A DNA stretch of 64,000 nucleotides from an uncultured Verrucomicrobiae bacterium (GCA_963706955.1 CAVPOC010000010.1:32001-96000), one strand, 5' to 3'. Positions 1-64,000 are shown, numbered from the stretch's first letter. A program made the numbers and translations. Notes: a model not told the origin generated them from the letters alone.

Positions 1-730
1 GTGCAGGGGCGGTATTTGCTGTGCCTGGAGCGGCTGCTGCGGCAGCTGCGGGGGCGGCCCCGGCATCCTGGACGAGGACTTTCTCAGTTGCCTGTAGTTC
101 CTTTTGCGTCCAAGGTTCTGTTCGGTCCTTTGTCTGCTCGCGGATCTTGGCGACGAAGTCTTTGGTGATGGGCGGCGCTTTGTTGCCCCACTCGTTTCGC
201 ACGTAAGTAAGGACAGCAGCGATTTGTTCATCCTTGAGCACTTTACCCCAGGGGGCCATCACATTGTTGAACTGCTCGCCTTTCACGGTCACCGCTCCGT
301 GGAACCCGTGCAGGACGATTTTGACGATGTGATTATCGCCATGCCAGTCCTGCGCGAGCACCCATTCGCTCCCGGCGAGCGGAGGAAACTGACCGGCTAC
401 GCCCAGCCCTGTCTGCTGGTGACAAACGGCGCAGTTCTGGGTGAAGAGACGCTTGCCGATAACCATCGGATCGGGCGCGGCGGCCGCGCCGCCGGTTCCG
501 GCGCCGTCCCAGGCCACTCGAGCCGGATTGAAGACATTCACTCTGAAACCTCCGCTATTCCAAAACAGATACCCCGCACCCAGAAATGCAAGAGCGAGGA
601 AGCTGATAATCAGCCAGGTTGGCAGCAACTCCGCTCCTTCACGGGACGCGTTGGATTCGCGTAGCAGGTCAACGTGCTGTTGCACGAGATCCTCGTCCTG
701 AGCTCTTTCATTTGTCGGTTTGTCGATCAC
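1..730 (-). CDS. Membrane-anchored monoheme cytochrome c (CcoP/class I-like), 3' end runs off the window
   Basis: Not in the ORF track because it has no stop in the window. Manual translation from GTG 730: TM helix WLIISFLALAFLGAGYLFW, then GKRLFTQNCAVCHQQTGLGVAGQFPPLAGSEW...NNVMAPWG (CxxCH plus distal Met) and an Ala/Pro tail. Confidence 0.85.
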   Translation of the reverse strand, partial: MIDKPTNERAQDEDLVQQHVDLLRESNASREGAELLPTWLIISFLALAFLGAGYLFWNSGGFRVNVFNPARVAWDGAGTGGAAAAPDPMVIGKRLFTQNCAVCHQQTGLGVAGQFPPLAGSEWVLAQDWHGDNHIVKIVLHGFHGAVTVKGEQFNNVMAPWGKVLKDEQIAAVLTYVRNEWGNKAPPITKDFVAKIREQTKDRTEPWTQKELQATEKVLVQDAGAAPAAAAAAAPGTANTAPA

Positions 731-734
731 GGCT

Positions 735-1358
735 TTACTGAAGGGGTTCAGCTTCGGGCAGAGTGTAGTCCCGCTTCAGAGAAAGAAGATATGCTACAAG
801 CAGCCGCGCCTCTTCGCTAGGGACGATTTCGTAACCGGTCGCGGGCGCGTAGCGGCCAGTTAGCCCAGTGACGGCATTGGCACTCTGCTGGCCGACAATC
901 TTTCGATTTTGATAGAGGTATCGATACGAAGGCATGTTCGACCCTGGCGTAATCATGGCAGGTTCGTAGAGGTGTTGGTGGAACCAATTTGCATCACTTG
1001 ACCTCAGCGCAACATTGGTCAAGTCGGGTCCAATGCGCAGATTCCCCAAGAATGCCGGATTCTCGCGCATGTAGTCGCGCGCCACGGTCGGGCGTGGGCC
1101 AAGCTTCTTTTCAACATCCGTCGAGAAAGCTCCGGAGCGTACCTGTTGAGTGTGGCAGGAAACGCAGCCGTTGGCCGCATAGACGCGCTGTCCGGCCGCA
1201 GCGAGGCCGGAGAGGGGTGGCGGATTGCTATCTCCCGTATTCTCATCAACTGCCGGCTGCATGCGGCCGAGGTGGAGATAAGAATAGCCGACAATACCAA
1301 ACCAGGCGGCGGTGAAGACCGCGAAAATTCCAAACACGAGCGTGGACAATTTGCTCAT
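735..1358 (-). CDS. ccoO: cbb3-type cytochrome c oxidase subunit II-like monoheme cytochrome c
   Basis: N-terminal TM helix; GQRVYAANGCVSCHTQQVR, RIGPDL and PGSNMPSY are typical CcoO/FixO motifs; overlaps the ccoN-like stop. Confidence 0.88.
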   Translation of the reverse strand: MSKLSTLVFGIFAVFTAAWFGIVGYSYLHLGRMQPAVDENTGDSNPPPLSGLAAAGQRVYAANGCVSCHTQQVRSGAFSTDVEKKLGPRPTVARDYMRENPAFLGNLRIGPDLTNVALRSSDANWFHQHLYEPAMITPGSNMPSYRYLYQNRKIVGQQSANAVTGLTGRYAPATGYEIVPSEEARLLVAYLLSLKRDYTLPEAEPLQ

Positions 1359-2770
1359 ACGCTCGCCGGCTCAGAAACAGTTAGACGCGAGCGCGAGGGT
1401 TCAGGGAGAGAACTGGCCTCAAGCAAATTGCGAATGAAAACGATGGCAAAGGCAATCGTCCCGGCGAAAACCGCTACCGCTCCCAGTGCGCTCATCACGC
1501 GAAAGGGAAACACCAGCGAAAGCGAACTCATGAAGTTCACATTCAGATCATTCAGCGCGAAGCCCTGAATCAGACCGCCCAACGTCAGGCAGACGAACAT
1601 TGTCCCGGCTCCGCAAACAAAGAGCCAAAAGTGCCAGGGAACGCACCGCGAGGAAAAATCCGCTCCGGTTAAGCGCGGCACTACATAATAGAAAGCCCCA
1701 AAAAGCGTCATGCTGAGAAATCCCAGCATGAGCATCACGTGCTCGCCGGTCGTATAGTCCGAGAAATGCGTCACTACCGCAAGAATGGGAGTGGCCGCTC
1801 CTTGGAGAACAACGCACACAAAACAAACCAGTCCCACGACGGTGAACAAGACATCAGGTGTATGGGGTTTGGTCCGTGCGCTCAAGGTGCCAAAGGTATT
1901 GATGCCAATAATCGTTGCCGGAATGAGCATCATGATGTCCGCCGCGACACTCGCACTCACCAGCCACGCGGGCACGGGGCCACCGATCAACTGCCTCACG
2001 CCCATCCAGCCGCCAAGGAAGGCAAGAAGCCAAAACGCCAGAACGCTCGAAGGATAGGCTCGCACGGGCCGTTGGGCAAAGTGCGGAACCAGATAATAAA
2101 CGGCACCGAGAACGATCGGCACCAGCCAGAGCCAGACGAGCGCACCAAAGAACCAACTTGCGATCGGACCTTGAGCCGAACCCTGCACCGGATACCAAAT
2201 GAGGAGCATGTTGGCGGTCGCGTACAACCACGGAAAACAGAGAAAAGCCGCGAGCAAATACCACTGCGACACGTAAAGTCCCTCGCGAGATCGGTCGCGA
2301 AGCAGGAATAGGCTCCACACGCCGATACAAACATAGGCAACGAGCAGAACGGCCGCCCCCGCGCCGGGGAATTCCAAACCCCTCACCGCATTCCCATCAC
2401 CGGCGAGAATCCCGCAAATGCCAAGAAGCACACCGAAATTCCAAAATGCGCCGGCGGTCAGCAGAAGCCGTTCGGAACCGAGAGCCGTCCGTCCGAGCTG
2501 AGCCAGCAACCAAAAACCAACGCCCATTCCGGCCTGCGACGCCCACCCATACCACAACGAGTTCTCCGCCGCCGCCTGAATTCTTCCGAAGGTCAACCAG
2601 CCAGATCCGTCTAGTAACGACGGCATCACGAGCTTCCACGCTGCCAGGCAACTCAGGAATGATCCAATGACCAACCAAAATATTGCCGAGCCCAAAAACA
2701 TGAGCACGGGGAAACGCAAGGCTTCGCGATGCTCCTGGTCTTGTATTTTAGTGACGATTGGTGGGTTCAT
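1355..2770 (-). CDS. cbb3-type oxidase subunit I (CcoN) homologue lacking the canonical metal-ligand histidines
   Basis: 471 aa from ATG 2770, about 12 hydrophobic segments; CcoN-like motifs WLTFGR, LYVSQWY, YYLVP..AQRPV, HFSDY, YYVVPRL, HFWL; His ligands substituted (see findings). Confidence 0.8.
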   Translation of the reverse strand: MNPPIVTKIQDQEHREALRFPVLMFLGSAIFWLVIGSFLSCLAAWKLVMPSLLDGSGWLTFGRIQAAAENSLWYGWASQAGMGVGFWLLAQLGRTALGSERLLLTAGAFWNFGVLLGICGILAGDGNAVRGLEFPGAGAAVLLVAYVCIGVWSLFLLRDRSREGLYVSQWYLLAAFLCFPWLYATANMLLIWYPVQGSAQGPIASWFFGALVWLWLVPIVLGAVYYLVPHFAQRPVRAYPSSVLAFWLLAFLGGWMGVRQLIGGPVPAWLVSASVAADIMMLIPATIIGINTFGTLSARTKPHTPDVLFTVVGLVCFVCVVLQGAATPILAVVTHFSDYTTGEHVMLMLGFLSMTLFGAFYYVVPRLTGADFSSRCVPWHFWLFVCGAGTMFVCLTLGGLIQGFALNDLNVNFMSSLSLVFPFRVMSALGAVAVFAGTIAFAIVFIRNLLEASSLPEPSRSRLTVSEPASV

Positions 2771-2813
2771 GTTCCCAAAAGGGTCGCGCCGCACCGGCGG
2801 CAGCCCTGAGTTG

Positions 2814-3376
2814 TCATAGATTGGCCGTGGCTTGCGTTGCTGGATTGCTAGCCGGTGTGGGCGCTGCGGCGGGCGACGCGATGCTGCCGGCGAGGCGGCG
2901 GGCGCGGGCGACGCGGCCGGTGACGCCGCAGGCGAGGCCGGAGGTGCCGCGACTGGTGAAGCTGCGGGCGCTGCTGTCGGGGCAGCCGCCGGTGAGCCTA
3001 CAGGTGAAGCTGCGGGCGCTGCCGTCGGGCCAGCCGCCGGTGAGGCTGCGGGCGATGGAGCTGGAGTGGCGATGGGGCCTGCCGCCGTTGGCTTTTTGGA
3101 GTTCAGTTCCACGATGGCGAGTTCCATGGCCCGTTCGATGGGGATCTGCACCGTGCCCTTCGCTTTATCGACCCAGGCGTAGTTTTGAAGCTTCTGGGCG
3201 TTTTCGGCTTCAAGCTCCTGATGAGCCTTGGCCCGTTCAGCGGCGCGCGCGGCATCTTCATCGGGTGCAGGCGCGAATCCCAGCAGGAGCCTCACCGCTA
3301 TCACGAAAAGTAAGAGCAGGAGAAATCCGCCGGCGAGGACGAGCCACAATGGTCTGGAGTGGGCGGCGGAGCTCAT
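2814..3376 (-). CDS. actG: ActG-like single-TM subunit with Ala/Pro-rich tail; apparent frameshift near 2880
   Basis: ATG 3376 overlaps the actF TGA; TM helix then YAWVDKAKGTVQIPIERAM, a motif typical of the small gene after actF; ASPAA repeats continue in another frame (ASPAAAPTPASNPATQATANL*) to TGA at 2814-2816. Confidence 0.62.
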
Positions 3377-4572
3377 CAGTTCTTCAGGGCGATCGACTTT
3401 CCGAGACGCGGATCGCGCGCCGGAAAGAGCGAAGAGTCTCCGAGTCGCTTCAGAAAAACAGCGGCCAGCGTGCAACCGATGGCAACCAGGCTGAAAAAGT
3501 CGAGTGGATTTGGCCGAACTCCCGCGACGTGCAAGACGGGAAGCACAACGATATAGATGTCAAGCATGTGCATCAGCAGGATCCAAACCGCCATGCCGCA
3601 GAGAAAGGTCGGTGTCTTCTTGGCACGTTGGAAGAGCAGCAAGAGAAATGGGACGAAGAAATGCCCGACCACCATGAATTGGCTCAGATACCACCAGCTC
3701 GCGGTATTGCGCCGCAGGAAATAGACAGTCTCTTCGGGGATGTTCGAATACCAGATCAGCATATACTGGCTGAAACCGATGTAGGCCCAGAAGATCGTAA
3801 AGGAGAGCATCAGCTTACCCATGATGTGGTAATGCTCCAGGTTCACCACCTGCTGCAGATAGCCCGCGCCACGCAGCGCGGTCACGATCAAGACCAGCAC
3901 GCACATTGAGCTGAGCGCGGTTCCGGCGAAAATGTAAACGCCCCACATCGTGGAAAACCAGTGGTAGTCCAGCCCCATTAACCAGTCGACGGCAGCAAAA
4001 GTGAGACAGACCGCGAAAGGAATGGCACTGGCAAAGGTCACCCGACGATTGAACACCGTGTAAACCGCGGCCCCACTGCTATCCTGGGCAATCGAGAACG
4101 TTCGCAGGAGCGTCGAGGAGGCCACAAAGAAGATGAAGTAGAGACTCGCCCTGATATAAAAGAAGGGCACATTAAGATAGGCGGCCTTCTCGACCAAGAG
4201 AGGATCATGGGCGTTCTCAGGCTGCATCCATTCCCAGAGCGTCGGACCGACAGCAAGCAGTGGAATAAAGAGCAGCGCCATGATCGCAAGAAGGCTACCC
4301 ATATTTTCCAACTGCCGGCGGACGACCACGCTCCATTCGGCATCCACCGCATGATGGACCAGCGTCCAGAAGAGTCCTCCCATGCAGATGGTCAGGAAAA
4401 ACGTGTAGGCAAAGAGATAGGAGAAAGCGAACTGCCTGGGATCGATGAATGCCCCAACCAGCACCACCACAAACGCCAGCACCGCCATGCCAATCAATCC
4501 AAGAAAACGGCCCCCGACATGCTTGTAGTCGAAAAACTCCGGCTGCGGATGTTGGCTGAACGATTGACTCAT
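3376..4572 (-). CDS. actF: Alternative complex III subunit F (ActC paralogue, integral membrane)
   Basis: Multi-TM; DWLMGLDYHWFSTMWG, FWAYIGFSQYMLIWYSNIPEET; position in act operon. Confidence 0.9.
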   Translation of the reverse strand: MSQSFSQHPQPEFFDYKHVGGRFLGLIGMAVLAFVVVLVGAFIDPRQFAFSYLFAYTFFLTICMGGLFWTLVHHAVDAEWSVVVRRQLENMGSLLAIMALLFIPLLAVGPTLWEWMQPENAHDPLLVEKAAYLNVPFFYIRASLYFIFFVASSTLLRTFSIAQDSSGAAVYTVFNRRVTFASAIPFAVCLTFAAVDWLMGLDYHWFSTMWGVYIFAGTALSSMCVLVLIVTALRGAGYLQQVVNLEHYHIMGKLMLSFTIFWAYIGFSQYMLIWYSNIPEETVYFLRRNTASWWYLSQFMVVGHFFVPFLLLLFQRAKKTPTFLCGMAVWILLMHMLDIYIVVLPVLHVAGVRPNPLDFFSLVAIGCTLAAVFLKRLGDSSLFPARDPRLGKSIALKN

Positions 4573-5262
4573 CTATTGGGACTCCAGTTTGACGCGTTCC
4601 GCCGGAGGCACGTCGCCCAATACGGCTCCGCCTTGCGACTTCTGCAGCGCTCGCAGGTAGGCGATGATCGCCCAGCGGTCGATCACCTGAATGCGGTCAC
4701 CATAGCCGAGCATAGTGTTCTTGCCGTGCGTGATCGTGTTGAAAATCTCCCCGTCAGCCATGGTGCGAATGCGATCCTGAAGCAGACTTTGCACCGTATT
4801 GAGTCCAAATTTTTGCGCGATGCCGTTTCCCGCTCCGGTGGCGCCGTGACAGACTGCGCAATAGATGCCAAATCGCTGTTGGCCCCGCCCCATCACCGCA
4901 GGGGAGATCTGAAAGGGAACGCCCGTGCCCCAATTCTCGCCCATCTTTCCGGTGTCGATGTAGGTGGGCGAACTCGAGAAGATGATCTGCTGGTATGGCC
5001 CTGTGGCCTGGCCTACCGAACCGTCCACCAGCTTGTGCATCGGCATCGCATAGCCCAGCGGCACCGTGCCCTCGACCGGCGGGCGCGCGGCGCGTCCATC
5101 CGCAAAGAACTCACTCGGTGTTTGCGGCTTCACTTTGGGTTGGCGATCCATGTCGGGAAAGATCTCGATCGGCGCCTGGCCACCCTTTTGCCCACGTAGC
5201 CCAGCCATTGCCAGAACGACAAGCCCCAGAAAGGCAAATGCGATGAAGAAGTATTTCAGCAT
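4573..5262 (-). CDS. actE: Alternative complex III subunit E (monoheme cytochrome c)
   Basis: DMDRQPKVKPQ..SEFFADG...RPPVEGTV, CAVCH, DRWAIIAYLRALQ. Confidence 0.9.
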   Translation of the reverse strand: MLKYFFIAFAFLGLVVLAMAGLRGQKGGQAPIEIFPDMDRQPKVKPQTPSEFFADGRAARPPVEGTVPLGYAMPMHKLVDGSVGQATGPYQQIIFSSSPTYIDTGKMGENWGTGVPFQISPAVMGRGQQRFGIYCAVCHGATGAGNGIAQKFGLNTVQSLLQDRIRTMADGEIFNTITHGKNTMLGYGDRIQVIDRWAIIAYLRALQKSQGGAVLGDVPPAERVKLESQ

Positions 5263-5332
5263 TCTTGTCTGCCTGGCTTCAAATTATCCAGCATGTGCAT
5301 GGCGAGGTCTGCTTGCATTTCAGTTCAGGCCA

Positions 5333-5899
5333 CTAGTCCTCGTGAACCCTGGTGATATGGCGTGCGCCGAGAGATTCGAGGAACTCGCGAACTTCGCTTT
5401 CGCCGAATTTGGGATCTCTCTTTTCAACCACGCAAAAGAACTTGTCCTCGCTGACTCGCTTAAACCTCTCCCAGTTAAACATGGGGTGATTCAGACGCGG
5501 TAGGCCGTTCATCATCAGCATTCCGAAGGTCGCGGTGAAGGCCGAGATGAGCACCGTGAATTCGAACATGATCGGAAAAAAAGCCGGCACGGTGAAAAGA
5601 TTTGTCGGCTTGCCCATGACGATCAGCGGATAAATGAACGAGCTCGGCACGAACTGGATCGCCACCGCCGAAATAAAGCCGATCAGACCACCCACGAAGA
5701 CGATCTTGCCAAGCAGCGACCGCTTCAGCCCCATCGCTTGATCCATGCCGTGGATCGGAAAGGGCGAAAAGACATCGAAGCGCGTGAAGCCGGCATCGCG
5801 CATCTGCTCGGCAGCGTGGAATAACTCGCCCGCGGTATCAAACTCCGCGGCGATACCGTAGAAGGGTGCTTCGGGATTTCCGGCGACGTGGGCAGACAT
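5333..5899 (-). CDS. actD: Alternative complex III subunit D (DUF3341-type)
   Basis: FSPFPIHGMDQAMG, two TM helices, PAFFPIMFEFTVL. Confidence 0.9.
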   Translation of the reverse strand: MSAHVAGNPEAPFYGIAAEFDTAGELFHAAEQMRDAGFTRFDVFSPFPIHGMDQAMGLKRSLLGKIVFVGGLIGFISAVAIQFVPSSFIYPLIVMGKPTNLFTVPAFFPIMFEFTVLISAFTATFGMLMMNGLPRLNHPMFNWERFKRVSEDKFFCVVEKRDPKFGESEVREFLESLGARHITRVHED

Positions 5900-7327
5900 T
5901 TAGTGCTTCCCTGCAGGGTGCGGGTGGTAATGGGGATCAGCCTCCGGCAGCACCGCTTTGACCTCGAACATGCAGATCATCGGCAGGAAGCGGATGAAGA
6001 GCAGAAAGAGAGTGAAGAAAAGACCGAGCGATCCGACGAACATCGAAATATCCACCCACGTGGGATGGAACATGCCCCATGAAGAGGGCAGGAAGTCGCG
6101 GGCCAGCGTAGTCGCGATGATCACGAAGCGCTCATACCACATGCCCGCATTGGGAAATTGAACGATGATCCAGACCCAGACCAGATGCGTGCGAAAATAT
6201 TTGAACCAGAAAAGCTGCGGAGCAACGACATTGCAGAACATCATGCAGAAATAGGCCCACCAATACGGCCCCGTAGCGCGGTAGAGGAACGCGGCCTGTT
6301 CGTAAGGATTGCCGCTGTACCAAGCCATGAAGAGCTCCATCAGGTAGGCGTAGCCCACGATCGATCCTGTGAAGACGATCACCTTGCACATCTTGTCCAC
6401 GTGGGAAATAGTCACGAGATCGTGGAGCGGCTTATAGAGCGCGCAAGCCGGGATCATGATGGTCAGAACCATCGCAAAGCCGCCAAAAATGGCTCCGGCC
6501 ACGAAATACGGCGGGAAAATCGTCGTGTGCCAGCCGGGAATCACGGAGGTGGCGAAGTCGAATGACACCACCGAGTGCACTGAAAGGACCAGCGGAGTCG
6601 AGAGACCTGCGAGAATAAGGTAGGCCATCTCGTAGTGGCGCCAGTGACGATTGCTCCCGCGCCAGCCCAGGGCAAGAATGCCGTAGGCAAACTTGCGGAT
6701 CTTCGTCTTGGCCCGATCGCGCAATGTGGCGATATCCGGAATCAGGCCCGTATACCAAAACAACACCGAAACAGTGAAGTAGGTGCCGACCGCGAAGACG
6801 TCCCAAAGCAACGGACTCCGGAAATTTGGCCAGATACCGTTGGAGTTCGGCACCGGCGCCATGAACCAGGCCATCCACACCCGGCCAATGTGAAAGCCCG
6901 GGTAAATCGCCGCGCAAATGACCGCGAATAGCGTCATCGCCTCCGCGGCGCGGTTAATTGAGGTGCGCCACTTTTGACGCGTCAAAAAGAGGATCGCGGA
7001 AATCAGTGTTCCGGCGTGACCAATACCGATCCAGAACACGAAATTGGTGATATCCCACGCCCAGCCAACGGGAACATTGTTGCCCCAGACGCCAACTCCC
7101 GTCGAAACCAGATAGATAATGCAGCCAAAAAGAAGCAGAGCCAGTGGCGTGGTGACCGCCATGGCAGCCCACCACCAGAGCGGCGTCCGCGATTCGACGA
7201 TGGAACTTACATAGGCGGCAATCCACCCCATGGTGCGCCGATTGAGCACGAGGGGTGGGCGCTCGACGGAGCGCTCATCGAATTGCGCTTCCGCTGGACG
7301 CGGTTCGGTTGTCGAAGTGTCAGCCAT
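5900..7327 (-). CDS. actC: Alternative complex III subunit C (NrfD/PsrC family)
   Basis: [73 protein letters not shown]. Confidence 0.95.
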
Positions 7328-7486
7328 GGATTATCCCGCCAACGAAGGCTCCTCGCTTTGCCCGCACGCGTGGCGTGCATGTTCGCAGATCCCCAGCCAG
7401 CAAGTGGACGTGTTCAATGGTGCGTTGGCTCCTCCGTTTCGTGACGATCGCCTGTCCCGTGTCCGTTGGCGTCGTGTTCATTGACA

Positions 7487-10400
7487 TCATGATCCTCGGC
7501 GCCGTGATTCGGCGCCGTGACCATGGGGTTCACCGTTGGCCATCCCGACCCTGCTCGCGTCTGGCATTTTTGAATTCGGGTTCTTGATTCGCGCGAGGTA
7601 ACTCACCCGGGGTAGGGTATTCAAGTACTTCAGCATCACATAGCCGCGATCGCTCTGGCGCGTTCTCGACACCGGGCTTTGCAGGTTTCGGATATTACCG
7701 AAAACAAGCGAGTCGCTCGGGCAGGCTTGCTGGCAAGCCGTCTTGAACTCGCGAATCGGCACGTCATTCTTGTTGCGGGGCCCTGCCTCCACCAAACGGG
7801 CAATCTTGGCCTCTTCAATGCGCTGAATGCAAAAGGTGCACTTCTCCATCACGCCGCGCATCCGGACGGTGACGTTCGGGTTCTTAGCCATTTGCAGGCT
7901 ATCTGCCATGCCCTTCCGAGCTACCGGGCCAGCATACAACTGATCAAGCGGTCTTTGATTGTAATCGAAGTAGTTAAAGCGGCGCACCTTCCAAGGGCAA
8001 TTATTCGAACAATACCGCGTCCCGATACAACGATTGTATGCCATAAGGTTCAAGCCATCCTCGCTATGAACGGTGGCATTGACCGGACACACGGTCTCGC
8101 AAGGAGCGTTCTCGCAGTGTTGACACAGCATCGCCTGCGCGAGCATCTCGGGATCTTCCGGTTCGCCGGCGAAATAGCGGTCAATTCGAATCCAAGCCAT
8201 ATCGCGGTTTCGACGAACTTGCTCCTTGCCGACGACCGGAACGTTATTCTCTGCTTGGCAGGCAACGACGCAAGCGTTGCAGCCAAAGCAGGTATTCAAA
8301 TCGACGGTCATTCCCCATTGCTCGTTCGCCGTCAGCTGCGGGTGCGAATAGAGCGAGATGTTGGGAGGGATGTGGCTATCCATCCCCATAGTTTGAGCAA
8401 ACTTGGGATCATGCTGGTAGCGCTCGAGAGTTCCCTCTCGGAACAAGTCTCGGCCCTCCATGCTGCGGTGCTCCTGTGTTTGCGCCAGAGGATACCGCTC
8501 TTTGGTGACCTTCACCTGCACTCCCGTCAAGAAACGCTCGGCATCGGTTGACCGGAGTGGATACGCATTGAATCCAACTCCTTCGAAGAGTGCCGAGACA
8601 CCGCTGCGGCCATATCCCAGCGCCAGGGAGATCGAATCCTCGGCGTGGCCGGGCGCGACATAAGCGGCCGCCGTGACAGAAGTTCCACCGGGGGACTTGA
8701 TCTCGATGAGGTCGGCCACCACGTCGAAATCGATATTGTTGCCCAGTTGCTCGGCCACCTGGTAGATCGGACCGAAATTGTTGGCGCGGATGCCGAGCTT
8801 CTCGGCGGTCGCGGGACTAACCAGCGCGACGTTGTCCCACGTCACCTTGGTCTCAAAGTCGGGAGTTTCCTGAAGCCAAGAATTGTTTGCGTATCTGCCG
8901 TCGTCCACGCTGTTGCTCTGCAGGAAGACTAGCTCGATGCCTTCGGCGAGTGGCTTAATGTCCTTTATTGGCGCTGCTGCCTGACCTCCCGAAAATGAAA
9001 GGGGCGCCGCTGGCCATTCACTACCGGGAGCAAAGCCAACTCGAAGGACCGAATTCCATTTTTCCGGATCGGCATTAAACGTCTGCGCAAAAGTTTCCTG
9101 AATGAGAGCGGGCCCTTGAGGTTTCGGTCGCCCCGCGAGCTGCGCGAGAATCTCCAATTCACTGACGCCATTCCACAGCGGCAAGATCATCGGCTGTACT
9201 ACCGAGTAGGAGCCGTCGTAAGCGCGCACGTCGCTCCACATCTCCAGATAATGCGCAGCAGGGATGTGCCAGCGACAAAGCTTGGATGTTTCGTCCTCGA
9301 ACAACCCGAGGCGCACCGACTGCGAGACCTTCCCGAGAAGGTCAGAGAAATTCAAATCGGAAGGTGCGTTGTAGGCGGGATTGCCACCAAGCACAAAGAG
9401 CGTCTTTATCGACCCGGCTTCGATCCCAGCTTTCAGGTCGCCGATAGTGCCGGTCGGCTTCTCATCGGTCGCCGCGCCAAGGATGGTGGCGCCGATATTG
9501 CCAAGCGCCTGGTTGATCGCATGGCCAAGAATCTGCACCCAAACGGGCTGCTGCTCTCCGACAAAGACGATACTCCGTCCTCGGCTTGCCAGGAGATCGT
9601 TGGCACACCCAGAGAGCCAGGCCTCATCGAAGGTCGCGTCCATCTTTGGACAGGCCTGAAGAATCGACGCCAGCTCCGAGTCGCCGGCCGAAGCAGACAG
9701 GTGGCTGCCAAGCTGCCGAGTGAATTCGCCAATCAGAGAGGCTTTGCAGCGATAACGATGGTCCGCTAGGCCGCCGGTGCCGGTGTAGTGATTCTCAACG
9801 ACGTAGAGGCGATTCATCGGGGCGCCCTTTTGGTCGGGGCTGCGGCGCTGGAAGAAACCGTGGGCGAAGCCGACGCCTTTGTCGCTCTGGTTGAGAAACT
9901 CGCTGTCCAGGGCGACAATCACATCGGCCTGCTGAAAATTCGGCAGCAGACGGACACCCTGCCCGAAAGAGGCCGAAACCGCCCCCTGTGCCAAAGTATT
10001 TCCGAGCGGCTCATACTCGCACCAAATCATTCCCGGAAATTTTCCCTCGAGTTCCGCGCGGAGCCTGTCTCGCGTGGGAGAGTTATTGCGCTCCACCAGA
10101 AATGCCACACCCTCGGCAGACGCACTCAGACCCTTAAGCAAATTGTCCAATGCTTCAGGGCGAGCCTCGACACCGTTTTCCTTTATCGTCCTGGAACGAT
10201 TCGGATCGTAGAGATCCAATATGCTCGCTTGAGCGAAAGCGTCTGTCCCGCCATTGCTGAAAGGATGAAGGGGATTGCCTTCGATTTTCGTCGGTCGGCC
10301 GTCGACGGTGCTGACAATCAGAGGCATCGCGCCCTGCCGCAACGGCATCGCTGTTGCGTAAAAAAGGAACTTTCCGGGAATGGTCCACTCGACCCCCTTA

Positions 10401-10648
10401 TTGAACGGAACTACAAACGCGTCAGGACGGCGGCAACCGGCGAGTCCAATGCCTGCGAGTGACATCGAAGCGCCCAGGAGCTTCATGAAGTCACGCTTGG
10501 TAAGTCCGCTATCTTCATAGACATCGGCCCCACGGGGAAATTCTCGCCGGAGAACCGTTTCGAAACCGGGGGAGTTCTCGAGTTCGGCAAGGCTGCGCCA
10601 GATCGTCGGCCTTTCAGGCCTTGGCGGATGATGGAAAACGCGCTTCAT
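7487..10648 (-). CDS. actB: Alternative complex III subunit B (molybdopterin-oxidoreductase-like plus Fe-S domains, Tat lipoprotein)
   Basis: Start MKRVFHH overlaps the actA stop; WRSLAEL, Tat-like TKRDFMK...LAGC, GRPTKIEGNPLHP; Fe-S motifs CFGCNACVVAC, CQHCENAPCETVCP, CIGTRYCSNNCP, CTFC..CQQACP. True 3' end may extend to 7414 (see findings). Confidence 0.95.
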   Translation of the reverse strand: MKRVFHHPPRPERPTIWRSLAELENSPGFETVLRREFPRGADVYEDSGLTKRDFMKLLGASMSLAGIGLAGCRRPDAFVVPFNKGVEWTIPGKFLFYATAMPLRQGAMPLIVSTVDGRPTKIEGNPLHPFSNGGTDAFAQASILDLYDPNRSRTIKENGVEARPEALDNLLKGLSASAEGVAFLVERNNSPTRDRLRAELEGKFPGMIWCEYEPLGNTLAQGAVSASFGQGVRLLPNFQQADVIVALDSEFLNQSDKGVGFAHGFFQRRSPDQKGAPMNRLYVVENHYTGTGGLADHRYRCKASLIGEFTRQLGSHLSASAGDSELASILQACPKMDATFDEAWLSGCANDLLASRGRSIVFVGEQQPVWVQILGHAINQALGNIGATILGAATDEKPTGTIGDLKAGIEAGSIKTLFVLGGNPAYNAPSDLNFSDLLGKVSQSVRLGLFEDETSKLCRWHIPAAHYLEMWSDVRAYDGSYSVVQPMILPLWNGVSELEILAQLAGRPKPQGPALIQETFAQTFNADPEKWNSVLRVGFAPGSEWPAAPLSFSGGQAAAPIKDIKPLAEGIELVFLQSNSVDDGRYANNSWLQETPDFETKVTWDNVALVSPATAEKLGIRANNFGPIYQVAEQLGNNIDFDVVADLIEIKSPGGTSVTAAAYVAPGHAEDSISLALGYGRSGVSALFEGVGFNAYPLRSTDAERFLTGVQVKVTKERYPLAQTQEHRSMEGRDLFREGTLERYQHDPKFAQTMGMDSHIPPNISLYSHPQLTANEQWGMTVDLNTCFGCNACVVACQAENNVPVVGKEQVRRNRDMAWIRIDRYFAGEPEDPEMLAQAMLCQHCENAPCETVCPVNATVHSEDGLNLMAYNRCIGTRYCSNNCPWKVRRFNYFDYNQRPLDQLYAGPVARKGMADSLQMAKNPNVTVRMRGVMEKCTFCIQRIEEAKIARLVEAGPRNKNDVPIREFKTACQQACPSDSLVFGNIRNLQSPVSRTRQSDRGYVMLKYLNTLPRVSYLARIKNPNSKMPDASRVGMANGEPHGHGAESRRRGS

Positions 10649-11310
10649 CGGTGACAACCTCCGCAAGTCGTCGGCGGATTGACGTCCCACTCCTCCTTAA
10701 ACTTTGTTCCCAGTTGATGCTGTTCCTGGCTGGAGGCCGGTTTCCACGCCAGGTTAAAAACCTGGTCCGGCGGCCGGAGGTGGTTTTCCGGTGCGCGGTG
10801 GCAATCGAGGCACCATTTCATACTTTGGGACTCGTGCTGAAATACGACCTTCATGTCGTTAACGGCGCCGTGGCAGGAATAGCAGCTCACACCCCGATTT
10901 ACATGGACCGCATGGTTGAAGTAGGCGTAGTCGGGAACTCGATGAACCTTCACCCAGTTGACTGCCGGCCCATCGCCTTTGCCCCCGTTCCACGCAGCGC
11001 GCACCGCGTCCAATCTTGGATTCTGCGCCTGGACCTGCTGGTGACATCCCATGCACGTCTGCACGGTGGGCACATTTGAATGGGAAGCTATCTCCACGAA
11101 ACTATGGCAATACCGGCAGTCCATACCAAGCTGCTGCACGTGAAGATCATGTTGGAAAGGCACCGGCTGTGTCGGCTCGTAACCGACGCGCGTATACTTG
11201 GGAGTGAAATAGTAAGTGATGCCGCCGGTTATGGCCGCCCCGAGCACAGCAACACACACCGTCAGCTTCCAAGGAAGCTGATTCGTCCACTTCGGGAAGA
11301 AATTTGCCAT
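10645..11310 (-). CDS. actA: Alternative complex III subunit A (pentaheme cytochrome c)
   Basis: N-terminal TM plus five CxxCH (CRYCH, CMGCH, CYSCH, CLDCH, CGGCH); QPVPFQHDLH. Confidence 0.95.
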   Translation of the reverse strand: MANFFPKWTNQLPWKLTVCVAVLGAAITGGITYYFTPKYTRVGYEPTQPVPFQHDLHVQQLGMDCRYCHSFVEIASHSNVPTVQTCMGCHQQVQAQNPRLDAVRAAWNGGKGDGPAVNWVKVHRVPDYAYFNHAVHVNRGVSCYSCHGAVNDMKVVFQHESQSMKWCLDCHRAPENHLRPPDQVFNLAWKPASSQEQHQLGTKFKEEWDVNPPTTCGGCHR

Positions 11311-11463
11311 CGTTGAGAGGCGCGTTAGCGGTTACTTGCGGCTGACTACCGACGAATTGCGGGAAACTAGATTCCACAATAGGAATGGCAATTGTTTTTT
11401 TTCGATCAAAAATCCAAAAATATGCCTATTTCCGAGCGAAGAGTGGCGCGTGACGGGTCGCTC

Positions 11464-11913
11464 ATGAACCGCGCAGTTCTTCTCTGCCTTTTGCTGGTGG
11501 CTGGCTTCGCGCTCGCGCAGGAAACAGCCCAAGTCACCCTACCATCGGTAACGTTGAGCGTAGCTGGCAAGGCCGTGACGGCGGAAGTGGCCGATGATGC
11601 CCAGGAACGCAGCATGGGTCTGATGTTCCGCGAACATCTTGCGCGAAATGCCGGAATGCTCTTCGTGATGCCGAAGCCCGAACGCGCTTCGTTCTGGATG
11701 AAGAATACGACCCTGCCGCTCTCGGTCGCCTACATGAATTCCGCCGGGGTAATTCTGGAGATTCATGATCTTCAGCCTCTGGATGAGAAACCTGTTCCCA
11801 GCGCCTTCCCGAACATCGCCTACGCGCTCGAGATGGAGCAGGGATGGTTTAATGAAAACGGCATCCTCGCAGGCGATCGGATCCAAGGCCTTCCGGCATT
11901 CGGCGGACAGTAG
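11464..11913 (+). CDS. DUF192 family exported protein
   Basis: Signal peptide MNRAVLLCLLLVAGFALA; EVADDAQERSMGLMFR, GMLFV, FWMKNTTLPLSVAY, YALEM. Confidence 0.88.
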   Translation: MNRAVLLCLLLVAGFALAQETAQVTLPSVTLSVAGKAVTAEVADDAQERSMGLMFREHLARNAGMLFVMPKPERASFWMKNTTLPLSVAYMNSAGVILEIHDLQPLDEKPVPSAFPNIAYALEMEQGWFNENGILAGDRIQGLPAFGGQ

Positions 11914-11938
11914 GCCGAAGATCTACCTAGCCGAAGGG

Positions 11939-12004
11939 TGTAGGGGCGCTTGTGTCAAGCGCCCAGCGAAAATCCACAGGCGCTTGGCACAAGGGCCTCT
12001 ACAA
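11939..12004. repeat. REP doublet (REPIN-like), family B
   Basis: tgtaggggcgcttgtgtcaagcgccc...ggcgcttggcacaagggcctctaca: two inverted GTAG-headed palindromes; near-identical reverse complement at 48791-48856; lies between convergent genes. Confidence 0.85.
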
Positions 12005-12091
12005 TTTTAAGACTTCATGCGCGGCAGCGTGAACCACAGACTTGCGCAGATCTGCACGGATGAAAGTGCTCTTGGCCCTTGATTCGCGCCG

Positions 12092-15000
12092 CTAGCGCGC
12101 AGGCACGTTATTACTTAACACGCCTTCGCCCGGGGCGGCGCCCACCTCTTGGAGATCGCCTTCTCCTCGCTTGAAGAAGGCGATCTTATCCAGATGCCGC
12201 TCCTGGAAATACTCCATATAGATATAAAAAACTGGAGTGCAAAACAGGGTCAGAACCTGTGCGACAACGAGGCCCCCGACAATGCAAAGGCCCATCGGTT
12301 GCCTGGAGGACCCATCCGCGCCAAAACCCAATGCCATCGGAAGCGCACCGAAGATGGCGGCGAAGGTTGTCATCAGTATCGGTCGCACGCGTTCGATGGC
12401 AGCTTCGAGGGCAGCTGCTTCTACGCCCAGGCCTTCTCTCCGGCGCATGATCGCGAAGTCGACCAACATGATGCCGTTTTTCTTGATGAGGCCGAGGAGC
12501 AGAAAGAGTCCAATAAATCCGTAAAGGTCGAGCGGCATGCCGAAAAGCTGCAAGGTGGCGAGCCCTCCAAGACTGGCCACCGGGAGGGTCGAGAGCACGG
12601 TGATCGGGTGAATGTAGCTCTCGTAAAGAATTCCCAGAATGATGTACATCACGAAAATGGCAATGATCAGCAGAAAGATCATCGCTTTGACCGTCTCGAT
12701 GAATTGAGCGCTCGATCCTGCCGGCGCGCCGGCCACCGAACCAGGAATGATCTCCTTGGCCGCTTGCTCAAGTTCGTCCGTCGCAGTGCCTGCCGGAAAG
12801 CCCGGCTTGAGATTGTAGAAGATCGTTACCGAGGTGATTTGATTAATGTGACTGATGGACTCCGGTCCGGTCTTGACGTGCGGACGCACCAACGAGCCTA
12901 GTGGCACGAGACCACCTTGCTGGTTCCGCACCCACAGCAGGTTTAAGTTGTCCAATCTTGCGCGTTGGCGATCGAGAAGTTCGAGGATGATCCAGTAAAC
13001 GTTGAGGGGAGTTTGAATCTGGCCGGTCATGCCTTGCGCGAAGGCGACGGCCAAGGTGTTCTCGATGTCCTGGACGTTCACGCCGTAGCTGTATGCCTGG
13101 TCACGCAAAATCTCTAACTCGAGGAAAGGGGTGTTCATTCGCATATCGCTTGAGACGCCGGTGAATCCCTCCGTCTTGCTCAAGCGTGCGATGAGCTTGC
13201 GTGCGGTATCGTAAAGCAATTCGGGGTCGGTACTGGTCAGCTGATAAGCGTAAGCACCCTGAGTGTTGGAGGTCGCGCCGGTATCGATGTTGAGGGTCGG
13301 ATATGGTTGCAACAGCGGAACTACGCCCGGAACCTGCTCTCGAACTTTAGCAACAATCCGCTGCGTGATTTCGGCGATCGGAGCGCGCTGCGCTTCGGGC
13401 TTCAGCAGAACGATGAAGAGACCCATCGACGTCGTGAGCTGATTGTTCTGCAATCCCGTTACGACAATAACCTGATCGACCCCGGGCTCGGCTTTCGAGA
13501 TTTCCATCAACTGCTTTTGATACGCCTGCATCTGGGCGGGTGACGTTCCCTCCGCCGCCAAGTAAACACCTCTGATCATTCCACTATCTCCCACGGGAAG
13601 GAATCCTTTGGGGATGACGAAGAACAGCCAGATGGTGCCGGCAAGAGAGAGCAACCAGATGAGAAGAGCGAGGCCCTTGCGGGCGATCATCCACTCCAGT
13701 GCCCGTTTGTAATTTGCTTTGAATGCCAGGAAATACTTGTTGAACCAACGCTGGTATCGATTCTCGCCCTCCGACTTTCGGAGCAGACGGGCGCAGACCA
13801 TCGGCGACACCACGATCGCGACCACCCCTGAAAAGATGATCGCGATCACGATGGTCACCGCCATTTCATGAAACATCCGGCCGATCAGCCCGGGCATGAA
13901 GACGATCGGGATGAAAATTGCTCCCAAAGAGAGGGTCATCGAGAGCACGGTGAAACTAATTTCCTTGGCGCCGAGCAGAGCGGCCAACGTCGCCGGCTTG
14001 CCCTCCTCAAGGTGGCGAACCGTATTTTCAAGGACGACCACCGCATCGTCGACCAGCAGGCCGACCGCGAGGGTCAGCGCCATGAGCGAGAGGTTGTCAA
14101 GACTATAGCCGAGCATCCACATCACGGCGAACGTCAAGAGCAAGGAAAGCGGAAGTGCCACGATCGGAATCGACGTCTCGCGCACCCGCCCGAGAAAGAG
14201 GAAGACGACCAGGACAACGAGGGCAAAGGCAATCAGGAGAGTCAACTTTACGTCATTGATGCTCTCCACGATCTGAACCGAATGATCGTAGTTAATGTAG
14301 GCTTCCACCGAGGCCGGAAGCGAAGGCTGCAGCCTCGCGAGGGTATCGCGCACGGCACGCGCCACATTCACATCATTGGCGCCCGGCGCCGGCGTCACCG
14401 CCACTACCAGCGACGCTGCGCGCGGCTTCATCCAACTCGTCCAGAAGTCGATGATGAGATACTGCTTCTGCAGGCCATCCACGGGCTTGGCGACATCCTT
14501 TACCCGCACAGGCGCGCCATCCTGATATCGGACGATGAGATCGTTGTAGTCCTCCGCGCGAAGAAGCTGACCCTTCGGATTAATAATGTACTGCAGGAAG
14601 TTTCCGTAAATCTGGCCCCCGGGAGTAAAGACGTTTCCCGTAGTTACGGAATTGGCCACATCGAGGACGGTCAGGCCTCGTGAAGCGAGAGCATTCGCAT
14701 CCATTTGGATGCAGACCGCGCGCGCCGACCCGTAAACCTGCGCATTGGAAACGCCCTCCAGCATCATCATGCGTTGAGCGACCATGTTGTTGGCGTAGTC
14801 ATACAGATCGCCCAACGTCAGGGTATCCGTTGCCATCGTGATGTAGACGATCGGCTGCGTGTTCGGATTTACCGTTTGGAAGCTCGGTGGCGCCGGCAAG
14901 TCGGTGGGAAGATTTCCCATCGCCCGCTGGATCGCCGCCTCCACCTCAGCCTCCGCCTGTCCCATGTCCTTGTTCAGAACGAATTGCAGGACGATGCTGC

Positions 15001-15265
15001 TCACGCCCTCTTGGTTGCGAGAGGTGATCAGGTGAAGCCCCTCGATCTGCATCATCTGAATCTCCAAGGGAGTGGAGATGTTGTTCGCCATGATTTGAGG
15101 GCTGGCACCCGGATAGTTGGTGGTGACGGCGATGACCGGATAGGCAACGTCCGGAAGCTCGCTAACCGGCAGCGAAAAATAGGCCGCGATGCCGAAAATC
15201 GCGGCCGAGATGGCGCACAGCGTCGTCATCACCGGCTTGCGAATGAACGGCTCGGATAAGTTCAT
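12092..15265 (-). CDS. RND efflux inner membrane transporter (MdtB/MdtC-like)
   Basis: MNLSEPFIRKPVMTTL, SLDNLSLMALTLAVGLLVDDAVVVLEN, KKNGIMLVDFA, RVRPILMTT. Confidence 0.92.
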   Translation of the reverse strand: MNLSEPFIRKPVMTTLCAISAAIFGIAAYFSLPVSELPDVAYPVIAVTTNYPGASPQIMANNISTPLEIQMMQIEGLHLITSRNQEGVSSIVLQFVLNKDMGQAEAEVEAAIQRAMGNLPTDLPAPPSFQTVNPNTQPIVYITMATDTLTLGDLYDYANNMVAQRMMMLEGVSNAQVYGSARAVCIQMDANALASRGLTVLDVANSVTTGNVFTPGGQIYGNFLQYIINPKGQLLRAEDYNDLIVRYQDGAPVRVKDVAKPVDGLQKQYLIIDFWTSWMKPRAASLVVAVTPAPGANDVNVARAVRDTLARLQPSLPASVEAYINYDHSVQIVESINDVKLTLLIAFALVVLVVFLFLGRVRETSIPIVALPLSLLLTFAVMWMLGYSLDNLSLMALTLAVGLLVDDAVVVLENTVRHLEEGKPATLAALLGAKEISFTVLSMTLSLGAIFIPIVFMPGLIGRMFHEMAVTIVIAIIFSGVVAIVVSPMVCARLLRKSEGENRYQRWFNKYFLAFKANYKRALEWMIARKGLALLIWLLSLAGTIWLFFVIPKGFLPVGDSGMIRGVYLAAEGTSPAQMQAYQKQLMEISKAEPGVDQVIVVTGLQNNQLTTSMGLFIVLLKPEAQRAPIAEITQRIVAKVREQVPGVVPLLQPYPTLNIDTGATSNTQGAYAYQLTSTDPELLYDTARKLIARLSKTEGFTGVSSDMRMNTPFLELEILRDQAYSYGVNVQDIENTLAVAFAQGMTGQIQTPLNVYWIILELLDRQRARLDNLNLLWVRNQQGGLVPLGSLVRPHVKTGPESISHINQITSVTIFYNLKPGFPAGTATDELEQAAKEIIPGSVAGAPAGSSAQFIETVKAMIFLLIIAIFVMYIILGILYESYIHPITVLSTLPVASLGGLATLQLFGMPLDLYGFIGLFLLLGLIKKNGIMLVDFAIMRRREGLGVEAAALEAAIERVRPILMTTFAAIFGALPMALGFGADGSSRQPMGLCIVGGLVVAQVLTLFCTPVFYIYMEYFQERHLDKIAFFKRGEGDLQEVGAAPGEGVLSNNVPAR

Positions 15266-15326
15266 CGCAGCGGAATGCCCACGGCTTGCGGCGCTGGCTC
15301 CGCACCCCGGAGTTGCCAAGCGACCT

Positions 15327-16475
15327 TCATTTCGCTTTCTCCGGCGTCGGCGACGGCGAAGGGGTCCTGCCGGGAAGAGGCGGCGGCGTCTGGAACGGCG
15401 TTGCACTAACTTTCATGCCGTCCTGGAGTCCGAGTTGACCCGCAGTCACCACATGGTCACCGGCGTTCAGACCTTTGGAAATGATCGAGGAGTCTGCATG
15501 GCGCTGCCCAAGCTCAACCTGATGCCGAGTTACCGTATTGTCGGAATTGACGACGAATACATACGGCCCTCCCTGGCCAATCATAACGCACTGGGAAGGT
15601 ATGACGATCGCGTCCTGGAGTGTCGTGAGAATCAGCTCAACATTGACAAAGAGTCCGGGCCAGAGGATGGCGTCTTTATTGGGCATTGTGGCGCGAAGGG
15701 AAAGCGTGCCTGTTCCGCTTGTGATAGCGTTGTCGATGAAAGTCATCTTGCCGGTAACCTTTTTGTCCGGCGCGCCAGGAATACTCGCCTGAACCGGCAA
15801 CTGTCCCTGGGTGAAATACTGCCGCACTTTGTCGAAGTCGTTTTCCGAAATGGTAAACTCGACGTAAATCGGGTCGATGGTCTGGATGTTGATGAGCTTG
15901 GTCGTATTAGCCGCAACAAGGTTGCCAGCGTCGACGAGATAAATCCCTGTCTTTCCATCGATCGGTGACGAGATCGTGCAGTATCCGAGATTTATTTGTG
16001 CGTTGGCCAGTTGACCCTCGGCAGTCAAGACGGCGCCTTGGGCCTGCAGCTGGTTAGCCTCCGCGGTTTGAAGGTCGGCAAGGTCGATCGTCTTCGTCTT
16101 GTAGAGCTCCTGTTGGCGCTGCAATGTCACCTGCGCGTTGGCCAGTTGCGCCTTTGCGGAATCGAGATTTCCCTCCGCTTCCTGCAAGGCTGCCTGATAG
16201 GGCGCGGGGTCGATCTGAGTTATCAAGTCGCCCTTCTTAACCGTTGCCCCTTCCTCGACTGCATAACGAAGAAGGATGCCTTCGACCTGCGCCTGCAGCG
16301 TGACGTCGGCAATCGTCACAACGTTGCCAAACGTGCCGATCGTCAGCGGCACGCTCTCGGCCGCGGCCATGGCAAACGTTACCGGCTGAAGAGGAGCTTG
16401 CGGCGTCGGCTTCTTTGCGCAGGAGGAAAAACCGATCACGAGCAACCAAAGAGCGAACGGGAGCTCGCATTTCAT
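15327..16475 (-). CDS. RND efflux periplasmic adaptor (MdtA-like MFP), lipoprotein
   Basis: Lipobox FSSC; IDPAPYQAAL, YCTISSPIDGKTG, DAILWPGLFVNV. Confidence 0.9.
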   Translation of the reverse strand: MKCELPFALWLLVIGFSSCAKKPTPQAPLQPVTFAMAAAESVPLTIGTFGNVVTIADVTLQAQVEGILLRYAVEEGATVKKGDLITQIDPAPYQAALQEAEGNLDSAKAQLANAQVTLQRQQELYKTKTIDLADLQTAEANQLQAQGAVLTAEGQLANAQINLGYCTISSPIDGKTGIYLVDAGNLVAANTTKLINIQTIDPIYVEFTISENDFDKVRQYFTQGQLPVQASIPGAPDKKVTGKMTFIDNAITSGTGTLSLRATMPNKDAILWPGLFVNVELILTTLQDAIVIPSQCVMIGQGGPYVFVVNSDNTVTRHQVELGQRHADSSIISKGLNAGDHVVTAGQLGLQDGMKVSATPFQTPPPLPGRTPSPSPTPEKAK

Positions 16476-16784
16476 TCGGTGGCCTTGGTAGTTGCCGAAA
16501 CGCTTGCTGTCAATCGCAGGCAAGCGCCAGACCACCTCCTCGTCTCCGTTGCGACAAACAGCCAAATGTTGCAACGGCACGGCACTTAGGAAGACTTCGC
16601 CTTAGAGTGCCCATAACATGAAGTCCAAGAGAAGCCGGAAGAGCGGTGAGACCAGCCTTCGGTCTAGCCTGGCGCCCAAACGCGGCGTCTCAGATGATTG
16701 AGGGACTTCAAGACAAGTGCCTCGAAACTCCCCACTATGCCACCTCCTGGCGAGGAAGCTATCCAGCTAACGCTGTGTGAGGAT

Positions 16785-18417
16785 TCAGTTCACCAACTCG
16801 ATCTCACTTGGGCGCCAGCTCTTGTCAAAGAAAGACTCGAGCGGGCTGTAGAGGCGCAGGATCGTGAACCACCCCTTCCCCGGCATTGTTTGGATCCAAT
16901 TGCCGCGCTTGATGCCCTCGGGCTGTTCGGGGGCGAAGTAGATTGTCGTGGAGCCGTCATCATTCGGCTCGGCGGCGGGCGACGGATAGCTCTGGCTGCC
17001 GGCGCGCGGGTAGCGCTGCGGCGTATCGAGCATCGAGCGTGACTGATTGTCGTACACCGTGAACGACCAGAATGATCGCGCGGGAATGTCCTTGGGCAGG
17101 GTGACCTTGTAGGTCTTGGCGCCGTCGTAGGGATTACCGTTGGAGTCCAGGAAGCCCATCAAATACTGCGAGCCGACGTCGGGGATGCGCATGATCATCC
17201 CCGGCGAATCGAACGTGTAGGCGTAGTAGAACGCCGTCCGCGAGTCGAGGGTCCGAGCGCCCGTGGGCGGAAGCGGTTTAAACAAGCCCTCTTTGGTGAA
17301 CTCCGGCGGCGGCGTTTCAAAGAACGCTCCACCTTCCCAAAGCATCGTGCCCCACATCGAGCCGGGATAGTAGGACCAGTCGGGATGCATCACGGCGTAC
17401 CGCCAGTTCAGCACGCGTCCAACCGCATTGCCGACGGCGGCAGCGTCGGTGAGGATCTTCTTCATTCGCTCGTCCGGCTCGAAAGGCTTACCCTTCGCGA
17501 TGCCGATCGCCGCCAACTGGCCGGCAAGTTCCACATCGTAACTGGTCGCCGGCTCCTCCTGCACGTTCTCGTTAATCATCTGGAAAAATGTGAAATCGCT
17601 GGGAGGGATCGTATTAAACGATTTTCCGCTCGCTTCGATGAACTTGGTCTCAGGGACGGGCGGATTCGCCTCGAGGCGGACTTTGCCTTCCAGGGCTGTT
17701 GCAATGCTCGTCCCAAAGCCGCCGGGCGCATATGGGTAGATCTTGAGATACTTCTTGATCAACTCGACGGTTGGCTTCGGATCGTTATCCACCAGGAATG
17801 AGCGGGCGGCATAGAGCACACGGTTTGTCTTGGAGTGTGCAATAAAGAAGCCGCCCTCAGGCAGGGGACCGTTATAATCTGGCGGAACGAGAAGGTATTT
17901 GCCGCCCTCTCCTCGATCCGGTCCGGGAAACCCAACGTCGACAATCCAGCTGAACCACATGTCGTTGATGGTGCCCAGCCCCTTCGGCGGCTGCTCGATC
18001 ACCATCGGCCCCTTGCTGAGATCAATAACACCCAGGTAGTAAATGGTATCGGCGTTAGCCGTGAGGAAAAGTGACTTGGCGTCCATCAGGTCGGAGAAAA
18101 TGACAATCGAGTTATCCTCCGCACCAATACTCAAGAAGCCCTGGCGGATCGCGTATGCGGAGGCGCCGCGGAAACTGTTGTTGTAGGCGTTCAGACCGCG
18201 GGTGAAGTCCAGCGCGTCGCGAACCTTCTCGGCGGTTTCCACGGTCGGCGCGCCGTCTTGAAACTCGAGTGTCCCAATGCGCGTCTCGACTTTGTCCGGC
18301 GTGAGGATGGACGCTGGAATCTCGGTGGCTGGCTGTCCGGACGCTTTCAGCAACAATGAAAAGCGCGGCGCCAATCAGCGCGCCACAAAAAGCGAGGAAG
18401 CTATCGATGCATTTCAT
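16785..18417 (-). CDS. DUF1254/DUF1214 family exported protein; probable frameshift near 18340 separates the signal peptide
   Basis: VETRIGTLEFQDG, LFLTANADTIY, GPDRGEGGKYLLVPPDY, FWSFTVYD, WFTILRLYSP; signal-like MKCIDSFLAFCGALIGAALFIV in the adjacent frame. Confidence 0.85.
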
Positions 18418-18823
18418 TGCTTCGCAAGGATCGCCAAAGATGAGGAGTCGTTTTTCATGGACGAGAGTCTGGTAAATTTCTTCCCGGGGTGACTAGCGCG
18501 GTTGTGCGAGGTTACGGAGATTTCACGACAAGACCTTGTCAACCCTTGCCGCCGGTGACATTGTTACGAAGTACGTTCGTCGACCCTGCCGGCGATTGCC
18601 TTCAAACGTTCGATTCTTTAGAAAGTTCCGATTGTTTCTCCCGCCTCGAGAGAATCAGCAGGCAAAGACAATCTCGCACCTATTAGCTCGTGGCGTGCGA
18701 TATCACAAAAAGCTCGGTCAATCCTTCCTGACAAAGGCTCCTGATAGTCTGCGCACCAGAGGGCAACATTTCGCCAAAAGGATGGAAAACGCACACACTT
18801 CGGCTTAGAGTGGAAGGGAAACC

Positions 18824-18976
18824 ATGAGCCGAGAGAAAGAACCCGAAGACCGACCCAGGCGCGAAAAAGAAAACATGGACGAACCCCAGGAAGAGTTCAT
18901 CGATATTTCATCAGTTCCCTCCCATACGAAAGACGAGGAAGAGAAAAAGGGCAAAAAACCGCCGGAGCAAACATGA
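18824..18976 (+). CDS. Small highly charged hypothetical protein (50 aa)
   Basis: Purine-rich GAAGGGAA upstream; MSREKEPEDRPRREKENMDEPQEEFIDISSVPSHTKDEEEKKGKKPPEQT*; below the ORF-track length cut-off. Confidence 0.45.
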   Translation: MSREKEPEDRPRREKENMDEPQEEFIDISSVPSHTKDEEEKKGKKPPEQT

Positions 18977-19026
18977 CCGCTTAGAAACTCGCAAACGAAG
19001 CCGTGTTCTCCCTTTGGTGACAACTT

Positions 19027-19173
19027 TAACCACAGAGGACACAGAGGAAGGTCCAGCGGGGAGTTTCGGTTGTCCGTGACGAGGAAAGCCGAAAAGTCGC
19101 CCCAAACAAAAATGACCACTCTTTTAGAAACTCGCGAAGTAAGACTCTGTGTTCTCCGTGTCCTCTGTGGTTA
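19027..19173. repeat. Inverted repeat pair TAACCACAGAGGACAC(A/G)GAG bracketing about 95 bp
   Basis: taaccacagaggacacagag at 19027 and the reverse complement ctccgtgtcctctgtggtta ending at 19173; related aaccacaga...cagat motif near 12032. Confidence 0.65.
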
Positions 19174-19190
19174 GTCTTTGGTCGCCTACT

Positions 19191-22100
19191 TTAAGCCACG
19201 GAAGTAGGCTCAGGAACGGGCGCGGGCGCTTCTTCGTCCTTCTTCTTTCCGACGAAATATTTCTCAACGAAATAAAAGCACGCCGGAATGAGAAATATCG
19301 AGAGGAAGGTGGCGGCGAGCATGCCGCCGATGACGGTAGTTCCCAAGACTCGGCGGGAAACGGCTCCTGATCCCGTGGCAATCGCCAGCGGCACCGTGCC
19401 GAGAATAAACGCAAAGGCGGTCATCAGAATGGGGCGCAAACGCAGCTTTGCTCCCGCCAGCGTGGCATCAAAAAGCGGTTTACCCTTCTCATACTCATCT
19501 TTCGCGAATTCAACGATGAGAATGGCATTTTTGGCGGCCAGACCGATCAGCATCACTAAGCCAATTTGAGCATACAAGTTGTTTTGCATGCCTCGCGCAA
19601 GCAGGCCGGCAAAGGCCCCAAAGACGGCGATCGGAGTCGTTAGCAAAACACTAAAGGGGAGCGACCAGCTCTCGTACTGAGCAGCCAGAATCAGAAAGAC
19701 AAACAGCAGAGAAAGTCCGAAGATAGCGCTTGGTGGCACGCCCTTGGCGGCCTTTTGCTCCTGAAATGACATCCCCAGATAGTCGAAGCCCATGCCATTG
19801 GGCATCGTCTGGGCAAAAACTTCCTCCAGTGCCTTCATGGCTTGGCCGGTGCTGTAGCCCGGCACCACAGCCGCATTGATCTGCGAACAGCGATACATGT
19901 TATACCGCATCGTGAACTCGGGACCGAAGCTCCTCTTGGCGTTGACAAAGGAATTGATCGGGACGGAATCCCCACTCTTGTTAGTGACGTAGAAGAGACC
20001 GAGGTTATCGATGTCTGTGCGGTAGTTTCCATCCGCCTGGATATAGACCTGCCATTGCAGACCGAAGCGGTTAAAGTAATTGACGAAATAGCCTCCCAGG
20101 AACGTCTGCAACGTCTGGTAGGCATCGGTTAGACTGACCCCTTGGATCATGGCCTGCGCTTGATCGACACCGACATACACCTGCGGCACATCCCAGAGCG
20201 CCGTCGTGAAGACGTTCGTGAGCTCGGGACGCTTTTTCGCCTCCGCCATGAACTCTTGCGTATTCTTGGCGATGAATTCCACGCCGCTGCCCGAGCGATC
20301 CTCAAGGATGAAGGTCACGCCACCAGCCGTCCCCACGCCCGGAATCGCCGGCGGCGGGAAGGCAAACGAAGCTGTCGGCCTGGGGAGAGCAGCCAACTCG
20401 CGGTTGATGTGAGCCTGAATCGCATCGACTTGGAGTTCGGGCGTCTTGCGTTTGGACCATTCTTCCAGCGTAATGAAGTAGAATCCGGTGTAAGTGCTTT
20501 GGACGGAGCTCAGCAGATTGAATCCGACAATGGAGGTTACATACTGAACGCCGGGTGTCTTGAGGAGGATTTCCTCGATCTGACTCGAAACATCGTTGGT
20601 TTGCTGGAGAGACGAGGCGCGTGGAAGCTGGACAACCCCGAAAAGATAACCCTGATCCTCTTCCGGAATGAATCCGGAAGGCATCTTTGCGCCAATCCAG
20701 CCACCGGCAAGACCCAGGAGCAAGATGAGGAAAAGGCTGATGAAAACCTTGCGAATAAGCCCGGCGCACATGCTACCGTAGCCGTTGGTCGCCTTACCAA
20801 AAAGATTGTTAAAACCCCGAAAGAACGCCGCTAGCGGTCCTCTGCCCTCTTTCTTTGGCCGCAAGAGCATGGCGCCTAGCGCAGGGCTGAGAGTCAATGC
20901 ATTAAACGCCGAGATGATCACCGAGACGGCCATGGTCACGGCGAACTGCTGGTACATCGCACCGGTGATGCCCGGGATAAATATCGTAGGAATGAAAACG
21001 GCCGAGAGGATCAGCGCGATGGCGACGACAGGCCCCTGCACTTGCGACATGGCCTTGATCGCCGCATCGCGCGGAGACAGTCCATGCTCGATATGCAACT
21101 CGATCGCCTCGACGACGACAATGGCATCATCGACGACAAGCCCAATGGCCAGAACCAAGCCGAAGAGCGATAGCGTATTGATGGAAAACCCGAGCAGCGG
21201 AAAAATGGCGAATGTTCCGATCAAAGAGACCGGAACTGCGATCAACGGAATGAGGGTAGCCCGCCAGCCTTGCAAGAAGATGAAGACGACGAGAATAACC
21301 AGGGCCATCGCTTCGAAGAGCGTCTTGATGATTTCCTTCATGCCCTCGGTCACCGCCAGAGTCGTGTCCAGCGCCACAACGTAATCCAGGTCGGCCGGAA
21401 ACTGCTTCTTCATCTGCGCCATAAGGGCCCGCGCATTCTTCATGACATCCACCGCATTCGAGCCAGGGAGTTGGTAGACAGCCAAAATGGCGGAGTTCTT
21501 CCCGTTGAAACGCCCTTGAAGATTGTAAATCTGGGACCCCAGATCAACCCGTGCCACATCCTTCACGCGAACGATCGAACCGTCCGAATTTGCGCGGATG
21601 ACGATGTTCTCGAAGTCCTGCGGCGTCACCAGTCGCCCGGTGGTGTTAACGCTGAAGGTAAAGACCTGCCCCTGTGGAACCGGCTCACCGCCAATCTGGC
21701 CGGCGGGGTTGACGTTATTCTGAGCCTGGACTGCCCGAATGACCTCCGGGACGGTGATGTTCAGAGTCGCGAGCCGATCCGGCAGAACCCAGATGCGCAT
21801 GGCGTATTGACCCGCGCCATAAACGCTCACGCTGCCCATGCCCGGAATGCGGGTCATTGGGTCGTTAATGTTGATGTAGCAATAGTTCGCCAAAAAAGTC
21901 GGGTCATAACTCGCATTGGGCGAGTAGAGAACGAAGACTCCGAGCGGCGATGAGCCCGACTGGTCGACCGTGACGCCGTAGTTGCGCACGTCTTGCGGCA
22001 ACTGCGCAGATGCCTGGGTCTGTCGCATCTGCGCGAGAATTTGATCCGTAGTGGCCACCGTCGAGGTATCGAAAATGACGTTCAGCGTCATCATGCCATT

Positions 22101-22352
22101 ATTGGCATTAACGGAATACATGTACTCCATGCCCTCGACGCCGCTCATCTGCTGTTCGATGGGCGTGGCCACCGCCGCCTCCACAGTCAGGGCATCCGCC
22201 CCGACGTAGGTCGTCGAGACCTGGATCTGGGGAGGAACGATGTTCGGGAATTGCGAGATCGGAAGACCGGCCATCGAGACGAGGCCTACGATCACAATGA
22301 TGATGGCGATGACCATCGCCACGATCGGCCGGCGAATAAAGAAGTTCGACAT
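19191..22352 (-). CDS. RND efflux inner membrane transporter, HAE1 (AcrB/MexB-like)
   Basis: MSNFFIRRPIVAMV, INTLSLFGLVLAIGLVVDDAIVVVE, GLAAKNAILIVEFA, RLRPILMTAFAFILG. Confidence 0.93.
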   Translation of the reverse strand: MSNFFIRRPIVAMVIAIIIVIVGLVSMAGLPISQFPNIVPPQIQVSTTYVGADALTVEAAVATPIEQQMSGVEGMEYMYSVNANNGMMTLNVIFDTSTVATTDQILAQMRQTQASAQLPQDVRNYGVTVDQSGSSPLGVFVLYSPNASYDPTFLANYCYININDPMTRIPGMGSVSVYGAGQYAMRIWVLPDRLATLNITVPEVIRAVQAQNNVNPAGQIGGEPVPQGQVFTFSVNTTGRLVTPQDFENIVIRANSDGSIVRVKDVARVDLGSQIYNLQGRFNGKNSAILAVYQLPGSNAVDVMKNARALMAQMKKQFPADLDYVVALDTTLAVTEGMKEIIKTLFEAMALVILVVFIFLQGWRATLIPLIAVPVSLIGTFAIFPLLGFSINTLSLFGLVLAIGLVVDDAIVVVEAIELHIEHGLSPRDAAIKAMSQVQGPVVAIALILSAVFIPTIFIPGITGAMYQQFAVTMAVSVIISAFNALTLSPALGAMLLRPKKEGRGPLAAFFRGFNNLFGKATNGYGSMCAGLIRKVFISLFLILLLGLAGGWIGAKMPSGFIPEEDQGYLFGVVQLPRASSLQQTNDVSSQIEEILLKTPGVQYVTSIVGFNLLSSVQSTYTGFYFITLEEWSKRKTPELQVDAIQAHINRELAALPRPTASFAFPPPAIPGVGTAGGVTFILEDRSGSGVEFIAKNTQEFMAEAKKRPELTNVFTTALWDVPQVYVGVDQAQAMIQGVSLTDAYQTLQTFLGGYFVNYFNRFGLQWQVYIQADGNYRTDIDNLGLFYVTNKSGDSVPINSFVNAKRSFGPEFTMRYNMYRCSQINAAVVPGYSTGQAMKALEEVFAQTMPNGMGFDYLGMSFQEQKAAKGVPPSAIFGLSLLFVFLILAAQYESWSLPFSVLLTTPIAVFGAFAGLLARGMQNNLYAQIGLVMLIGLAAKNAILIVEFAKDEYEKGKPLFDATLAGAKLRLRPILMTAFAFILGTVPLAIATGSGAVSRRVLGTTVIGGMLAATFLSIFLIPACFYFVEKYFVGKKKDEEAPAPVPEPTSVA

Positions 22353-22376
22353 GTGGACTCGCCTACTTGGCTCTGC

Positions 22377-23675
22377 CTAGTTGTAGAGACCCTTGTGCCA
22401 TAGGCCTCCGGCTAAACAGGCGGTCGGCACAACCACCGCTCGAACGTCGCCCGTCTTGACTTCCGGACTTGGCGTTGGACTCGGGCTCTCCTCGGGTTTT
22501 TCGGCGGCCGGGCTCGGCTTCGCCTCCGGGGCCGCGCCCTTATGCTCGGCGGGCGGAACATACGGCTCCGGATTCACCTTCATTCCGGGCCGCATTTTCT
22601 CGACGCCCCCGACGACCACTTTCTCTCCGACCTTCAGCGGTCCCGTGACGACCTGCAGCTGACCTTTGGTGGGACCGAGCTTCACAGGAACAGGCTTCAC
22701 GACGTTGTCCTCTCCGAGGACTATGACGAGGTAATTTCCCTGCAACTCGACCGTCGAGGCCTGGGGGACGACCAAGGCATCCTGCAGTTCGTCCACCGGG
22801 GCCGTGATCCGCGCGAAGAGGCCAGGCCGGAGAAGTTCGTCATCGTTGGGAAAAAGTGCCGTGATCTGGATCGTCCCTGTCGATGCGTTCACCTGTCGGT
22901 TCACAAAATCGAATCGACCCTTGTGGGAATAGACCGTCCCGTCGGCGAGCGTGAGTTCCAGCCGCGACTTGAGCTGGTCCTGTGGGGTGGCTTGCAGTCG
23001 TTGGATCAGCGCATAGGCTTGCAAATACTGTTCCTCGGTAATGGAAAAGTTCACCTTGATCGGATTGACTTGGGAAAGCTGGGTGAGAACAGTTGCAGTT
23101 CCGGCGGGGCCAACCAGATCGCCGATCTGCGCCTGCGCTACGCCCGCGATTCCGTCAAAGGGCGCCGTGATCGTGCAGTAGTTCAGATTGAGTTTGGCTG
23201 TGTCGACATTGGCTTGCGCTGCGGCCACCGAAGCCACCCCCGCCTGCGCATTTTCATAAGCAGTGTCATACTCCTGCTGACTGATCACTTTGGTGCGATA
23301 GAGTTGCGTTTGGCGATCGAGGGTTATTTGCGCGAGTTGGGCTGCGGCTACTGCCTTGGCGTAATCGGCCTGGGCTTGCGCAAGCGCAGCTTCAAACGGC
23401 CTCTTGTCGATCGTGAAAAGGACATCGCCCTTCTTTACCAGCGAACCTTCCTTGTAATCCTGAGTGGTAAGATAACCGGTCACCTGCGCACGGATGTCGG
23501 CGTTTCGATAACCATTGAGAAGGCCGACCCACGTATTCATCACCATCACGTCCTCCTGGCCGACCGGCGTGACCGTCACCGTCGGCGGCGGTGCGACCGG
23601 CGCAGTAGCCTTCTTTTCACAACCAATCAAAATGGCAACAACCAGCCCCGACAGCAGGGCGAGGACGCGGTTCAT
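22377..23675 (-). CDS. RND efflux periplasmic adaptor (AcrA-like MFP), lipoprotein
   Basis: Lipobox LIGC; IRAQVTGYL, GSLVKKGDVLFTID, YCTITAPFDG, LLRPGLFAR; the extreme C-terminus is encoded by a REP. Confidence 0.9.
   Translation of the reverse strand: MNRVLALLSGLVVAILIGCEKKATAPVAPPPTVTVTPVGQEDVMVMNTWVGLLNGYRNADIRAQVTGYLTTQDYKEGSLVKKGDVLFTIDKRPFEAALAQAQADYAKAVAAAQLAQITLDRQTQLYRTKVISQQEYDTAYENAQAGVASVAAAQANVDTAKLNLNYCTITAPFDGIAGVAQAQIGDLVGPAGTATVLTQLSQVNPIKVNFSITEEQYLQAYALIQRLQATPQDQLKSRLELTLADGTVYSHKGRFDFVNRQVNASTGTIQITALFPNDDELLRPGLFARITAPVDELQDALVVPQASTVELQGNYLVIVLGEDNVVKPVPVKLGPTKGQLQVVTGPLKVGEKVVVGGVEKMRPGMKVNPEPYVPPAEHKGAAPEAKPSPAAEKPEESPSPTPSPEVKTGDVRAVVVPTACLAGGLWHKGLYN
22381..22440. 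repeat. Degenerate REP doublet, family B, inside the 3' end of the MFP CDS
   Basis: ttgtagagacccttgtgccataggcc...caggcggtcggcacaaccaccgct, homologous to 41641-41700. Confidence 0.75.
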
Positions 23676-23747
23676 AAGTCGCTTCGTATTCGGGTGAGGG
23701 AACAATGTCAATGGCCTGAAAAGGCCACCTGCTGCAACCATTCTAAT

Positions 23748-25138
23748 TTAAACGAACTTGCCGGGATTCAACAACCTTTTGGGATCGAGGGCGTCTTTGA
23801 TTGTTTGATGAAGAGCGCGATTCTCTTCTGAAAGGGCGAGATCCCACCAGCGCATCTTCGCGAGGCCAACACCGTGCTCGCCGGTGATCGCTCCACCCCA
23901 GGCGATAACCTTAGCAAAGAGTTCGTCCAGGGCAGACTCCGCCCGCGCGTGAATCTCTGGTTCATCATCGTCAGGAACCATGATGTTCACGTGAATATTT
24001 CCATCGCCGGCGTGACCAAAGCAGGCGATCGGAAAACCGCTCCGCGCCTGCAATTCTCGCGCAAAGTCAACTAAATCTACCAGCCGCCCGCGAGGAACGA
24101 CGACATCTTCATTTAGTTTCTTGAGCCCGGTAGCTCTTAAGGACTCTGAAAAAGCACGCCGCAACTTCCACAGCCTGGCGCAGGACCTTTCATCTGTTGC
24201 CCTCTCGATTGCCGTAGCCTTCTCTGCACGCAGCAATCTCGCAATCGAACGCGCTTCCGCGTGAACACTTTCGCGCTGTCCATCCACCTCAATGAGCAAG
24301 TGCGCATCTCCGGGTGGGAATGAATTGCCGGGGCGAAATCGCCGAGCGGCCTCGAGGGTAAAACGATCCGCGATCTCCACGGCAGCCGGAAGGAACCCGG
24401 CAGCGAACATCGCTCGAATTGCCTTCGAGGCTGCGCGCATGTCGCGAAAACCGGCCGAGAGCACAGCGCGCGCAGGCGGAAAGGGCAACAAGCGCAGGGT
24501 TGCCTCACTGACAATTCCCAATAATCCTTCCGAACCGACGAAGAGACCGACGAGATCAAAGCCGGTTTTGTTTTTGTGGGTGCGCCCGCCACACCTCACG
24601 ATGGCACCGTTAGCTAAGACGACTTCCAGGCCGAGCACATAGTGGCGAGTCACGCCGTACTTCAAGCATCGGGGACCGCCCGCGTTTGTCGCGATGTTTC
24701 CGCCGATGCTGCAATGTTTAAGACTCGCCGGATCGGGCGGATAAAAAAGCCCCTTGCGACGCGCAGCGGACTGAAGCTCCGCGGTGATGACTCCAGGTTC
24801 GACGACCGCGACAAAGTCGGCACTGTCGATTTCCTTGATGCGATTCATGCGCTGCGTGCCAAGAACAACACCGCCGCTTACGGGAACGCATCCGCCCACG
24901 TAGCCATATCCGGAGCCTCGCGTTGTCACTGGCAGGTTCTTCTGAGAGCAACCCTCATCACCTCCGCTATGTCGGCGCTGGTCCGCGGGAAGACCGCCAA
25001 ATCGGGCTGACGATGCGCAAACCATTTGTCTCCGCCAAGCTCCACCAGACGCGCTGCGTCGGTCACGACAGCTTGGTCTCCCAACTTGCGTCGTAGCTCT
25101 CGTGCGGCTGCCGCTGCCGGAGTTTTCGTTCTGTCCAT
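23748..25138 (-). CDS. FAD-linked oxidase, GlcD/D-lactate dehydrogenase family; frameshift near 24935
   Basis: N-part 24926-25138 (PDLAVFPRTSADIAEVMR) joins PVTTRGSGYGYVGG, YPPDPAS, KYGVTRHYVLGLEVV, GHAGDGNIH, ITGEHGVG, LNPGK. Confidence 0.85.
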
Positions 25139-25235
25139 TCTTAAAAATGATGTCGGAACGGCCCCGCATTCAAGGGAGATTCCGCGAAAGAGTGAAACTC
25201 GCTACGCCGCGACACCCACCCCACGAATCGACGAC

Positions 25236-25580
25236 TTAGTAGTGCCCGATGATGGCAAATGCGTAGGTCGCAAAAATAAATGTTGTCAGTGCGATCCCCA
25301 CCGGAATGGCGAATTTGGAGGCCACGAAACCGCGTTCAATTTTCAGCGAAGCATAGCCGTATGCGCTCCAGAAAATCGGAATGAGCAAGAGCCAAACGCT
25401 GTTCTGCATCAAGAACAACGACAGCCGAGGATAATCCGTCATCGACCCGATGGGATACCCGGACGCCTTAAGCAAAATGGTCACGCCCATCGAACCAAGA
25501 GCCAGGAACACAAATTGGGTCAGGGCAATTATTTGAAGCATCGGCCCAGCAGGATAGTGACTATCCAAAGCCGAAGACAA
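25236..25580 (-). CDS. Small hypothetical membrane protein (three hydrophobic segments)
   Basis: Hydrophobic segments in the translation; co-oriented with neighbours; start could be 25541. Confidence 0.5.
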   Translation of the reverse strand: MSSALDSHYPAGPMLQIIALTQFVFLALGSMGVTILLKASGYPIGSMTDYPRLSLFLMQNSVWLLLIPIFWSAYGYASLKIERGFVASKFAIPVGIALTTFIFATYAFAIIGHY

Positions 25581-25594
25581 TCTTGATTGTGGAA

Positions 25595-25732
25595 CTGTAG
25601 CGGTCGGGCTGCCCGCCTCCTCATCGTCGAAACCGACTGTCGCGGCATGTGCTCATCATCGCGAGGCGCTGCTGTAGCGGCGATGTCCTCATCGTCGCGG
25701 GTGCTTTTCCGGCGGTGGGACACCGCCGCTAC
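25595..25732. repeat. REP cluster, family A, downstream of RAYT
   Basis: gtagcggcgatgtcctcatcgtcg (25674-25697), inverted cggcggtgggacaccgccgctac (25710-25732), degenerate copies near 25595 and 25637. Confidence 0.85.
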
Positions 25733-25745
25733 AAAATTTTGCGCT

Positions 25746-26318
25746 TCAAAAGCGTAACTCGTAGATCTCGCCTTGGAATGGCCATGCATCTGCTTCCGCG
25801 ACTAATCCGGCCCGCACAGGATTATCGCGAACATAGTTCCACTTCTCGGAATACGACTCTCCCGAACGCATCACATGATCAAAGAAGCCTTTTTGCCAAT
25901 GGGGAGACGAAACACCCATTTCATCGAGCACTCTCGTCAACGAGCGCTTCAATCCTTTCATCCAGATGGAAAGCGCATGAGGCACCTCGTGGGGAACCAC
26001 AATAAAAAGATGAAGATGATCGGGCATTAAGACGAATCGACCAACAAAGAATCCTCGCTCTAAGCCCTCGAAGCAGAACTCCTGAAATGCATCAAAGACT
26101 AATTTGTTTGCCAAAGCCGGCCTTCGACCCTCAACGCAAGCCGTAACGAAATAGACCGGCCGATCAGCAAAGACCCAATCCAATCGCTTGAGGCGCTGCT
26201 TCTGCTGTAGCGGCGGTGTCCCCACCGTCGGTGCTCGCGATGTCCCCACCGCCGATCCTTTCGATTCTCTCACAATCGCTGCTTGTGCGAATTTTTGATC
26301 CCACGCCGGTGGGGACAC
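25746..26318 (-). mobile_element. REP-associated tyrosine transposase (RAYT/TnpA-REP, HUH Y1 family)
   Basis: VYFVTAC, HUH motif FVLMPDHLH, WQKGFFDHVMR, YVRDNPVRAGLV; flanked on both sides by GTAG REP palindromes; start codon uncertain. Confidence 0.88.
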
Positions 26319-26327
26319 CGGCGCTAC
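26205..26327. repeat. REP cluster, family A, upstream of and overlapping the RAYT 5' end
   Basis: gtagcggcggtgtccccaccgtcg (26207-26230), gcgatgtccccaccgccg, inverted cgccggtggggacaccggcgctac (26304-26327). Confidence 0.85.
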
Positions 26328-26338
26328 AGGGCGGCACG

Positions 26339-27115
26339 CTACATGCCCATGGCTTCGTAGCCGCCGTCCACGTAGATCACTTGACCGGTGATGGCCGCCG
26401 CGCCGGGGCTGGCGAGAAAGACGCCCGTGTGGCCGAGCTCATCCGGGTGGCAACTGCGTTTGAGCGGCGCATGCTCCTCATAATGCTTGAGCATCAGGCC
26501 AAATCCGGCGATTCCGCGCGCAGCCAACGTCTGCACTGGTCCTGCGCTGATGCAATTGACGCGGATTTTCTTTGGTCCAAGGTCGTAGGCGAGATAGCGG
26601 GTCGAAGCTTCGAGCGAAGCCTTGGCGACGCCCATGACATTGTAATGGGGGACGACTTTGACCGAACCATAGTAAGTCATCGCCACGATGCTTCCTCCCT
26701 CGGTCATCAATGGCGCCGCCCGCTGGGCGAGTGCCACGAGCGAGTACGCCGAGACGTCATGCGCAATCCTGAACGCTTCGCGCGAGGTGGAAACGAAATC
26801 GCCCTCCAGGGCCTCCTTGGGAGCATAAGCGACCGAATGGAGCATCAGTTCCAGCTTGGACGTATGCTCCCGAGCTTTGACGAAAAAAGCGTCAAGCTCA
26901 TCATCCTTGGTCACATCGCAGGGATACAGGGCGACGTCGCTGCCGAATTCGGCAACCAGCTCCTGAACGTTCTCCTTCAGCCGCTCTCCCTGGTAGTTGA
27001 AGATCAGCTTTGCGCCCGCTTTATGCCAGGCCTTGGCGATGGCCCAGGCAATGCTGCGCTTGTTGGCGACGCCGAAAACGACGCCCGTCATGCCGGAGAG
27101 AATGCCTTCACTCAT
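26339..27115 (-). CDS. fabI: Enoyl-ACP reductase (NADH)
   Basis: GVANKRSIAWAIA, HDVSAYSL, YNVMGVAKASLE, ISAGPVQTLAA, ITGQVIYVDGG. Confidence 0.95.
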   Translation of the reverse strand: MSEGILSGMTGVVFGVANKRSIAWAIAKAWHKAGAKLIFNYQGERLKENVQELVAEFGSDVALYPCDVTKDDELDAFFVKAREHTSKLELMLHSVAYAPKEALEGDFVSTSREAFRIAHDVSAYSLVALAQRAAPLMTEGGSIVAMTYYGSVKVVPHYNVMGVAKASLEASTRYLAYDLGPKKIRVNCISAGPVQTLAARGIAGFGLMLKHYEEHAPLKRSCHPDELGHTGVFLASPGAAAITGQVIYVDGGYEAMGM

Positions 27116-27277
27116 GCCGACATGAAAAGGCCATCGCAGCCGGCATTGTCACGCAGAAAAGGATTCGTAGTGAAATGGTTCGAGGCTACGCCGCCCTCCA
27201 GCTCGACCGGGTCAGGTATTTTTCCGCTTCTTTCTGTTGCTTTTCGCAGCCTTTTCTCAGAATGATTCCGCCCCGCG

Positions 27278-30064
27278 GTGAAGACAACGGCCGATTACAT
27301 CGTTTCAGGGTTTGCTAAGATCGACGCAGACCTGAACTACTTGATGAAGTGCCTCAAGGAAGTTTTGGTCGAGCTGGGTGAGCATAAGGCGGCGGAATTT
27401 TTACCCTGGCAGGAAGGTGGGCAGGCGCACAACATCGATGACCCGCCCCCGCGCATCGAACAGGCGTATTCGATCGCCTTTCAATTGTTGAACATGGTTG
27501 AAGAGAACGCTTCAACCCAGACAAGAAGACTACGGGAGATTGAACACGGCCTGAGCGACGAACCCGGTTTGTGGGGGCAGCAGCTCGCCCAACTCAAATC
27601 AGCCGGCTTTACCGCCGAGGAAATCCTGACGGTGCTTCCCGAAGTGCGGGTCGAGTCGGTGCTGACCGCGCATCCCACGGAGGCCAAGCGCGCCGCCGTG
27701 CTCGAGCAGCATCGCGCCATCTTCCTCCTCCTCACCTCACTCGAACATGAGAGTCTCACCCCTTCCCGCCGGGCAGCGATTCGCGATGAAATCAAGATCG
27801 TTCTCGAGCGCCTCTGGCGAAGCGGTGAAATCTTGCTGGAAAAGCCTGAAGTCGCTTTTGAGCGCCGCGGGGTGATTTTCTATATGCGCGAGGTGTTCCC
27901 GCTTGCCCTCGAGCAACTGGATGAACGCCTCCGCCAAGGCTGGAAGAACACCGGTTTCGATCCTGCGCTTCTTGAAAATCCGCACATCTGGCCGCGCGTG
28001 CGCTTTGGTAGCTGGGTCGGAGGTGATCGCGATGGACATCCTTTCGTGACCGCAAAGGTCACCGAGGAAACGCTCCAGGAGATGCGCCTGAATGCGATGA
28101 TCGTCATTCATCGGCACCTGGAAAAACTTGCCGAAAGACTCCCCCTCTCGAGCAACTTTCAAAAGCCCCCGGAAATACTCGAAGAGGCCATCGCCAAGCT
28201 GCGGGCGGAAAATGCCGGGTCCGAGCCGATCATCCGCCAGCATTCTGACGAACCATGGCGCCAATATGTCATGCTGCTCCAAGCCAAGCTGCCCCTCAGT
28301 ATAGGGATGGGCGATGAGCCCACCACCTTCGCGCGAGCCCTCCATCATTATCGAAGCCCTTACGAACTCGACGAGGATCTCGCGCTGCTCGAAGAGACTC
28401 TGGAGGAAGTCGGAGCAAAACGCCTCGCCGATAGCGCAGTCTGGCCGGTCCGTCGCGCCCTCGACGTCTTCGGATTTCATCTGGCGGCGCTCGACATCCG
28501 TCAAAACAGCAAATTCCACGACCAGGCCATCGTTCAAATCCTTGCCGCCATCGGACAACCCGCGCCAGACTTTGGCGAATGGGAGGAATCCCGCCGGCTC
28601 GAATTTCTCAACCGCGAGCTCCAGTCACCACGCCCGTTTCTCTACCACGGCTCCGAGATCGGCGATCAAGCCGATGCCGTGCTCGCATGCTACGCGGTGC
28701 TGCGCAGACACCTTCGCGAGCACGGACGCGATGGAATAGGCGCGCTCATCGTGAGCATGACGCGTCAACTCTCCGATCTTCTCGTCGTCTATTTGCTCGC
28801 CCGCGAAGCCGGCCTGATGCGCTGGACTTCGGAGGGCCTGCTTTGCACCCTCCCGGTGGTTCCGCTTTTCGAGACGCTGGATGACCTTCAGCGCAGCGCA
28901 GGACTCATCGAGGCGTTTCTTTCCCATCCGGTGACAAAGCGCAGCCTGGCCTTTCACCAGACCGATCGCGCGAAGGTCCTCTCTCTGCCGCAGAGCCGGC
29001 CCGTCCAGCAAGTGATGATCGGCTATAGCGATAGCAACAAGGACTGCGGTATTCTCGCGAGTCAATGGGCACTCCACAAAGCACAGGACGCGATCGCGGC
29101 GGTCGGCAAGAGCCATGGCACGAAGATCCGTTTTTTCCATGGCCGAGGCGGCACGATAAGTCGCGGCGCAGGACCCACTCATCGTTTCCTGGGCGCACTT
29201 CCCCATGGCTCGATTCAGGGAGACATCCGCCTGACGGAACAGGGGGAAACCATCGCGCAGAAATTCGCCAACCTCGTCACCGCCACCTACAATCTCGAAC
29301 TCTTCCTGGCAGGCGTTACTGGATTCACGGCCCGCGAAAAGCGTGCCTCGTCGATGACGACCAAGATCGAGGAGATCTGCGAGGTGCTGGCGCAGTCGAG
29401 CCAGGTGGCCTACTCGGACCTTATCCGAGCCGATGGGTTCATGACCTTTTACTCACAGGCGACGCCGATCGACGCCCTCGAAATTAGCAGCATCGGTTCC
29501 CGGCCATCCCGCCGAACAGGGCAGCGGACGCTCGCTGATCTTCGCGCGATTCCCTGGGTCTTCAGCTGGAATCAAAGCCGCTATTATCTGCCAGGATGGT
29601 ACGGCGTCGGCAGCGCGCTCGAGGCCTTGGTGGCGTCGAGACCTGCGGCCATCAGCGAGCTTCGTGGCCAGCTGAAATCTTCGCCGCTGCTCTACTTTGT
29701 GCTGACCAATGTCGAAACAAATATCGCGAGCGCCGACGAGGATATCATGAGGCTGTACGCCGCGCTCGTTCAGGAATCGGGCGCGCGCGATTCCATTCTT
29801 GGGCTGATTCTGACGGAATTCGAGAAGACGCATCGCATGATGTCGGAGGTCTTCGGCGGGAGTCTGGAGGCTCGTCGGCCGCGTATGCTCAAGACTCTTC
29901 GCCTTCGTGCCAATGCGCTGCGCGTCTTGCACGAACAGCAAATCCAGCTCCTCGCGCAATACCGCGCCGCCAAGGCCGCGGGCTCGGCCGACACGAAAAA
30001 GCTCCTCCCGAAAGTGCTTCTCTCCATCAACGCGATTGCCAGTGGCCTGCGCACGACCGGCTAG
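27278..30064 (+). CDS. ppc: Phosphoenolpyruvate carboxylase
   Basis: VLTAHPTE, WVGGDRDG, VMIGYSDSNKD, FHGRGG, LRAIPWVFSW, C-terminal GLRTTG. Confidence 0.95.
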   Translation: MKTTADYIVSGFAKIDADLNYLMKCLKEVLVELGEHKAAEFLPWQEGGQAHNIDDPPPRIEQAYSIAFQLLNMVEENASTQTRRLREIEHGLSDEPGLWGQQLAQLKSAGFTAEEILTVLPEVRVESVLTAHPTEAKRAAVLEQHRAIFLLLTSLEHESLTPSRRAAIRDEIKIVLERLWRSGEILLEKPEVAFERRGVIFYMREVFPLALEQLDERLRQGWKNTGFDPALLENPHIWPRVRFGSWVGGDRDGHPFVTAKVTEETLQEMRLNAMIVIHRHLEKLAERLPLSSNFQKPPEILEEAIAKLRAENAGSEPIIRQHSDEPWRQYVMLLQAKLPLSIGMGDEPTTFARALHHYRSPYELDEDLALLEETLEEVGAKRLADSAVWPVRRALDVFGFHLAALDIRQNSKFHDQAIVQILAAIGQPAPDFGEWEESRRLEFLNRELQSPRPFLYHGSEIGDQADAVLACYAVLRRHLREHGRDGIGALIVSMTRQLSDLLVVYLLAREAGLMRWTSEGLLCTLPVVPLFETLDDLQRSAGLIEAFLSHPVTKRSLAFHQTDRAKVLSLPQSRPVQQVMIGYSDSNKDCGILASQWALHKAQDAIAAVGKSHGTKIRFFHGRGGTISRGAGPTHRFLGALPHGSIQGDIRLTEQGETIAQKFANLVTATYNLELFLAGVTGFTAREKRASSMTTKIEEICEVLAQSSQVAYSDLIRADGFMTFYSQATPIDALEISSIGSRPSRRTGQRTLADLRAIPWVFSWNQSRYYLPGWYGVGSALEALVASRPAAISELRGQLKSSPLLYFVLTNVETNIASADEDIMRLYAALVQESGARDSILGLILTEFEKTHRMMSEVFGGSLEARRPRMLKTLRLRANALRVLHEQQIQLLAQYRAAKAAGSADTKKLLPKVLLSINAIASGLRTTG

Positions 30065-30255
30065 GTCGCGTCAAGGCGGAGCGCGCCTGATCATCACTTC
30101 GAGAAATTTGTAGAGCGCTGTGCGAATCGCTGACGAACTCCTGCATTCTTGGCTACATCATTTTTATTGTCCCCACTGCCGTCAGGCCCTAAGCGCCGCT
30201 ACCCCGAAACAAAATGCTGGGCTTATGCGACGCCGTGCTATTTTCCTGCTTATTC

Positions 30256-31380
30256 ATGGCCACGCTTGCGACCACAGTCGACGGACTCAACCTGCCTAAT
30301 CCCTTCCTGATTGCCGCGGGTCCGCCCGGAACGAACCTCAATGTCATTCAGCGGGCATTTCGGGAAAAATGGGGCGGGGTCATTGCCAAGACGATCAGCC
30401 TCGACGCCTCCAAAGTCGTCAATGTCACGCCACGTTACGCGAAACTCTACTCCAACGATCGCAGTGAAATTTTCGGCTGGGAAAACATTGAGCTGATCAG
30501 CGATCGACCGTTCGAGATCTGGCTGGAAGAGTTCAAGCGCTGCAAGGATCAAAACCCCGATGGCGTCCTGATCGCCTCCATCATGGAGGAGTATCGACGC
30601 GACGCATGGATCGAGATCGTCGAACGCTGCCAGGAAGCCGGCGTCGATGGGTTCGAGCTCAACTTCTCGTGCCCACACGGCTTGCCCGAACGTAAGATGG
30701 GCTCAGCCATGGGAGAAGATCCCGAGATTCTTCGAGAGGTTTGCGGATGGGTGATGGACGTTGCCAGAAAGCCGGTCTGGGCGAAAATGACTCCGAATAT
30801 CACCCATATCGAAGAACCTGCGCGCGCGGCGCTTCAAGCGGGCTGTCACGGAATTAGCGCCATCAACACAATTCGCTGCGTCATGGGTGTGAATCTCGAG
30901 ACCCTCCGCCCCGAACCGAGCGTCGGAGGACGGACGACCCCTGGGGGATACTCTTCGAAGGCCATCAAGCCGATCGCTCTGCGCATGTGCATGGAGCTCG
31001 CCACCATGATCCGGAGCGAATTCGCGGGTCGATCCCTTTCCGGCCTTGGTGGGATCGAAACCGGCAGCGACGCTGCTGAGTTCATCCTGCTCGGAGCAAA
31101 CACGGTTCAAGTCTGCACCGGCGTGATGAAGTTTGGTCACGAGTTGATTGAGCCGCTCTGCGAGGCCCTGCTCGCCTTCATGGAAAAGCACAAGTTTGAG
31201 ACGCTGGATGATTTTCGCGGTCACAGCCTTAACTACTTTACCTCTCACGCAGAGCTCGTCCGCAGTCATGAAGAACGCCAGCCGGGACGCCAAGGCCCAG
31301 CCCGAGACCGTGGCATCAGAGCGGACGGTGACTGGAGCCACGAAAAGTTCGTCGAGCAATCCGCCACCCTGAGCCGTTAA
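30256..31380 (+). CDS. preA: Dihydropyrimidine dehydrogenase FMN subunit (PreA; plant PYD1-like, no Fe-S tail)
   Basis: PNPFLIAAGPPGTN, GWENIELIS, ELNFSCPHG, WAKMTPNIT, SAINT, VQVCTGVM; no C-terminal CxxCxxC cluster motif. Confidence 0.88.
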   Translation: MATLATTVDGLNLPNPFLIAAGPPGTNLNVIQRAFREKWGGVIAKTISLDASKVVNVTPRYAKLYSNDRSEIFGWENIELISDRPFEIWLEEFKRCKDQNPDGVLIASIMEEYRRDAWIEIVERCQEAGVDGFELNFSCPHGLPERKMGSAMGEDPEILREVCGWVMDVARKPVWAKMTPNITHIEEPARAALQAGCHGISAINTIRCVMGVNLETLRPEPSVGGRTTPGGYSSKAIKPIALRMCMELATMIRSEFAGRSLSGLGGIETGSDAAEFILLGANTVQVCTGVMKFGHELIEPLCEALLAFMEKHKFETLDDFRGHSLNYFTSHAELVRSHEERQPGRQGPARDRGIRADGDWSHEKFVEQSATLSR

Positions 31381-31442
31381 TAGCGGTTCATCTCTGGCGC
31401 GCACGATCCCGTCACAAAAAAGCGTTTCCCATGATATGCCCT

Positions 31443-31641
31443 CGAAACCGAACGTTCCGGGGAGCATACCCGTCTCCGGGTGCTACCGCCCGGCGTCTCG
31501 CCGGGCACACGGCACACATCGGCTTGACGAAGGTCACCATTTTTATAACCAAACCTCTGCCGCAATATTGTCGACTTGATCCTCCAGGCGTTGTCCGGCG
31601 GGGACGCCGGCCAATAACACGCGAGGACGCGTGTGCTCCCC
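31443..31641. repeat. About 200 bp palindrome-ended element (family C), copy 1
   Basis: ggggagcatacccgtctccgggtg...cacgcgaggacgcgtgtgctcccc terminal inverted repeats; direct-orientation homologue at 32872-33062. Confidence 0.85.
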
Positions 31642-31708
31642 GATCCCTCCGCTTGAGTGCTAACGCGCGCAACCGTCGCGACGTTTACAACGGCATCTGC
31701 GCGCACAG

Positions 31709-31768
31709 TTGGGGAAGCCCTTGTCGCAAAGGGCTCCCATCAGGCGGTTAGCACAACCAACTCTACAA
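31709..31768. repeat. Degenerate REP doublet, family B
   Basis: gcccttgtcgcaaagggc...caggcggttagcacaaccaactctacaa resembles 41641-41700. Confidence 0.65.
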
Positions 31769-31834
31769 ATTTGCTCGCACTCGCCAAAAAATTGCTAATC
31801 GCATCTTGCCTGCAGAGTCGGTAATCGAAACTTG

Positions 31835-32827
31835 ATGACTCACCACGCCTCGCCGGATCGATACGGAACGATGAAGTATGCTCGCTGTGGTCGCAGCGGC
31901 TTAATGCTCCCACGCATTTCACTCGGCTTGTGGCACAACTTCGGTGACGTCGATCGCTACGCGATCGCTCGTGACGTCGTTCTGCGCGCTTTTGATCTAG
32001 GGATCACCCACTTCGATCTGGCCAATAACTACGGCCCGCCGCCGGGCTCGGCTGAAACCAATTTTGGCCGAACGTTGCGTGACGACCTCCAAGCCTATCG
32101 CGATGAGATCGTTGTCTCAACCAAGGCCGGGTATCTCATGTGGCCTGGTCCATATGGCGAATGGGGGTCTCGCAAGAATCTGCTCGCCAGTCTCGACCAA
32201 AGCCTCAGGCGCATGCGACTCGACTACGTCGATATTTTCTATTCGCATCGGCCTGATCACCAAACGCCCCTCGAAGAGACAATGGGAGCACTGGCGCAAG
32301 CGGTGCGCAGCGGCAAAGCTCTCCACGCTGGAATTTCGAACTATCAACCAGCTGATGCCCGCAAGGCTGCCGCATTGCTTCGCAGCCTTGGCACACCTTG
32401 TTTGATCCATCAACCGTCCTACAGCATGCTGAATCGCTGGATCGAGGACGGCCTCACGACCGTCCTCGAGGAAGAAGGCGTTGGCTGTATCGTCTTTTCG
32501 CCGCTCGCTCAAGGACAGCTCACCGGCCGCTACCTCAGGGAAATTCCGGCCAACTCACGTGCAGCCCGAGGCGGTTTCTTGAAAGCGGATCAGGTCCGCA
32601 ATAATCTGCCAAAAGTTCAGGCCCTCAGCCAAATCGCGGAAAGACGCGGACAGTCGCTCGCACAAATGGCGATCGCCTGGGTTCTGCGCTTGCCGGCGGT
32701 GACCTCCGCGCTCCTCGGCGCCAGCTCGACCGCCCAACTCGAAGAAAATCTTAAAGCCCTCGATCACCTCGACTTTTCAAGCGAAGAACTCACGGAGATT
32801 GAGTCCGCCCTGCGCATTGAATCTTAG
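31835..32827 (+). CDS. Aldo-keto reductase (YghZ/MgrA, L-glyceraldehyde 3-phosphate reductase-like)
   Basis: SLGLWHNFG, FDLANNYGPPPGSAE, STKAGYLMWPGPYGEWGSRK, DIFYSHRPD, IHQPSYSM. Confidence 0.92.
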   Translation: MTHHASPDRYGTMKYARCGRSGLMLPRISLGLWHNFGDVDRYAIARDVVLRAFDLGITHFDLANNYGPPPGSAETNFGRTLRDDLQAYRDEIVVSTKAGYLMWPGPYGEWGSRKNLLASLDQSLRRMRLDYVDIFYSHRPDHQTPLEETMGALAQAVRSGKALHAGISNYQPADARKAAALLRSLGTPCLIHQPSYSMLNRWIEDGLTTVLEEEGVGCIVFSPLAQGQLTGRYLREIPANSRAARGGFLKADQVRNNLPKVQALSQIAERRGQSLAQMAIAWVLRLPAVTSALLGASSTAQLEENLKALDHLDFSSEELTEIESALRIES

Positions 32828-32871
32828 CGCCGAGGGCTTCAGCGAATCGCATCCAAAGGCTGAGTTTGCCA

Positions 32872-33062
32872 CGAAACCGAGCGTCTGGGGAGCACACCCG
32901 TCCCCGGGTGTGGTGCACGGCGTCTCGCCGGGCACACGGCGTTCGCTACAATGAAGGTACCCTTTGTATCGCCAGACCGCTGACGCAATGTCGTCGACCT
33001 GATCCGAGGCGTTGTCCGGCGGGGACGCCGGCCAATTACACGCGAGGACGCGTGTGCTCCCC
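32872..33062. repeat. About 190 bp palindrome-ended element (family C), copy 2
   Basis: ggggagcacacccgtccccgggtg...cacgcgaggacgcgtgtgctcccc; shares internal blocks (cggcgtctcgccgggcacacggc; ggcgttgtccggcggggacgccggccaat) with copy 1. Confidence 0.85.
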
Positions 33063-33136
33063 AAGCCACTGCCCGCGCGGCGGGCACGCAAAAAGCGACC
33101 TTGTTTCCTCGCGGAACTTCGATAAAGGCAACTCCG

Positions 33137-34516
33137 ATGGCCCTGTTGATCAAGAACGGAGAAATCATCACTGCGGACTCGCGCTACGTCGCCGACATCT
33201 GGTGCGAAGGCGAGACAATCACCCGCATTGACCACAATATTCAGGCGCCGGTTCGGGGCGCCGAGGTCATTGATGCTTCTGGCAAATATGTCTTCCCCGG
33301 ATTCATCGACCCACACACCCACATCTATCTTCCCTTCATGGGCACGTTCTCGAAGGACGACTATGAAACGGGAACGAAAGCGGCCCTCGTCGGCGGCACG
33401 ACCACGATCTTCGACATGTGCTGCCCGTCACGCGCTATGGAGCCGAGCGAAGGGTTTGCAACCTGGAAGGCACAGGCGCACGGAAAAGCCGCCTGCGACT
33501 ATTCGTTCCACATGGGAGTGACACGCTTCGATGGCCATTCTGCCGCTCAGCTGAGAGAGATCGTCGCGGCCGGAGTCCAGTCGTTCAAGATCTTCCTGGC
33601 CTACAAGGGGGCCTTCGGAATTGACGACAGCGAACTTTATCAAACACTGAAACTGGCGAAGGAGCTCGGAGTTGTAACTACCGCGCATTGCGAAAACGAA
33701 ACTCTCGTCGCCGAAACGCAAAAAGAGCTTCTCACGCGCGGAACTTCCGGACCGGAAGGGCATCACGACAGCCGCCCTCCGCGGGTGGAAGCCGAAGGTG
33801 TGAATCACCTCATGAGCTTCGCCGAAATGACCGGAGCCCCGGTATATATCGTGCACCTCAGTTGCCGTGAGGCCCTCGAGGAAGCTATTCGCGCGCGCCT
33901 GCGCGGCGTTCAGGTATGGGTGGAGACGCTGATCCAATATCTGCTGCTCGATAAATCGCATGCGGAACTGCCAGAGTTTGAGGGAGCGAAATTCGTGATG
34001 TCCCCTCCCCTGCGCGACAAGGCAAACCAGCCCGTCCTTTGGAATGGTTTGCGCCAAGGTCTGATAAATACCGTCGGCACCGATCACGCCCCATTCGATT
34101 TTTCAGGTCAGAAGGTGATGGGCCGCGATGACTTCACCAAAATCCCAAATGGCATTCCGGCGTTAGAGGATCGGGTCAATCTTCTCTATACCTACGGCGT
34201 CAAGACCGGCCAATTTGACCTGCACACGTTCGTCAAGATCGCCAGCACCAACGCGGCAAAAATTTTTAACCTTTTCCCGCGCAAAGGCACGATCCAGCCG
34301 GGCAGCGACGCGGATTTGGTCATCTACGATCCAACTCATCGCGGGAAACTCTCCGCGGCGACGCACCTGATGAACATCGACTACAACGCGTTCGAAGGCT
34401 GGCCGATCGAAGGCAGACCATCTGTCGTCACCGTGCGCGGCGAAGTGGCTGTGCGCGACGGAAGTTTCGTCGGCACCGTCGGCCGCGGACAGTTCTTGCA
34501 GCGACCGACGCATTGA
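33137..34516 (+). CDS. hydA: Dihydropyrimidinase (D-hydantoinase)
   Basis: PGFIDPHTH, GGTTT, SFKIFLAYKG, HCEN, YIVHLS, MSPPLR, GTDHAPF, IPNGIP. Confidence 0.93.
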   Translation: MALLIKNGEIITADSRYVADIWCEGETITRIDHNIQAPVRGAEVIDASGKYVFPGFIDPHTHIYLPFMGTFSKDDYETGTKAALVGGTTTIFDMCCPSRAMEPSEGFATWKAQAHGKAACDYSFHMGVTRFDGHSAAQLREIVAAGVQSFKIFLAYKGAFGIDDSELYQTLKLAKELGVVTTAHCENETLVAETQKELLTRGTSGPEGHHDSRPPRVEAEGVNHLMSFAEMTGAPVYIVHLSCREALEEAIRARLRGVQVWVETLIQYLLLDKSHAELPEFEGAKFVMSPPLRDKANQPVLWNGLRQGLINTVGTDHAPFDFSGQKVMGRDDFTKIPNGIPALEDRVNLLYTYGVKTGQFDLHTFVKIASTNAAKIFNLFPRKGTIQPGSDADLVIYDPTHRGKLSAATHLMNIDYNAFEGWPIEGRPSVVTVRGEVAVRDGSFVGTVGRGQFLQRPTH

Positions 34517-34710
34517 TTGTCTTCACTGTGTCCCCCGGGCGCCGAGGCGGGTCCGCGGTGGGTTCGTTAGGCGCGCGCGGATCCAGTTGCACCGAATTCG
34601 CGCTTCGTCAGGTGCATTCGTTAGTTAGGCACGGCTCGCGCCCTACTGCGCGTCATTGTTTCACAGTCGCAAGTCTTTTTAACAGGCCATATTTTATTCG
34701 GATCCTCGGA

Positions 34711-35710
34711 ATGACTACCCTCACCCAGGCGGATGTTATTGTGATTGGTGCAGGACTCAGCGGTCTGCTGGCCGCGCGCAAGCTCGACGCGAGCGGTTAT
34801 CGCGTTGTCGTTTTGGAAAAGGGAAGCGGAGTGGGAGGGCGGCTCGCCACGTGCCGGATGGACGAAGCCGTGTTCGACCATGGGGCGCAATATTTCACGG
34901 TTCTGGACCCGGCTTTCGATAATCTCGTCCAGGATTGGCAGGAGAGGAGGTTAGTGCGGCTTTGGGCCACAGGATTCACCCTGCCCGATGGCACCTTGAA
35001 GCGCGATGGACAGGAACGGTTCTGCTGCGTTTCTGGAATGTCGGGCCTTGCCAGGCATTTGGCCGAAAAACTTGATGTTCGCCTCAACGCCGCGGTTGCC
35101 CACGTCGCAGCCGAAAGTAACGCATGGAAGCTCACCGTGGAGAATGCCGAACCATTTGCTGGGCCGGGCCCTGCTTTTGACACCTCCCGTTCCGCAGAGC
35201 CTTAAGCTCCTGGCCATGGGAAGCACGCCGTTGCCTAAAGCCATCAGAAGGGAACTCCAGCAAATCGAGTATGTTCCGTGTCTTGCCCTGCTGGTTTATC
35301 TCTCTGGGGCAAGCATGGTCCCCGATCCGGGAGGGCTCTGGTTTCCCGGCGAGCCCGTTCGCTGGATCGCCGACAATCATCGCAAAGGAATATCCCCGGG
35401 ATCCAACGGGGCACTAACGATTCATGCAGGAACGGACTATTCCAGGCAAAATTGGAAGACTTCGGCACGGAGAGTAACAGAAGAGTTGCTCGCGGCGGTG
35501 GCTCCTTGGTTGGGGACGACACCCGTCCAGACGCATTTGCATCGTTGGCGGTACAGCCAGCCAATCTCGGTTTATCCTGAGCGCTGCCTGACGGTGAAGT
35601 CACCAGCGCCCCTCGTCTTTGCCGGTGACGCCTTCGGTGGTCCTCGCGTCGAAGGGGCGGTCCTCTCCGGCTTGGCTGCCGCCAGCGCGTTGAACGAACT
35701 CCTAAGTTAA
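34711..35710 (+). CDS. Renalase-like FAD-dependent oxidoreductase; frameshift near 35160
   Basis: VIGAGLSG, EKGSGVGGRLAT, FDHGAQYFT, then in another frame LTPPVPQ, HRWRYSQP, GDAFGGPRVEGAVLSG. Confidence 0.85.
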
Positions 35711-35771
35711 GCAAACAACGAGCACAAACTTCGGCTAGCCTGATGGGCTGGAGCTATGGCGACGCAAGTGT

Positions 35772-36560
35772 CTATTTCTTCGAGAGAAGCGCGATAGCGC
35801 GCAGAGGACCGCCAGTCCCATTGCCGATTTTCATGGGCAGAGCGACGACGATCGCGCCTTCGTCCGGCAGTTTGTCGAGGTTGGTCAGATTCTCGAAAGC
35901 TGGAACGTTCGCGGCAGCCGTGAGCTGATGCACAACGAAGTCTTTCGAGGGCCCGTGGTCAATGCTTGCGGTGTCGACGCCGATGGCGGCAACGTTGCGC
36001 TCCTCGACGAGGAACTTCGCCGCTTCCAATCCGAAGGAAGGGAAGTGGAGCTTGCTTGCGTCGCCCGGTGTATCGTCGCCGAAGTAGCGCTTGCGGTCGG
36101 GATACCGGTTGCTCCAACCCGTGCGCAGCAGGACGATCGTGCCCGGGGCGATCTTCGCGTGCGCTTTTTCCCAAGCTTCGATGTCCGCCACGGTGAGACG
36201 GTAATCGGCGTCCACGTCAGCCTTCGCAGACACGTCAATGACGATCGCCTGTGCGACAAGCTTGTCGAGCGGCACCGTCGCCGACGAGTGGCCGCCTTCG
36301 GAAAAATGGATCGGCGCATCCAGATGCGTCCCGCCGTGCTCCGGCCCGCAGAACGCGGCCGCGCTGTAGAACCAGCCGCCTTGTGTCTTTCCTTTGGTCA
36401 GCATCTTATGCTCGAACCCGGTTGGAGACGTTGGCCAATACAGCGTCTTCTCGTCGAAGGTGTGAGTGAGATCAATCATCTCGGTTCGAGCGGGATCGAA
36501 CAGCAACGCGGCGGCAATCAGGAGTCCAGGCATGGTCGACATCCGTGTACAATCGGTCAA
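35772..36560 (-). CDS. Cyclase family metallohydrolase (kynurenine formamidase-like), possibly exported
   Basis: IDLTH, EHGGTHLDAP, LLRTGW, GVDTASID, ENL, ALPMKI..GTGGPLRAIA. Confidence 0.88.
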   Translation of the reverse strand: MTDCTRMSTMPGLLIAAALLFDPARTEMIDLTHTFDEKTLYWPTSPTGFEHKMLTKGKTQGGWFYSAAAFCGPEHGGTHLDAPIHFSEGGHSSATVPLDKLVAQAIVIDVSAKADVDADYRLTVADIEAWEKAHAKIAPGTIVLLRTGWSNRYPDRKRYFGDDTPGDASKLHFPSFGLEAAKFLVEERNVAAIGVDTASIDHGPSKDFVVHQLTAAANVPAFENLTNLDKLPDEGAIVVALPMKIGNGTGGPLRAIALLSKK

Positions 36561-36889
36561 GTTCCGCGGCGAGCAACCGCAATGAAGACGCCCTTGGTGA
36601 GGCTTTCAGAGAAGGTGCCGCCTGCCTGATCCAGGTCGCCAGCTGGCTTCTCCGCGATCTGTCCGACTCGCAAAATTCAGGGAGCGCACGTCCTTGAACT
36701 GGCCAACGGGGAGTGCTTGCTCCTTCTCGGTTTTCCGAAACCCGCTCCCTGGCTAGCGAAGCGCATCACGAAGAGTTCTGGCGTCGACATCGTCATGATC
36801 ATCATCATCGTCATCTAAACGGCGATTGGGGACCCGCCCGCAACGAAGGCGCGTAGCCCCCTGCGGGCGTGACATCGTCGCCACAGTTC

Positions 36890-37709
36890 TTAACCCTTGA
36901 TAGCGCCCTCGGTCATTCCTTTGACAAAGAGCCGCATCGAAAAGGTGAAGAGGATGATTACCGGAATGCTGGCGATCGCGTAGCCAGCCATGAGGGGACC
37001 AAAGAACTTGATGTATTCTCCCGCGAGGCGTTGAAGCTGGACCATTACCGGCAGCGAGTCGGCATCCCGAATGACGATCAGCGGAAGGACAAATTCGTTC
37101 CATTCAGAGATGAAATGCATCACTCCCACAGTTCCGAGAATGGGTCCGCAGAGAGGGAGCACGACCATCCACATTTGCTGAAAGTGGTTGGCGCCATCGA
37201 TCTCAGCGGCCTCGAAGAGATCTTGCGGAATATCGGCAACAAAATTTCGCAAGACGAAGATGGCAAAAATCTGTCCCGCGGACGTTCCGACGATGATCAG
37301 CGCAGCGAGTGTGTTGAGCAGGTTGAGGTCAGCGAGCAGCCGAAAGAGCGGAACAAGGTTGGCGACCGAAGGCATCATCAATAAGACCAGCAAGGCATTC
37401 CAGAAGAAGCTGGAAAGGGGCATGCGCAACCTCGCAAAGAAATAGGCGCCGGACAGCGCAAAGAACAGGGTGAGCGCCGTGCCAAGCGTCGAGATGAAGA
37501 TGCTGTTGGCCACACTGGGCGAGATGATGTTCCAGGCAGCGACCCAATTGTGCCAGTGAAACGGCTCCGTCAGCCGTCCCGGGTGCCTCATAGAACTGCT
37601 GATTGGTTTTTAGGCTGACGACCAAAATCAGATAGACGGGGAGGAACGCACACGCGAGCACCGCCCAGATCGCTGCGTGCTTGAAGCCTCGCAGGAACCA
37701 GCCAGTCAC
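36890..37709 (-). CDS. Carbohydrate ABC transporter permease (MalG-like); frameshift near 37585
   Basis: N-part in ORF 37329-37709 (LPVYLILVVSLKT) joins NSIFIS, IPQDLFEAAEIDGAN (EAA loop), WNEFVLPL, GMTEGAIKG. Confidence 0.85.
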
Positions 37710-38891
37710 CCGCTCCGCCGCAAGGGAAGTGCTGGTTGCGCGGCGGGGCCTGCGGAATTCGCTCCGACCGAAGTCCGGCGAGCGAACTTGGCAACGAACT
37801 GGCGAACCGTCTGGTAGGGAAACGCCGCCACCACCAGGAAGAGGCCAATCGCGCGCCAGCCAGGTTGCAAAAGCAGGAAGATCCCGCCGCCATCACCGCG
37901 TAGGGTAGCAATTTTCTTACCCGGAGCGCGCGGGGATTTTCTTCGAGAACAAGCGAGCTGAGCTTTTGCAGAGCCATGATCACCACGGTGAGGATGATCC
38001 CAACGGCACAGGCGGCGCCCATCTCCTGGTTGATGAACGCCTTCCGAAGCATGAAGAGAGCGGGCACGGTTGCCTTGCCGCCCGGACCTCCATCCATTCC
38101 CGCCGGTCAGCGCAATGATCATGCCGGCATCCTTGATCGTCCCGATGATGACGAAGACGAGCATCAAGTAGATCGAGCTCATGATGAGCGGCACTTCGAT
38201 CCGCGTAAATTTGGTCCACCAGCTCGCCCCATCGATGCTCGCGGCTTCGTAGATGTCTTTCGGGATGTTCTGGAGCTTGGCTAGGTGCGTCAGAACGGCG
38301 AAGGAACCGACCCAGGGAAATCCCCAAATCACACAGGCGACAAGGATCAAGCGTGGATCGCCGAGCCAGGCCGGGCCGTGTGCCCTCAACAAAAATTCCA
38401 CCCCACCCAAAAAAGGCGTCTAGCTTGCAGAGAAGCGCGAAGAGCCCGGATGCTTCCAGAAATTCATTGAGGTACCCCTGGGTGGCCTCGAAGAAAAATG
38501 ACCTCCAAATCAACGCCACCACCAGCGCGGGGATGACCATCGGAACGACAAACAGCAACCGGTAGATATACTGCATGCGCTCACTGCTGCAGCGGTGAAT
38601 CCATACCGCCACCGCGATGGCAGGGATCATTTTGACCACGTTCCAAAGTCCCAGCAGCAAAGCGACCCGAAAGGACTGCCAGAAATCCGGCGAAGTGAAG
38701 AGCTCGATATAGTTCCTAAGACCGACGAACTCCGAGACGTCGGCACCATTCCAGCGATAGAAGCTATGAAAGATGCCGCTGGCGGCAGGGTAGTATTGAA
38801 ACAGGGCGATGAGAACGAGCGCAGGGACAATGAAGAGGTAGATCTCCCAATGATGCTTAACCTGTTTCCAGCGGATCTTCTTTGCCTGCAT
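37706..38891 (-). CDS. Carbohydrate ABC transporter permease (MalF-like); several frameshifts
   Basis: YLFIVPAL, FVGLRNY, VPMVIP, IPKDIYEAASIDGAS, MGAACAVGIIL spread over ORFs 37980-38891, 37706-38410 and 37588-38097. Confidence 0.8.
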
Positions 38892-38897
38892 CAGCCG

Positions 38898-40608
38898 TTA
38901 GTTGCTCGCGTCCGCTTGGACGCCCTCTGCTTCCACAGAGCTGCGGACATTATCCAACGCTTTTCGCTGTATCGGTAAAACGTTTGCCTTTTCAGAGCTT
39001 CCGGGCTCCGTGAAGACAAGTCCCTGAATGATCAGCGTTTTGTCTGCCTCCAGTTGGCGAGTGAACGACGACGTTGCGATATTTATCCAATCGGCCTCGG
39101 CTTTGCGGTCCCTCTCTTTCATTGCCTTTTGGCGGAGTCCGACGGCCAATTGTTCATCCTGAAGCTGCGCGCGGCGGCGGTTGCGAAGGAACTCCCGAAA
39201 ATCTTCGCGACCACGCTGTCCAGAAGAGGCGAATTGCTCCGCCATGTCGTCGTAGCTGAGCTGGTTGATTTGGAATAAGGAATAGAGCTGGCTCCATTTG
39301 ATGAAGCTTTCGCCGCCCGATGGTCGCATCGAAGGCCGGAAGAACTCCTTCAAGGTCGGCTCGAAGGCTTGAGAAAAGGATCGACCTCAGCGCCGACAAC
39401 AATCGGGATCCATTTCAATCTCTTGTTGAATTTCTCGTTCTGGTGCCTGCTCGACGAGAAGAGGAGAAAGTCGACGGCCACGTCGGGATGGCTGGAGGTG
39501 CGCGTGACAGCCATGGGCATGTTCCTTCCGGCAGCTCGTAGCGTGGTCCTTGAATGATCGCGCCATAGTCGGGATCTGATGGGGCTGGCAGCTGGAAAAT
39601 CCATGAGCCCCAGCTCGAACTTTCCCTGCGCCTGCTCTTGAATGCCGCCCGCTTCGTAAATTCCCGCGGCAAGAAAAACGGCCTTTTCCTGCGCGAAATT
39701 GAAGAGGGCCTCGTCTCGGTCCAAGGCCTGACCAACCGCTCGGGAAGCTCCTTGGTGATGTCTCGACCATTTTGAAACTGGCTCGATAGGCGGGATTGGA
39801 AAAATCGACCTTGCCCGCTGGCAAAGCCCATGAACATCTCATCTTTGCTGAAACGTCCATCGCGGTTGAAATCGATCTCGCGAAGCGCGTCGATAGGTCA
39901 GCGGCTTGGCCATGCTGTCCTCCCAACGGATAAAATGGAAACGCGAGCCGGCAATGGCGACGTAGGGCTGGCCATTGGGCTGCTTCTGCGAGCGGATCTT
40001 TTCACACACCTTTAGAAAGGTGCGGTAAGTCCTTGGGCATTTCGTCGAGGCCGGTCAATTTTTTCAAGAGCGACTTGTTATAGAAAAGGCGCAGGCTGAC
40101 AGGGCGAGAGGGATGGTCATGAATTCCTGAGTCTCGTCGATGAACGATCGGCGCATCCCATCCTTGAAGGTGAGAAAGAGCGGGACACCCTCCAGATCTG
40201 TTCCCGCGTTGTAAGGATTCGGCTGCGTTACATAGGGAGAGAGTGGCAATAAAGTAGCGAACGAAGAAGGCTGTCATCAGAGTGAGCGTCGACCATTCCC
40301 GCCTGGACGATGTCGGGCGCGGTTCCTCCCATCAACTGCGTGCTCATCCATTGGCCATAGGTACTTTCCGGGATGGCTTCCTGGATGATGCGCACATTCG
40401 GATGCAGCTTTTCGTATTCGGCGGCAGCCTCCGCCAGGCCCTCGCGCGCTCCGGCTTCCAACTGCCAATGCGCAATGCGAATGCTGGTCACGTCGGATGC
40501 GTCTGCGGCGCGCTTGCGCGTGGCGATGGAAATCACCGCCCAAAGGAAAACAAGCCCAATGACAATCCAAGGCGCCTTGGTCTTGAGCGAGCCCAGGAAC
40601 TCTTTCAT
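38898..40608 (-). CDS. ABC sugar-binding protein, N-terminally anchored; heavily frameshifted (error or pseudogene)
   Basis: IRIAHWQLE, YEKLHPNVRI, GGTAPDIV, RLFYNKSLLKKLTG, FAQEKAVFL, HPDVAVDFLLF scattered over at least five ORF fragments. Confidence 0.72.
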
Positions 40609-41519
40609 TGGAGGGCTCCTCCCAGGTATTGGGGCGGGAGGGAGCGACCTTCGCGAACTGCCGCTTCCACCGTATCCATCCTCGCCAAGGCTTTCCGCGA
40701 TGCGAAGACGCGACTCTCGCGCGGAAATTCGTTGATCAGGCGCTGGTAGTATTCACGCGCCAACGCGAAGTTGCCCGCCTCAAACTCCGCCGCGTAGGCA
40801 ATATTCCAATAGGCGGTGGAAAGCTCGAAGAACGGTGTTCTCGGATCCACTTCCCTGGTCTCGATTGCCTTGATCATATAATCGAGGCGCTTCTCCTCTT
40901 CGTTTAACCGGTGAGAGCCTTCTGCCATCAACGTGTAGAGCGAAGAGCGGAAGGGGGTCTTCGGATGCCGATCGAGGAACGCCTCGGTCTCGCCGAGCTT
41001 TTGCCGCGCTTCGTCCGCGGTCGCCGTCGGGAGCGTCAGTCGGATCTGATAGACAAACGCCTCTTCGCCCGCGAGCGAGTCAGGATATTTCTTGTAAACT
41101 TCGCCGTATTCTTGGGCGAGTTTCGAGTAATCGCGCTCTTGATCCGCCCCCGCAAGATGCTTCGCGCGGACGATGTCCAGCGCACACCAGGCGGCCAAAG
41201 GATTCGTCGGCGCTTGCGCGATAACTTCCTGATAGAGGGAGATAGCCTTCGCGGTATCGCGTCCATCGCGCCGGTGATTCCAACACGAGGCCATCCCGAA
41301 GAGGCTCTGTAGATAAGCCTCTGACCCGCGCGGTTGCGATGCCTCCACGGATTCGAAAATATCCAAGGCCTCGCCGAATTCGCTTAATCGATAGCGATTC
41401 CACCCTTCGCGAATCTGCTCTTCCGGCGTTGCCGTCTGCTCGTTGCCGCAGGCGTGGAAGACAAACACCAGCAGTGCAAAGGCGAATCGGAGGCTCCGCT
41501 GGGCTGGAAGCAATCGCAT
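40605..41519 (-). CDS. TPR-repeat lipoprotein
   Basis: Lipobox-like VFHAC; helical repeats (AISLYQEVI, YKKYPDS, FLDRHPKT, AREYYQRLINEFP); stop overlaps the SBP start. Confidence 0.7.
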   Translation of the reverse strand: MRLLPAQRSLRFAFALLVFVFHACGNEQTATPEEQIREGWNRYRLSEFGEALDIFESVEASQPRGSEAYLQSLFGMASCWNHRRDGRDTAKAISLYQEVIAQAPTNPLAAWCALDIVRAKHLAGADQERDYSKLAQEYGEVYKKYPDSLAGEEAFVYQIRLTLPTATADEARQKLGETEAFLDRHPKTPFRSSLYTLMAEGSHRLNEEEKRLDYMIKAIETREVDPRTPFFELSTAYWNIAYAAEFEAGNFALAREYYQRLINEFPRESRVFASRKALARMDTVEAAVREGRSLPPQYLGGALQ

Positions 41520-41640
41520 CTCAAATGATCGAATTTCCCTCACCAAAAAATCAAATGCTTTGCACGATTGACGGACCCTCCTCACACGAAACTCAATTCA
41601 CCTCTTCGTCGAAAAGCAGTTGCATACAGCGTCTCCAGGC

Positions 41641-41700
41641 TTGTAGAGGCCCTTGTGCCAAGGGCCTGTCGACAGGCGGTTGGCACAACCGCCTCTACAA
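41641..41700. repeat. REP doublet (REPIN-like), family B
   Basis: ttgtagaggcccttgtgccaagggcctgtcgacaggcggttggcacaaccgcctctacaa: terminal IR ttgtagaggc/gcctctacaa with two internal hairpins. Confidence 0.88.
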
Positions 41701-41858
41701 CTCGTGCGCAAACTCGGCTTGCGGCAATGCTCCGCCAAGTTGAAATGACGCAAACTCATGGGAACCGCCGAATCTAGGTCCACCCACCCTCGCGTCAACG
41801 GAAAACAAACAACCTGACCGAATTCCGCTCAAGGAGCTCCACTGCGGTCCAAAGGCGA

Positions 41859-42431
41859 TCAGGTACTCGAAGGTGGCGGCGGAAGAGGGACTTTTACTAT
41901 TGGCCCCTTCGCCCCATTTAACAGAAAGCTCACCGTTTGCTTTTGCGGCTCTCTGCCTTCAACCGTCGGCGGTGAAGGCGGCGACGCGAACTGGACCGAA
42001 ACCGTCCTCCCTTCGCCAGGCAAGAGAACGTTGGAAAAACCAGCCGGAAGATATTTTTTCGCCGGTGGCGCAGCAGGTGGTAGGGCCTCATACCGGCGTT
42101 GTGTTTGCTCATCGATCATGACAGCTGAAGCAAGCGAAAATGGTTTCAAATCTTCTTCAGGCACTTCGGTGAGGTTCGCTCCGGCAGGAAGTGGCCTTCC
42201 CATGCCAAGGAAAGTTCCCCCTGGGGAAGATCTGGTAGTCGCAGTGACTCGGACGAAAACCAAAAGGCGGTTATCCTGAATACGTTCAATTCGAGAGATG
42301 GAGAGAAGAACGCCAGCCCATTTAGTTTCCACCTCGCCCAAATTCTCCGCACGACGGCTCCTCTCCTGCGCACCAAGGCTAGTGACCAGGCAAAGAACGA
42401 TGGCCAGGACAGCTGAAGATCGTGGTTTCAT
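41859..42431 (-). CDS. Secreted hypothetical protein
   Basis: Signal peptide MKPRSSAVLAIVLCLVTSLGA; beta-rich, Pro-rich; directly downstream of cassette protein A. Confidence 0.6.
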   Translation of the reverse strand: MKPRSSAVLAIVLCLVTSLGAQERSRRAENLGEVETKWAGVLLSISRIERIQDNRLLVFVRVTATTRSSPGGTFLGMGRPLPAGANLTEVPEEDLKPFSLASAVMIDEQTQRRYEALPPAAPPAKKYLPAGFSNVLLPGEGRTVSVQFASPPSPPTVEGREPQKQTVSFLLNGAKGPIVKVPLPPPPSST

Positions 42432-42515
42432 CTGGTTAAGAGGACAGGCTAGTCATTGGACATAATTCCTTTAAGGTCTTGCTACCCCGTTTCAATCCGA
42501 AATAGCTCCCTTCCC

Positions 42516-45500
42516 TTACCGAATCTCTTCGGAAGCTAGAACGCGGTACAAATACCGGGGCTGGAAAGGATGACCACCGGGATCCATCGGGTCGTCGTAG
42601 GTTCCGACCACAGCGTCAGTTCCAGGATTCGCACTGTTTCCGTAGACGTTGTCCGCACCAGGATCCAAATAGCGCTCAATGATGAAACGCAGCCGCACCT
42701 CGGCGAGAACATTGTCCCCAGGTTCGAATTCGTCATATTGCGTATTCGCTGGTTTCTTGTTGACCGCCTGCCCCACTGTCCACACGGAAAAGACATTTCC
42801 TTGTGTCGTGAGTGTGCCAACGATCTGCCGGACGAGATCGTTGCGTGTAGGATTGTTGGTGGCACGAAGATTAGCAATCTCCGGAACATTGCAGATCTCC
42901 GCAGGCATGCGCAGAGGCGCATTGGCGCGAATGTAGTTTTCAATGGCTTGCGCAATCGTGCTCGCATCGACAGCTGAGCCGTTCGTGAAAGTGGCGTTGG
43001 TACTTACGCCGGTGATGGTTTGGTTTATCCAAACGCCACTCAAGACGCTCTCGATGGGCAGCCGTCGAGAAACATTCGTTTGTGCAACATCCGCATTCGT
43101 AGTGTAGATCACCGCTCCATTGGGATTCACCTTGCCGGCAGTCGCTCCGCCGTAAGTGCCATAGTATAGCAGATTGGTAACCGCGGCATTGGTGCTCGGG
43201 GTCGCGGTCGCCGGATTATACGTGCTGCCGAAAGAAGCCAACGTGGAGGGAATGTAAAACAAATCCAAAAGCGCCCAGTCGGGATATGGGACGCTGGCAG
43301 AGTTAGTGGTTCTTTGCGCACTCGCCTCTGTCGATGGCGCGTAGCTCAGAAGGCGGAAAGGAGTCCCCTTCTGATCGGCGTAGGCCACTGTTTCATCATC
43401 CGGTATGATCCCACTACGAACATACTGAAGATAACCTATATTGGGCATTCGCGCGCTGCGGGGGATCTGTGTTTGAATCGCCACATCCGCAATCGATGTA
43501 CATAGCCCGGCGTCCGCTTGCGGCATCCAATAGGAATCAGGATCCGCGAGCCTGTCGCGGAAGTTTCCACTCATGGAATCGATGTCGTAATACTTATTAA
43601 CACTCGGAGAGATCGTGCTGGATGAAGAAATTATCCAGTCCCCCGGAAACTTATTTACCAGAGGGTCCTCCACGGCAGCCGCGACAACTTGGCCCGGTCC
43701 CTCCACGACAACATTCGCGCTGACTGGTATTACAGAGACCAAAACTCGCTCCCGCAAAGTGCCCTCGCCAGGTGTGTTGGTCTCCCACTCCGCATCGATT
43801 TGAGTCTCGGACCTATTTCCCTGGAAATTCGTGTACGGCTCTTCGGTAGTTACTCCGTCAACGTCGTAAGGGCCCCGGATCGCCTCGAGGGGGACCGGAT
43901 CCGGATCGCTCAGAAAGCCCCCCTTCATCTGGGTCTTGACGGCGATTCCGCCTTCGATCACCAAGGTCGAATTCGTGCTAACACTTGTCTGCATGGAGTA
44001 TCGGTAAGGGCTTCCACCGGTTTCAGCGTCGCCAAGCATGGACCGAATGACACGCATCTCTCCAGGTTGCCACTCATCGGCCGGCGAGGCGTTCGGCTCA
44101 AGGTGGGTCATAAAAAAAGGGCTTGCATAATCCTTGAATGTTCCCGAGGGCAAAAAGGAAGGCGCCTGCCCATCACCCCTCCATGGACCTGCCGCATTGG
44201 CTAGATCGAAACGAGCATACGGATCGTGAAATTTTTGCGCCAAAATCTGAGAATTATCTTCTCTGGGATTGGGATTGCCCTGAATGATGCCGGGATTTCC
44301 CGCAAGATCGATGCCCTGGTTGTTCCGCAAGAGCTGATCGGCCCAAAACCCGTCGATCTCGGGACTGTTAGCGTCAGGCTGGCGCGGAAGGGGGGCTGCG
44401 AATCGATTAGGCGTTGAGGGCTCCCCAGGCGCCCGCGGCATATCGACGACATTCAAAGTTGATTTCATTGAGCGATGCCCGACATAAGACTCAGAAGCCA
44501 GAAAATTGAGCTCTTTCCTCCCTCCGAAGTAACCAACTGGCAACCACCACTCCACCCAGATGTCAAAAGTGGCAAAGGGCGGCTCGTAATTGGGATCTTG
44601 CGGAGAATTAGTGGGAGTCGGCGAAGCAAACCCCGCAATCTCCATGTACATTTGGGTAACTTTCGGGGAGCGTCCAATCCCGTTTACCCACTTCCCGCTG
44701 AGCCAGCCGGGGAAAAGGTAAGGGACCACCATAAAGCGGTGGCCGATTTGCTCGCCAACACCGCTAGGGGTACCAGAGATATTAGGATAGTCGGACGAAA
44801 TTGCCTTCGAACCAATACTTAATATCTGAGCAATCAGGCTGTCCAACTGCCTCAGAGAGTATTTCCCGGCAAAACCGCCCGTCGACGATCCCGGAAAAAC
44901 CGGCCAAGTTAATGGACGCCCAACGTCGTTGATCCCGGCAAGATAATTAGCAAGGAGAAAGCCTTGATTGTAGGAGTAATTTGGGGAATCCCGCGGACCC
45001 TCTCGCAACGCATACGCGTAGGGATGGAACAGGTTGACACCAGTCGGATAGACGCCAAGCTCACCTCTTAGAGCGAGAGGCCAGGGATGATTGCGAGACG
45101 TTCCTGGGTCGATGTCGTAGCGACTTCTAATCACGAAAGGTCGCAACTGTGCCGGCGTTGGGTAGAACTCACGCGGCGGCAGTAACGTCAGGCTGTTCAA
45201 GATCATGTTGCTCGAATCCAATCCGTCGTGGCCCAAGAGCGGCGCGACAGATATCGTCGGCTCACCGAAGACGTTAAGCTCAGGGCTCCGACTGTGCGCG
45301 GTCAGTGAGAAGACATTGTCTGCAAACGCGGCATTCGTGACGCCAGAGACTCGCAGAATTTCGCGCGGAGAGGTAAAGCCATTTGTTCGCGCCATCTGAA
45401 CCACCTGTTTTGCCGGTCCGTTTGTATTGTTTCCCAAGAGGACGCCCAGACTGACCTCACTCGGCGTTCCGATTCCCAGCGAATTGGTGGTGTATTTCTC

Positions 45501-46070
45501 CGTTCCATCAGCCGTGTTGACATTGATCTTTGCGCCTTCGTCATCGACCCAAAAAGCATAGCGACCGATGATCGCATTGTTGGAACCTGCGGACTGTGTG
45601 GGATCGCGCAGCACGCTCGCCCACTTGACCGAGACTTCTGGCGCATTCGACCCGCCAATGATCGGATAGGATCCATCAATGAGCTGACGGTTGAGGTTCA
45701 CCAGGGCTGTCCCGGGGGATTCCGAAAACAACCCGATGTTCGTGAGCGGGTTTACGCTCGAATACGACCAGCGGGTGATGCGTCCGGGCGAGAGAGACCA
45801 ATAGAAGGGAGGGTTGCTAGCGGCAAAATTCTTATACGGATCATCCCAGGGGCCAAGCGCGTCGCGGATTTTAGCCAGGGCTTGGTGCGCTCCCACCATC
45901 GCGATGCCGTAGGCTCTCTCCTGGTCCAAACTCGAGCCGGCCGTCTTTGTCTCGAGCATGACACTCGCGAGATAGCCCACGGTCACCACGGTGATCAGGA
46001 CGATGATCACGAGGGTCATCACCAAGGCCGAGCCGAGGCGTTTGGAGAGCGGGTTTCCTCGAGGTTTCAT
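42516..46070 (-). CDS. Verru_Chthon cassette protein A (large PilX/GspK-like)
   Basis: GSALVMTLVIIVLITV N-terminus, IIGRYAFWVDDEGAKINVNTA, PDWALLDLF, TAGKVNPN, LTTQGNVFSVWTVGQ...IERYLDP; 1184 aa. Confidence 0.82.
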   Translation of the reverse strand: MKPRGNPLSKRLGSALVMTLVIIVLITVVTVGYLASVMLETKTAGSSLDQERAYGIAMVGAHQALAKIRDALGPWDDPYKNFAASNPPFYWSLSPGRITRWSYSSVNPLTNIGLFSESPGTALVNLNRQLIDGSYPIIGGSNAPEVSVKWASVLRDPTQSAGSNNAIIGRYAFWVDDEGAKINVNTADGTEKYTTNSLGIGTPSEVSLGVLLGNNTNGPAKQVVQMARTNGFTSPREILRVSGVTNAAFADNVFSLTAHSRSPELNVFGEPTISVAPLLGHDGLDSSNMILNSLTLLPPREFYPTPAQLRPFVIRSRYDIDPGTSRNHPWPLALRGELGVYPTGVNLFHPYAYALREGPRDSPNYSYNQGFLLANYLAGINDVGRPLTWPVFPGSSTGGFAGKYSLRQLDSLIAQILSIGSKAISSDYPNISGTPSGVGEQIGHRFMVVPYLFPGWLSGKWVNGIGRSPKVTQMYMEIAGFASPTPTNSPQDPNYEPPFATFDIWVEWWLPVGYFGGRKELNFLASESYVGHRSMKSTLNVVDMPRAPGEPSTPNRFAAPLPRQPDANSPEIDGFWADQLLRNNQGIDLAGNPGIIQGNPNPREDNSQILAQKFHDPYARFDLANAAGPWRGDGQAPSFLPSGTFKDYASPFFMTHLEPNASPADEWQPGEMRVIRSMLGDAETGGSPYRYSMQTSVSTNSTLVIEGGIAVKTQMKGGFLSDPDPVPLEAIRGPYDVDGVTTEEPYTNFQGNRSETQIDAEWETNTPGEGTLRERVLVSVIPVSANVVVEGPGQVVAAAVEDPLVNKFPGDWIISSSSTISPSVNKYYDIDSMSGNFRDRLADPDSYWMPQADAGLCTSIADVAIQTQIPRSARMPNIGYLQYVRSGIIPDDETVAYADQKGTPFRLLSYAPSTEASAQRTTNSASVPYPDWALLDLFYIPSTLASFGSTYNPATATPSTNAAVTNLLYYGTYGGATAGKVNPNGAVIYTTNADVAQTNVSRRLPIESVLSGVWINQTITGVSTNATFTNGSAVDASTIAQAIENYIRANAPLRMPAEICNVPEIANLRATNNPTRNDLVRQIVGTLTTQGNVFSVWTVGQAVNKKPANTQYDEFEPGDNVLAEVRLRFIIERYLDPGADNVYGNSANPGTDAVVGTYDDPMDPGGHPFQPRYLYRVLASEEIR

Positions 46071-46075
46071 TTGAG

Positions 46076-46996
46076 CTAGCGCGGAGCGGTTTGAAGGTCG
46101 ATTACAGTGCTGTAGACGCGGGCTCCCTGTTTGATCCCAGGAACGAGACCGTTATAAAAGGTATTTACGTCATTGGTCATGTCAGCCGTTCGCGGTGCGG
46201 GCCGTTCACTTCCGGTCAGGCGTTTGGCCGTGCGAGCGTCCACGGCGACGACGGCCACCTCAACGCTCGCCGGCAGAGCGCGCGCGAAGGTGTGGGGACC
46301 AACATTCGTTCCGTTCGTCAGGACTGTGCGGTATCCCGTTGTGGAGTCAAACTCGCCATTCGGGTAGGCGGCATTGCTGGCGTTGGTAGTGATCGGCCTC
46401 CGCGCCTGATCGAGCGGCTGCATCCAAATCCCGAGGATGTTCTCGGCCAATTGGCCCTCATAGCCGGATGCCTTGTTGGCCGGAGCGTTAGCGGTAATCA
46501 ACGCGTCGTTAACCCAATCCGAAGGCTTCTGGAACTGGAAATTCGTCGAGTCGATTATGAGCCGGCAGAGTTTGGGAACCGATCCATTCGACTCGGCGAC
46601 CCACTGCACGAAGTAGCCGACCAGTGCCATGTCGCCGCGCGTGCGGTCGCTCGCCACCGGCGCCTGCCAAAAAGCCGCCTGCGGGAGTCTGTAGTTCGCG
46701 CCGACGTTCGTCGGGTTGATGACGAATTGGAAATTGGTGGACGCAGGGTTGACCGGTGCCGCTGCGAAGCGCAAATCCCGCGCCATGCGCGAAAATGCGG
46801 CTAGGACGGAGGACCGCCGCTCGTTATGAGAAATGCCCATCTGCCAAAACGACGAGAGCGAGCCCGCAATCGACAAGAGAATCAGCGCCAGACCGACAAA
46901 GACCGCTGTCGCCACCAGGAGTTCCAACAGCGAGAAGGCGCCGATCATCCGAACAAGCCTCCTATTGGTAGTTGAAGAGCGAGATGACGCTGACAT
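46076..46996 (-). CDS. Verru_Chthon cassette protein C (prepilin N-terminal methylation motif)
   Basis: GAFSLLELLVA, RMARDL, AAFWQAP, VGYFVQW, LAENILG, LPASVEVAVV. Confidence 0.8.
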   Translation of the reverse strand: MSASSRSSTTNRRLVRMIGAFSLLELLVATAVFVGLALILLSIAGSLSSFWQMGISHNERRSSVLAAFSRMARDLRFAAAPVNPASTNFQFVINPTNVGANYRLPQAAFWQAPVASDRTRGDMALVGYFVQWVAESNGSVPKLCRLIIDSTNFQFQKPSDWVNDALITANAPANKASGYEGQLAENILGIWMQPLDQARRPITTNASNAAYPNGEFDSTTGYRTVLTNGTNVGPHTFARALPASVEVAVVAVDARTAKRLTGSERPAPRTADMTNDVNTFYNGLVPGIKQGARVYSTVIDLQTAPR

Positions 46997-47525
46997 TTGT
47001 GGAGGTCAGTTGCGGGCTTGGCCACCGGGTCCGCACCTGAAGCAAGGCGATGTAATTGATCGGATAGTTCGCGTTCGTCGGATTCGTCGGCGTCACGTTG
47101 GAAACGTCGCCAACAAAATAGACGTTCGGAGAATTCACGGGAACCGGCATGCCTTCGTAATCCCAAGACAAATTGGTGGGAAGACTTGCCAGCGCATTAG
47201 AAAAGCGCTGGCTCTGATATTCGGAAGTCACCTGCTCGGTAATCCAGGCCAGGCGGGCCTTGAGATCTGCATTCTTGGTCTCATTGGCAGCTATCGCGAC
47301 CAGTCCGAGAATCGCGGTCAGGACAAAGGCAACCAGCCCGACAGCGATTACTACTTCAATCAAGGTGAACGCAGCCGAGCTCCTGAGACCTAGCGAGCCC
47401 CTCGGTTCCGCACCGCTCGTAGAAGCAACCGCTCTCCGAATCAGGAAGCCTCTCGTCTCTCGGCAAGATCGCTCTGGTTCGGAAGCAACTTGGGGGGTAG
47501 CTCCGTTCGACACAACCGATTTCAA
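46962..47525 (-). CDS. Verru_Chthon cassette protein B (prepilin N-terminal methylation motif)
   Basis: AAFTLIEVVIAVGLVAFVLTAILGL, WDYEG; start uncertain. Confidence 0.78.
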   Translation of the reverse strand: MKSVVSNGATPQVASEPERSCRETRGFLIRRAVASTSGAEPRGSLGLRSSAAFTLIEVVIAVGLVAFVLTAILGLVAIAANETKNADLKARLAWITEQVTSEYQSQRFSNALASLPTNLSWDYEGMPVPVNSPNVYFVGDVSNVTPTNPTNANYPINYIALLQVRTRWPSPQLTSTNVSVISLFNYQ

Positions 47526-48010
47526 AAGAAGATACTGTAGGACGTCGCGAGCTCTTGTAAAGCTCAGAATATATCAGAATGGGATCGATTGTCTTTTTGA
47601 TGCTTATTCTCGCGGCCGTAGGGCATCCGCCCCGTAGTGCACGATCAAACTATTAGCTTAGCGCACCTTTGCTGTCGTTTGTACGAGAGCCAATTCGTGC
47701 AGCGATTTTTCCAACCGCGATTTTGAAATCAAACAAATCCTAATATCCGGGACCTTGATTTCGACCCGATTAGCCCGGCGTTGGAACCCGTTGAATGTTA
47801 GCTTGCCGGCGGAATAGATGAAGGCACACCACTGAGCAGAGGCGGGTGCCGCCAACGCCGGCGAAGCAAGACAGAATCTAGCTGTAGTGCGGGCTACCCA
47901 ATCAACATGAGGCGACGATTGCCTCTTGAAAACATAAAGCAGACACGTAAAACTTTTCTTGCATTTTGGTAGGGAACTCTCGACAGTGCGTTATCTCCCC
48001 GATTTGATAG

Positions 48011-48682
48011 ATGCGAATGCCTCCCCTCTCTCGTGTGACGGCTCATCGCCGGGCATACTCCCTTATTGAACTGTTGGCCGTAATGGCAATCATTTCTGCG
48101 CTGGCCGGCTTGACGGTCGGCTCCCTCTCGCCCGTGAAGGCGAATGCGCTCACAGCAGGCGGCAACCAAGTCGCGGACCTTTTCACTGCGGCGAGGCAAA
48201 ACTCCCTTGCGCGGCACGCTTTTACCGCCGTGATCATCAAAACTGCGGGGGATGCCCGTTATTCGGCCTTCTGCCTCTTCGAACTGACCCGCAACGACGA
48301 CGGTACCTTCTCCAATTGGAAGATGGCAGCTCCATGGCGGTTGCTTCCCGATGGAATACGCTTTGATCCGGACCTGACGGTTGCGACTCCCACATTGAAT
48401 TTTGCGGATTCTAGCAATAATCCTGGCCTGCCGGTTGCGCTCCCCTCCGTGCCTTTTCGGGGTCAAGCGGTCAACTTGAGCTCGGAGGCGGCCTTCCAAA
48501 TCTTCGCACCAGATGGAACGTTGACAAAGGGAGCTCCAATGCGGCTCCGACTCCTGGAGGGCGCAGAGGACTCTGGCTCTGGAATAATCTACACCGGACA
48601 GAGAAACGGTGCGGATCCGGCCAATTATTACGATATCGTGCTCCTACGCGAGACCGGCCAAGCCAAAGTCGAGCGCTTCTAA
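48011..48682 (+). CDS. Verru_Chthon cassette protein D (GspH/FimT-like prepilin)
   Basis: AYSLIELLAVMAII, LTAGGNQVADLFTAARQNSL, FAPDGT, NYYDIVL..ETGQAKVER. Confidence 0.75.
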   Translation: MRMPPLSRVTAHRRAYSLIELLAVMAIISALAGLTVGSLSPVKANALTAGGNQVADLFTAARQNSLARHAFTAVIIKTAGDARYSAFCLFELTRNDDGTFSNWKMAAPWRLLPDGIRFDPDLTVATPTLNFADSSNNPGLPVALPSVPFRGQAVNLSSEAAFQIFAPDGTLTKGAPMRLRLLEGAEDSGSGIIYTGQRNGADPANYYDIVLLRETGQAKVERF

Positions 48683-48690
48683 GGCCTTTT

Positions 48691-48907
48691 CTGTAGCGGC
48701 GATGTCCTCATCGCCGAAATTCGCCCAACGTCGCGACACCTCTACGGCCGCTTAAGTAATCATGTGCCGGCGATCACCGATTCGGAAAATTTATAGAGGC
48801 GCTTGTGCCAAGCGCCTGTGGATTTCGCTGGGCGCCTGACACAAGCGCCCCTACAACGCGGCGATCGCTTCAGCGCCTGCCGGGCGCGGCATCGCCGCTA
48901 CAAATTT
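48691..48907. repeat. Nested REP element: family A outer pair enclosing a family B doublet (48791-48856)
   Basis: gtagcggcgatgtcctcatcgccg ... [tagaggcgcttgtgccaagcgcc...gacacaagcgcccctacaa] ... cggcatcgccgctac; between convergent genes. Confidence 0.82.
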
Positions 48908-48915
48908 CGACGAAC

Positions 48916-50181
48916 TCAGGGAGCTGCGATGCTCACCGGCGGCATGTTCGGGCGAGTCTTGCTGGCTGGAAACGCCGAGTTGCGAATAATGAGCTCGGGG
49001 GAGACCATGCGCCGTTGGCCCTTCTCGAAGAGCTCACCATCCATGCGCTGCTTCAACAGGAACATCAATTCGGTGCCGATCGCGAGATTTTTCTTGTCAA
49101 CCGTGGCGACTGGACCCAGCGGCTCCCACTGCCGTGTCTCCATGTCATCCCACATATTGTCGTATCCCACCAGGAGGACATCCCGATTGGGTTGCTTGCC
49201 GTGGACCCGCAAGGCGGCGCAAAGGTGTCCGATAATGGCGTCGCTGGGCGCCATGATGGCATCGATGGCATTGGGCCCATGCAGGTGTTCGACCAGGTAG
49301 CCGGCCATGAGACGAGACTGAAGCTTGAAGTCCTCCTCGGTGTTATCAAAATTGTGGTAGCCGGGGTCGAACACCTCGACTGGCGGTAGCGGTTCGAGGC
49401 CTGCCTCGCGCATGGCTCTCTCGTAGCCGGCGTTTCGCTGGGCTAGCCACGGCTGGACCTCGGAGGGACCGCTCACGGCAAGCTGCCAAAAGCGCAGGAT
49501 GCGTTTGCGTCCCTGGCTGATCAGCCACTTGGTCAGGGCGTGGGCGCCGGCCTCATGGTCGGAGGTAACCGCGTCGATCTCTGAAGCGAAGTGGGGGTTA
49601 TCGCGAGCGAGTCCCATGTCGCCATAGATGACAAAGGGGATGTTGCCCTCGCGAAGGGCCCGACCGATATGCTCGCCCGATTTGTCCTGGACGACACCGC
49701 ACAAGACAATGGCTCCGCCCGGCCGCTCCATGATCAAGCGCTGGAGCATATCTCCCGCAATCCGCTTGGGATGCACCGTCAGAGCATCATGGCCCGCCAT
49801 GCGAACGGCATGAACCGCACCCGCAAGGATGAAATTGATGTGCCAGGTGTTGTGCATCTTCTCGGAAAATTCATGCTGAGCGGGCGGCTCCATAATCAAC
49901 GCAATCGCGTCAGATAAGAACGTCTTCTGCGCCTTGACCGTCCCATTGACGATGCGACGCCGGCTCTCACAATGGATCATTCCCTGTCTCTCCAAATCCT
50001 CCAACGCCAGGCGCACGGTTGTCCGCGACACGTTGAGCTTGGAAGCCAACCGCATCTCGGAAGGGAGGCGAGAGCCCGCGGCCAGACGACCGTCTGTGAT
50101 CCATTCCTGAATATGGCGAATGGCTCTCGCGCGAGGACTGTTGTTGATGATCCCTAGGGTATCGGACTTTTCCAAAGCCAT
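48916..50181 (-). CDS. GntR-HTH / LacI-type effector domain transcriptional regulator (AraR-like architecture)
   Basis: GSRLPSEMRLASKLNVSRTTVRLAL; SDHEAGA..LT.WLI.QGRKRI, DAIMAPSD, LVGYDN, PELIIRNS. Confidence 0.85.
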   Translation of the reverse strand: MALEKSDTLGIINNSPRARAIRHIQEWITDGRLAAGSRLPSEMRLASKLNVSRTTVRLALEDLERQGMIHCESRRRIVNGTVKAQKTFLSDAIALIMEPPAQHEFSEKMHNTWHINFILAGAVHAVRMAGHDALTVHPKRIAGDMLQRLIMERPGGAIVLCGVVQDKSGEHIGRALREGNIPFVIYGDMGLARDNPHFASEIDAVTSDHEAGAHALTKWLISQGRKRILRFWQLAVSGPSEVQPWLAQRNAGYERAMREAGLEPLPPVEVFDPGYHNFDNTEEDFKLQSRLMAGYLVEHLHGPNAIDAIMAPSDAIIGHLCAALRVHGKQPNRDVLLVGYDNMWDDMETRQWEPLGPVATVDKKNLAIGTELMFLLKQRMDGELFEKGQRRMVSPELIIRNSAFPASKTRPNMPPVSIAAP

Positions 50182-50583
50182 AACTATAAGAAAAAATTAA
50201 ACTGCGATCGACCTGTCGTGCCGGAGAGGGCAAGGGAGAACGTGTTGTTTTTGGACCATAATTGGGGGGATAAATCGTTTCTGTTCACGAAATGGCCGCT
50301 TCTCCAGTTGGCACCGAAATTCCTCCAGATCGACAGAAAACTCGCACCCTCTGCAAATAGCGCACATCCAACAAGGCAGGGATAGCTTACAAGCACACAG
50401 AGAGGCAAACACTTTTTAAGGGGCGCTTATGGCTAATATAGCATAGAACCGGAATGCGTTGGTTGGGAACCGAACATCGCCGCACTTCCCGAGCTACAGC
50501 TGAGGACTGCGGAAATGCCGCCCCCACAAATGCTTTTTTTGTTTGACAGGTATGCAAATTGTTTCCTGAACTGGTGACGCAAT

Positions 50584-52257
50584 ATGTCAACTCCCTCGGT
50601 CTTGGAAGTTTCGGAAGATCCCACTGCACGTAACGCGCCCTTACGCGCCACCCGGCGATCGATTCGCCCGGCCTTGCCGGGGGAGCGAATTCAATTTTCT
50701 GCCCAGCGTGAAGCGATTCCTCTACAGCATTTCTGGAGCTTCTGTTCGACGGCGGGACGGGCCAACGAGGGATTGCGGGAAGGTTGGCGTGAACATCTGC
50801 GCCTGACTGTAAAGCATTGCGGAACTCGCCGGCTGCGATTTCACGGACTTTTCCACGACGACATGTTTGCGTGCCGGCGTAATGGAAACGGCGAGCTGGT
50901 CTTCAATTTTCAGTATATCGATGACCTCTTCGATGCTCTGCTAGCCGCGAACGTTCGCCCGTTCGTGGAATTTGGTTTTTTCCCGAAGGACTTGGCGCCG
51001 GCGTCGGACATCCGCTGCTTTTGGTGGCAGGCGCACGTGACGCCGCCGGACGACTTGCGCGAGTGGAGCCACTTGGTGGAGAGTGCGGTTCGGCACTTCA
51101 TCCAACGCTATGGACGCGATGAGGTCCGCAGTTGGTACTTTGAAGTTTGGAACGAGCCAAATCTCTGGTTTTTCTTCAATGCCACCAAGAGCAAGTATTT
51201 CGAGCTTTATCGCGCGACGGCGCTGGCGGTGAAAGGGGTCGATCGCGAACTGAAGGTGGGAGGTCCCGCCACTAGCAACTTCGTTCCCGATGATCGCTTT
51301 GATGGGGAGCAACAGGAGGGTCACAAGGCCATAACCCACCAACTGGAGGACCTTGGGACGGTCAAATGGCGAGGAGTCTGGATCGAAGAGTTTCTTGAGT
51401 ATTGTGCCAAAGAAGGCCTACCGGTCGACTTCGTCTCCACACATCCTTATCCGACGGATATTCCCTTCGGACACGACATCACCGGAATGCGCACGCGTCC
51501 CTCCGACGCGACCTTGAGCGACATGAAGTGGCTGCGCACGGCGATCGACCACAGCGCGTTTCCGTCTGCCGAGATTCATTTGACTGAGTGGAGCACAAGT
51601 CCCTCGGCTCGCGATTTTACGCACGATTACCCGCAGTCCGCCGCTTACATCCTCACGACCAATATCGCCGCGGCGGGCTTGGTTGATTCTCTGGCCTACT
51701 GGACGTTTACCGATGTTTTTGAAGAGCACGGCGCAGGCGATGCTGCCTTTCATGGGGGCTTCGGGCTCATCAACTACCAAGGGATCGTCAAGCCCGCCTT
51801 TCACGCTTACCGCTTCCTTAACCAGCTCGGGACAGAAGAGATTTTTCGGAGTGATGGATTTCTCGCCACGCGTTCGAAACACGCGGGCCATGTCCGCGCG
51901 GTCATCTGCCATTATCCTGACCAATACCCAGGCAGCCCGCCGTTTGCGTTGTCGCTGGAAGAGGCCGAGAAGATCCTTGCCATTGGCGAGCCGACTACCC
52001 GCAGCATTCTGATCCATGATCTTCCGCCACAAACTCCTTATCTCGTCGAGACAGTCGATGCGGAGCATGGCTTCGCGGTGCGGGCATGGCAGGCAATGGG
52101 TCAACCGCAGTCGCCCTCACCGGATCAACTCACTCTGCTTCGCGATCTCGGCTGGGATACCCGTCGCGAAATCATCCGGGTCGACGATGAGGGCCTGTTG
52201 CGCCTCGATTTAAAACTTTTGCCCTGGGCAATTGCGCTCGTTCGCGAGATCGCGTAA
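50584..52257 (+). CDS. Glycoside hydrolase family 39 (beta-xylosidase-like), no clear signal peptide
   Basis: GRANEGLR, RFHGLFHDDM, FEVWNEPNL (acid/base), VSTHPYP, HLTEWS (nucleophile), YWTFTDVFEE, FHGGFGL. Confidence 0.9.
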   Translation: MSTPSVLEVSEDPTARNAPLRATRRSIRPALPGERIQFSAQREAIPLQHFWSFCSTAGRANEGLREGWREHLRLTVKHCGTRRLRFHGLFHDDMFACRRNGNGELVFNFQYIDDLFDALLAANVRPFVEFGFFPKDLAPASDIRCFWWQAHVTPPDDLREWSHLVESAVRHFIQRYGRDEVRSWYFEVWNEPNLWFFFNATKSKYFELYRATALAVKGVDRELKVGGPATSNFVPDDRFDGEQQEGHKAITHQLEDLGTVKWRGVWIEEFLEYCAKEGLPVDFVSTHPYPTDIPFGHDITGMRTRPSDATLSDMKWLRTAIDHSAFPSAEIHLTEWSTSPSARDFTHDYPQSAAYILTTNIAAAGLVDSLAYWTFTDVFEEHGAGDAAFHGGFGLINYQGIVKPAFHAYRFLNQLGTEEIFRSDGFLATRSKHAGHVRAVICHYPDQYPGSPPFALSLEEAEKILAIGEPTTRSILIHDLPPQTPYLVETVDAEHGFAVRAWQAMGQPQSPSPDQLTLLRDLGWDTRREIIRVDDEGLLRLDLKLLPWAIALVREIA

Positions 52258-52352
52258 AGACCCCTCTTGAAGATTTCGGAACAGCGCAGGACGGCGGCAG
52301 AATGCCGCGTTTTACTAGTTGGCAATCGGGCACGCATCGATAAAGGGGAGCA

Positions 52353-55300
52353 ATGAGGTTGCTAGGATCCCGCTGCGGGCCTCTCGTCTCCTCGATCGCG
52401 TGGCGGTTCAGTTTGCGTTCGGCGCGCCTGGCATTTTGCACATTGCTGACCATCGTTACCGGAGGAAGAGCGTGGAGCGTGGCCCCTCTGCTTTCGCAGC
52501 TTCGCGTCGAGCAAAAAATCGAAAACGACAATAACCTCCATCGGGCGCAGCCGGACCTGAACATTTCCTTCGCCTTGGCGGAGCCATCCGAGGTCACGAT
52601 GACGATCGCGCGTCATCTGGCCGGCTACGACGAGTATAAATGGCCGTATTTGGCGCAGCCATTTCCGGTGCGGACTCTCCGACTGGGCAAATTGCCGGCC
52701 GGCAACCACTCGGTCACTTGGGATGGACTCGATGAAAAAGGCGAGCCGATCGTCGAGGTGCAGAATGTCACGCCTGCGGAACTTGAACGGCTGAAGCTTA
52801 CCACAGCCACACCGGAAGAACTGACAAGAACACTCCCCGTTAATCTCCTGCAGGTGGCCGTTGAAGCAGGCAAGGAGCGTCTCTTCGTCAACTTTGAACG
52901 GGCGGCCGATACGTTGCGCCCGAATCGCAGCGTCCGGCCGTTTACGATGGCTGTCTTGGATCGGCAGGGAAACTATTTGGTTGCCGATTTTCAAGGAGGG
53001 AGCGTTCTGCGCTACTCGCCGGAATGGGTCCTCCTGGATCGGTGGCCCAGAGACCACAGCCGGGGCCAGGGCTACGAGCCAATGGAATGTCAGGAGGCGG
53101 GAATCGATAGCAAAGGCAACGTCTTCGCCATGACCGGCAACGGAGTTTACCGCTATGGAGCCAACGATGGCGGAGAGCCATCTCCATGGCCCGAACAATC
53201 CGAATACACCAAGTCTCAAAATTTCGGCCATGTGCTCGGATTCAAAACCGACAATCCCGAGTTGGCCAAAAAGCCTGGTTTCGCGGAGCGGTTCTCCGGG
53301 TTCGCGATTGACAATCAGGACAACATCTATCTGGGGCGACCGAGTCCAGAGCCGTGTATTCAAGTCTTTAACAACGCGGGCAAGTTTCTGCGCACCCTCC
53401 AGCTTCCGGAAGGCCGCCGGCCAGCGAAGATTCGTTGGCTCGGGAATGGAACCCTCGCGGTCGCAGCCATTGGTTCCAATCCCGAGGGAGTGGTTTTCTT
53501 AGTGGATGCCGAGAGCGGCCAGGTAAAAAAACGCATCGAAGAGAACAACCCCATCGTGCTTTGGTCGGGTCCGGATGGATCTTTCATTACGGGTCACGAC
53601 GGCACCATCGTGCGACGCTACACGAGGACCGGGGACCCTTTGCCATTTGGTCCTGACGTAACTAATGCGAAGGAAAATGAGATACGGTTTGCACCACACG
53701 AATTCGGGCTTCCCAAGAACGCTCCCGGATATCCGGCGAATGCCAAAGGATATGCAATGGCGGTTGACGGCAGTTTTTCCGTCTCCGAGGGCTCTGAATC
53801 CAATAGTGCCATAGAAAAGACCGACCTCCTCACCTTTTCGAAGGACGGGACCTACCAGCCCCAAACGATCCAAACGCGCCTTGGCCAGCGAGTGCCCGGA
53901 AACGTCTTTCTCGACAATGCTTCGGCGGTCTTCGACTTGTTCGTGACGAACTTCTCGGAACAGGCGCAACCACTGGCGGTTCGTTGGACGCTCACTGACT
54001 TCGACGGAAAGACAACCACTGGGGTCTCTCAATTGACAGCGACGCCACTGTCTCGGCAGACACTTCCGCTGGCGGTCAATGCGCCGATCCCCGGCCATTA
54101 CCGTCTTGCTGTAGAAGTCCGCCAGGGCGAGAAGCTGCTCGAGGGAATGAAGGCGCAGCTCGCGCGCATCCCCTCGCGGGAGACAAAGGCGAATCGCTAT
54201 TCTCCCTTCGCGATGTGCGCTGTCGGGGAGTTCGAAGTGATGAAGTTGGCCGGAGTCAAGAGCCAGCGCGCAGACTCCGCCTCTTGGGCTCGCCAACTCG
54301 AGCCTCTCAACGGCATTTTCTACCCTAATCGTCCTGAAGCGGTCCAGTTCGGACGGGGTGGGGCCGATAGCTTGCGGGCATTTGCCCGGCAAGAGGGCTT
54401 TCTCGTGCTCAATGGCCTGAACTATGGCGAAGGCTGGCTGGGAGGCGACTGGGTGGGGCGCCCAACGCACTTCGTCTACAGCTACGACCGCTTTTACGAA
54501 TATTGCCTGCGAATTCTCGACCTGTTCTCCGGAAAGGGAGAGGCCTTTTATCAATTCTGGAACGAACCCGATAACTTCTGGCGCCCGCGAGGGCGATTCG
54601 GTCTCGAGCACTTTGCCCTCGTGCAGAAGCACGTTTGGAGCATGGTTAAGGCTCGCGACAAGGACGCGTTGGCGGTAGCGGATGGCGATGCGGGCGGTCT
54701 GAAAACCATGGAGGAGTTCACCAAGATGGGCGTTTCGGATTGGAATGACAGCGTGCAAATGCACTACCCGGCCGCCACCGTCTATGCCTGGGATAACATG
54801 AAGTTTCCCGACCTGCCCGAGACCAAGGTGCCAGCGATCGCCAAACTGGTGCAGATCCGCAACAATTCGGCTCCGGGGAAGGAAGTGTGGAACACGGAAG
54901 ACACAGTTCCCGCAAATCCTAAAACCGCCGAAGTAGCGGCCGCCAACTTGCCGCGCATGTTCATCTCACAGATCGCCGCCGGCGTGGATAAGATTTACCT
55001 GTTCTTACAGACGGGCTCGAACAGCAGCCGCCATGACGTCACCAGTTGCCTGGACGAGAACGGCCACCCGTTCCCAACCTTCGTGAGTTACGCCACGACG
55101 TCTCACCTGATCGATGGCGCCGTTTATGCGGGACAGGCCGACCTTGGAGAGAACGCGCGCGGATACCTCTTCGCGCGCGGGCAGGACTTCGTCTTCGCTG
55201 CCAACACCATCTCCGGAACACGGGAAGTAAGCCTGGATGTGGGCGTTCCCAGTGTGACGATCGTCGACATCATGGGCCGTGCGCGAGAGGTGCCCGCGCC

Positions 55301-56168
55301 CGGAGGACGGCTCCGATTCGCCTTATCTTCTCAGGTTCAATACCTCTTGCTACCGCGCAATAATCCTGCGGCGTTGAAGATCGCCACCGCAGAACTTAGG
55401 AGCCGCCTGGGAGCTCTACAGATCACCGCCGCCGAATTGCAGGCCAGGATCTCGGAGGCAGCACGTGGAGCCGCCGCAGACCCGACCATGATGAATCGCC
55501 TGTATCATTTGGTCCGAGCCACCGAAGTTGCGGCCATCACCACGGCGACGCCTCAAGGCAAAGTGGACGTATCCCTTCTTGCCCAGGCTGCTCGCCAGGC
55601 GGTGCAGAAGCGCGAAGGAGCCGCGGGATACCTTCGAAACGCGCGCCTTGCCTTGGATTGGACAGAGCGGCTTGCCCAGCAAGCCGAGCGGGATCCGCGA
55701 TTAGCCAGGCCGGCGTGGATGGCCGCGCAAGCGACGCAGAGCCTCGCGGCCATCGAGCAGCCGATGTATCCTGGAGTAGTGGTAAACGCCTTCATCGGCG
55801 AGCCGGGAGAAATCCAGAAAATTCGCTCCATTGTTCCCGTGGCGAATGAGCCGGCCACTTCCATAGATGACAAATTCAGATTTGAGATCGAACGAAAGCC
55901 CGGCGAATCCTTCGAACTGGAACTGACCGTCAGCAATTATTACCGGCACAGGATCCAGGGCGTGTTGTCACCTCGTCTGCCCGAAGGTTGGAAAGTCGCG
56001 CAGGGACCGACCAACTACTCGCTCGAACCTGGGCGCTGGCAGCGCGTTCTCTTTACCATCCAAATCCCCGAGTCCGCCAAAGTCGAAGAGATCTACGACG
56101 TGGGCGGCCAAACTCTCTATCAAGGCAGCCCTGTAAAAGAAATCCATGCCTCTCGTGTGAAACTGTGA
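52353..56168 (+). CDS. Large secreted multidomain protein: FlgD-Ig-like, NHL/beta-propeller, clan GH-A-like TIM barrel, C-terminal NEW3-like domain
   Basis: AGNHSVTWDGLDEKGEP; AIDNQDNIY repeats; YQFWNEPDN, VQMHYP, EVWNTED, GVDKIYLF; LPEGWKV..LEPG at the C-terminus. Confidence 0.65.
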   Translation: MRLLGSRCGPLVSSIAWRFSLRSARLAFCTLLTIVTGGRAWSVAPLLSQLRVEQKIENDNNLHRAQPDLNISFALAEPSEVTMTIARHLAGYDEYKWPYLAQPFPVRTLRLGKLPAGNHSVTWDGLDEKGEPIVEVQNVTPAELERLKLTTATPEELTRTLPVNLLQVAVEAGKERLFVNFERAADTLRPNRSVRPFTMAVLDRQGNYLVADFQGGSVLRYSPEWVLLDRWPRDHSRGQGYEPMECQEAGIDSKGNVFAMTGNGVYRYGANDGGEPSPWPEQSEYTKSQNFGHVLGFKTDNPELAKKPGFAERFSGFAIDNQDNIYLGRPSPEPCIQVFNNAGKFLRTLQLPEGRRPAKIRWLGNGTLAVAAIGSNPEGVVFLVDAESGQVKKRIEENNPIVLWSGPDGSFITGHDGTIVRRYTRTGDPLPFGPDVTNAKENEIRFAPHEFGLPKNAPGYPANAKGYAMAVDGSFSVSEGSESNSAIEKTDLLTFSKDGTYQPQTIQTRLGQRVPGNVFLDNASAVFDLFVTNFSEQAQPLAVRWTLTDFDGKTTTGVSQLTATPLSRQTLPLAVNAPIPGHYRLAVEVRQGEKLLEGMKAQLARIPSRETKANRYSPFAMCAVGEFEVMKLAGVKSQRADSASWARQLEPLNGIFYPNRPEAVQFGRGGADSLRAFARQEGFLVLNGLNYGEGWLGGDWVGRPTHFVYSYDRFYEYCLRILDLFSGKGEAFYQFWNEPDNFWRPRGRFGLEHFALVQKHVWSMVKARDKDALAVADGDAGGLKTMEEFTKMGVSDWNDSVQMHYPAATVYAWDNMKFPDLPETKVPAIAKLVQIRNNSAPGKEVWNTEDTVPANPKTAEVAAANLPRMFISQIAAGVDKIYLFLQTGSNSSRHDVTSCLDENGHPFPTFVSYATTSHLIDGAVYAGQADLGENARGYLFARGQDFVFAANTISGTREVSLDVGVPSVTIVDIMGRAREVPAPGGRLRFALSSQVQYLLLPRNNPAALKIATAELRSRLGALQITAAELQARISEAARGAAADPTMMNRLYHLVRATEVAAITTATPQGKVDVSLLAQAARQAVQKREGAAGYLRNARLALDWTERLAQQAERDPRLARPAWMAAQATQSLAAIEQPMYPGVVVNAFIGEPGEIQKIRSIVPVANEPATSIDDKFRFEIERKPGESFELELTVSNYYRHRIQGVLSPRLPEGWKVAQGPTNYSLEPGRWQRVLFTIQIPESAKVEEIYDVGGQTLYQGSPVKEIHASRVKL

Positions 56169-56244
56169 CACTCCCGGCCTTCAATCCTCCTGAAAGGCGA
56201 CCAGCAACACACGAGGTGCAAACTCCAACGAGAAGGAAAAACCA

Positions 56245-57282
56245 ATGAAAGAAATACTCTCCGACGTCCTGCAACGTAATTCGTGGCTCGCTTTGCTCTG
56301 CGCTGTTTCGTGGCTCATCTCCGAAGGCCAAGCAGCGGAGGCAACGGATCAGGCCAGCCAGCCAGCGACAGAGACCCAGCCCCCCGGCGCGTCTCCTATC
56401 TTCAGCGTCATCTTTGACGATCCGAACCAGCTCTTTGCCTCCTTTTCCGAAGGAATCTCCGGAGCCGACATGCAGAACAATTCCGACCTACAAAGTAAAG
56501 AGGTCGCTACCGGGACCGGCGGAACTGCGAAAATGGAGGTCGGCGGCGGGGACAGGGACGAGGGAAGTGGCGAGCCGCCAAAGGCATTCGCTTGGTTGGC
56601 AAATCCGGACGAGGGCATCAAGTCGGCCCTTCAAGTCAACGGCAACAAGACGGTTTCGGGAACAAGTGGAGTCATCCGCATCAAGCCCGAGGCGGAGGGC
56701 AACTCGATGGCGGCAATCTCGCAGTTTAAGGACGGGAAGATAATTCTGAATGGTGGGATCGACATGTTCTTCCGCTACTCCGAAGAACCCGCGCCCCTTG
56801 AGCTGGTGCCTTTCATCTTTAGCTCACAAGGTCCGGGACTTCATTTCGCCATCCACGCGGCCGAGGGGAGCGTCATCGCCTTCCTGAACGATTCCGAGGG
56901 TCAACAAGTATTCGACACCGACCTTGATGGGACTGCCGATGCAGAGAGGGTTGATACTGCTAAAGTCAATTCAGCCGCGTTTGACCCCGAGAAATTCCAG
57001 CACCTCGCCATTTGGTTTCAAACGGCAGACGACGGGACCGTCACCATGAAAGTCTTTTTCAAGGTTGGAGCCGGTCCGATCAATACCGCCGAAGATGTCG
57101 ATTTGGTTTCGTCAACTTCCTTCCGCATCCTGACGGACCAATCTTCCAAACTCCTTCAACATGATTCCTTGGCCATTGCGGCGAACTCAAGGAGCACCCC
57201 CGAGGTCATCCATAACGACGTGGCGGCCTTCCGGCTGTTCGCGCCGGCGCCCGCGGTCTTTCCAGGCCTCACCGCCGAGTAA
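56245..57282 (+). CDS. Secreted acidic hypothetical protein (possible ConA/LamG-like beta sandwich)
   Basis: Signal peptide ending GQA; DTDLDGTAD Ca-loop-like motif; FQHLAIWF, AAFRLF. Confidence 0.55.
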   Translation: MKEILSDVLQRNSWLALLCAVSWLISEGQAAEATDQASQPATETQPPGASPIFSVIFDDPNQLFASFSEGISGADMQNNSDLQSKEVATGTGGTAKMEVGGGDRDEGSGEPPKAFAWLANPDEGIKSALQVNGNKTVSGTSGVIRIKPEAEGNSMAAISQFKDGKIILNGGIDMFFRYSEEPAPLELVPFIFSSQGPGLHFAIHAAEGSVIAFLNDSEGQQVFDTDLDGTADAERVDTAKVNSAAFDPEKFQHLAIWFQTADDGTVTMKVFFKVGAGPINTAEDVDLVSSTSFRILTDQSSKLLQHDSLAIAANSRSTPEVIHNDVAAFRLFAPAPAVFPGLTAE

Positions 57283-57299
57283 TAGCGCAGCCGAAATCG

Positions 57300-59708
57300 A
57301 TGATTCCTAGGATCGCTATCCAGCTCGCGCACGAAACTCTTAGTGCCTTGAAAGTTCGCCTCCTCTCGTGTCTTTGCGTTGTCACGTGGTGCATTGGGCA
57401 GGGCACGCTTGAGGCTACCCCAGCTCGCTCTCTTGATGTGACGACCGGGGGCGATTGTCAGATTAGCAGTCAAATTTTTGACCTCCAAGGAAAGCTGGTG
57501 CGCTCCTTACGACCCTTCGGACCGGTGAGCGCCGGAACTCATAAGCTTCAATGGGACGGTCTGGATGATAGCGGCAACCAAATGCCCCCGGGCGAATACG
57601 AGTGCCGAATTGTCTTAAACCCAACCATCTACGCCACCGCGGGAGCTCTCGGGAACACCGCCCGGCCGCCGACGGTTAACCTAAACCCCTCCGAGATTCA
57701 GTCGGTGGCCGTCGATGCCGAAGGCCATGTCTATACGGCCAATTTTTGGGAGGAAGCCGCGCAGGATTTTCGCAAGTGGAACCGTGACGATGGGTTCCAT
57801 GTCTTCAACGCGCAGGCACGCATCCGTAACGGCAACCCAGACGCGCTGCCCTATGCGATCGCTGTCGATGAGAAATACATCTACTGTTCGACTTATTCCC
57901 ACAGGGTAAACGCACAACAGCATATTCGTCGTTTCCGACTCAAGGATGGAGAGTCGGCGCCGTTTCCTGCCGCCGCGGCAACGAAAGGGTTTATTTTAGT
58001 TCATGATAACCCCGAGGAGAAAGCTGCAAAAGCGGGAAAAGCTGGCCCTGAAGATCTTTGGAAGCTGCCGTTGCGGGCCCTTGCCGTATCGCGTGGGAAG
58101 CTCTTCGTCACCGACGCTTTGGACGGAAGAGTGCTCTCCTTCGACAAGGAGACCGGTGCGCCGCTCGGTTCGTTCAAGGTCAACTTTCCCCACGCGCTCG
58201 CCATCGACTCGGTCGGGAACCTTTGGGTGGCACACGAAGACGGAGCGATCACCGTATTTAGCCAGGATGGTCAACGTTCTGTCCCAGTCCTAAAAACCTT
58301 GAAACATATTCGGGCGCTTGCTTTCGGTCCAAACAATCTGCTCTACGTCGCCGACAGCGGGACCAACAAGGTGCACATCTTCCGGGTCGATCCCGCCAAG
58401 GCAACCGCCACTTTCCTGCTCAGCTTCGGCCAGCAGGCAAAGCCCGGCGACTACGCGCCGGACCGCTTTCACGAACTTAAAGGAATTGCCGTGGACTCCG
58501 CGGGAAATTTTACGATTGCCCAGGGCCTGGAAGTCACCGGAGCGCGCCTGACCCGGTTCGCGCCGGACGGGCGCGTTATCTGGGACCACGTCGGCGCTGA
58601 GTTTACCAACACCGCGAGCATCTCCAAAGAACATCCCGACGAGGTAATCTCGCAGGTCTTTCATCGCTACAAGGTAGACAAGAAGACCGGAGCTTGGGAG
58701 TTCCGCGGCAGCGTGCTGGATGGCGACCCGAAATATATTCGCTGGATGCACGGCCCCATGCGGCTGCAAAAGCTGGGCGAAACCGAATTCGCATTTCAAG
58801 GTTACGGCGATGGGCTGCAAGTCTATCGGCGCGAGGGCGATCTCTATCGTCCGGCCTCCATGTTTGGCCGTGGCAATCCCTTTCCTGATGGTATCTATCA
58901 CGATGCCATGAAAGAAGGGGAACGACGCCCTAAAGAGGCGATCTGGTCATGGACGGATGTGAATGGAAACGCCAAGGTCGATGAGGAGGAAGTCACCTGG
59001 ATCACGGACCGAGAGTTCGTATCACCCTTCCATAATTTTGGAGTCAGCATCGACGCTGATGGCAATGCCCTCATCTGCAACGACGCGATCACCGAAATTC
59101 CGATGACCGGCTTCGATGGTCGGGGAAATCCCATATACGACCTGACCAAGATGCGGACAATCGTCCCGCGCGACACCTCCGAGAATCCTCTCTTCGCGAA
59201 TCCGGTCATGGCAATCCGCTCCGATGACGGCAGCATCTACGTCCAAACTCGCTCGAAACACTTTCCCAAACCCCAGGAGGCCGAGGGTGGCTGGATGGCG
59301 GGATGGGTGCTCATGCGTTTTGACAAGGATGGCAAAATGCTCTGGTACCGCCAACTGCCGGCAGCCTGCCCGGGAATGGACGTGATCCCAGGAGGTGGCG
59401 GAGTCATGCTCGTAAACATCAAGTTGGAGAAAGAAGGCTGTGACATCTACCATTACAATCAAGACGGCTCATTGATTGGTATAACCAGGCCTTCAGCCGC
59501 GTTCAGGAGCCCGGGCGGAATTCCCGATAACACTGCTTCGCTGGTCATTAGTCGAGATACCCGAGACGGTATAATCGATATGTTTGTTGAGGATTGCATC
59601 GGCAATCGCTTCTACTGGATGCGAGTCGACGATCGTAAAAAGCCCGAGGTCCGCAGCATTCGCTTGCGTCTAGAAGAGCCCGATTCAAACCTCACCAACA
59701 ATCGGTAG
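57300..59708 (+). CDS. Secreted FlgD-Ig-like plus NHL beta-propeller protein
   Basis: IFDLQGKLVRSL..AGTHKLQWDGLDDSGNQMPPGEY; repeats VAVDAEGHVY, LAIDSVGNLWV, LYVADSG, IAVDSAGNF; WTDVNGNAKVD. Confidence 0.7.
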   Translation: MIPRIAIQLAHETLSALKVRLLSCLCVVTWCIGQGTLEATPARSLDVTTGGDCQISSQIFDLQGKLVRSLRPFGPVSAGTHKLQWDGLDDSGNQMPPGEYECRIVLNPTIYATAGALGNTARPPTVNLNPSEIQSVAVDAEGHVYTANFWEEAAQDFRKWNRDDGFHVFNAQARIRNGNPDALPYAIAVDEKYIYCSTYSHRVNAQQHIRRFRLKDGESAPFPAAAATKGFILVHDNPEEKAAKAGKAGPEDLWKLPLRALAVSRGKLFVTDALDGRVLSFDKETGAPLGSFKVNFPHALAIDSVGNLWVAHEDGAITVFSQDGQRSVPVLKTLKHIRALAFGPNNLLYVADSGTNKVHIFRVDPAKATATFLLSFGQQAKPGDYAPDRFHELKGIAVDSAGNFTIAQGLEVTGARLTRFAPDGRVIWDHVGAEFTNTASISKEHPDEVISQVFHRYKVDKKTGAWEFRGSVLDGDPKYIRWMHGPMRLQKLGETEFAFQGYGDGLQVYRREGDLYRPASMFGRGNPFPDGIYHDAMKEGERRPKEAIWSWTDVNGNAKVDEEEVTWITDREFVSPFHNFGVSIDADGNALICNDAITEIPMTGFDGRGNPIYDLTKMRTIVPRDTSENPLFANPVMAIRSDDGSIYVQTRSKHFPKPQEAEGGWMAGWVLMRFDKDGKMLWYRQLPAACPGMDVIPGGGGVMLVNIKLEKEGCDIYHYNQDGSLIGITRPSAAFRSPGGIPDNTASLVISRDTRDGIIDMFVEDCIGNRFYWMRVDDRKKPEVRSIRLRLEEPDSNLTNNR

Positions 59709-59987
59709 CGCGGCGAGCTTGGACTGCAGAGAAAGGTGCGGAGAGATCGCTCTTAAACTACACCATCTGGTCCATTCGGATCATTGGGATTGCAGATCCC
59801 TTTCTGAGTAGTAACGTGCCGGCCAACGCAACTGCCAGCCCGGCGAACGCTCAATTTTGTCTCACGAGCATGTCGAGCTTGATTTGCCGGCGAAAGCCTC
59901 CAAACTGCTCTTTCTTGTTGCACGAATACTAAAATTGTCTCTATTGGCTTTGATCTACTCAGGACACCTTTTTTCTTCCCCAGGCTT

Positions 59988-62802
59988 GTGAAGAATCGAC
60001 GATTGATAGGGACGTTGGCATCGTCTGTTGGAAGGCGAGCGGCAACCGCTTGTGTCTTCGCCTGCGTGCTGGCGGTGGGGTTCTCATTTTTGGGGCTGGC
60101 CAATTCGAATGCTCAAGAACAGGCGCCAGCCGCGGAGTTCGAACAGGTGTCGACCGCGGAGCTTGAGAAGCAGGCGAGCTTCATGGTGGGAGCTCAAAAG
60201 TATGATGCGGCCGTTCCGCTTCTCACGGAGCTGGTAACCAGACTCGGCGAGTCCACAGATCCCCAGTTGCAATCCAAGGTAGAAGGGTTCCGCTATTTTC
60301 TGGGCCTGGGACACGTTTTCACTGACCAATGGGACGCGGCCGCGCAGGTATTCGAAAGTTTCCTCAAGGCTCATCCGAAGAGCAATCGGTATCGCAAGGT
60401 CCTGGAGCTCCATGGCGATACGCTGGTGCAATCAAAGCGATACCCGGAGGCGGCCGAGCAATACAAGAAGCTTCTCGAGATGAAGCTGCCGGAGACCGAG
60501 ATTTTCCCGATCATGGAGAAGCTCGCCTCGTGCTACATGCGCGATCAAAAATGGACCGAGGCGATCCCAGTCCTGCAGACGATGCTGCAGAAGAGCTGGA
60601 CTCCGGAGCAGCGAGAGCAAGCGGTCGTTTGGCTTGCGCAATCTTATATTGAGTCCGACCAAGGGGCCAAAGTGGTCGAGCTTCTGCCCGACATGCTCAC
60701 GAAGGCCCCGCGGGCAAGACTGAGTATCGACTTCAATCTGGCGTTGCTGAACGGAGGCGACAAGATGTTCGCGGCGCAACAGGACGTTCTCGCGCTCCTT
60801 TTCTACAATCTGGTCCTGCCGCCGGCGCGACTCCTCGAAGCCAACAAGAAATATCAAGCCGAGCTGGAGTGGTGGAGAGAGCAAGTGCGCAAGTCAGGAC
60901 AGCAGCTCGAGCTGGTGGTCGATATCAATCGGCGCATCCAGGATCTGCAGAACGAACGCACCCAACTGGAGGCAATTCCAGATTTTTCCGAAGACCTCCT
61001 CATGCGCATCGCCCAGGCCTATTTCTCCGCCGGCACGCCTTTACGAGACGTTCTGGACCTACTGGAAAATCTATGAGGACTTATCCGAACGGAAAGCTGG
61101 CCGAGGATTCGTGTTACGGCGCGTTTGCGCTTGCCGCTCAGCTCGAGCAGGACACCAAGGCGAAAGAAGCGGGGCTGAAGTATCTCTCGTCGTTCCCAGA
61201 AGGAAAGCAGTGGGAAGATGTCAGTCTCCAGCTAGGCCAGGTCTTCGTTCGCAACCGGGAATACGCTACGGCGATCGATTACTACAACGAGATCCTCAAG
61301 GTCCGGCCGGAGCATGCCTACAAAGATCAGATTCTTTACATGCTCGGATTTTCCGAGTTTCAGGATGCGCGCTTTGCGGAGGCCCGACAGACATTTCAGA
61401 CCCTCAGCCGCGAGTTCCCGAGCAGCGACAAGGCGTCGCCCGGTCTCTACTGGGTCGGCATGACATTTCTTTTTGAGGATAACTATAAGGATGCCCTCGA
61501 AGCGTTTAATCGATTCACTGAGAAGAGCACTGACGGCAGGCTCTATCAGGACGCCAGCTTCCGAAAGGCTGTCTGCCTCTACGGCTTGGAGAACTACACG
61601 TCGGCGGCGGAGAACCTAGAGAGATTTCTCAAAGAGTTTCCTACCGACACGCTCACCCCGGAGGCGCATACGCTCCTGGCCGACTGTTATGGCGCGATTG
61701 GAGAGCTCGAGAAGGCTCTTGATCACTACAAGCAGGTCGAAGATTGCGCGGTGAAGCAAAGCCAGATCGACTACGCGGCGCTTCAGATCGGTCGCATTCA
61801 CGAACAACTCGAGCAGTTCAAGGAGATGGAGGAGTGGTTCGCTCGATATCTGGAGAAATACGGGCTCAAGGGCGACTACACCCAGGCAATCTACCGCAAA
61901 GGTTTTGCGCAACAGGCTCAGGGGAAATCAAGAGAGGCTATCGACACCTACTGGCAGGCGATTGAGAAATACGGCAATGACCCCAAAGCAATGGGCATTG
62001 ATATCATCATCGATGCCTACTGCGAGGAAGGTCGCTCCGTCCAAGGTCTCCAGCCGCTCGAGATTATTCGCTCGGCTGCCCTCACCGCTGAACAGCAAAA
62101 CGAACGCACCCGCGCTCTTCGCTTCCAGCGCGCGCTCGCGCAACTTGATCCGAAAGCAATTCCACCTGTGCTGAGCGCGGAGGACGTTGCGCTGGCCAGC
62201 CCAGCCGTCTTGCTTTGGATGGCGGAAGTCCTCGAAAAGACCAACCCGACGCTCGGAGAGAGCGCTGCCCGCGCTGCCATCGACAACTTCGGTCCGACCC
62301 AATGGACCGGCGAGGCTTTCTTCAAACTCGGTAATTTCGCTTTCGACCGCCGAGACTGGAAACAGGCCGAAACTGGATTCAACAAAGCGATCAGAACGTC
62401 TCCCATGAATGACGTCGCCGCGCGAGCCACGATGCGATTGGGCGACGTCAAGCGCGCAGCAGGGGCACTTCGACGAGGCGATCAAACGCTACCAAGAAGT
62501 TCTCCAGGTCAAGGAATGGAAGGGCGAGCTCTGGCCCGCAAGCCCTCTACTTCCTCGGCGAAAGCCTCCGCGAGCAGGACAAGGAAAAGGAAGCCTACGC
62601 CTACTTTCAGCGCATCTACGTCCTCTATCCCCATTACAAGGAGTGGACCGCCAAAGCCTATCTTCGTTGCGCCGAGATTTCCGAAAAGCTCGGCTTGAAA
62701 GACGATGCTGTGCGGACGCTCGGGGAAATGCTCGCCAATCAATCTCTGCGCTCGACGCCCGAATACGCTGCGGCTGAGCAAAGACTCAAGGAGCTGCAGT
62801 AA
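59988..62802 (+). CDS. Large exported TPR-repeat protein (about 930 aa); frameshifts near 61035-61080, 62460 and 62535
   Basis: Signal peptide; many TPRs (FLKAHPKS, YLSSFPEG, LSREFPSS, FLKEFPTD); C-part AYAYFQRIYVLYPHYKEWTAKAYL...RLKELQ* ends at TAA 62800-62802. Confidence 0.75.
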
Positions 62803-62804
62803 TC

Positions 62805-63902
62805 ATGAGGACCGCACTTGCCGCTCTTTTCTTGTTCGCCGCGCTGGCCGCCTCAAACGGCCAGACACCCGGTCAAACACCTCCCGCTCCGCCTGTTTCC
62901 GGCTACCGGGTAACGATCACCGATAGCAAGTCGGGGAAGACCAGCAACGTCCACGCTTCCAAGGCTTGCCGGAGGTCAGTTTTACCTTGTGGCAAGTGGT
63001 GGCACGATTGCCATTCCCGCCAGCACCATCTCCGCCGCCGAGTTCGAACTGCCCACGGCAGTGAGGCAGGCCTCGGAAGCATACCGCTCCGGTGATGTGG
63101 AAAAAGCCGTCTCGCTTTATCCGGCCATCGAACCGATGCGCAGCTTTGTCGCGCTGCCCAAGTGCAATGTCACCGAGGAGTTTCTCAACTTCGCCGACGC
63201 CTACCGTCAGACACGCAAGTATGCCGAAGCCGAGGCTTTGTTGCGTTCTCTGAACTTCGGTGAGAACAAGGAAGCGCCGCTCCGCGCAACCTTGATACGC
63301 GCCTTTATTCTCTGCGACAAGAACGAGACCGCCAAGGCCGAAGCTCTCATGAAGGATTTTCCTCACACCAATCCGGAGGACTTGAATTTTCCGCTCGACC
63401 GCATTGTGCGAACGCGCATTTTCCTGGCGAATGGAAAATTTCACGAGGCGGCCCTTGAAGCGGGCGAAGCCGTCGCCATCACGCGCATCGAGGCACCGGT
63501 TTATCCAGAATCTCTCTATCTGGCAGCCGCATGCTACGAGAAGATGGGAGAAGTAGTGGAAAAGCAAAAGGCCGGTCGCGACCGGACGGAGAGCGAGAAG
63601 ATCATGGACGAGACCATCGATTACGCGGCCGTCAGCAACTCGGTGCGACAGCAGTTGGCGCTTCTTTTCTCGAACAACTACTGGGCGAAGAAAGAACCCG
63701 TCAACGTCGAGGAACTCCTCGCCGCGGCCGCCGGGGTAACTCTCAAGTCCGCCAAGAAAACCGAATTCCGCTGCCACCAGCGAGGAACAACAGCCCCAGA
63801 CTGCCGAACAAGCTCGAAGAAAAAGAAAAGCCCGTTTGGGAGAACTTTCTCAAACAACCAGAAGCCAAACCAGATAATGAAGAAATCGATAGTCAACTCT
63901 AG
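62805..63902 (+). CDS. Exported TPR-like protein; frameshifts near 62960 and 63770-63810
   Basis: Signal MRTALAALFLFAALAA; middle frame (missing from the ORF track) FADAYRQTRKYAEAEALL...YPESLYLAAACYEKMG; likely C-terminus KPVWENFLKQPEAKPDNEEIDSQL*. Confidence 0.6.
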
Positions 63903-64000
63903 ATCCGTCGCCGGCGTTCTCGGTCTCACGACGATGGCCGTCCTGCTTGGATTCCTTCCGTTCGTGACGGATTCGCAGGCACAAGAGTCCCCTGCTCCGG
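63877..64000 (+). CDS. 5' end of an exported or membrane protein, truncated by the window edge
   Basis: MKKSIVNSRSVAGVLGLTTMAVLLGFLPFVTDSQAQESPAP, signal-peptide-like. Confidence 0.45.
   Translation, partial: MKKSIVNSRSVAGVLGLTTMAVLLGFLPFVTDSQAQESPAP

Follow-up and report, generated by a model that had tools for sequence, protein, structure and literature searches.

A CcoN-fold protein lacking all six haem and copper ligands in alternative complex III operons of Verrucomicrobiae: a putative pseudoenzyme kept under selection

Introduction

The metal-binding histidines are a defining, almost invariant feature of the haem-copper oxidases. In the C-family (cbb3) oxidase CcoNOP, for which structures from Pseudomonas stutzeri (3MK7) and P. 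aeruginosa (8SMR) serve as references here, the roles of the six ligand histidines and the cross-linked tyrosine of CcoN (3MK7) are taken as established. CcoS is required for haems b and b3 and for CuB in CcoN, and in Rhodobacter capsulatus without CcoS an inactive CcoNOQP complex that lacks these three cofactors still assembles (accessible text of PMC8267372, citing Koch 2000 and Kulajta 2006). In the described supercomplexes of alternative complex III (ACIII) with a terminal oxidase, an extra cytochrome c domain on subunit II or ActA forms the bridge to CuA, and in Rhodothermus marinus ActE can reduce the caa3 oxidase directly (accessible text of PMC5928083).

A C-type oxidase gene linked to ACIII genes has been noted in verrucomicrobial methanotrophs and Opitutaceae (PMC8498564, citing Refojo 2010), and the parts of that review available to us treat it as a functional Complex IV. 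The same linkage and the same view of a working Complex IV appear in the available parts of PMC8170126, PMC13608581 and 10.1101/2024.01.15.574570. A full-text search returned no published description of a ligand-less CcoN; most subscription papers and supplements lay outside its reach, and a prior mention is possible. The accessible portions of PMC4013037, PMC10556555 and PMC8361435 contain nothing on ligand loss. Here, an ACIII operon whose CcoN homologue (CcoN*) keeps none of the six ligands is described and compared with its relatives.

Results

Operon and genome context

The window analysed is a 64,000-nucleotide stretch from an uncultured soil bacterium of the Verrucomicrobiae (GCA_963706955.1, CAVPOC010000010.1:32001-96000) whose closest named records belong to Terrimicrobiaceae and Chthoniobacterales. 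The minus strand carries, in order, actA, actB, actC, actD, actE, actF, an actG-like gene, ccoN*, ccoO and a gene for a monohaem cytochrome c.

actA, 10645..11310, minus strand: pentahaem cytochrome c; extra monohaem domain absent
actB, 7487..10690, minus strand: open reading frame bounds; the true start is probably slightly shorter
actC, 5900..7327, minus strand: NrfD family
actD, 5333..5899, minus strand: PF11821
actE, 4573..5262, minus strand: monohaem cytochrome c
actF, 3376..4572, minus strand: assigned by position and weak ActC similarity; no family match
actG-like, 2814..3379, minus strand: single-helix protein with a Pro/Ala tail; match to solved ActG only at E 0.25
ccoN*, 1355..2770, minus strand: 471-aa protein of the CcoN fold lacking the ligands of haems b and b3 and of CuB
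ccoO, 735..1358, minus strand: monohaem cytochrome c with CVSCH and Met142 preserved; LGNLRI in place of the WGSKRT-type motif
CcoP-like third subunit, 1..730, minus strand: weak FixP_N-like anchor and a Thermus c552-type monohaem domain; leaves the window and ends at G000:C10:31834

The ACIII gene set actABCDEF is thus present upstream of ccoN*, with actF placed by position and weak ActC similarity. Past the window edge, the CcoP-like gene is followed by coxB, coxA, ctaA, ctaB, coxC, sco and a DUF420 gene. CoxA has intact A1-type motifs, and CoxB has the CuA motif and no c haem. The position of ccoN* in the operon is the same as that of the ACIII-linked C-type oxidase gene of other Verrucomicrobiota, and the order ccoN-ccoO-ccoP-like and the c haem of CcoO are shared with cbb3 CcoNOP. 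The third subunit differs from its cbb3 counterpart in being monohaem with a c552-type domain. The stop codon of ccoN* overlaps the ccoO start in an ATGA (1358-1355), and CcoO contains the CVSCH motif and the axial Met142, in agreement with the coupling of ccoN* to an intact CcoO stated in the initial annotation.

In this assembly, the actG-like frame continues into ccoN* without a stop, forming a 734-aa open frame. One extra base at 2878/2879 is present in short-read contigs from two of the four DNA runs and one RNA run (X5, X6, X15), no covering contig without it is shown at supported depth in X5, and relatives have actG-like and ccoN as separate genes. On these grounds an ActG-CcoN* fusion was rejected, the joined frame being most likely an artefact of assembly, and the 471-aa call stands. 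A promoter/terminator scan returned no promoter above chance. Short RNA contigs of 97-100% identity lie inside the ccoN* reading frame in three of four runs (X16, X18 and X19) but, being short and lacking a silent-region control, are not counted as proof of expression.

The host genome is 92.5% complete and has three COX1 loci: ccoN*, coxA of the same operon and, beside a cytochrome b gene on contig C3, a frameshifted locus of the caa3 type. Searches of this incomplete genome gave no ligand-complete CcoN, bd oxidase, ccoG or ccoS, and ccoS is absent between the actG-like gene and ccoN*.

CcoN* retains the CcoN fold without the ligands

The ccoN* reading frame (2770-1355, minus strand) starts with ATG and encodes 471 residues with no internal stop. 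CcoN* matches Pfam COX1 (E 6.9e-46), and all of its matches to solved structures at E ≤ 0.001 (five sequences) are cbb3 subunit I. The closest NCBIfam model is ccoN TIGR00780, with 123.8 bits against a cut-off of 583, a threshold that two six-histidine orthologues also miss (∼246 bits). An AlphaFold2 model from a 31-row alignment (pLDDT 86.9, pTM 0.88) contains 12 long helices after an N-terminal helix and overlays 3MK7 with a TM score of 0.88 and a root-mean-square deviation of 2.2 Å; the fold match to nitric oxide reductase (NOR; 3O0R) is poorer (TM 0.81). The full-length frame on a CcoN scaffold proposed in the initial annotation is thereby confirmed.

Residues were mapped by alignment to P. 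stutzeri CcoN (3MK7, whose numbering is used for the reference residues) and by multiple alignments with ligand-complete orthologues. The H207 column is a gap in the pairwise HMMER alignment to 3MK7, and the multiple alignments place G209 there.

Ala68, 2567..2569, minus strand: position of the low-spin haem b ligand H60
Gly209, 2144..2146, minus strand: position of the CuB ligand H207
Gly253, 2012..2014, minus strand: position of the cross-link tyrosine Y251
Arg259-Gln260, 1991..1996, minus strand: positions of the CuB ligands H257 and H258
Glu343-His344-Val345, 1736..1744, minus strand: positions of H345 (haem b3), a spacer and H347 (haem b)

CcoN* therefore keeps none of the six haem/CuB histidines in either kind of alignment (H60 to A68, H207 to G209, H257 to R259, H258 to Q260, H345 to E343 and H347 to V345), and the cross-link tyrosine is replaced by G253. 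These motif changes, the loss of all six histidines and the glycine at the tyrosine position had been read by eye in the initial annotation and are all correct. R57, E122 and E125 are periplasmic cavity residues of cbb3 CcoN (PMC3431322, accessible part); one of the three is kept (E125 as E133), while R57 and E122 become Q65 and R130. No NOR-type metal site was found, as no ligand column holds a histidine and no substitute is conserved across degraded copies. With all six haem and copper ligands lost, CcoN* is predicted to be free of cofactors and to reduce neither O2 nor NO; it almost certainly holds no haem b, haem b3 or CuB and has no oxidase activity. Thus, CcoN* resembles cbb3 CcoN in fold but lacks the ligands, the cross-link tyrosine and the R57 and E122 equivalents, and neither ccoS nor ccoG was found with it. 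ACIII-linked Verrucomicrobiota orthologues at 34-48% identity keep the six histidines, the tyrosine and ccoS, all of which are missing here.

Ligand loss recurs among ACIII-linked copies

Searches of 41 relatives and 301 genomes of the phylum, together with a genome-contig scan, gave 168 distinct CcoN-like proteins including CcoN*, a sample picked by similarity to CcoN* rather than a census; 143 have act genes in the fetched locus. Among these 143 ACIII-linked copies, six ligand histidines occur in 77, five in 1, only the low-spin pair in 11 (b-only), one in 21 and none in 33. Copies with at most one histidine (54 of 143; degraded copies) are conserved beside act genes across the class, a pattern that the initial annotation had suggested looking for. 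Its counter-case, orthologues that keep the histidines next to a copy in neutral decay, holds in its first half, since six histidines are kept at 44-48% identity, but not in its second, as degraded copies show no neutral decay (see below). The six-histidine orthologues are probably active and represent the ancestral form. Among the best 150 matches of a profile from 27 degraded copies, 71 lack the ligand histidines and four have all six; the degraded forms are therefore very diverse. A search of the ESM Atlas returned only COX1 clusters, mostly from Verrucomicrobiota.

Loss looks stepwise, as 11 otherwise intact proteins among the 120 closest database matches lack one or two CuB histidines, and the b-only clade contains members that have since lost the haem b ligands too. 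In a concatenated ActC-F tree (113 loci, FastTree only), intact and degraded states alternate with 17 changes, a count that gives no direction, and contrasting pairs that are independent number 12 on starred branches and 16 on all branches. Regain of six ligands would be implausible. The tree of the CcoN-like proteins themselves has only five changes and carries long-branch warnings, for which reason losses were counted on the ActCDEF tree; gene replacement within operons is possible. Read from the protein sequences, ligand loss thus recurs across Verrucomicrobiae.

In the NCBI proteins of Methylacidiphilum kamchatkense (WP_039721928.1) and M. infernorum (WP_242522757.1), both annotated as subunit I of a cbb3 oxidase, the ligand columns read S, E, S, H, F and V; five of the six ligand histidines are thus missing, compared with six of six in CcoN*. 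M. fumariolicum CCG92522.1 falls into the same 90% cluster as the Methylacidiphilum proteins and is placed by cluster, not by alignment.

ccoS is lost together with the ligands

Intact operons contain a 60-75-aa reading frame ahead of ccoN that matches FixS/CcoS. All three of the frames tested match PF03597 and TIGR00847, two above the Pfam cut-off and one above the TIGR cut-off. With a profile built from 24 intact-operon frames and absence scored in the actF-ccoN interval only, ccoS is present between actF and ccoN in 76/76 six-histidine operons, a count that holds partly by construction because the profile came from intact operons, and in the single five-histidine operon. It is present in none of 54 operons with at most one histidine and none of 10 b-only operons, and eight degraded operons of one clade retain a C-terminal ccoS remnant. 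The state of ccoS agrees with that of the ligands in 12 of 12 independent pairs (sign test, p 0.0005).

Since the R. capsulatus complex assembles in its apo form, an apo-CcoN scaffold has experimental precedent. In both cases CcoN without haems b, b3 and CuB would be joined with c-type subunits (PMC8267372, accessible text). The R. capsulatus complex is an engineered dead end, however, whereas the state of CcoN* is natural, fixed in the sequence and selected. The co-loss of ccoS is the strongest independent sign of a CcoN* that is cofactor-free yet capable of assembly.

Substitute ligands and proton-path positions

A new catalytic or sensing role, in which CcoN* would bind haem or metal through E343, H344, R259 or a cysteine, is improbable. 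E343 and H344 do sit at the haem b3/b helix, a related clade retains just the two low-spin haem b histidines (11/143), and ligand changes are known in some NOR families (10.1101/2021.10.15.464467, accessible text). The single shifted histidine noticed in the initial annotation, H344, is real, yet it is kept in only 7 of the 54 ligand-less orthologues (14 of the 60 closest database matches), and E343 occurs in 13 of 54 degraded copies; on these counts both were ruled out as substitute ligands. Replacements at the ligand columns differ between lineages, so no common substitute set exists, and the sole new residue common to degraded copies is L39. The loss of ccoS in step with the ligands and the loss of the R57 and E122 equivalents and of conserved glycines also argue against this reading. 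CcoN* is not histidine-free, because the non-ligand H380 is kept in 52 of 54 degraded copies.

The pattern of conservation changes with the ligands. Intact copies share 172 columns with a conservation of at least 90%; in degraded copies, 63 of these remain at least 80% conserved and 109 relax. The 63 consist largely of Gly, Pro, Trp and loop positions, among them G62-R63 and G263-P265-P267-W269, the latter four being 91-100% conserved in degraded copies. The 109 include the ligands, the pocket glycines, T217, Y253 and Y317. G213, G347 and G431 are invariant in 77/77 intact copies and are the larger W, L and A in CcoN*; bulkier residues at pocket glycines would be expected if the empty pockets had been filled.

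T217, Y253 and Y317, positions with a role in the cbb3 proton channel, are near-invariant in intact copies. They are kept in 11, 0 and 19 of 54 degraded copies, respectively, and are V, G and F in CcoN*. These losses weigh against CcoN* as a proton or ion conduit, which the initial annotation had offered as one role, even though ions could leak through a body of 12 helices whose pockets are empty and CcoN* keeps Y225/Y226, S242, N291 and E133. The related suggestion, that CcoN* is the inactive half of an asymmetric dimer whose other half is an active oxidase subunit I, has a precedent in ActF, a non-catalytic paralogue inside ACIII (PMC5928083, accessible text), but ligand-complete CcoN was not found in the host genome. 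Both suggestions are weak, and a conduit or dimer partner is very improbable.

Degraded copies are under purifying selection

Nei-Gojobori dN/dS of ccoN* against three congeners is 0.082-0.094 (about 0.09), rough ratios because dS is 1.6-2.0, but far below 1. Across pairs that share lineages, dN/dS is 0.05-0.29 (median 0.14) for ligand-less pairs (n = 15), 0.02-0.13 (median 0.05) for the 12 measurable of 14 intact pairs and 0.05-0.06 for two b-only pairs. By these ratios, ccoN* is under purifying selection, and constraint in degraded copies, although relaxed about threefold relative to intact copies, is strong.

A decaying pseudogene or an assembly artefact is accordingly refuted as a reading and is scarcely credible. 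The threefold relaxation and the assembly indels nearby and in the second coxA point that way; the same substitutions, however, are shared by full-length orthologues of 88-91% identity and turn up in many genomes, dN/dS lies far below 1, and short-read contigs of near-identical strains show no indel inside the ccoN* frame. The initial description as a retained pseudoenzyme that cannot reduce O2 or NO thus agrees with the prediction made here: ligands lost, fold kept, selection maintained and no substitute ligands. Judged by its residues, CcoN* is a pseudoenzyme derived from the C-family oxidases and not a functional member.

Partner cytochromes and the predicted complex

In operons with degraded ccoN, CcoO has the CxxCH motif in 51/51 cases and Met at its column in 45/51; the third subunit has CxxCH in 53/53 and Met in 52/53. 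By motif, both partner cytochromes stay redox-competent. Y67, T106, M107 and T109 of CcoO are near-invariant beside intact CcoN and relaxed beside degraded CcoN; at position 109, Thr occurs in 51/53 intact and 1/45 degraded cases, a contrast found in about 11 of 12 independent pairs. These positions align to the WGSKRT motif of solved CcoO, in which the Ser coordinates the Ca2+ bridging the CcoN haems.

A weak FixP_N-like membrane anchor (E 0.05) is recognisable in the third subunit, and the haem domain of this subunit resembles both Thermus c552 (E 3e-20) and the c domain tethered to a Cu nitrite reductase (E 3e-22). Thermus c552 donates to a CuA site. In a three-chain prediction, the third subunit scores 0.74 against 0.01 for the best of three controls and drops to 0.01 once CcoN* is replaced; the mark for this score, reached by 116/157 solved and 2/215 mismatched pairs, applies only roughly to three chains with their own alignments, and since a like complex (cbb3) is already solved, a pass could reflect nothing more than resemblance. 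Agreement between runs covers at least 67% of contacts, with a partner pLDDT of at least 73. The anchor is predicted to lie on CcoN* residues 234-241 and 263-290, including the conserved G263-W269, a contact of the CcoP type seen in cbb3 CcoNOP; the haem domain is not confidently placed. With partner haems kept and an anchor interface predicted, the scaffold is the one of the three roles in the initial annotation that gains support. CcoN* probably assembles a CcoN*OP-like module.

A-type oxidases in genomes with degraded copies

An A-type-scoring COX1 match (E ≤ 6e-128) is present in 46 of 47 genomes with a degraded copy, the exception being an 87% complete genome with the locus at a contig end, and in 40 of 49 genomes with an intact copy; in these counts kin are not independent, and for G113, G163, G178, G307, G148 and G313 the class was assigned from genus and score rather than from an alignment. 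In four of the 49 intact-copy genomes, the ACIII-linked copy is the only COX1 match. Among 20 A-type loci fetched from degraded-copy genomes, 19 have the A1 motif GHPEVY and 19 a CuA subunit II.

In 16 of the 19 loci with a CuA subunit, a c haem is part of subunit II itself (caa3, mostly unlinked), and the lack of a c domain therefore cannot explain in general why the module is retained. In the operon described here, neither CoxB nor the five-haem ActA has an extra c domain, which favours a connector role in this operon but does not speak for one in the caa3 lineages. It is rather unlikely that the degraded CcoN*OP instead helps to build or hold together an ACIII supercomplex, or buffers electrons or diverts them to other acceptors, with c haems that are not an obligatory route to CuA. 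This alternative would fit the presence of the module beside act genes in every degraded-copy locus examined, even where an unlinked caa3 has its own c domain, the direct reduction of caa3 by ActE in R. marinus (PMC5928083, accessible text) and, in one degraded-copy locus (L135), the insertion of a nos gene cluster among the act genes. However, if the role were structural alone, the haem c motifs of both subunits would have no need to be conserved almost perfectly, and this operon offers no other c domain for CuA.

Discussion

The comparison suggests that an apparently active, ACIII-linked cbb3 oxidase in an ancestral operon may have lost the need for its catalytic core where an A-type oxidase took the electrons. 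CcoN* would then likely serve as a membrane scaffold that holds CcoO and the CcoP-like c552 anchor, and CcoO and c552 would relay electrons from ActE of ACIII to CuA in an A-family oxidase, which in this operon is the aa3 enzyme encoded next. We regard it as reasonably probable that CcoN* is kept as this scaffold for an ACIII-to-CuA relay, and the same moderate confidence attaches to the CcoN*OP-like module as a cytochrome c link between ACIII and CuA. Under this proposal, retention of the CcoO haem without a haem b acceptor would be explained only if electrons run from ActE through CcoO to c552.

More broadly, with a probability of roughly 55%, Verrucomicrobiae would have made a cofactor-free "ghost complex IV" at least a dozen times and stepwise, losing the CuB and haem b3 ligands and ccoS first and low-spin haem b later, with the remaining shell and its two c haems forming a dedicated connector between ACIII and A-family oxidases. 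The "high-affinity cbb3 oxidase" of Methylacidiphilum and of many soil and freshwater Verrucomicrobiota would then not be an oxidase.

ACIII-caa3 of R. marinus and ACIII-aa3 of Flavobacterium johnsoniae similarly have act genes followed by an A-family oxidase and need a cytochrome c link to CuA (PMC5928083, accessible text). In those systems a c domain on subunit II or ActA provides the link; here, neither carries one, and a degraded cbb3 module lies between the gene blocks. The CcoN*OP module would thus offer a third architecture for the ACIII-oxidase link. ActF, a paralogue of ActC, is likewise a membrane pseudo-subunit retained in a respiratory complex, but its fold differs and its partner is an active paralogue, whereas an active CcoN was not found here.

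A full-length subunit I that has repeatedly lost all ligands and its loading factor and is still selected is a natural experiment on the other roles of the cbb3 body. Ecological inference would also change, because databases name these proteins cbb3 subunit I, and the review PMC8498564 and the preprint 10.1101/2024.01.15.574570, in the parts available, take the gene next to ACIII in verrucomicrobial methanotrophs to encode a terminal oxidase of the cbb3 or high-affinity kind. In the host described here, in whose genome neither a bd oxidase nor an intact cbb3 oxidase was found, labelling ccoN* as a cbb3 gene would falsely imply respiration at high affinity. Cultured strains of Methylacidiphilum allow a direct test of the claim.

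The actG-like/ccoN* junction and neighbouring genes

At window positions 2878-2879, the assembly is one base shorter than the short-read contigs, and the actG-like gene is in frame with ccoN*, the ligand-less ccoN gene, because of this missing base. The Pro/Ala tail of the actG-like gene lacks 48 bases (2976-3023) or 9 bases (2961) in some strains. The genes around the operon are as follows.

11392-11913, + strand: DUF192 gene, usually divergent from actA
12092-16580 and 19191-25169, - strand: two RND-type efflux gene sets, judged by sequence appearance
16785-18374: 529-residue ORF flanked by the two efflux gene sets
G000:C10:14256-24308, outside the window: urease structural and accessory genes and a urea ABC transporter cluster, likewise by sequence appearance

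The DUF192 gene adjoining the operon is conserved in many Chthoniobacterales loci, and the urease/urea transporter cluster lies downstream of the oxidase operon.

Variant operons and other oxidase loci

In L135 (G169:C1:953100-973000), the act genes upstream of the ligand-less ccoN are interrupted by a nosZ-like gene cluster. The ligand-less ccoN operon of L046 (G024:C2) retains ctaA, ctaB, sco and DUF420; coxB, coxA and coxC have no match in this operon, and a caa3 oxidase is located elsewhere (L227). A second A-type oxidase locus of the studied genome (G000:C3:740413-741776, L002; also L242) encodes a subunit II with a c haem. Its coxA is split over three frames, possibly through assembly error, and a cytochrome b gene is found ∼3 kb downstream.

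CcoN homologues with histidine ligands

Six-His CcoN-like families without act linkage (L115-L117, L119, L134 and L136) carry the unusual motifs YYMHQG and FYVHNA. L189 contains an act-ccoS-ccoNOP operon with all six histidines, although its record is labelled Isosphaeraceae and so falls outside Verrucomicrobiota; transfer or mis-binning may account for this.

Of the ligand histidines, a further clade (L047, L080, L199, L201, L203, L207, L208, L212, L215 and L216) retains just the pair for low-spin haem b. Truncated ccoS remnants are present in some of its loci, and its CcoO has a long internal Pro/Ala insertion. This clade is likely an intermediate or a haem-b relay form.
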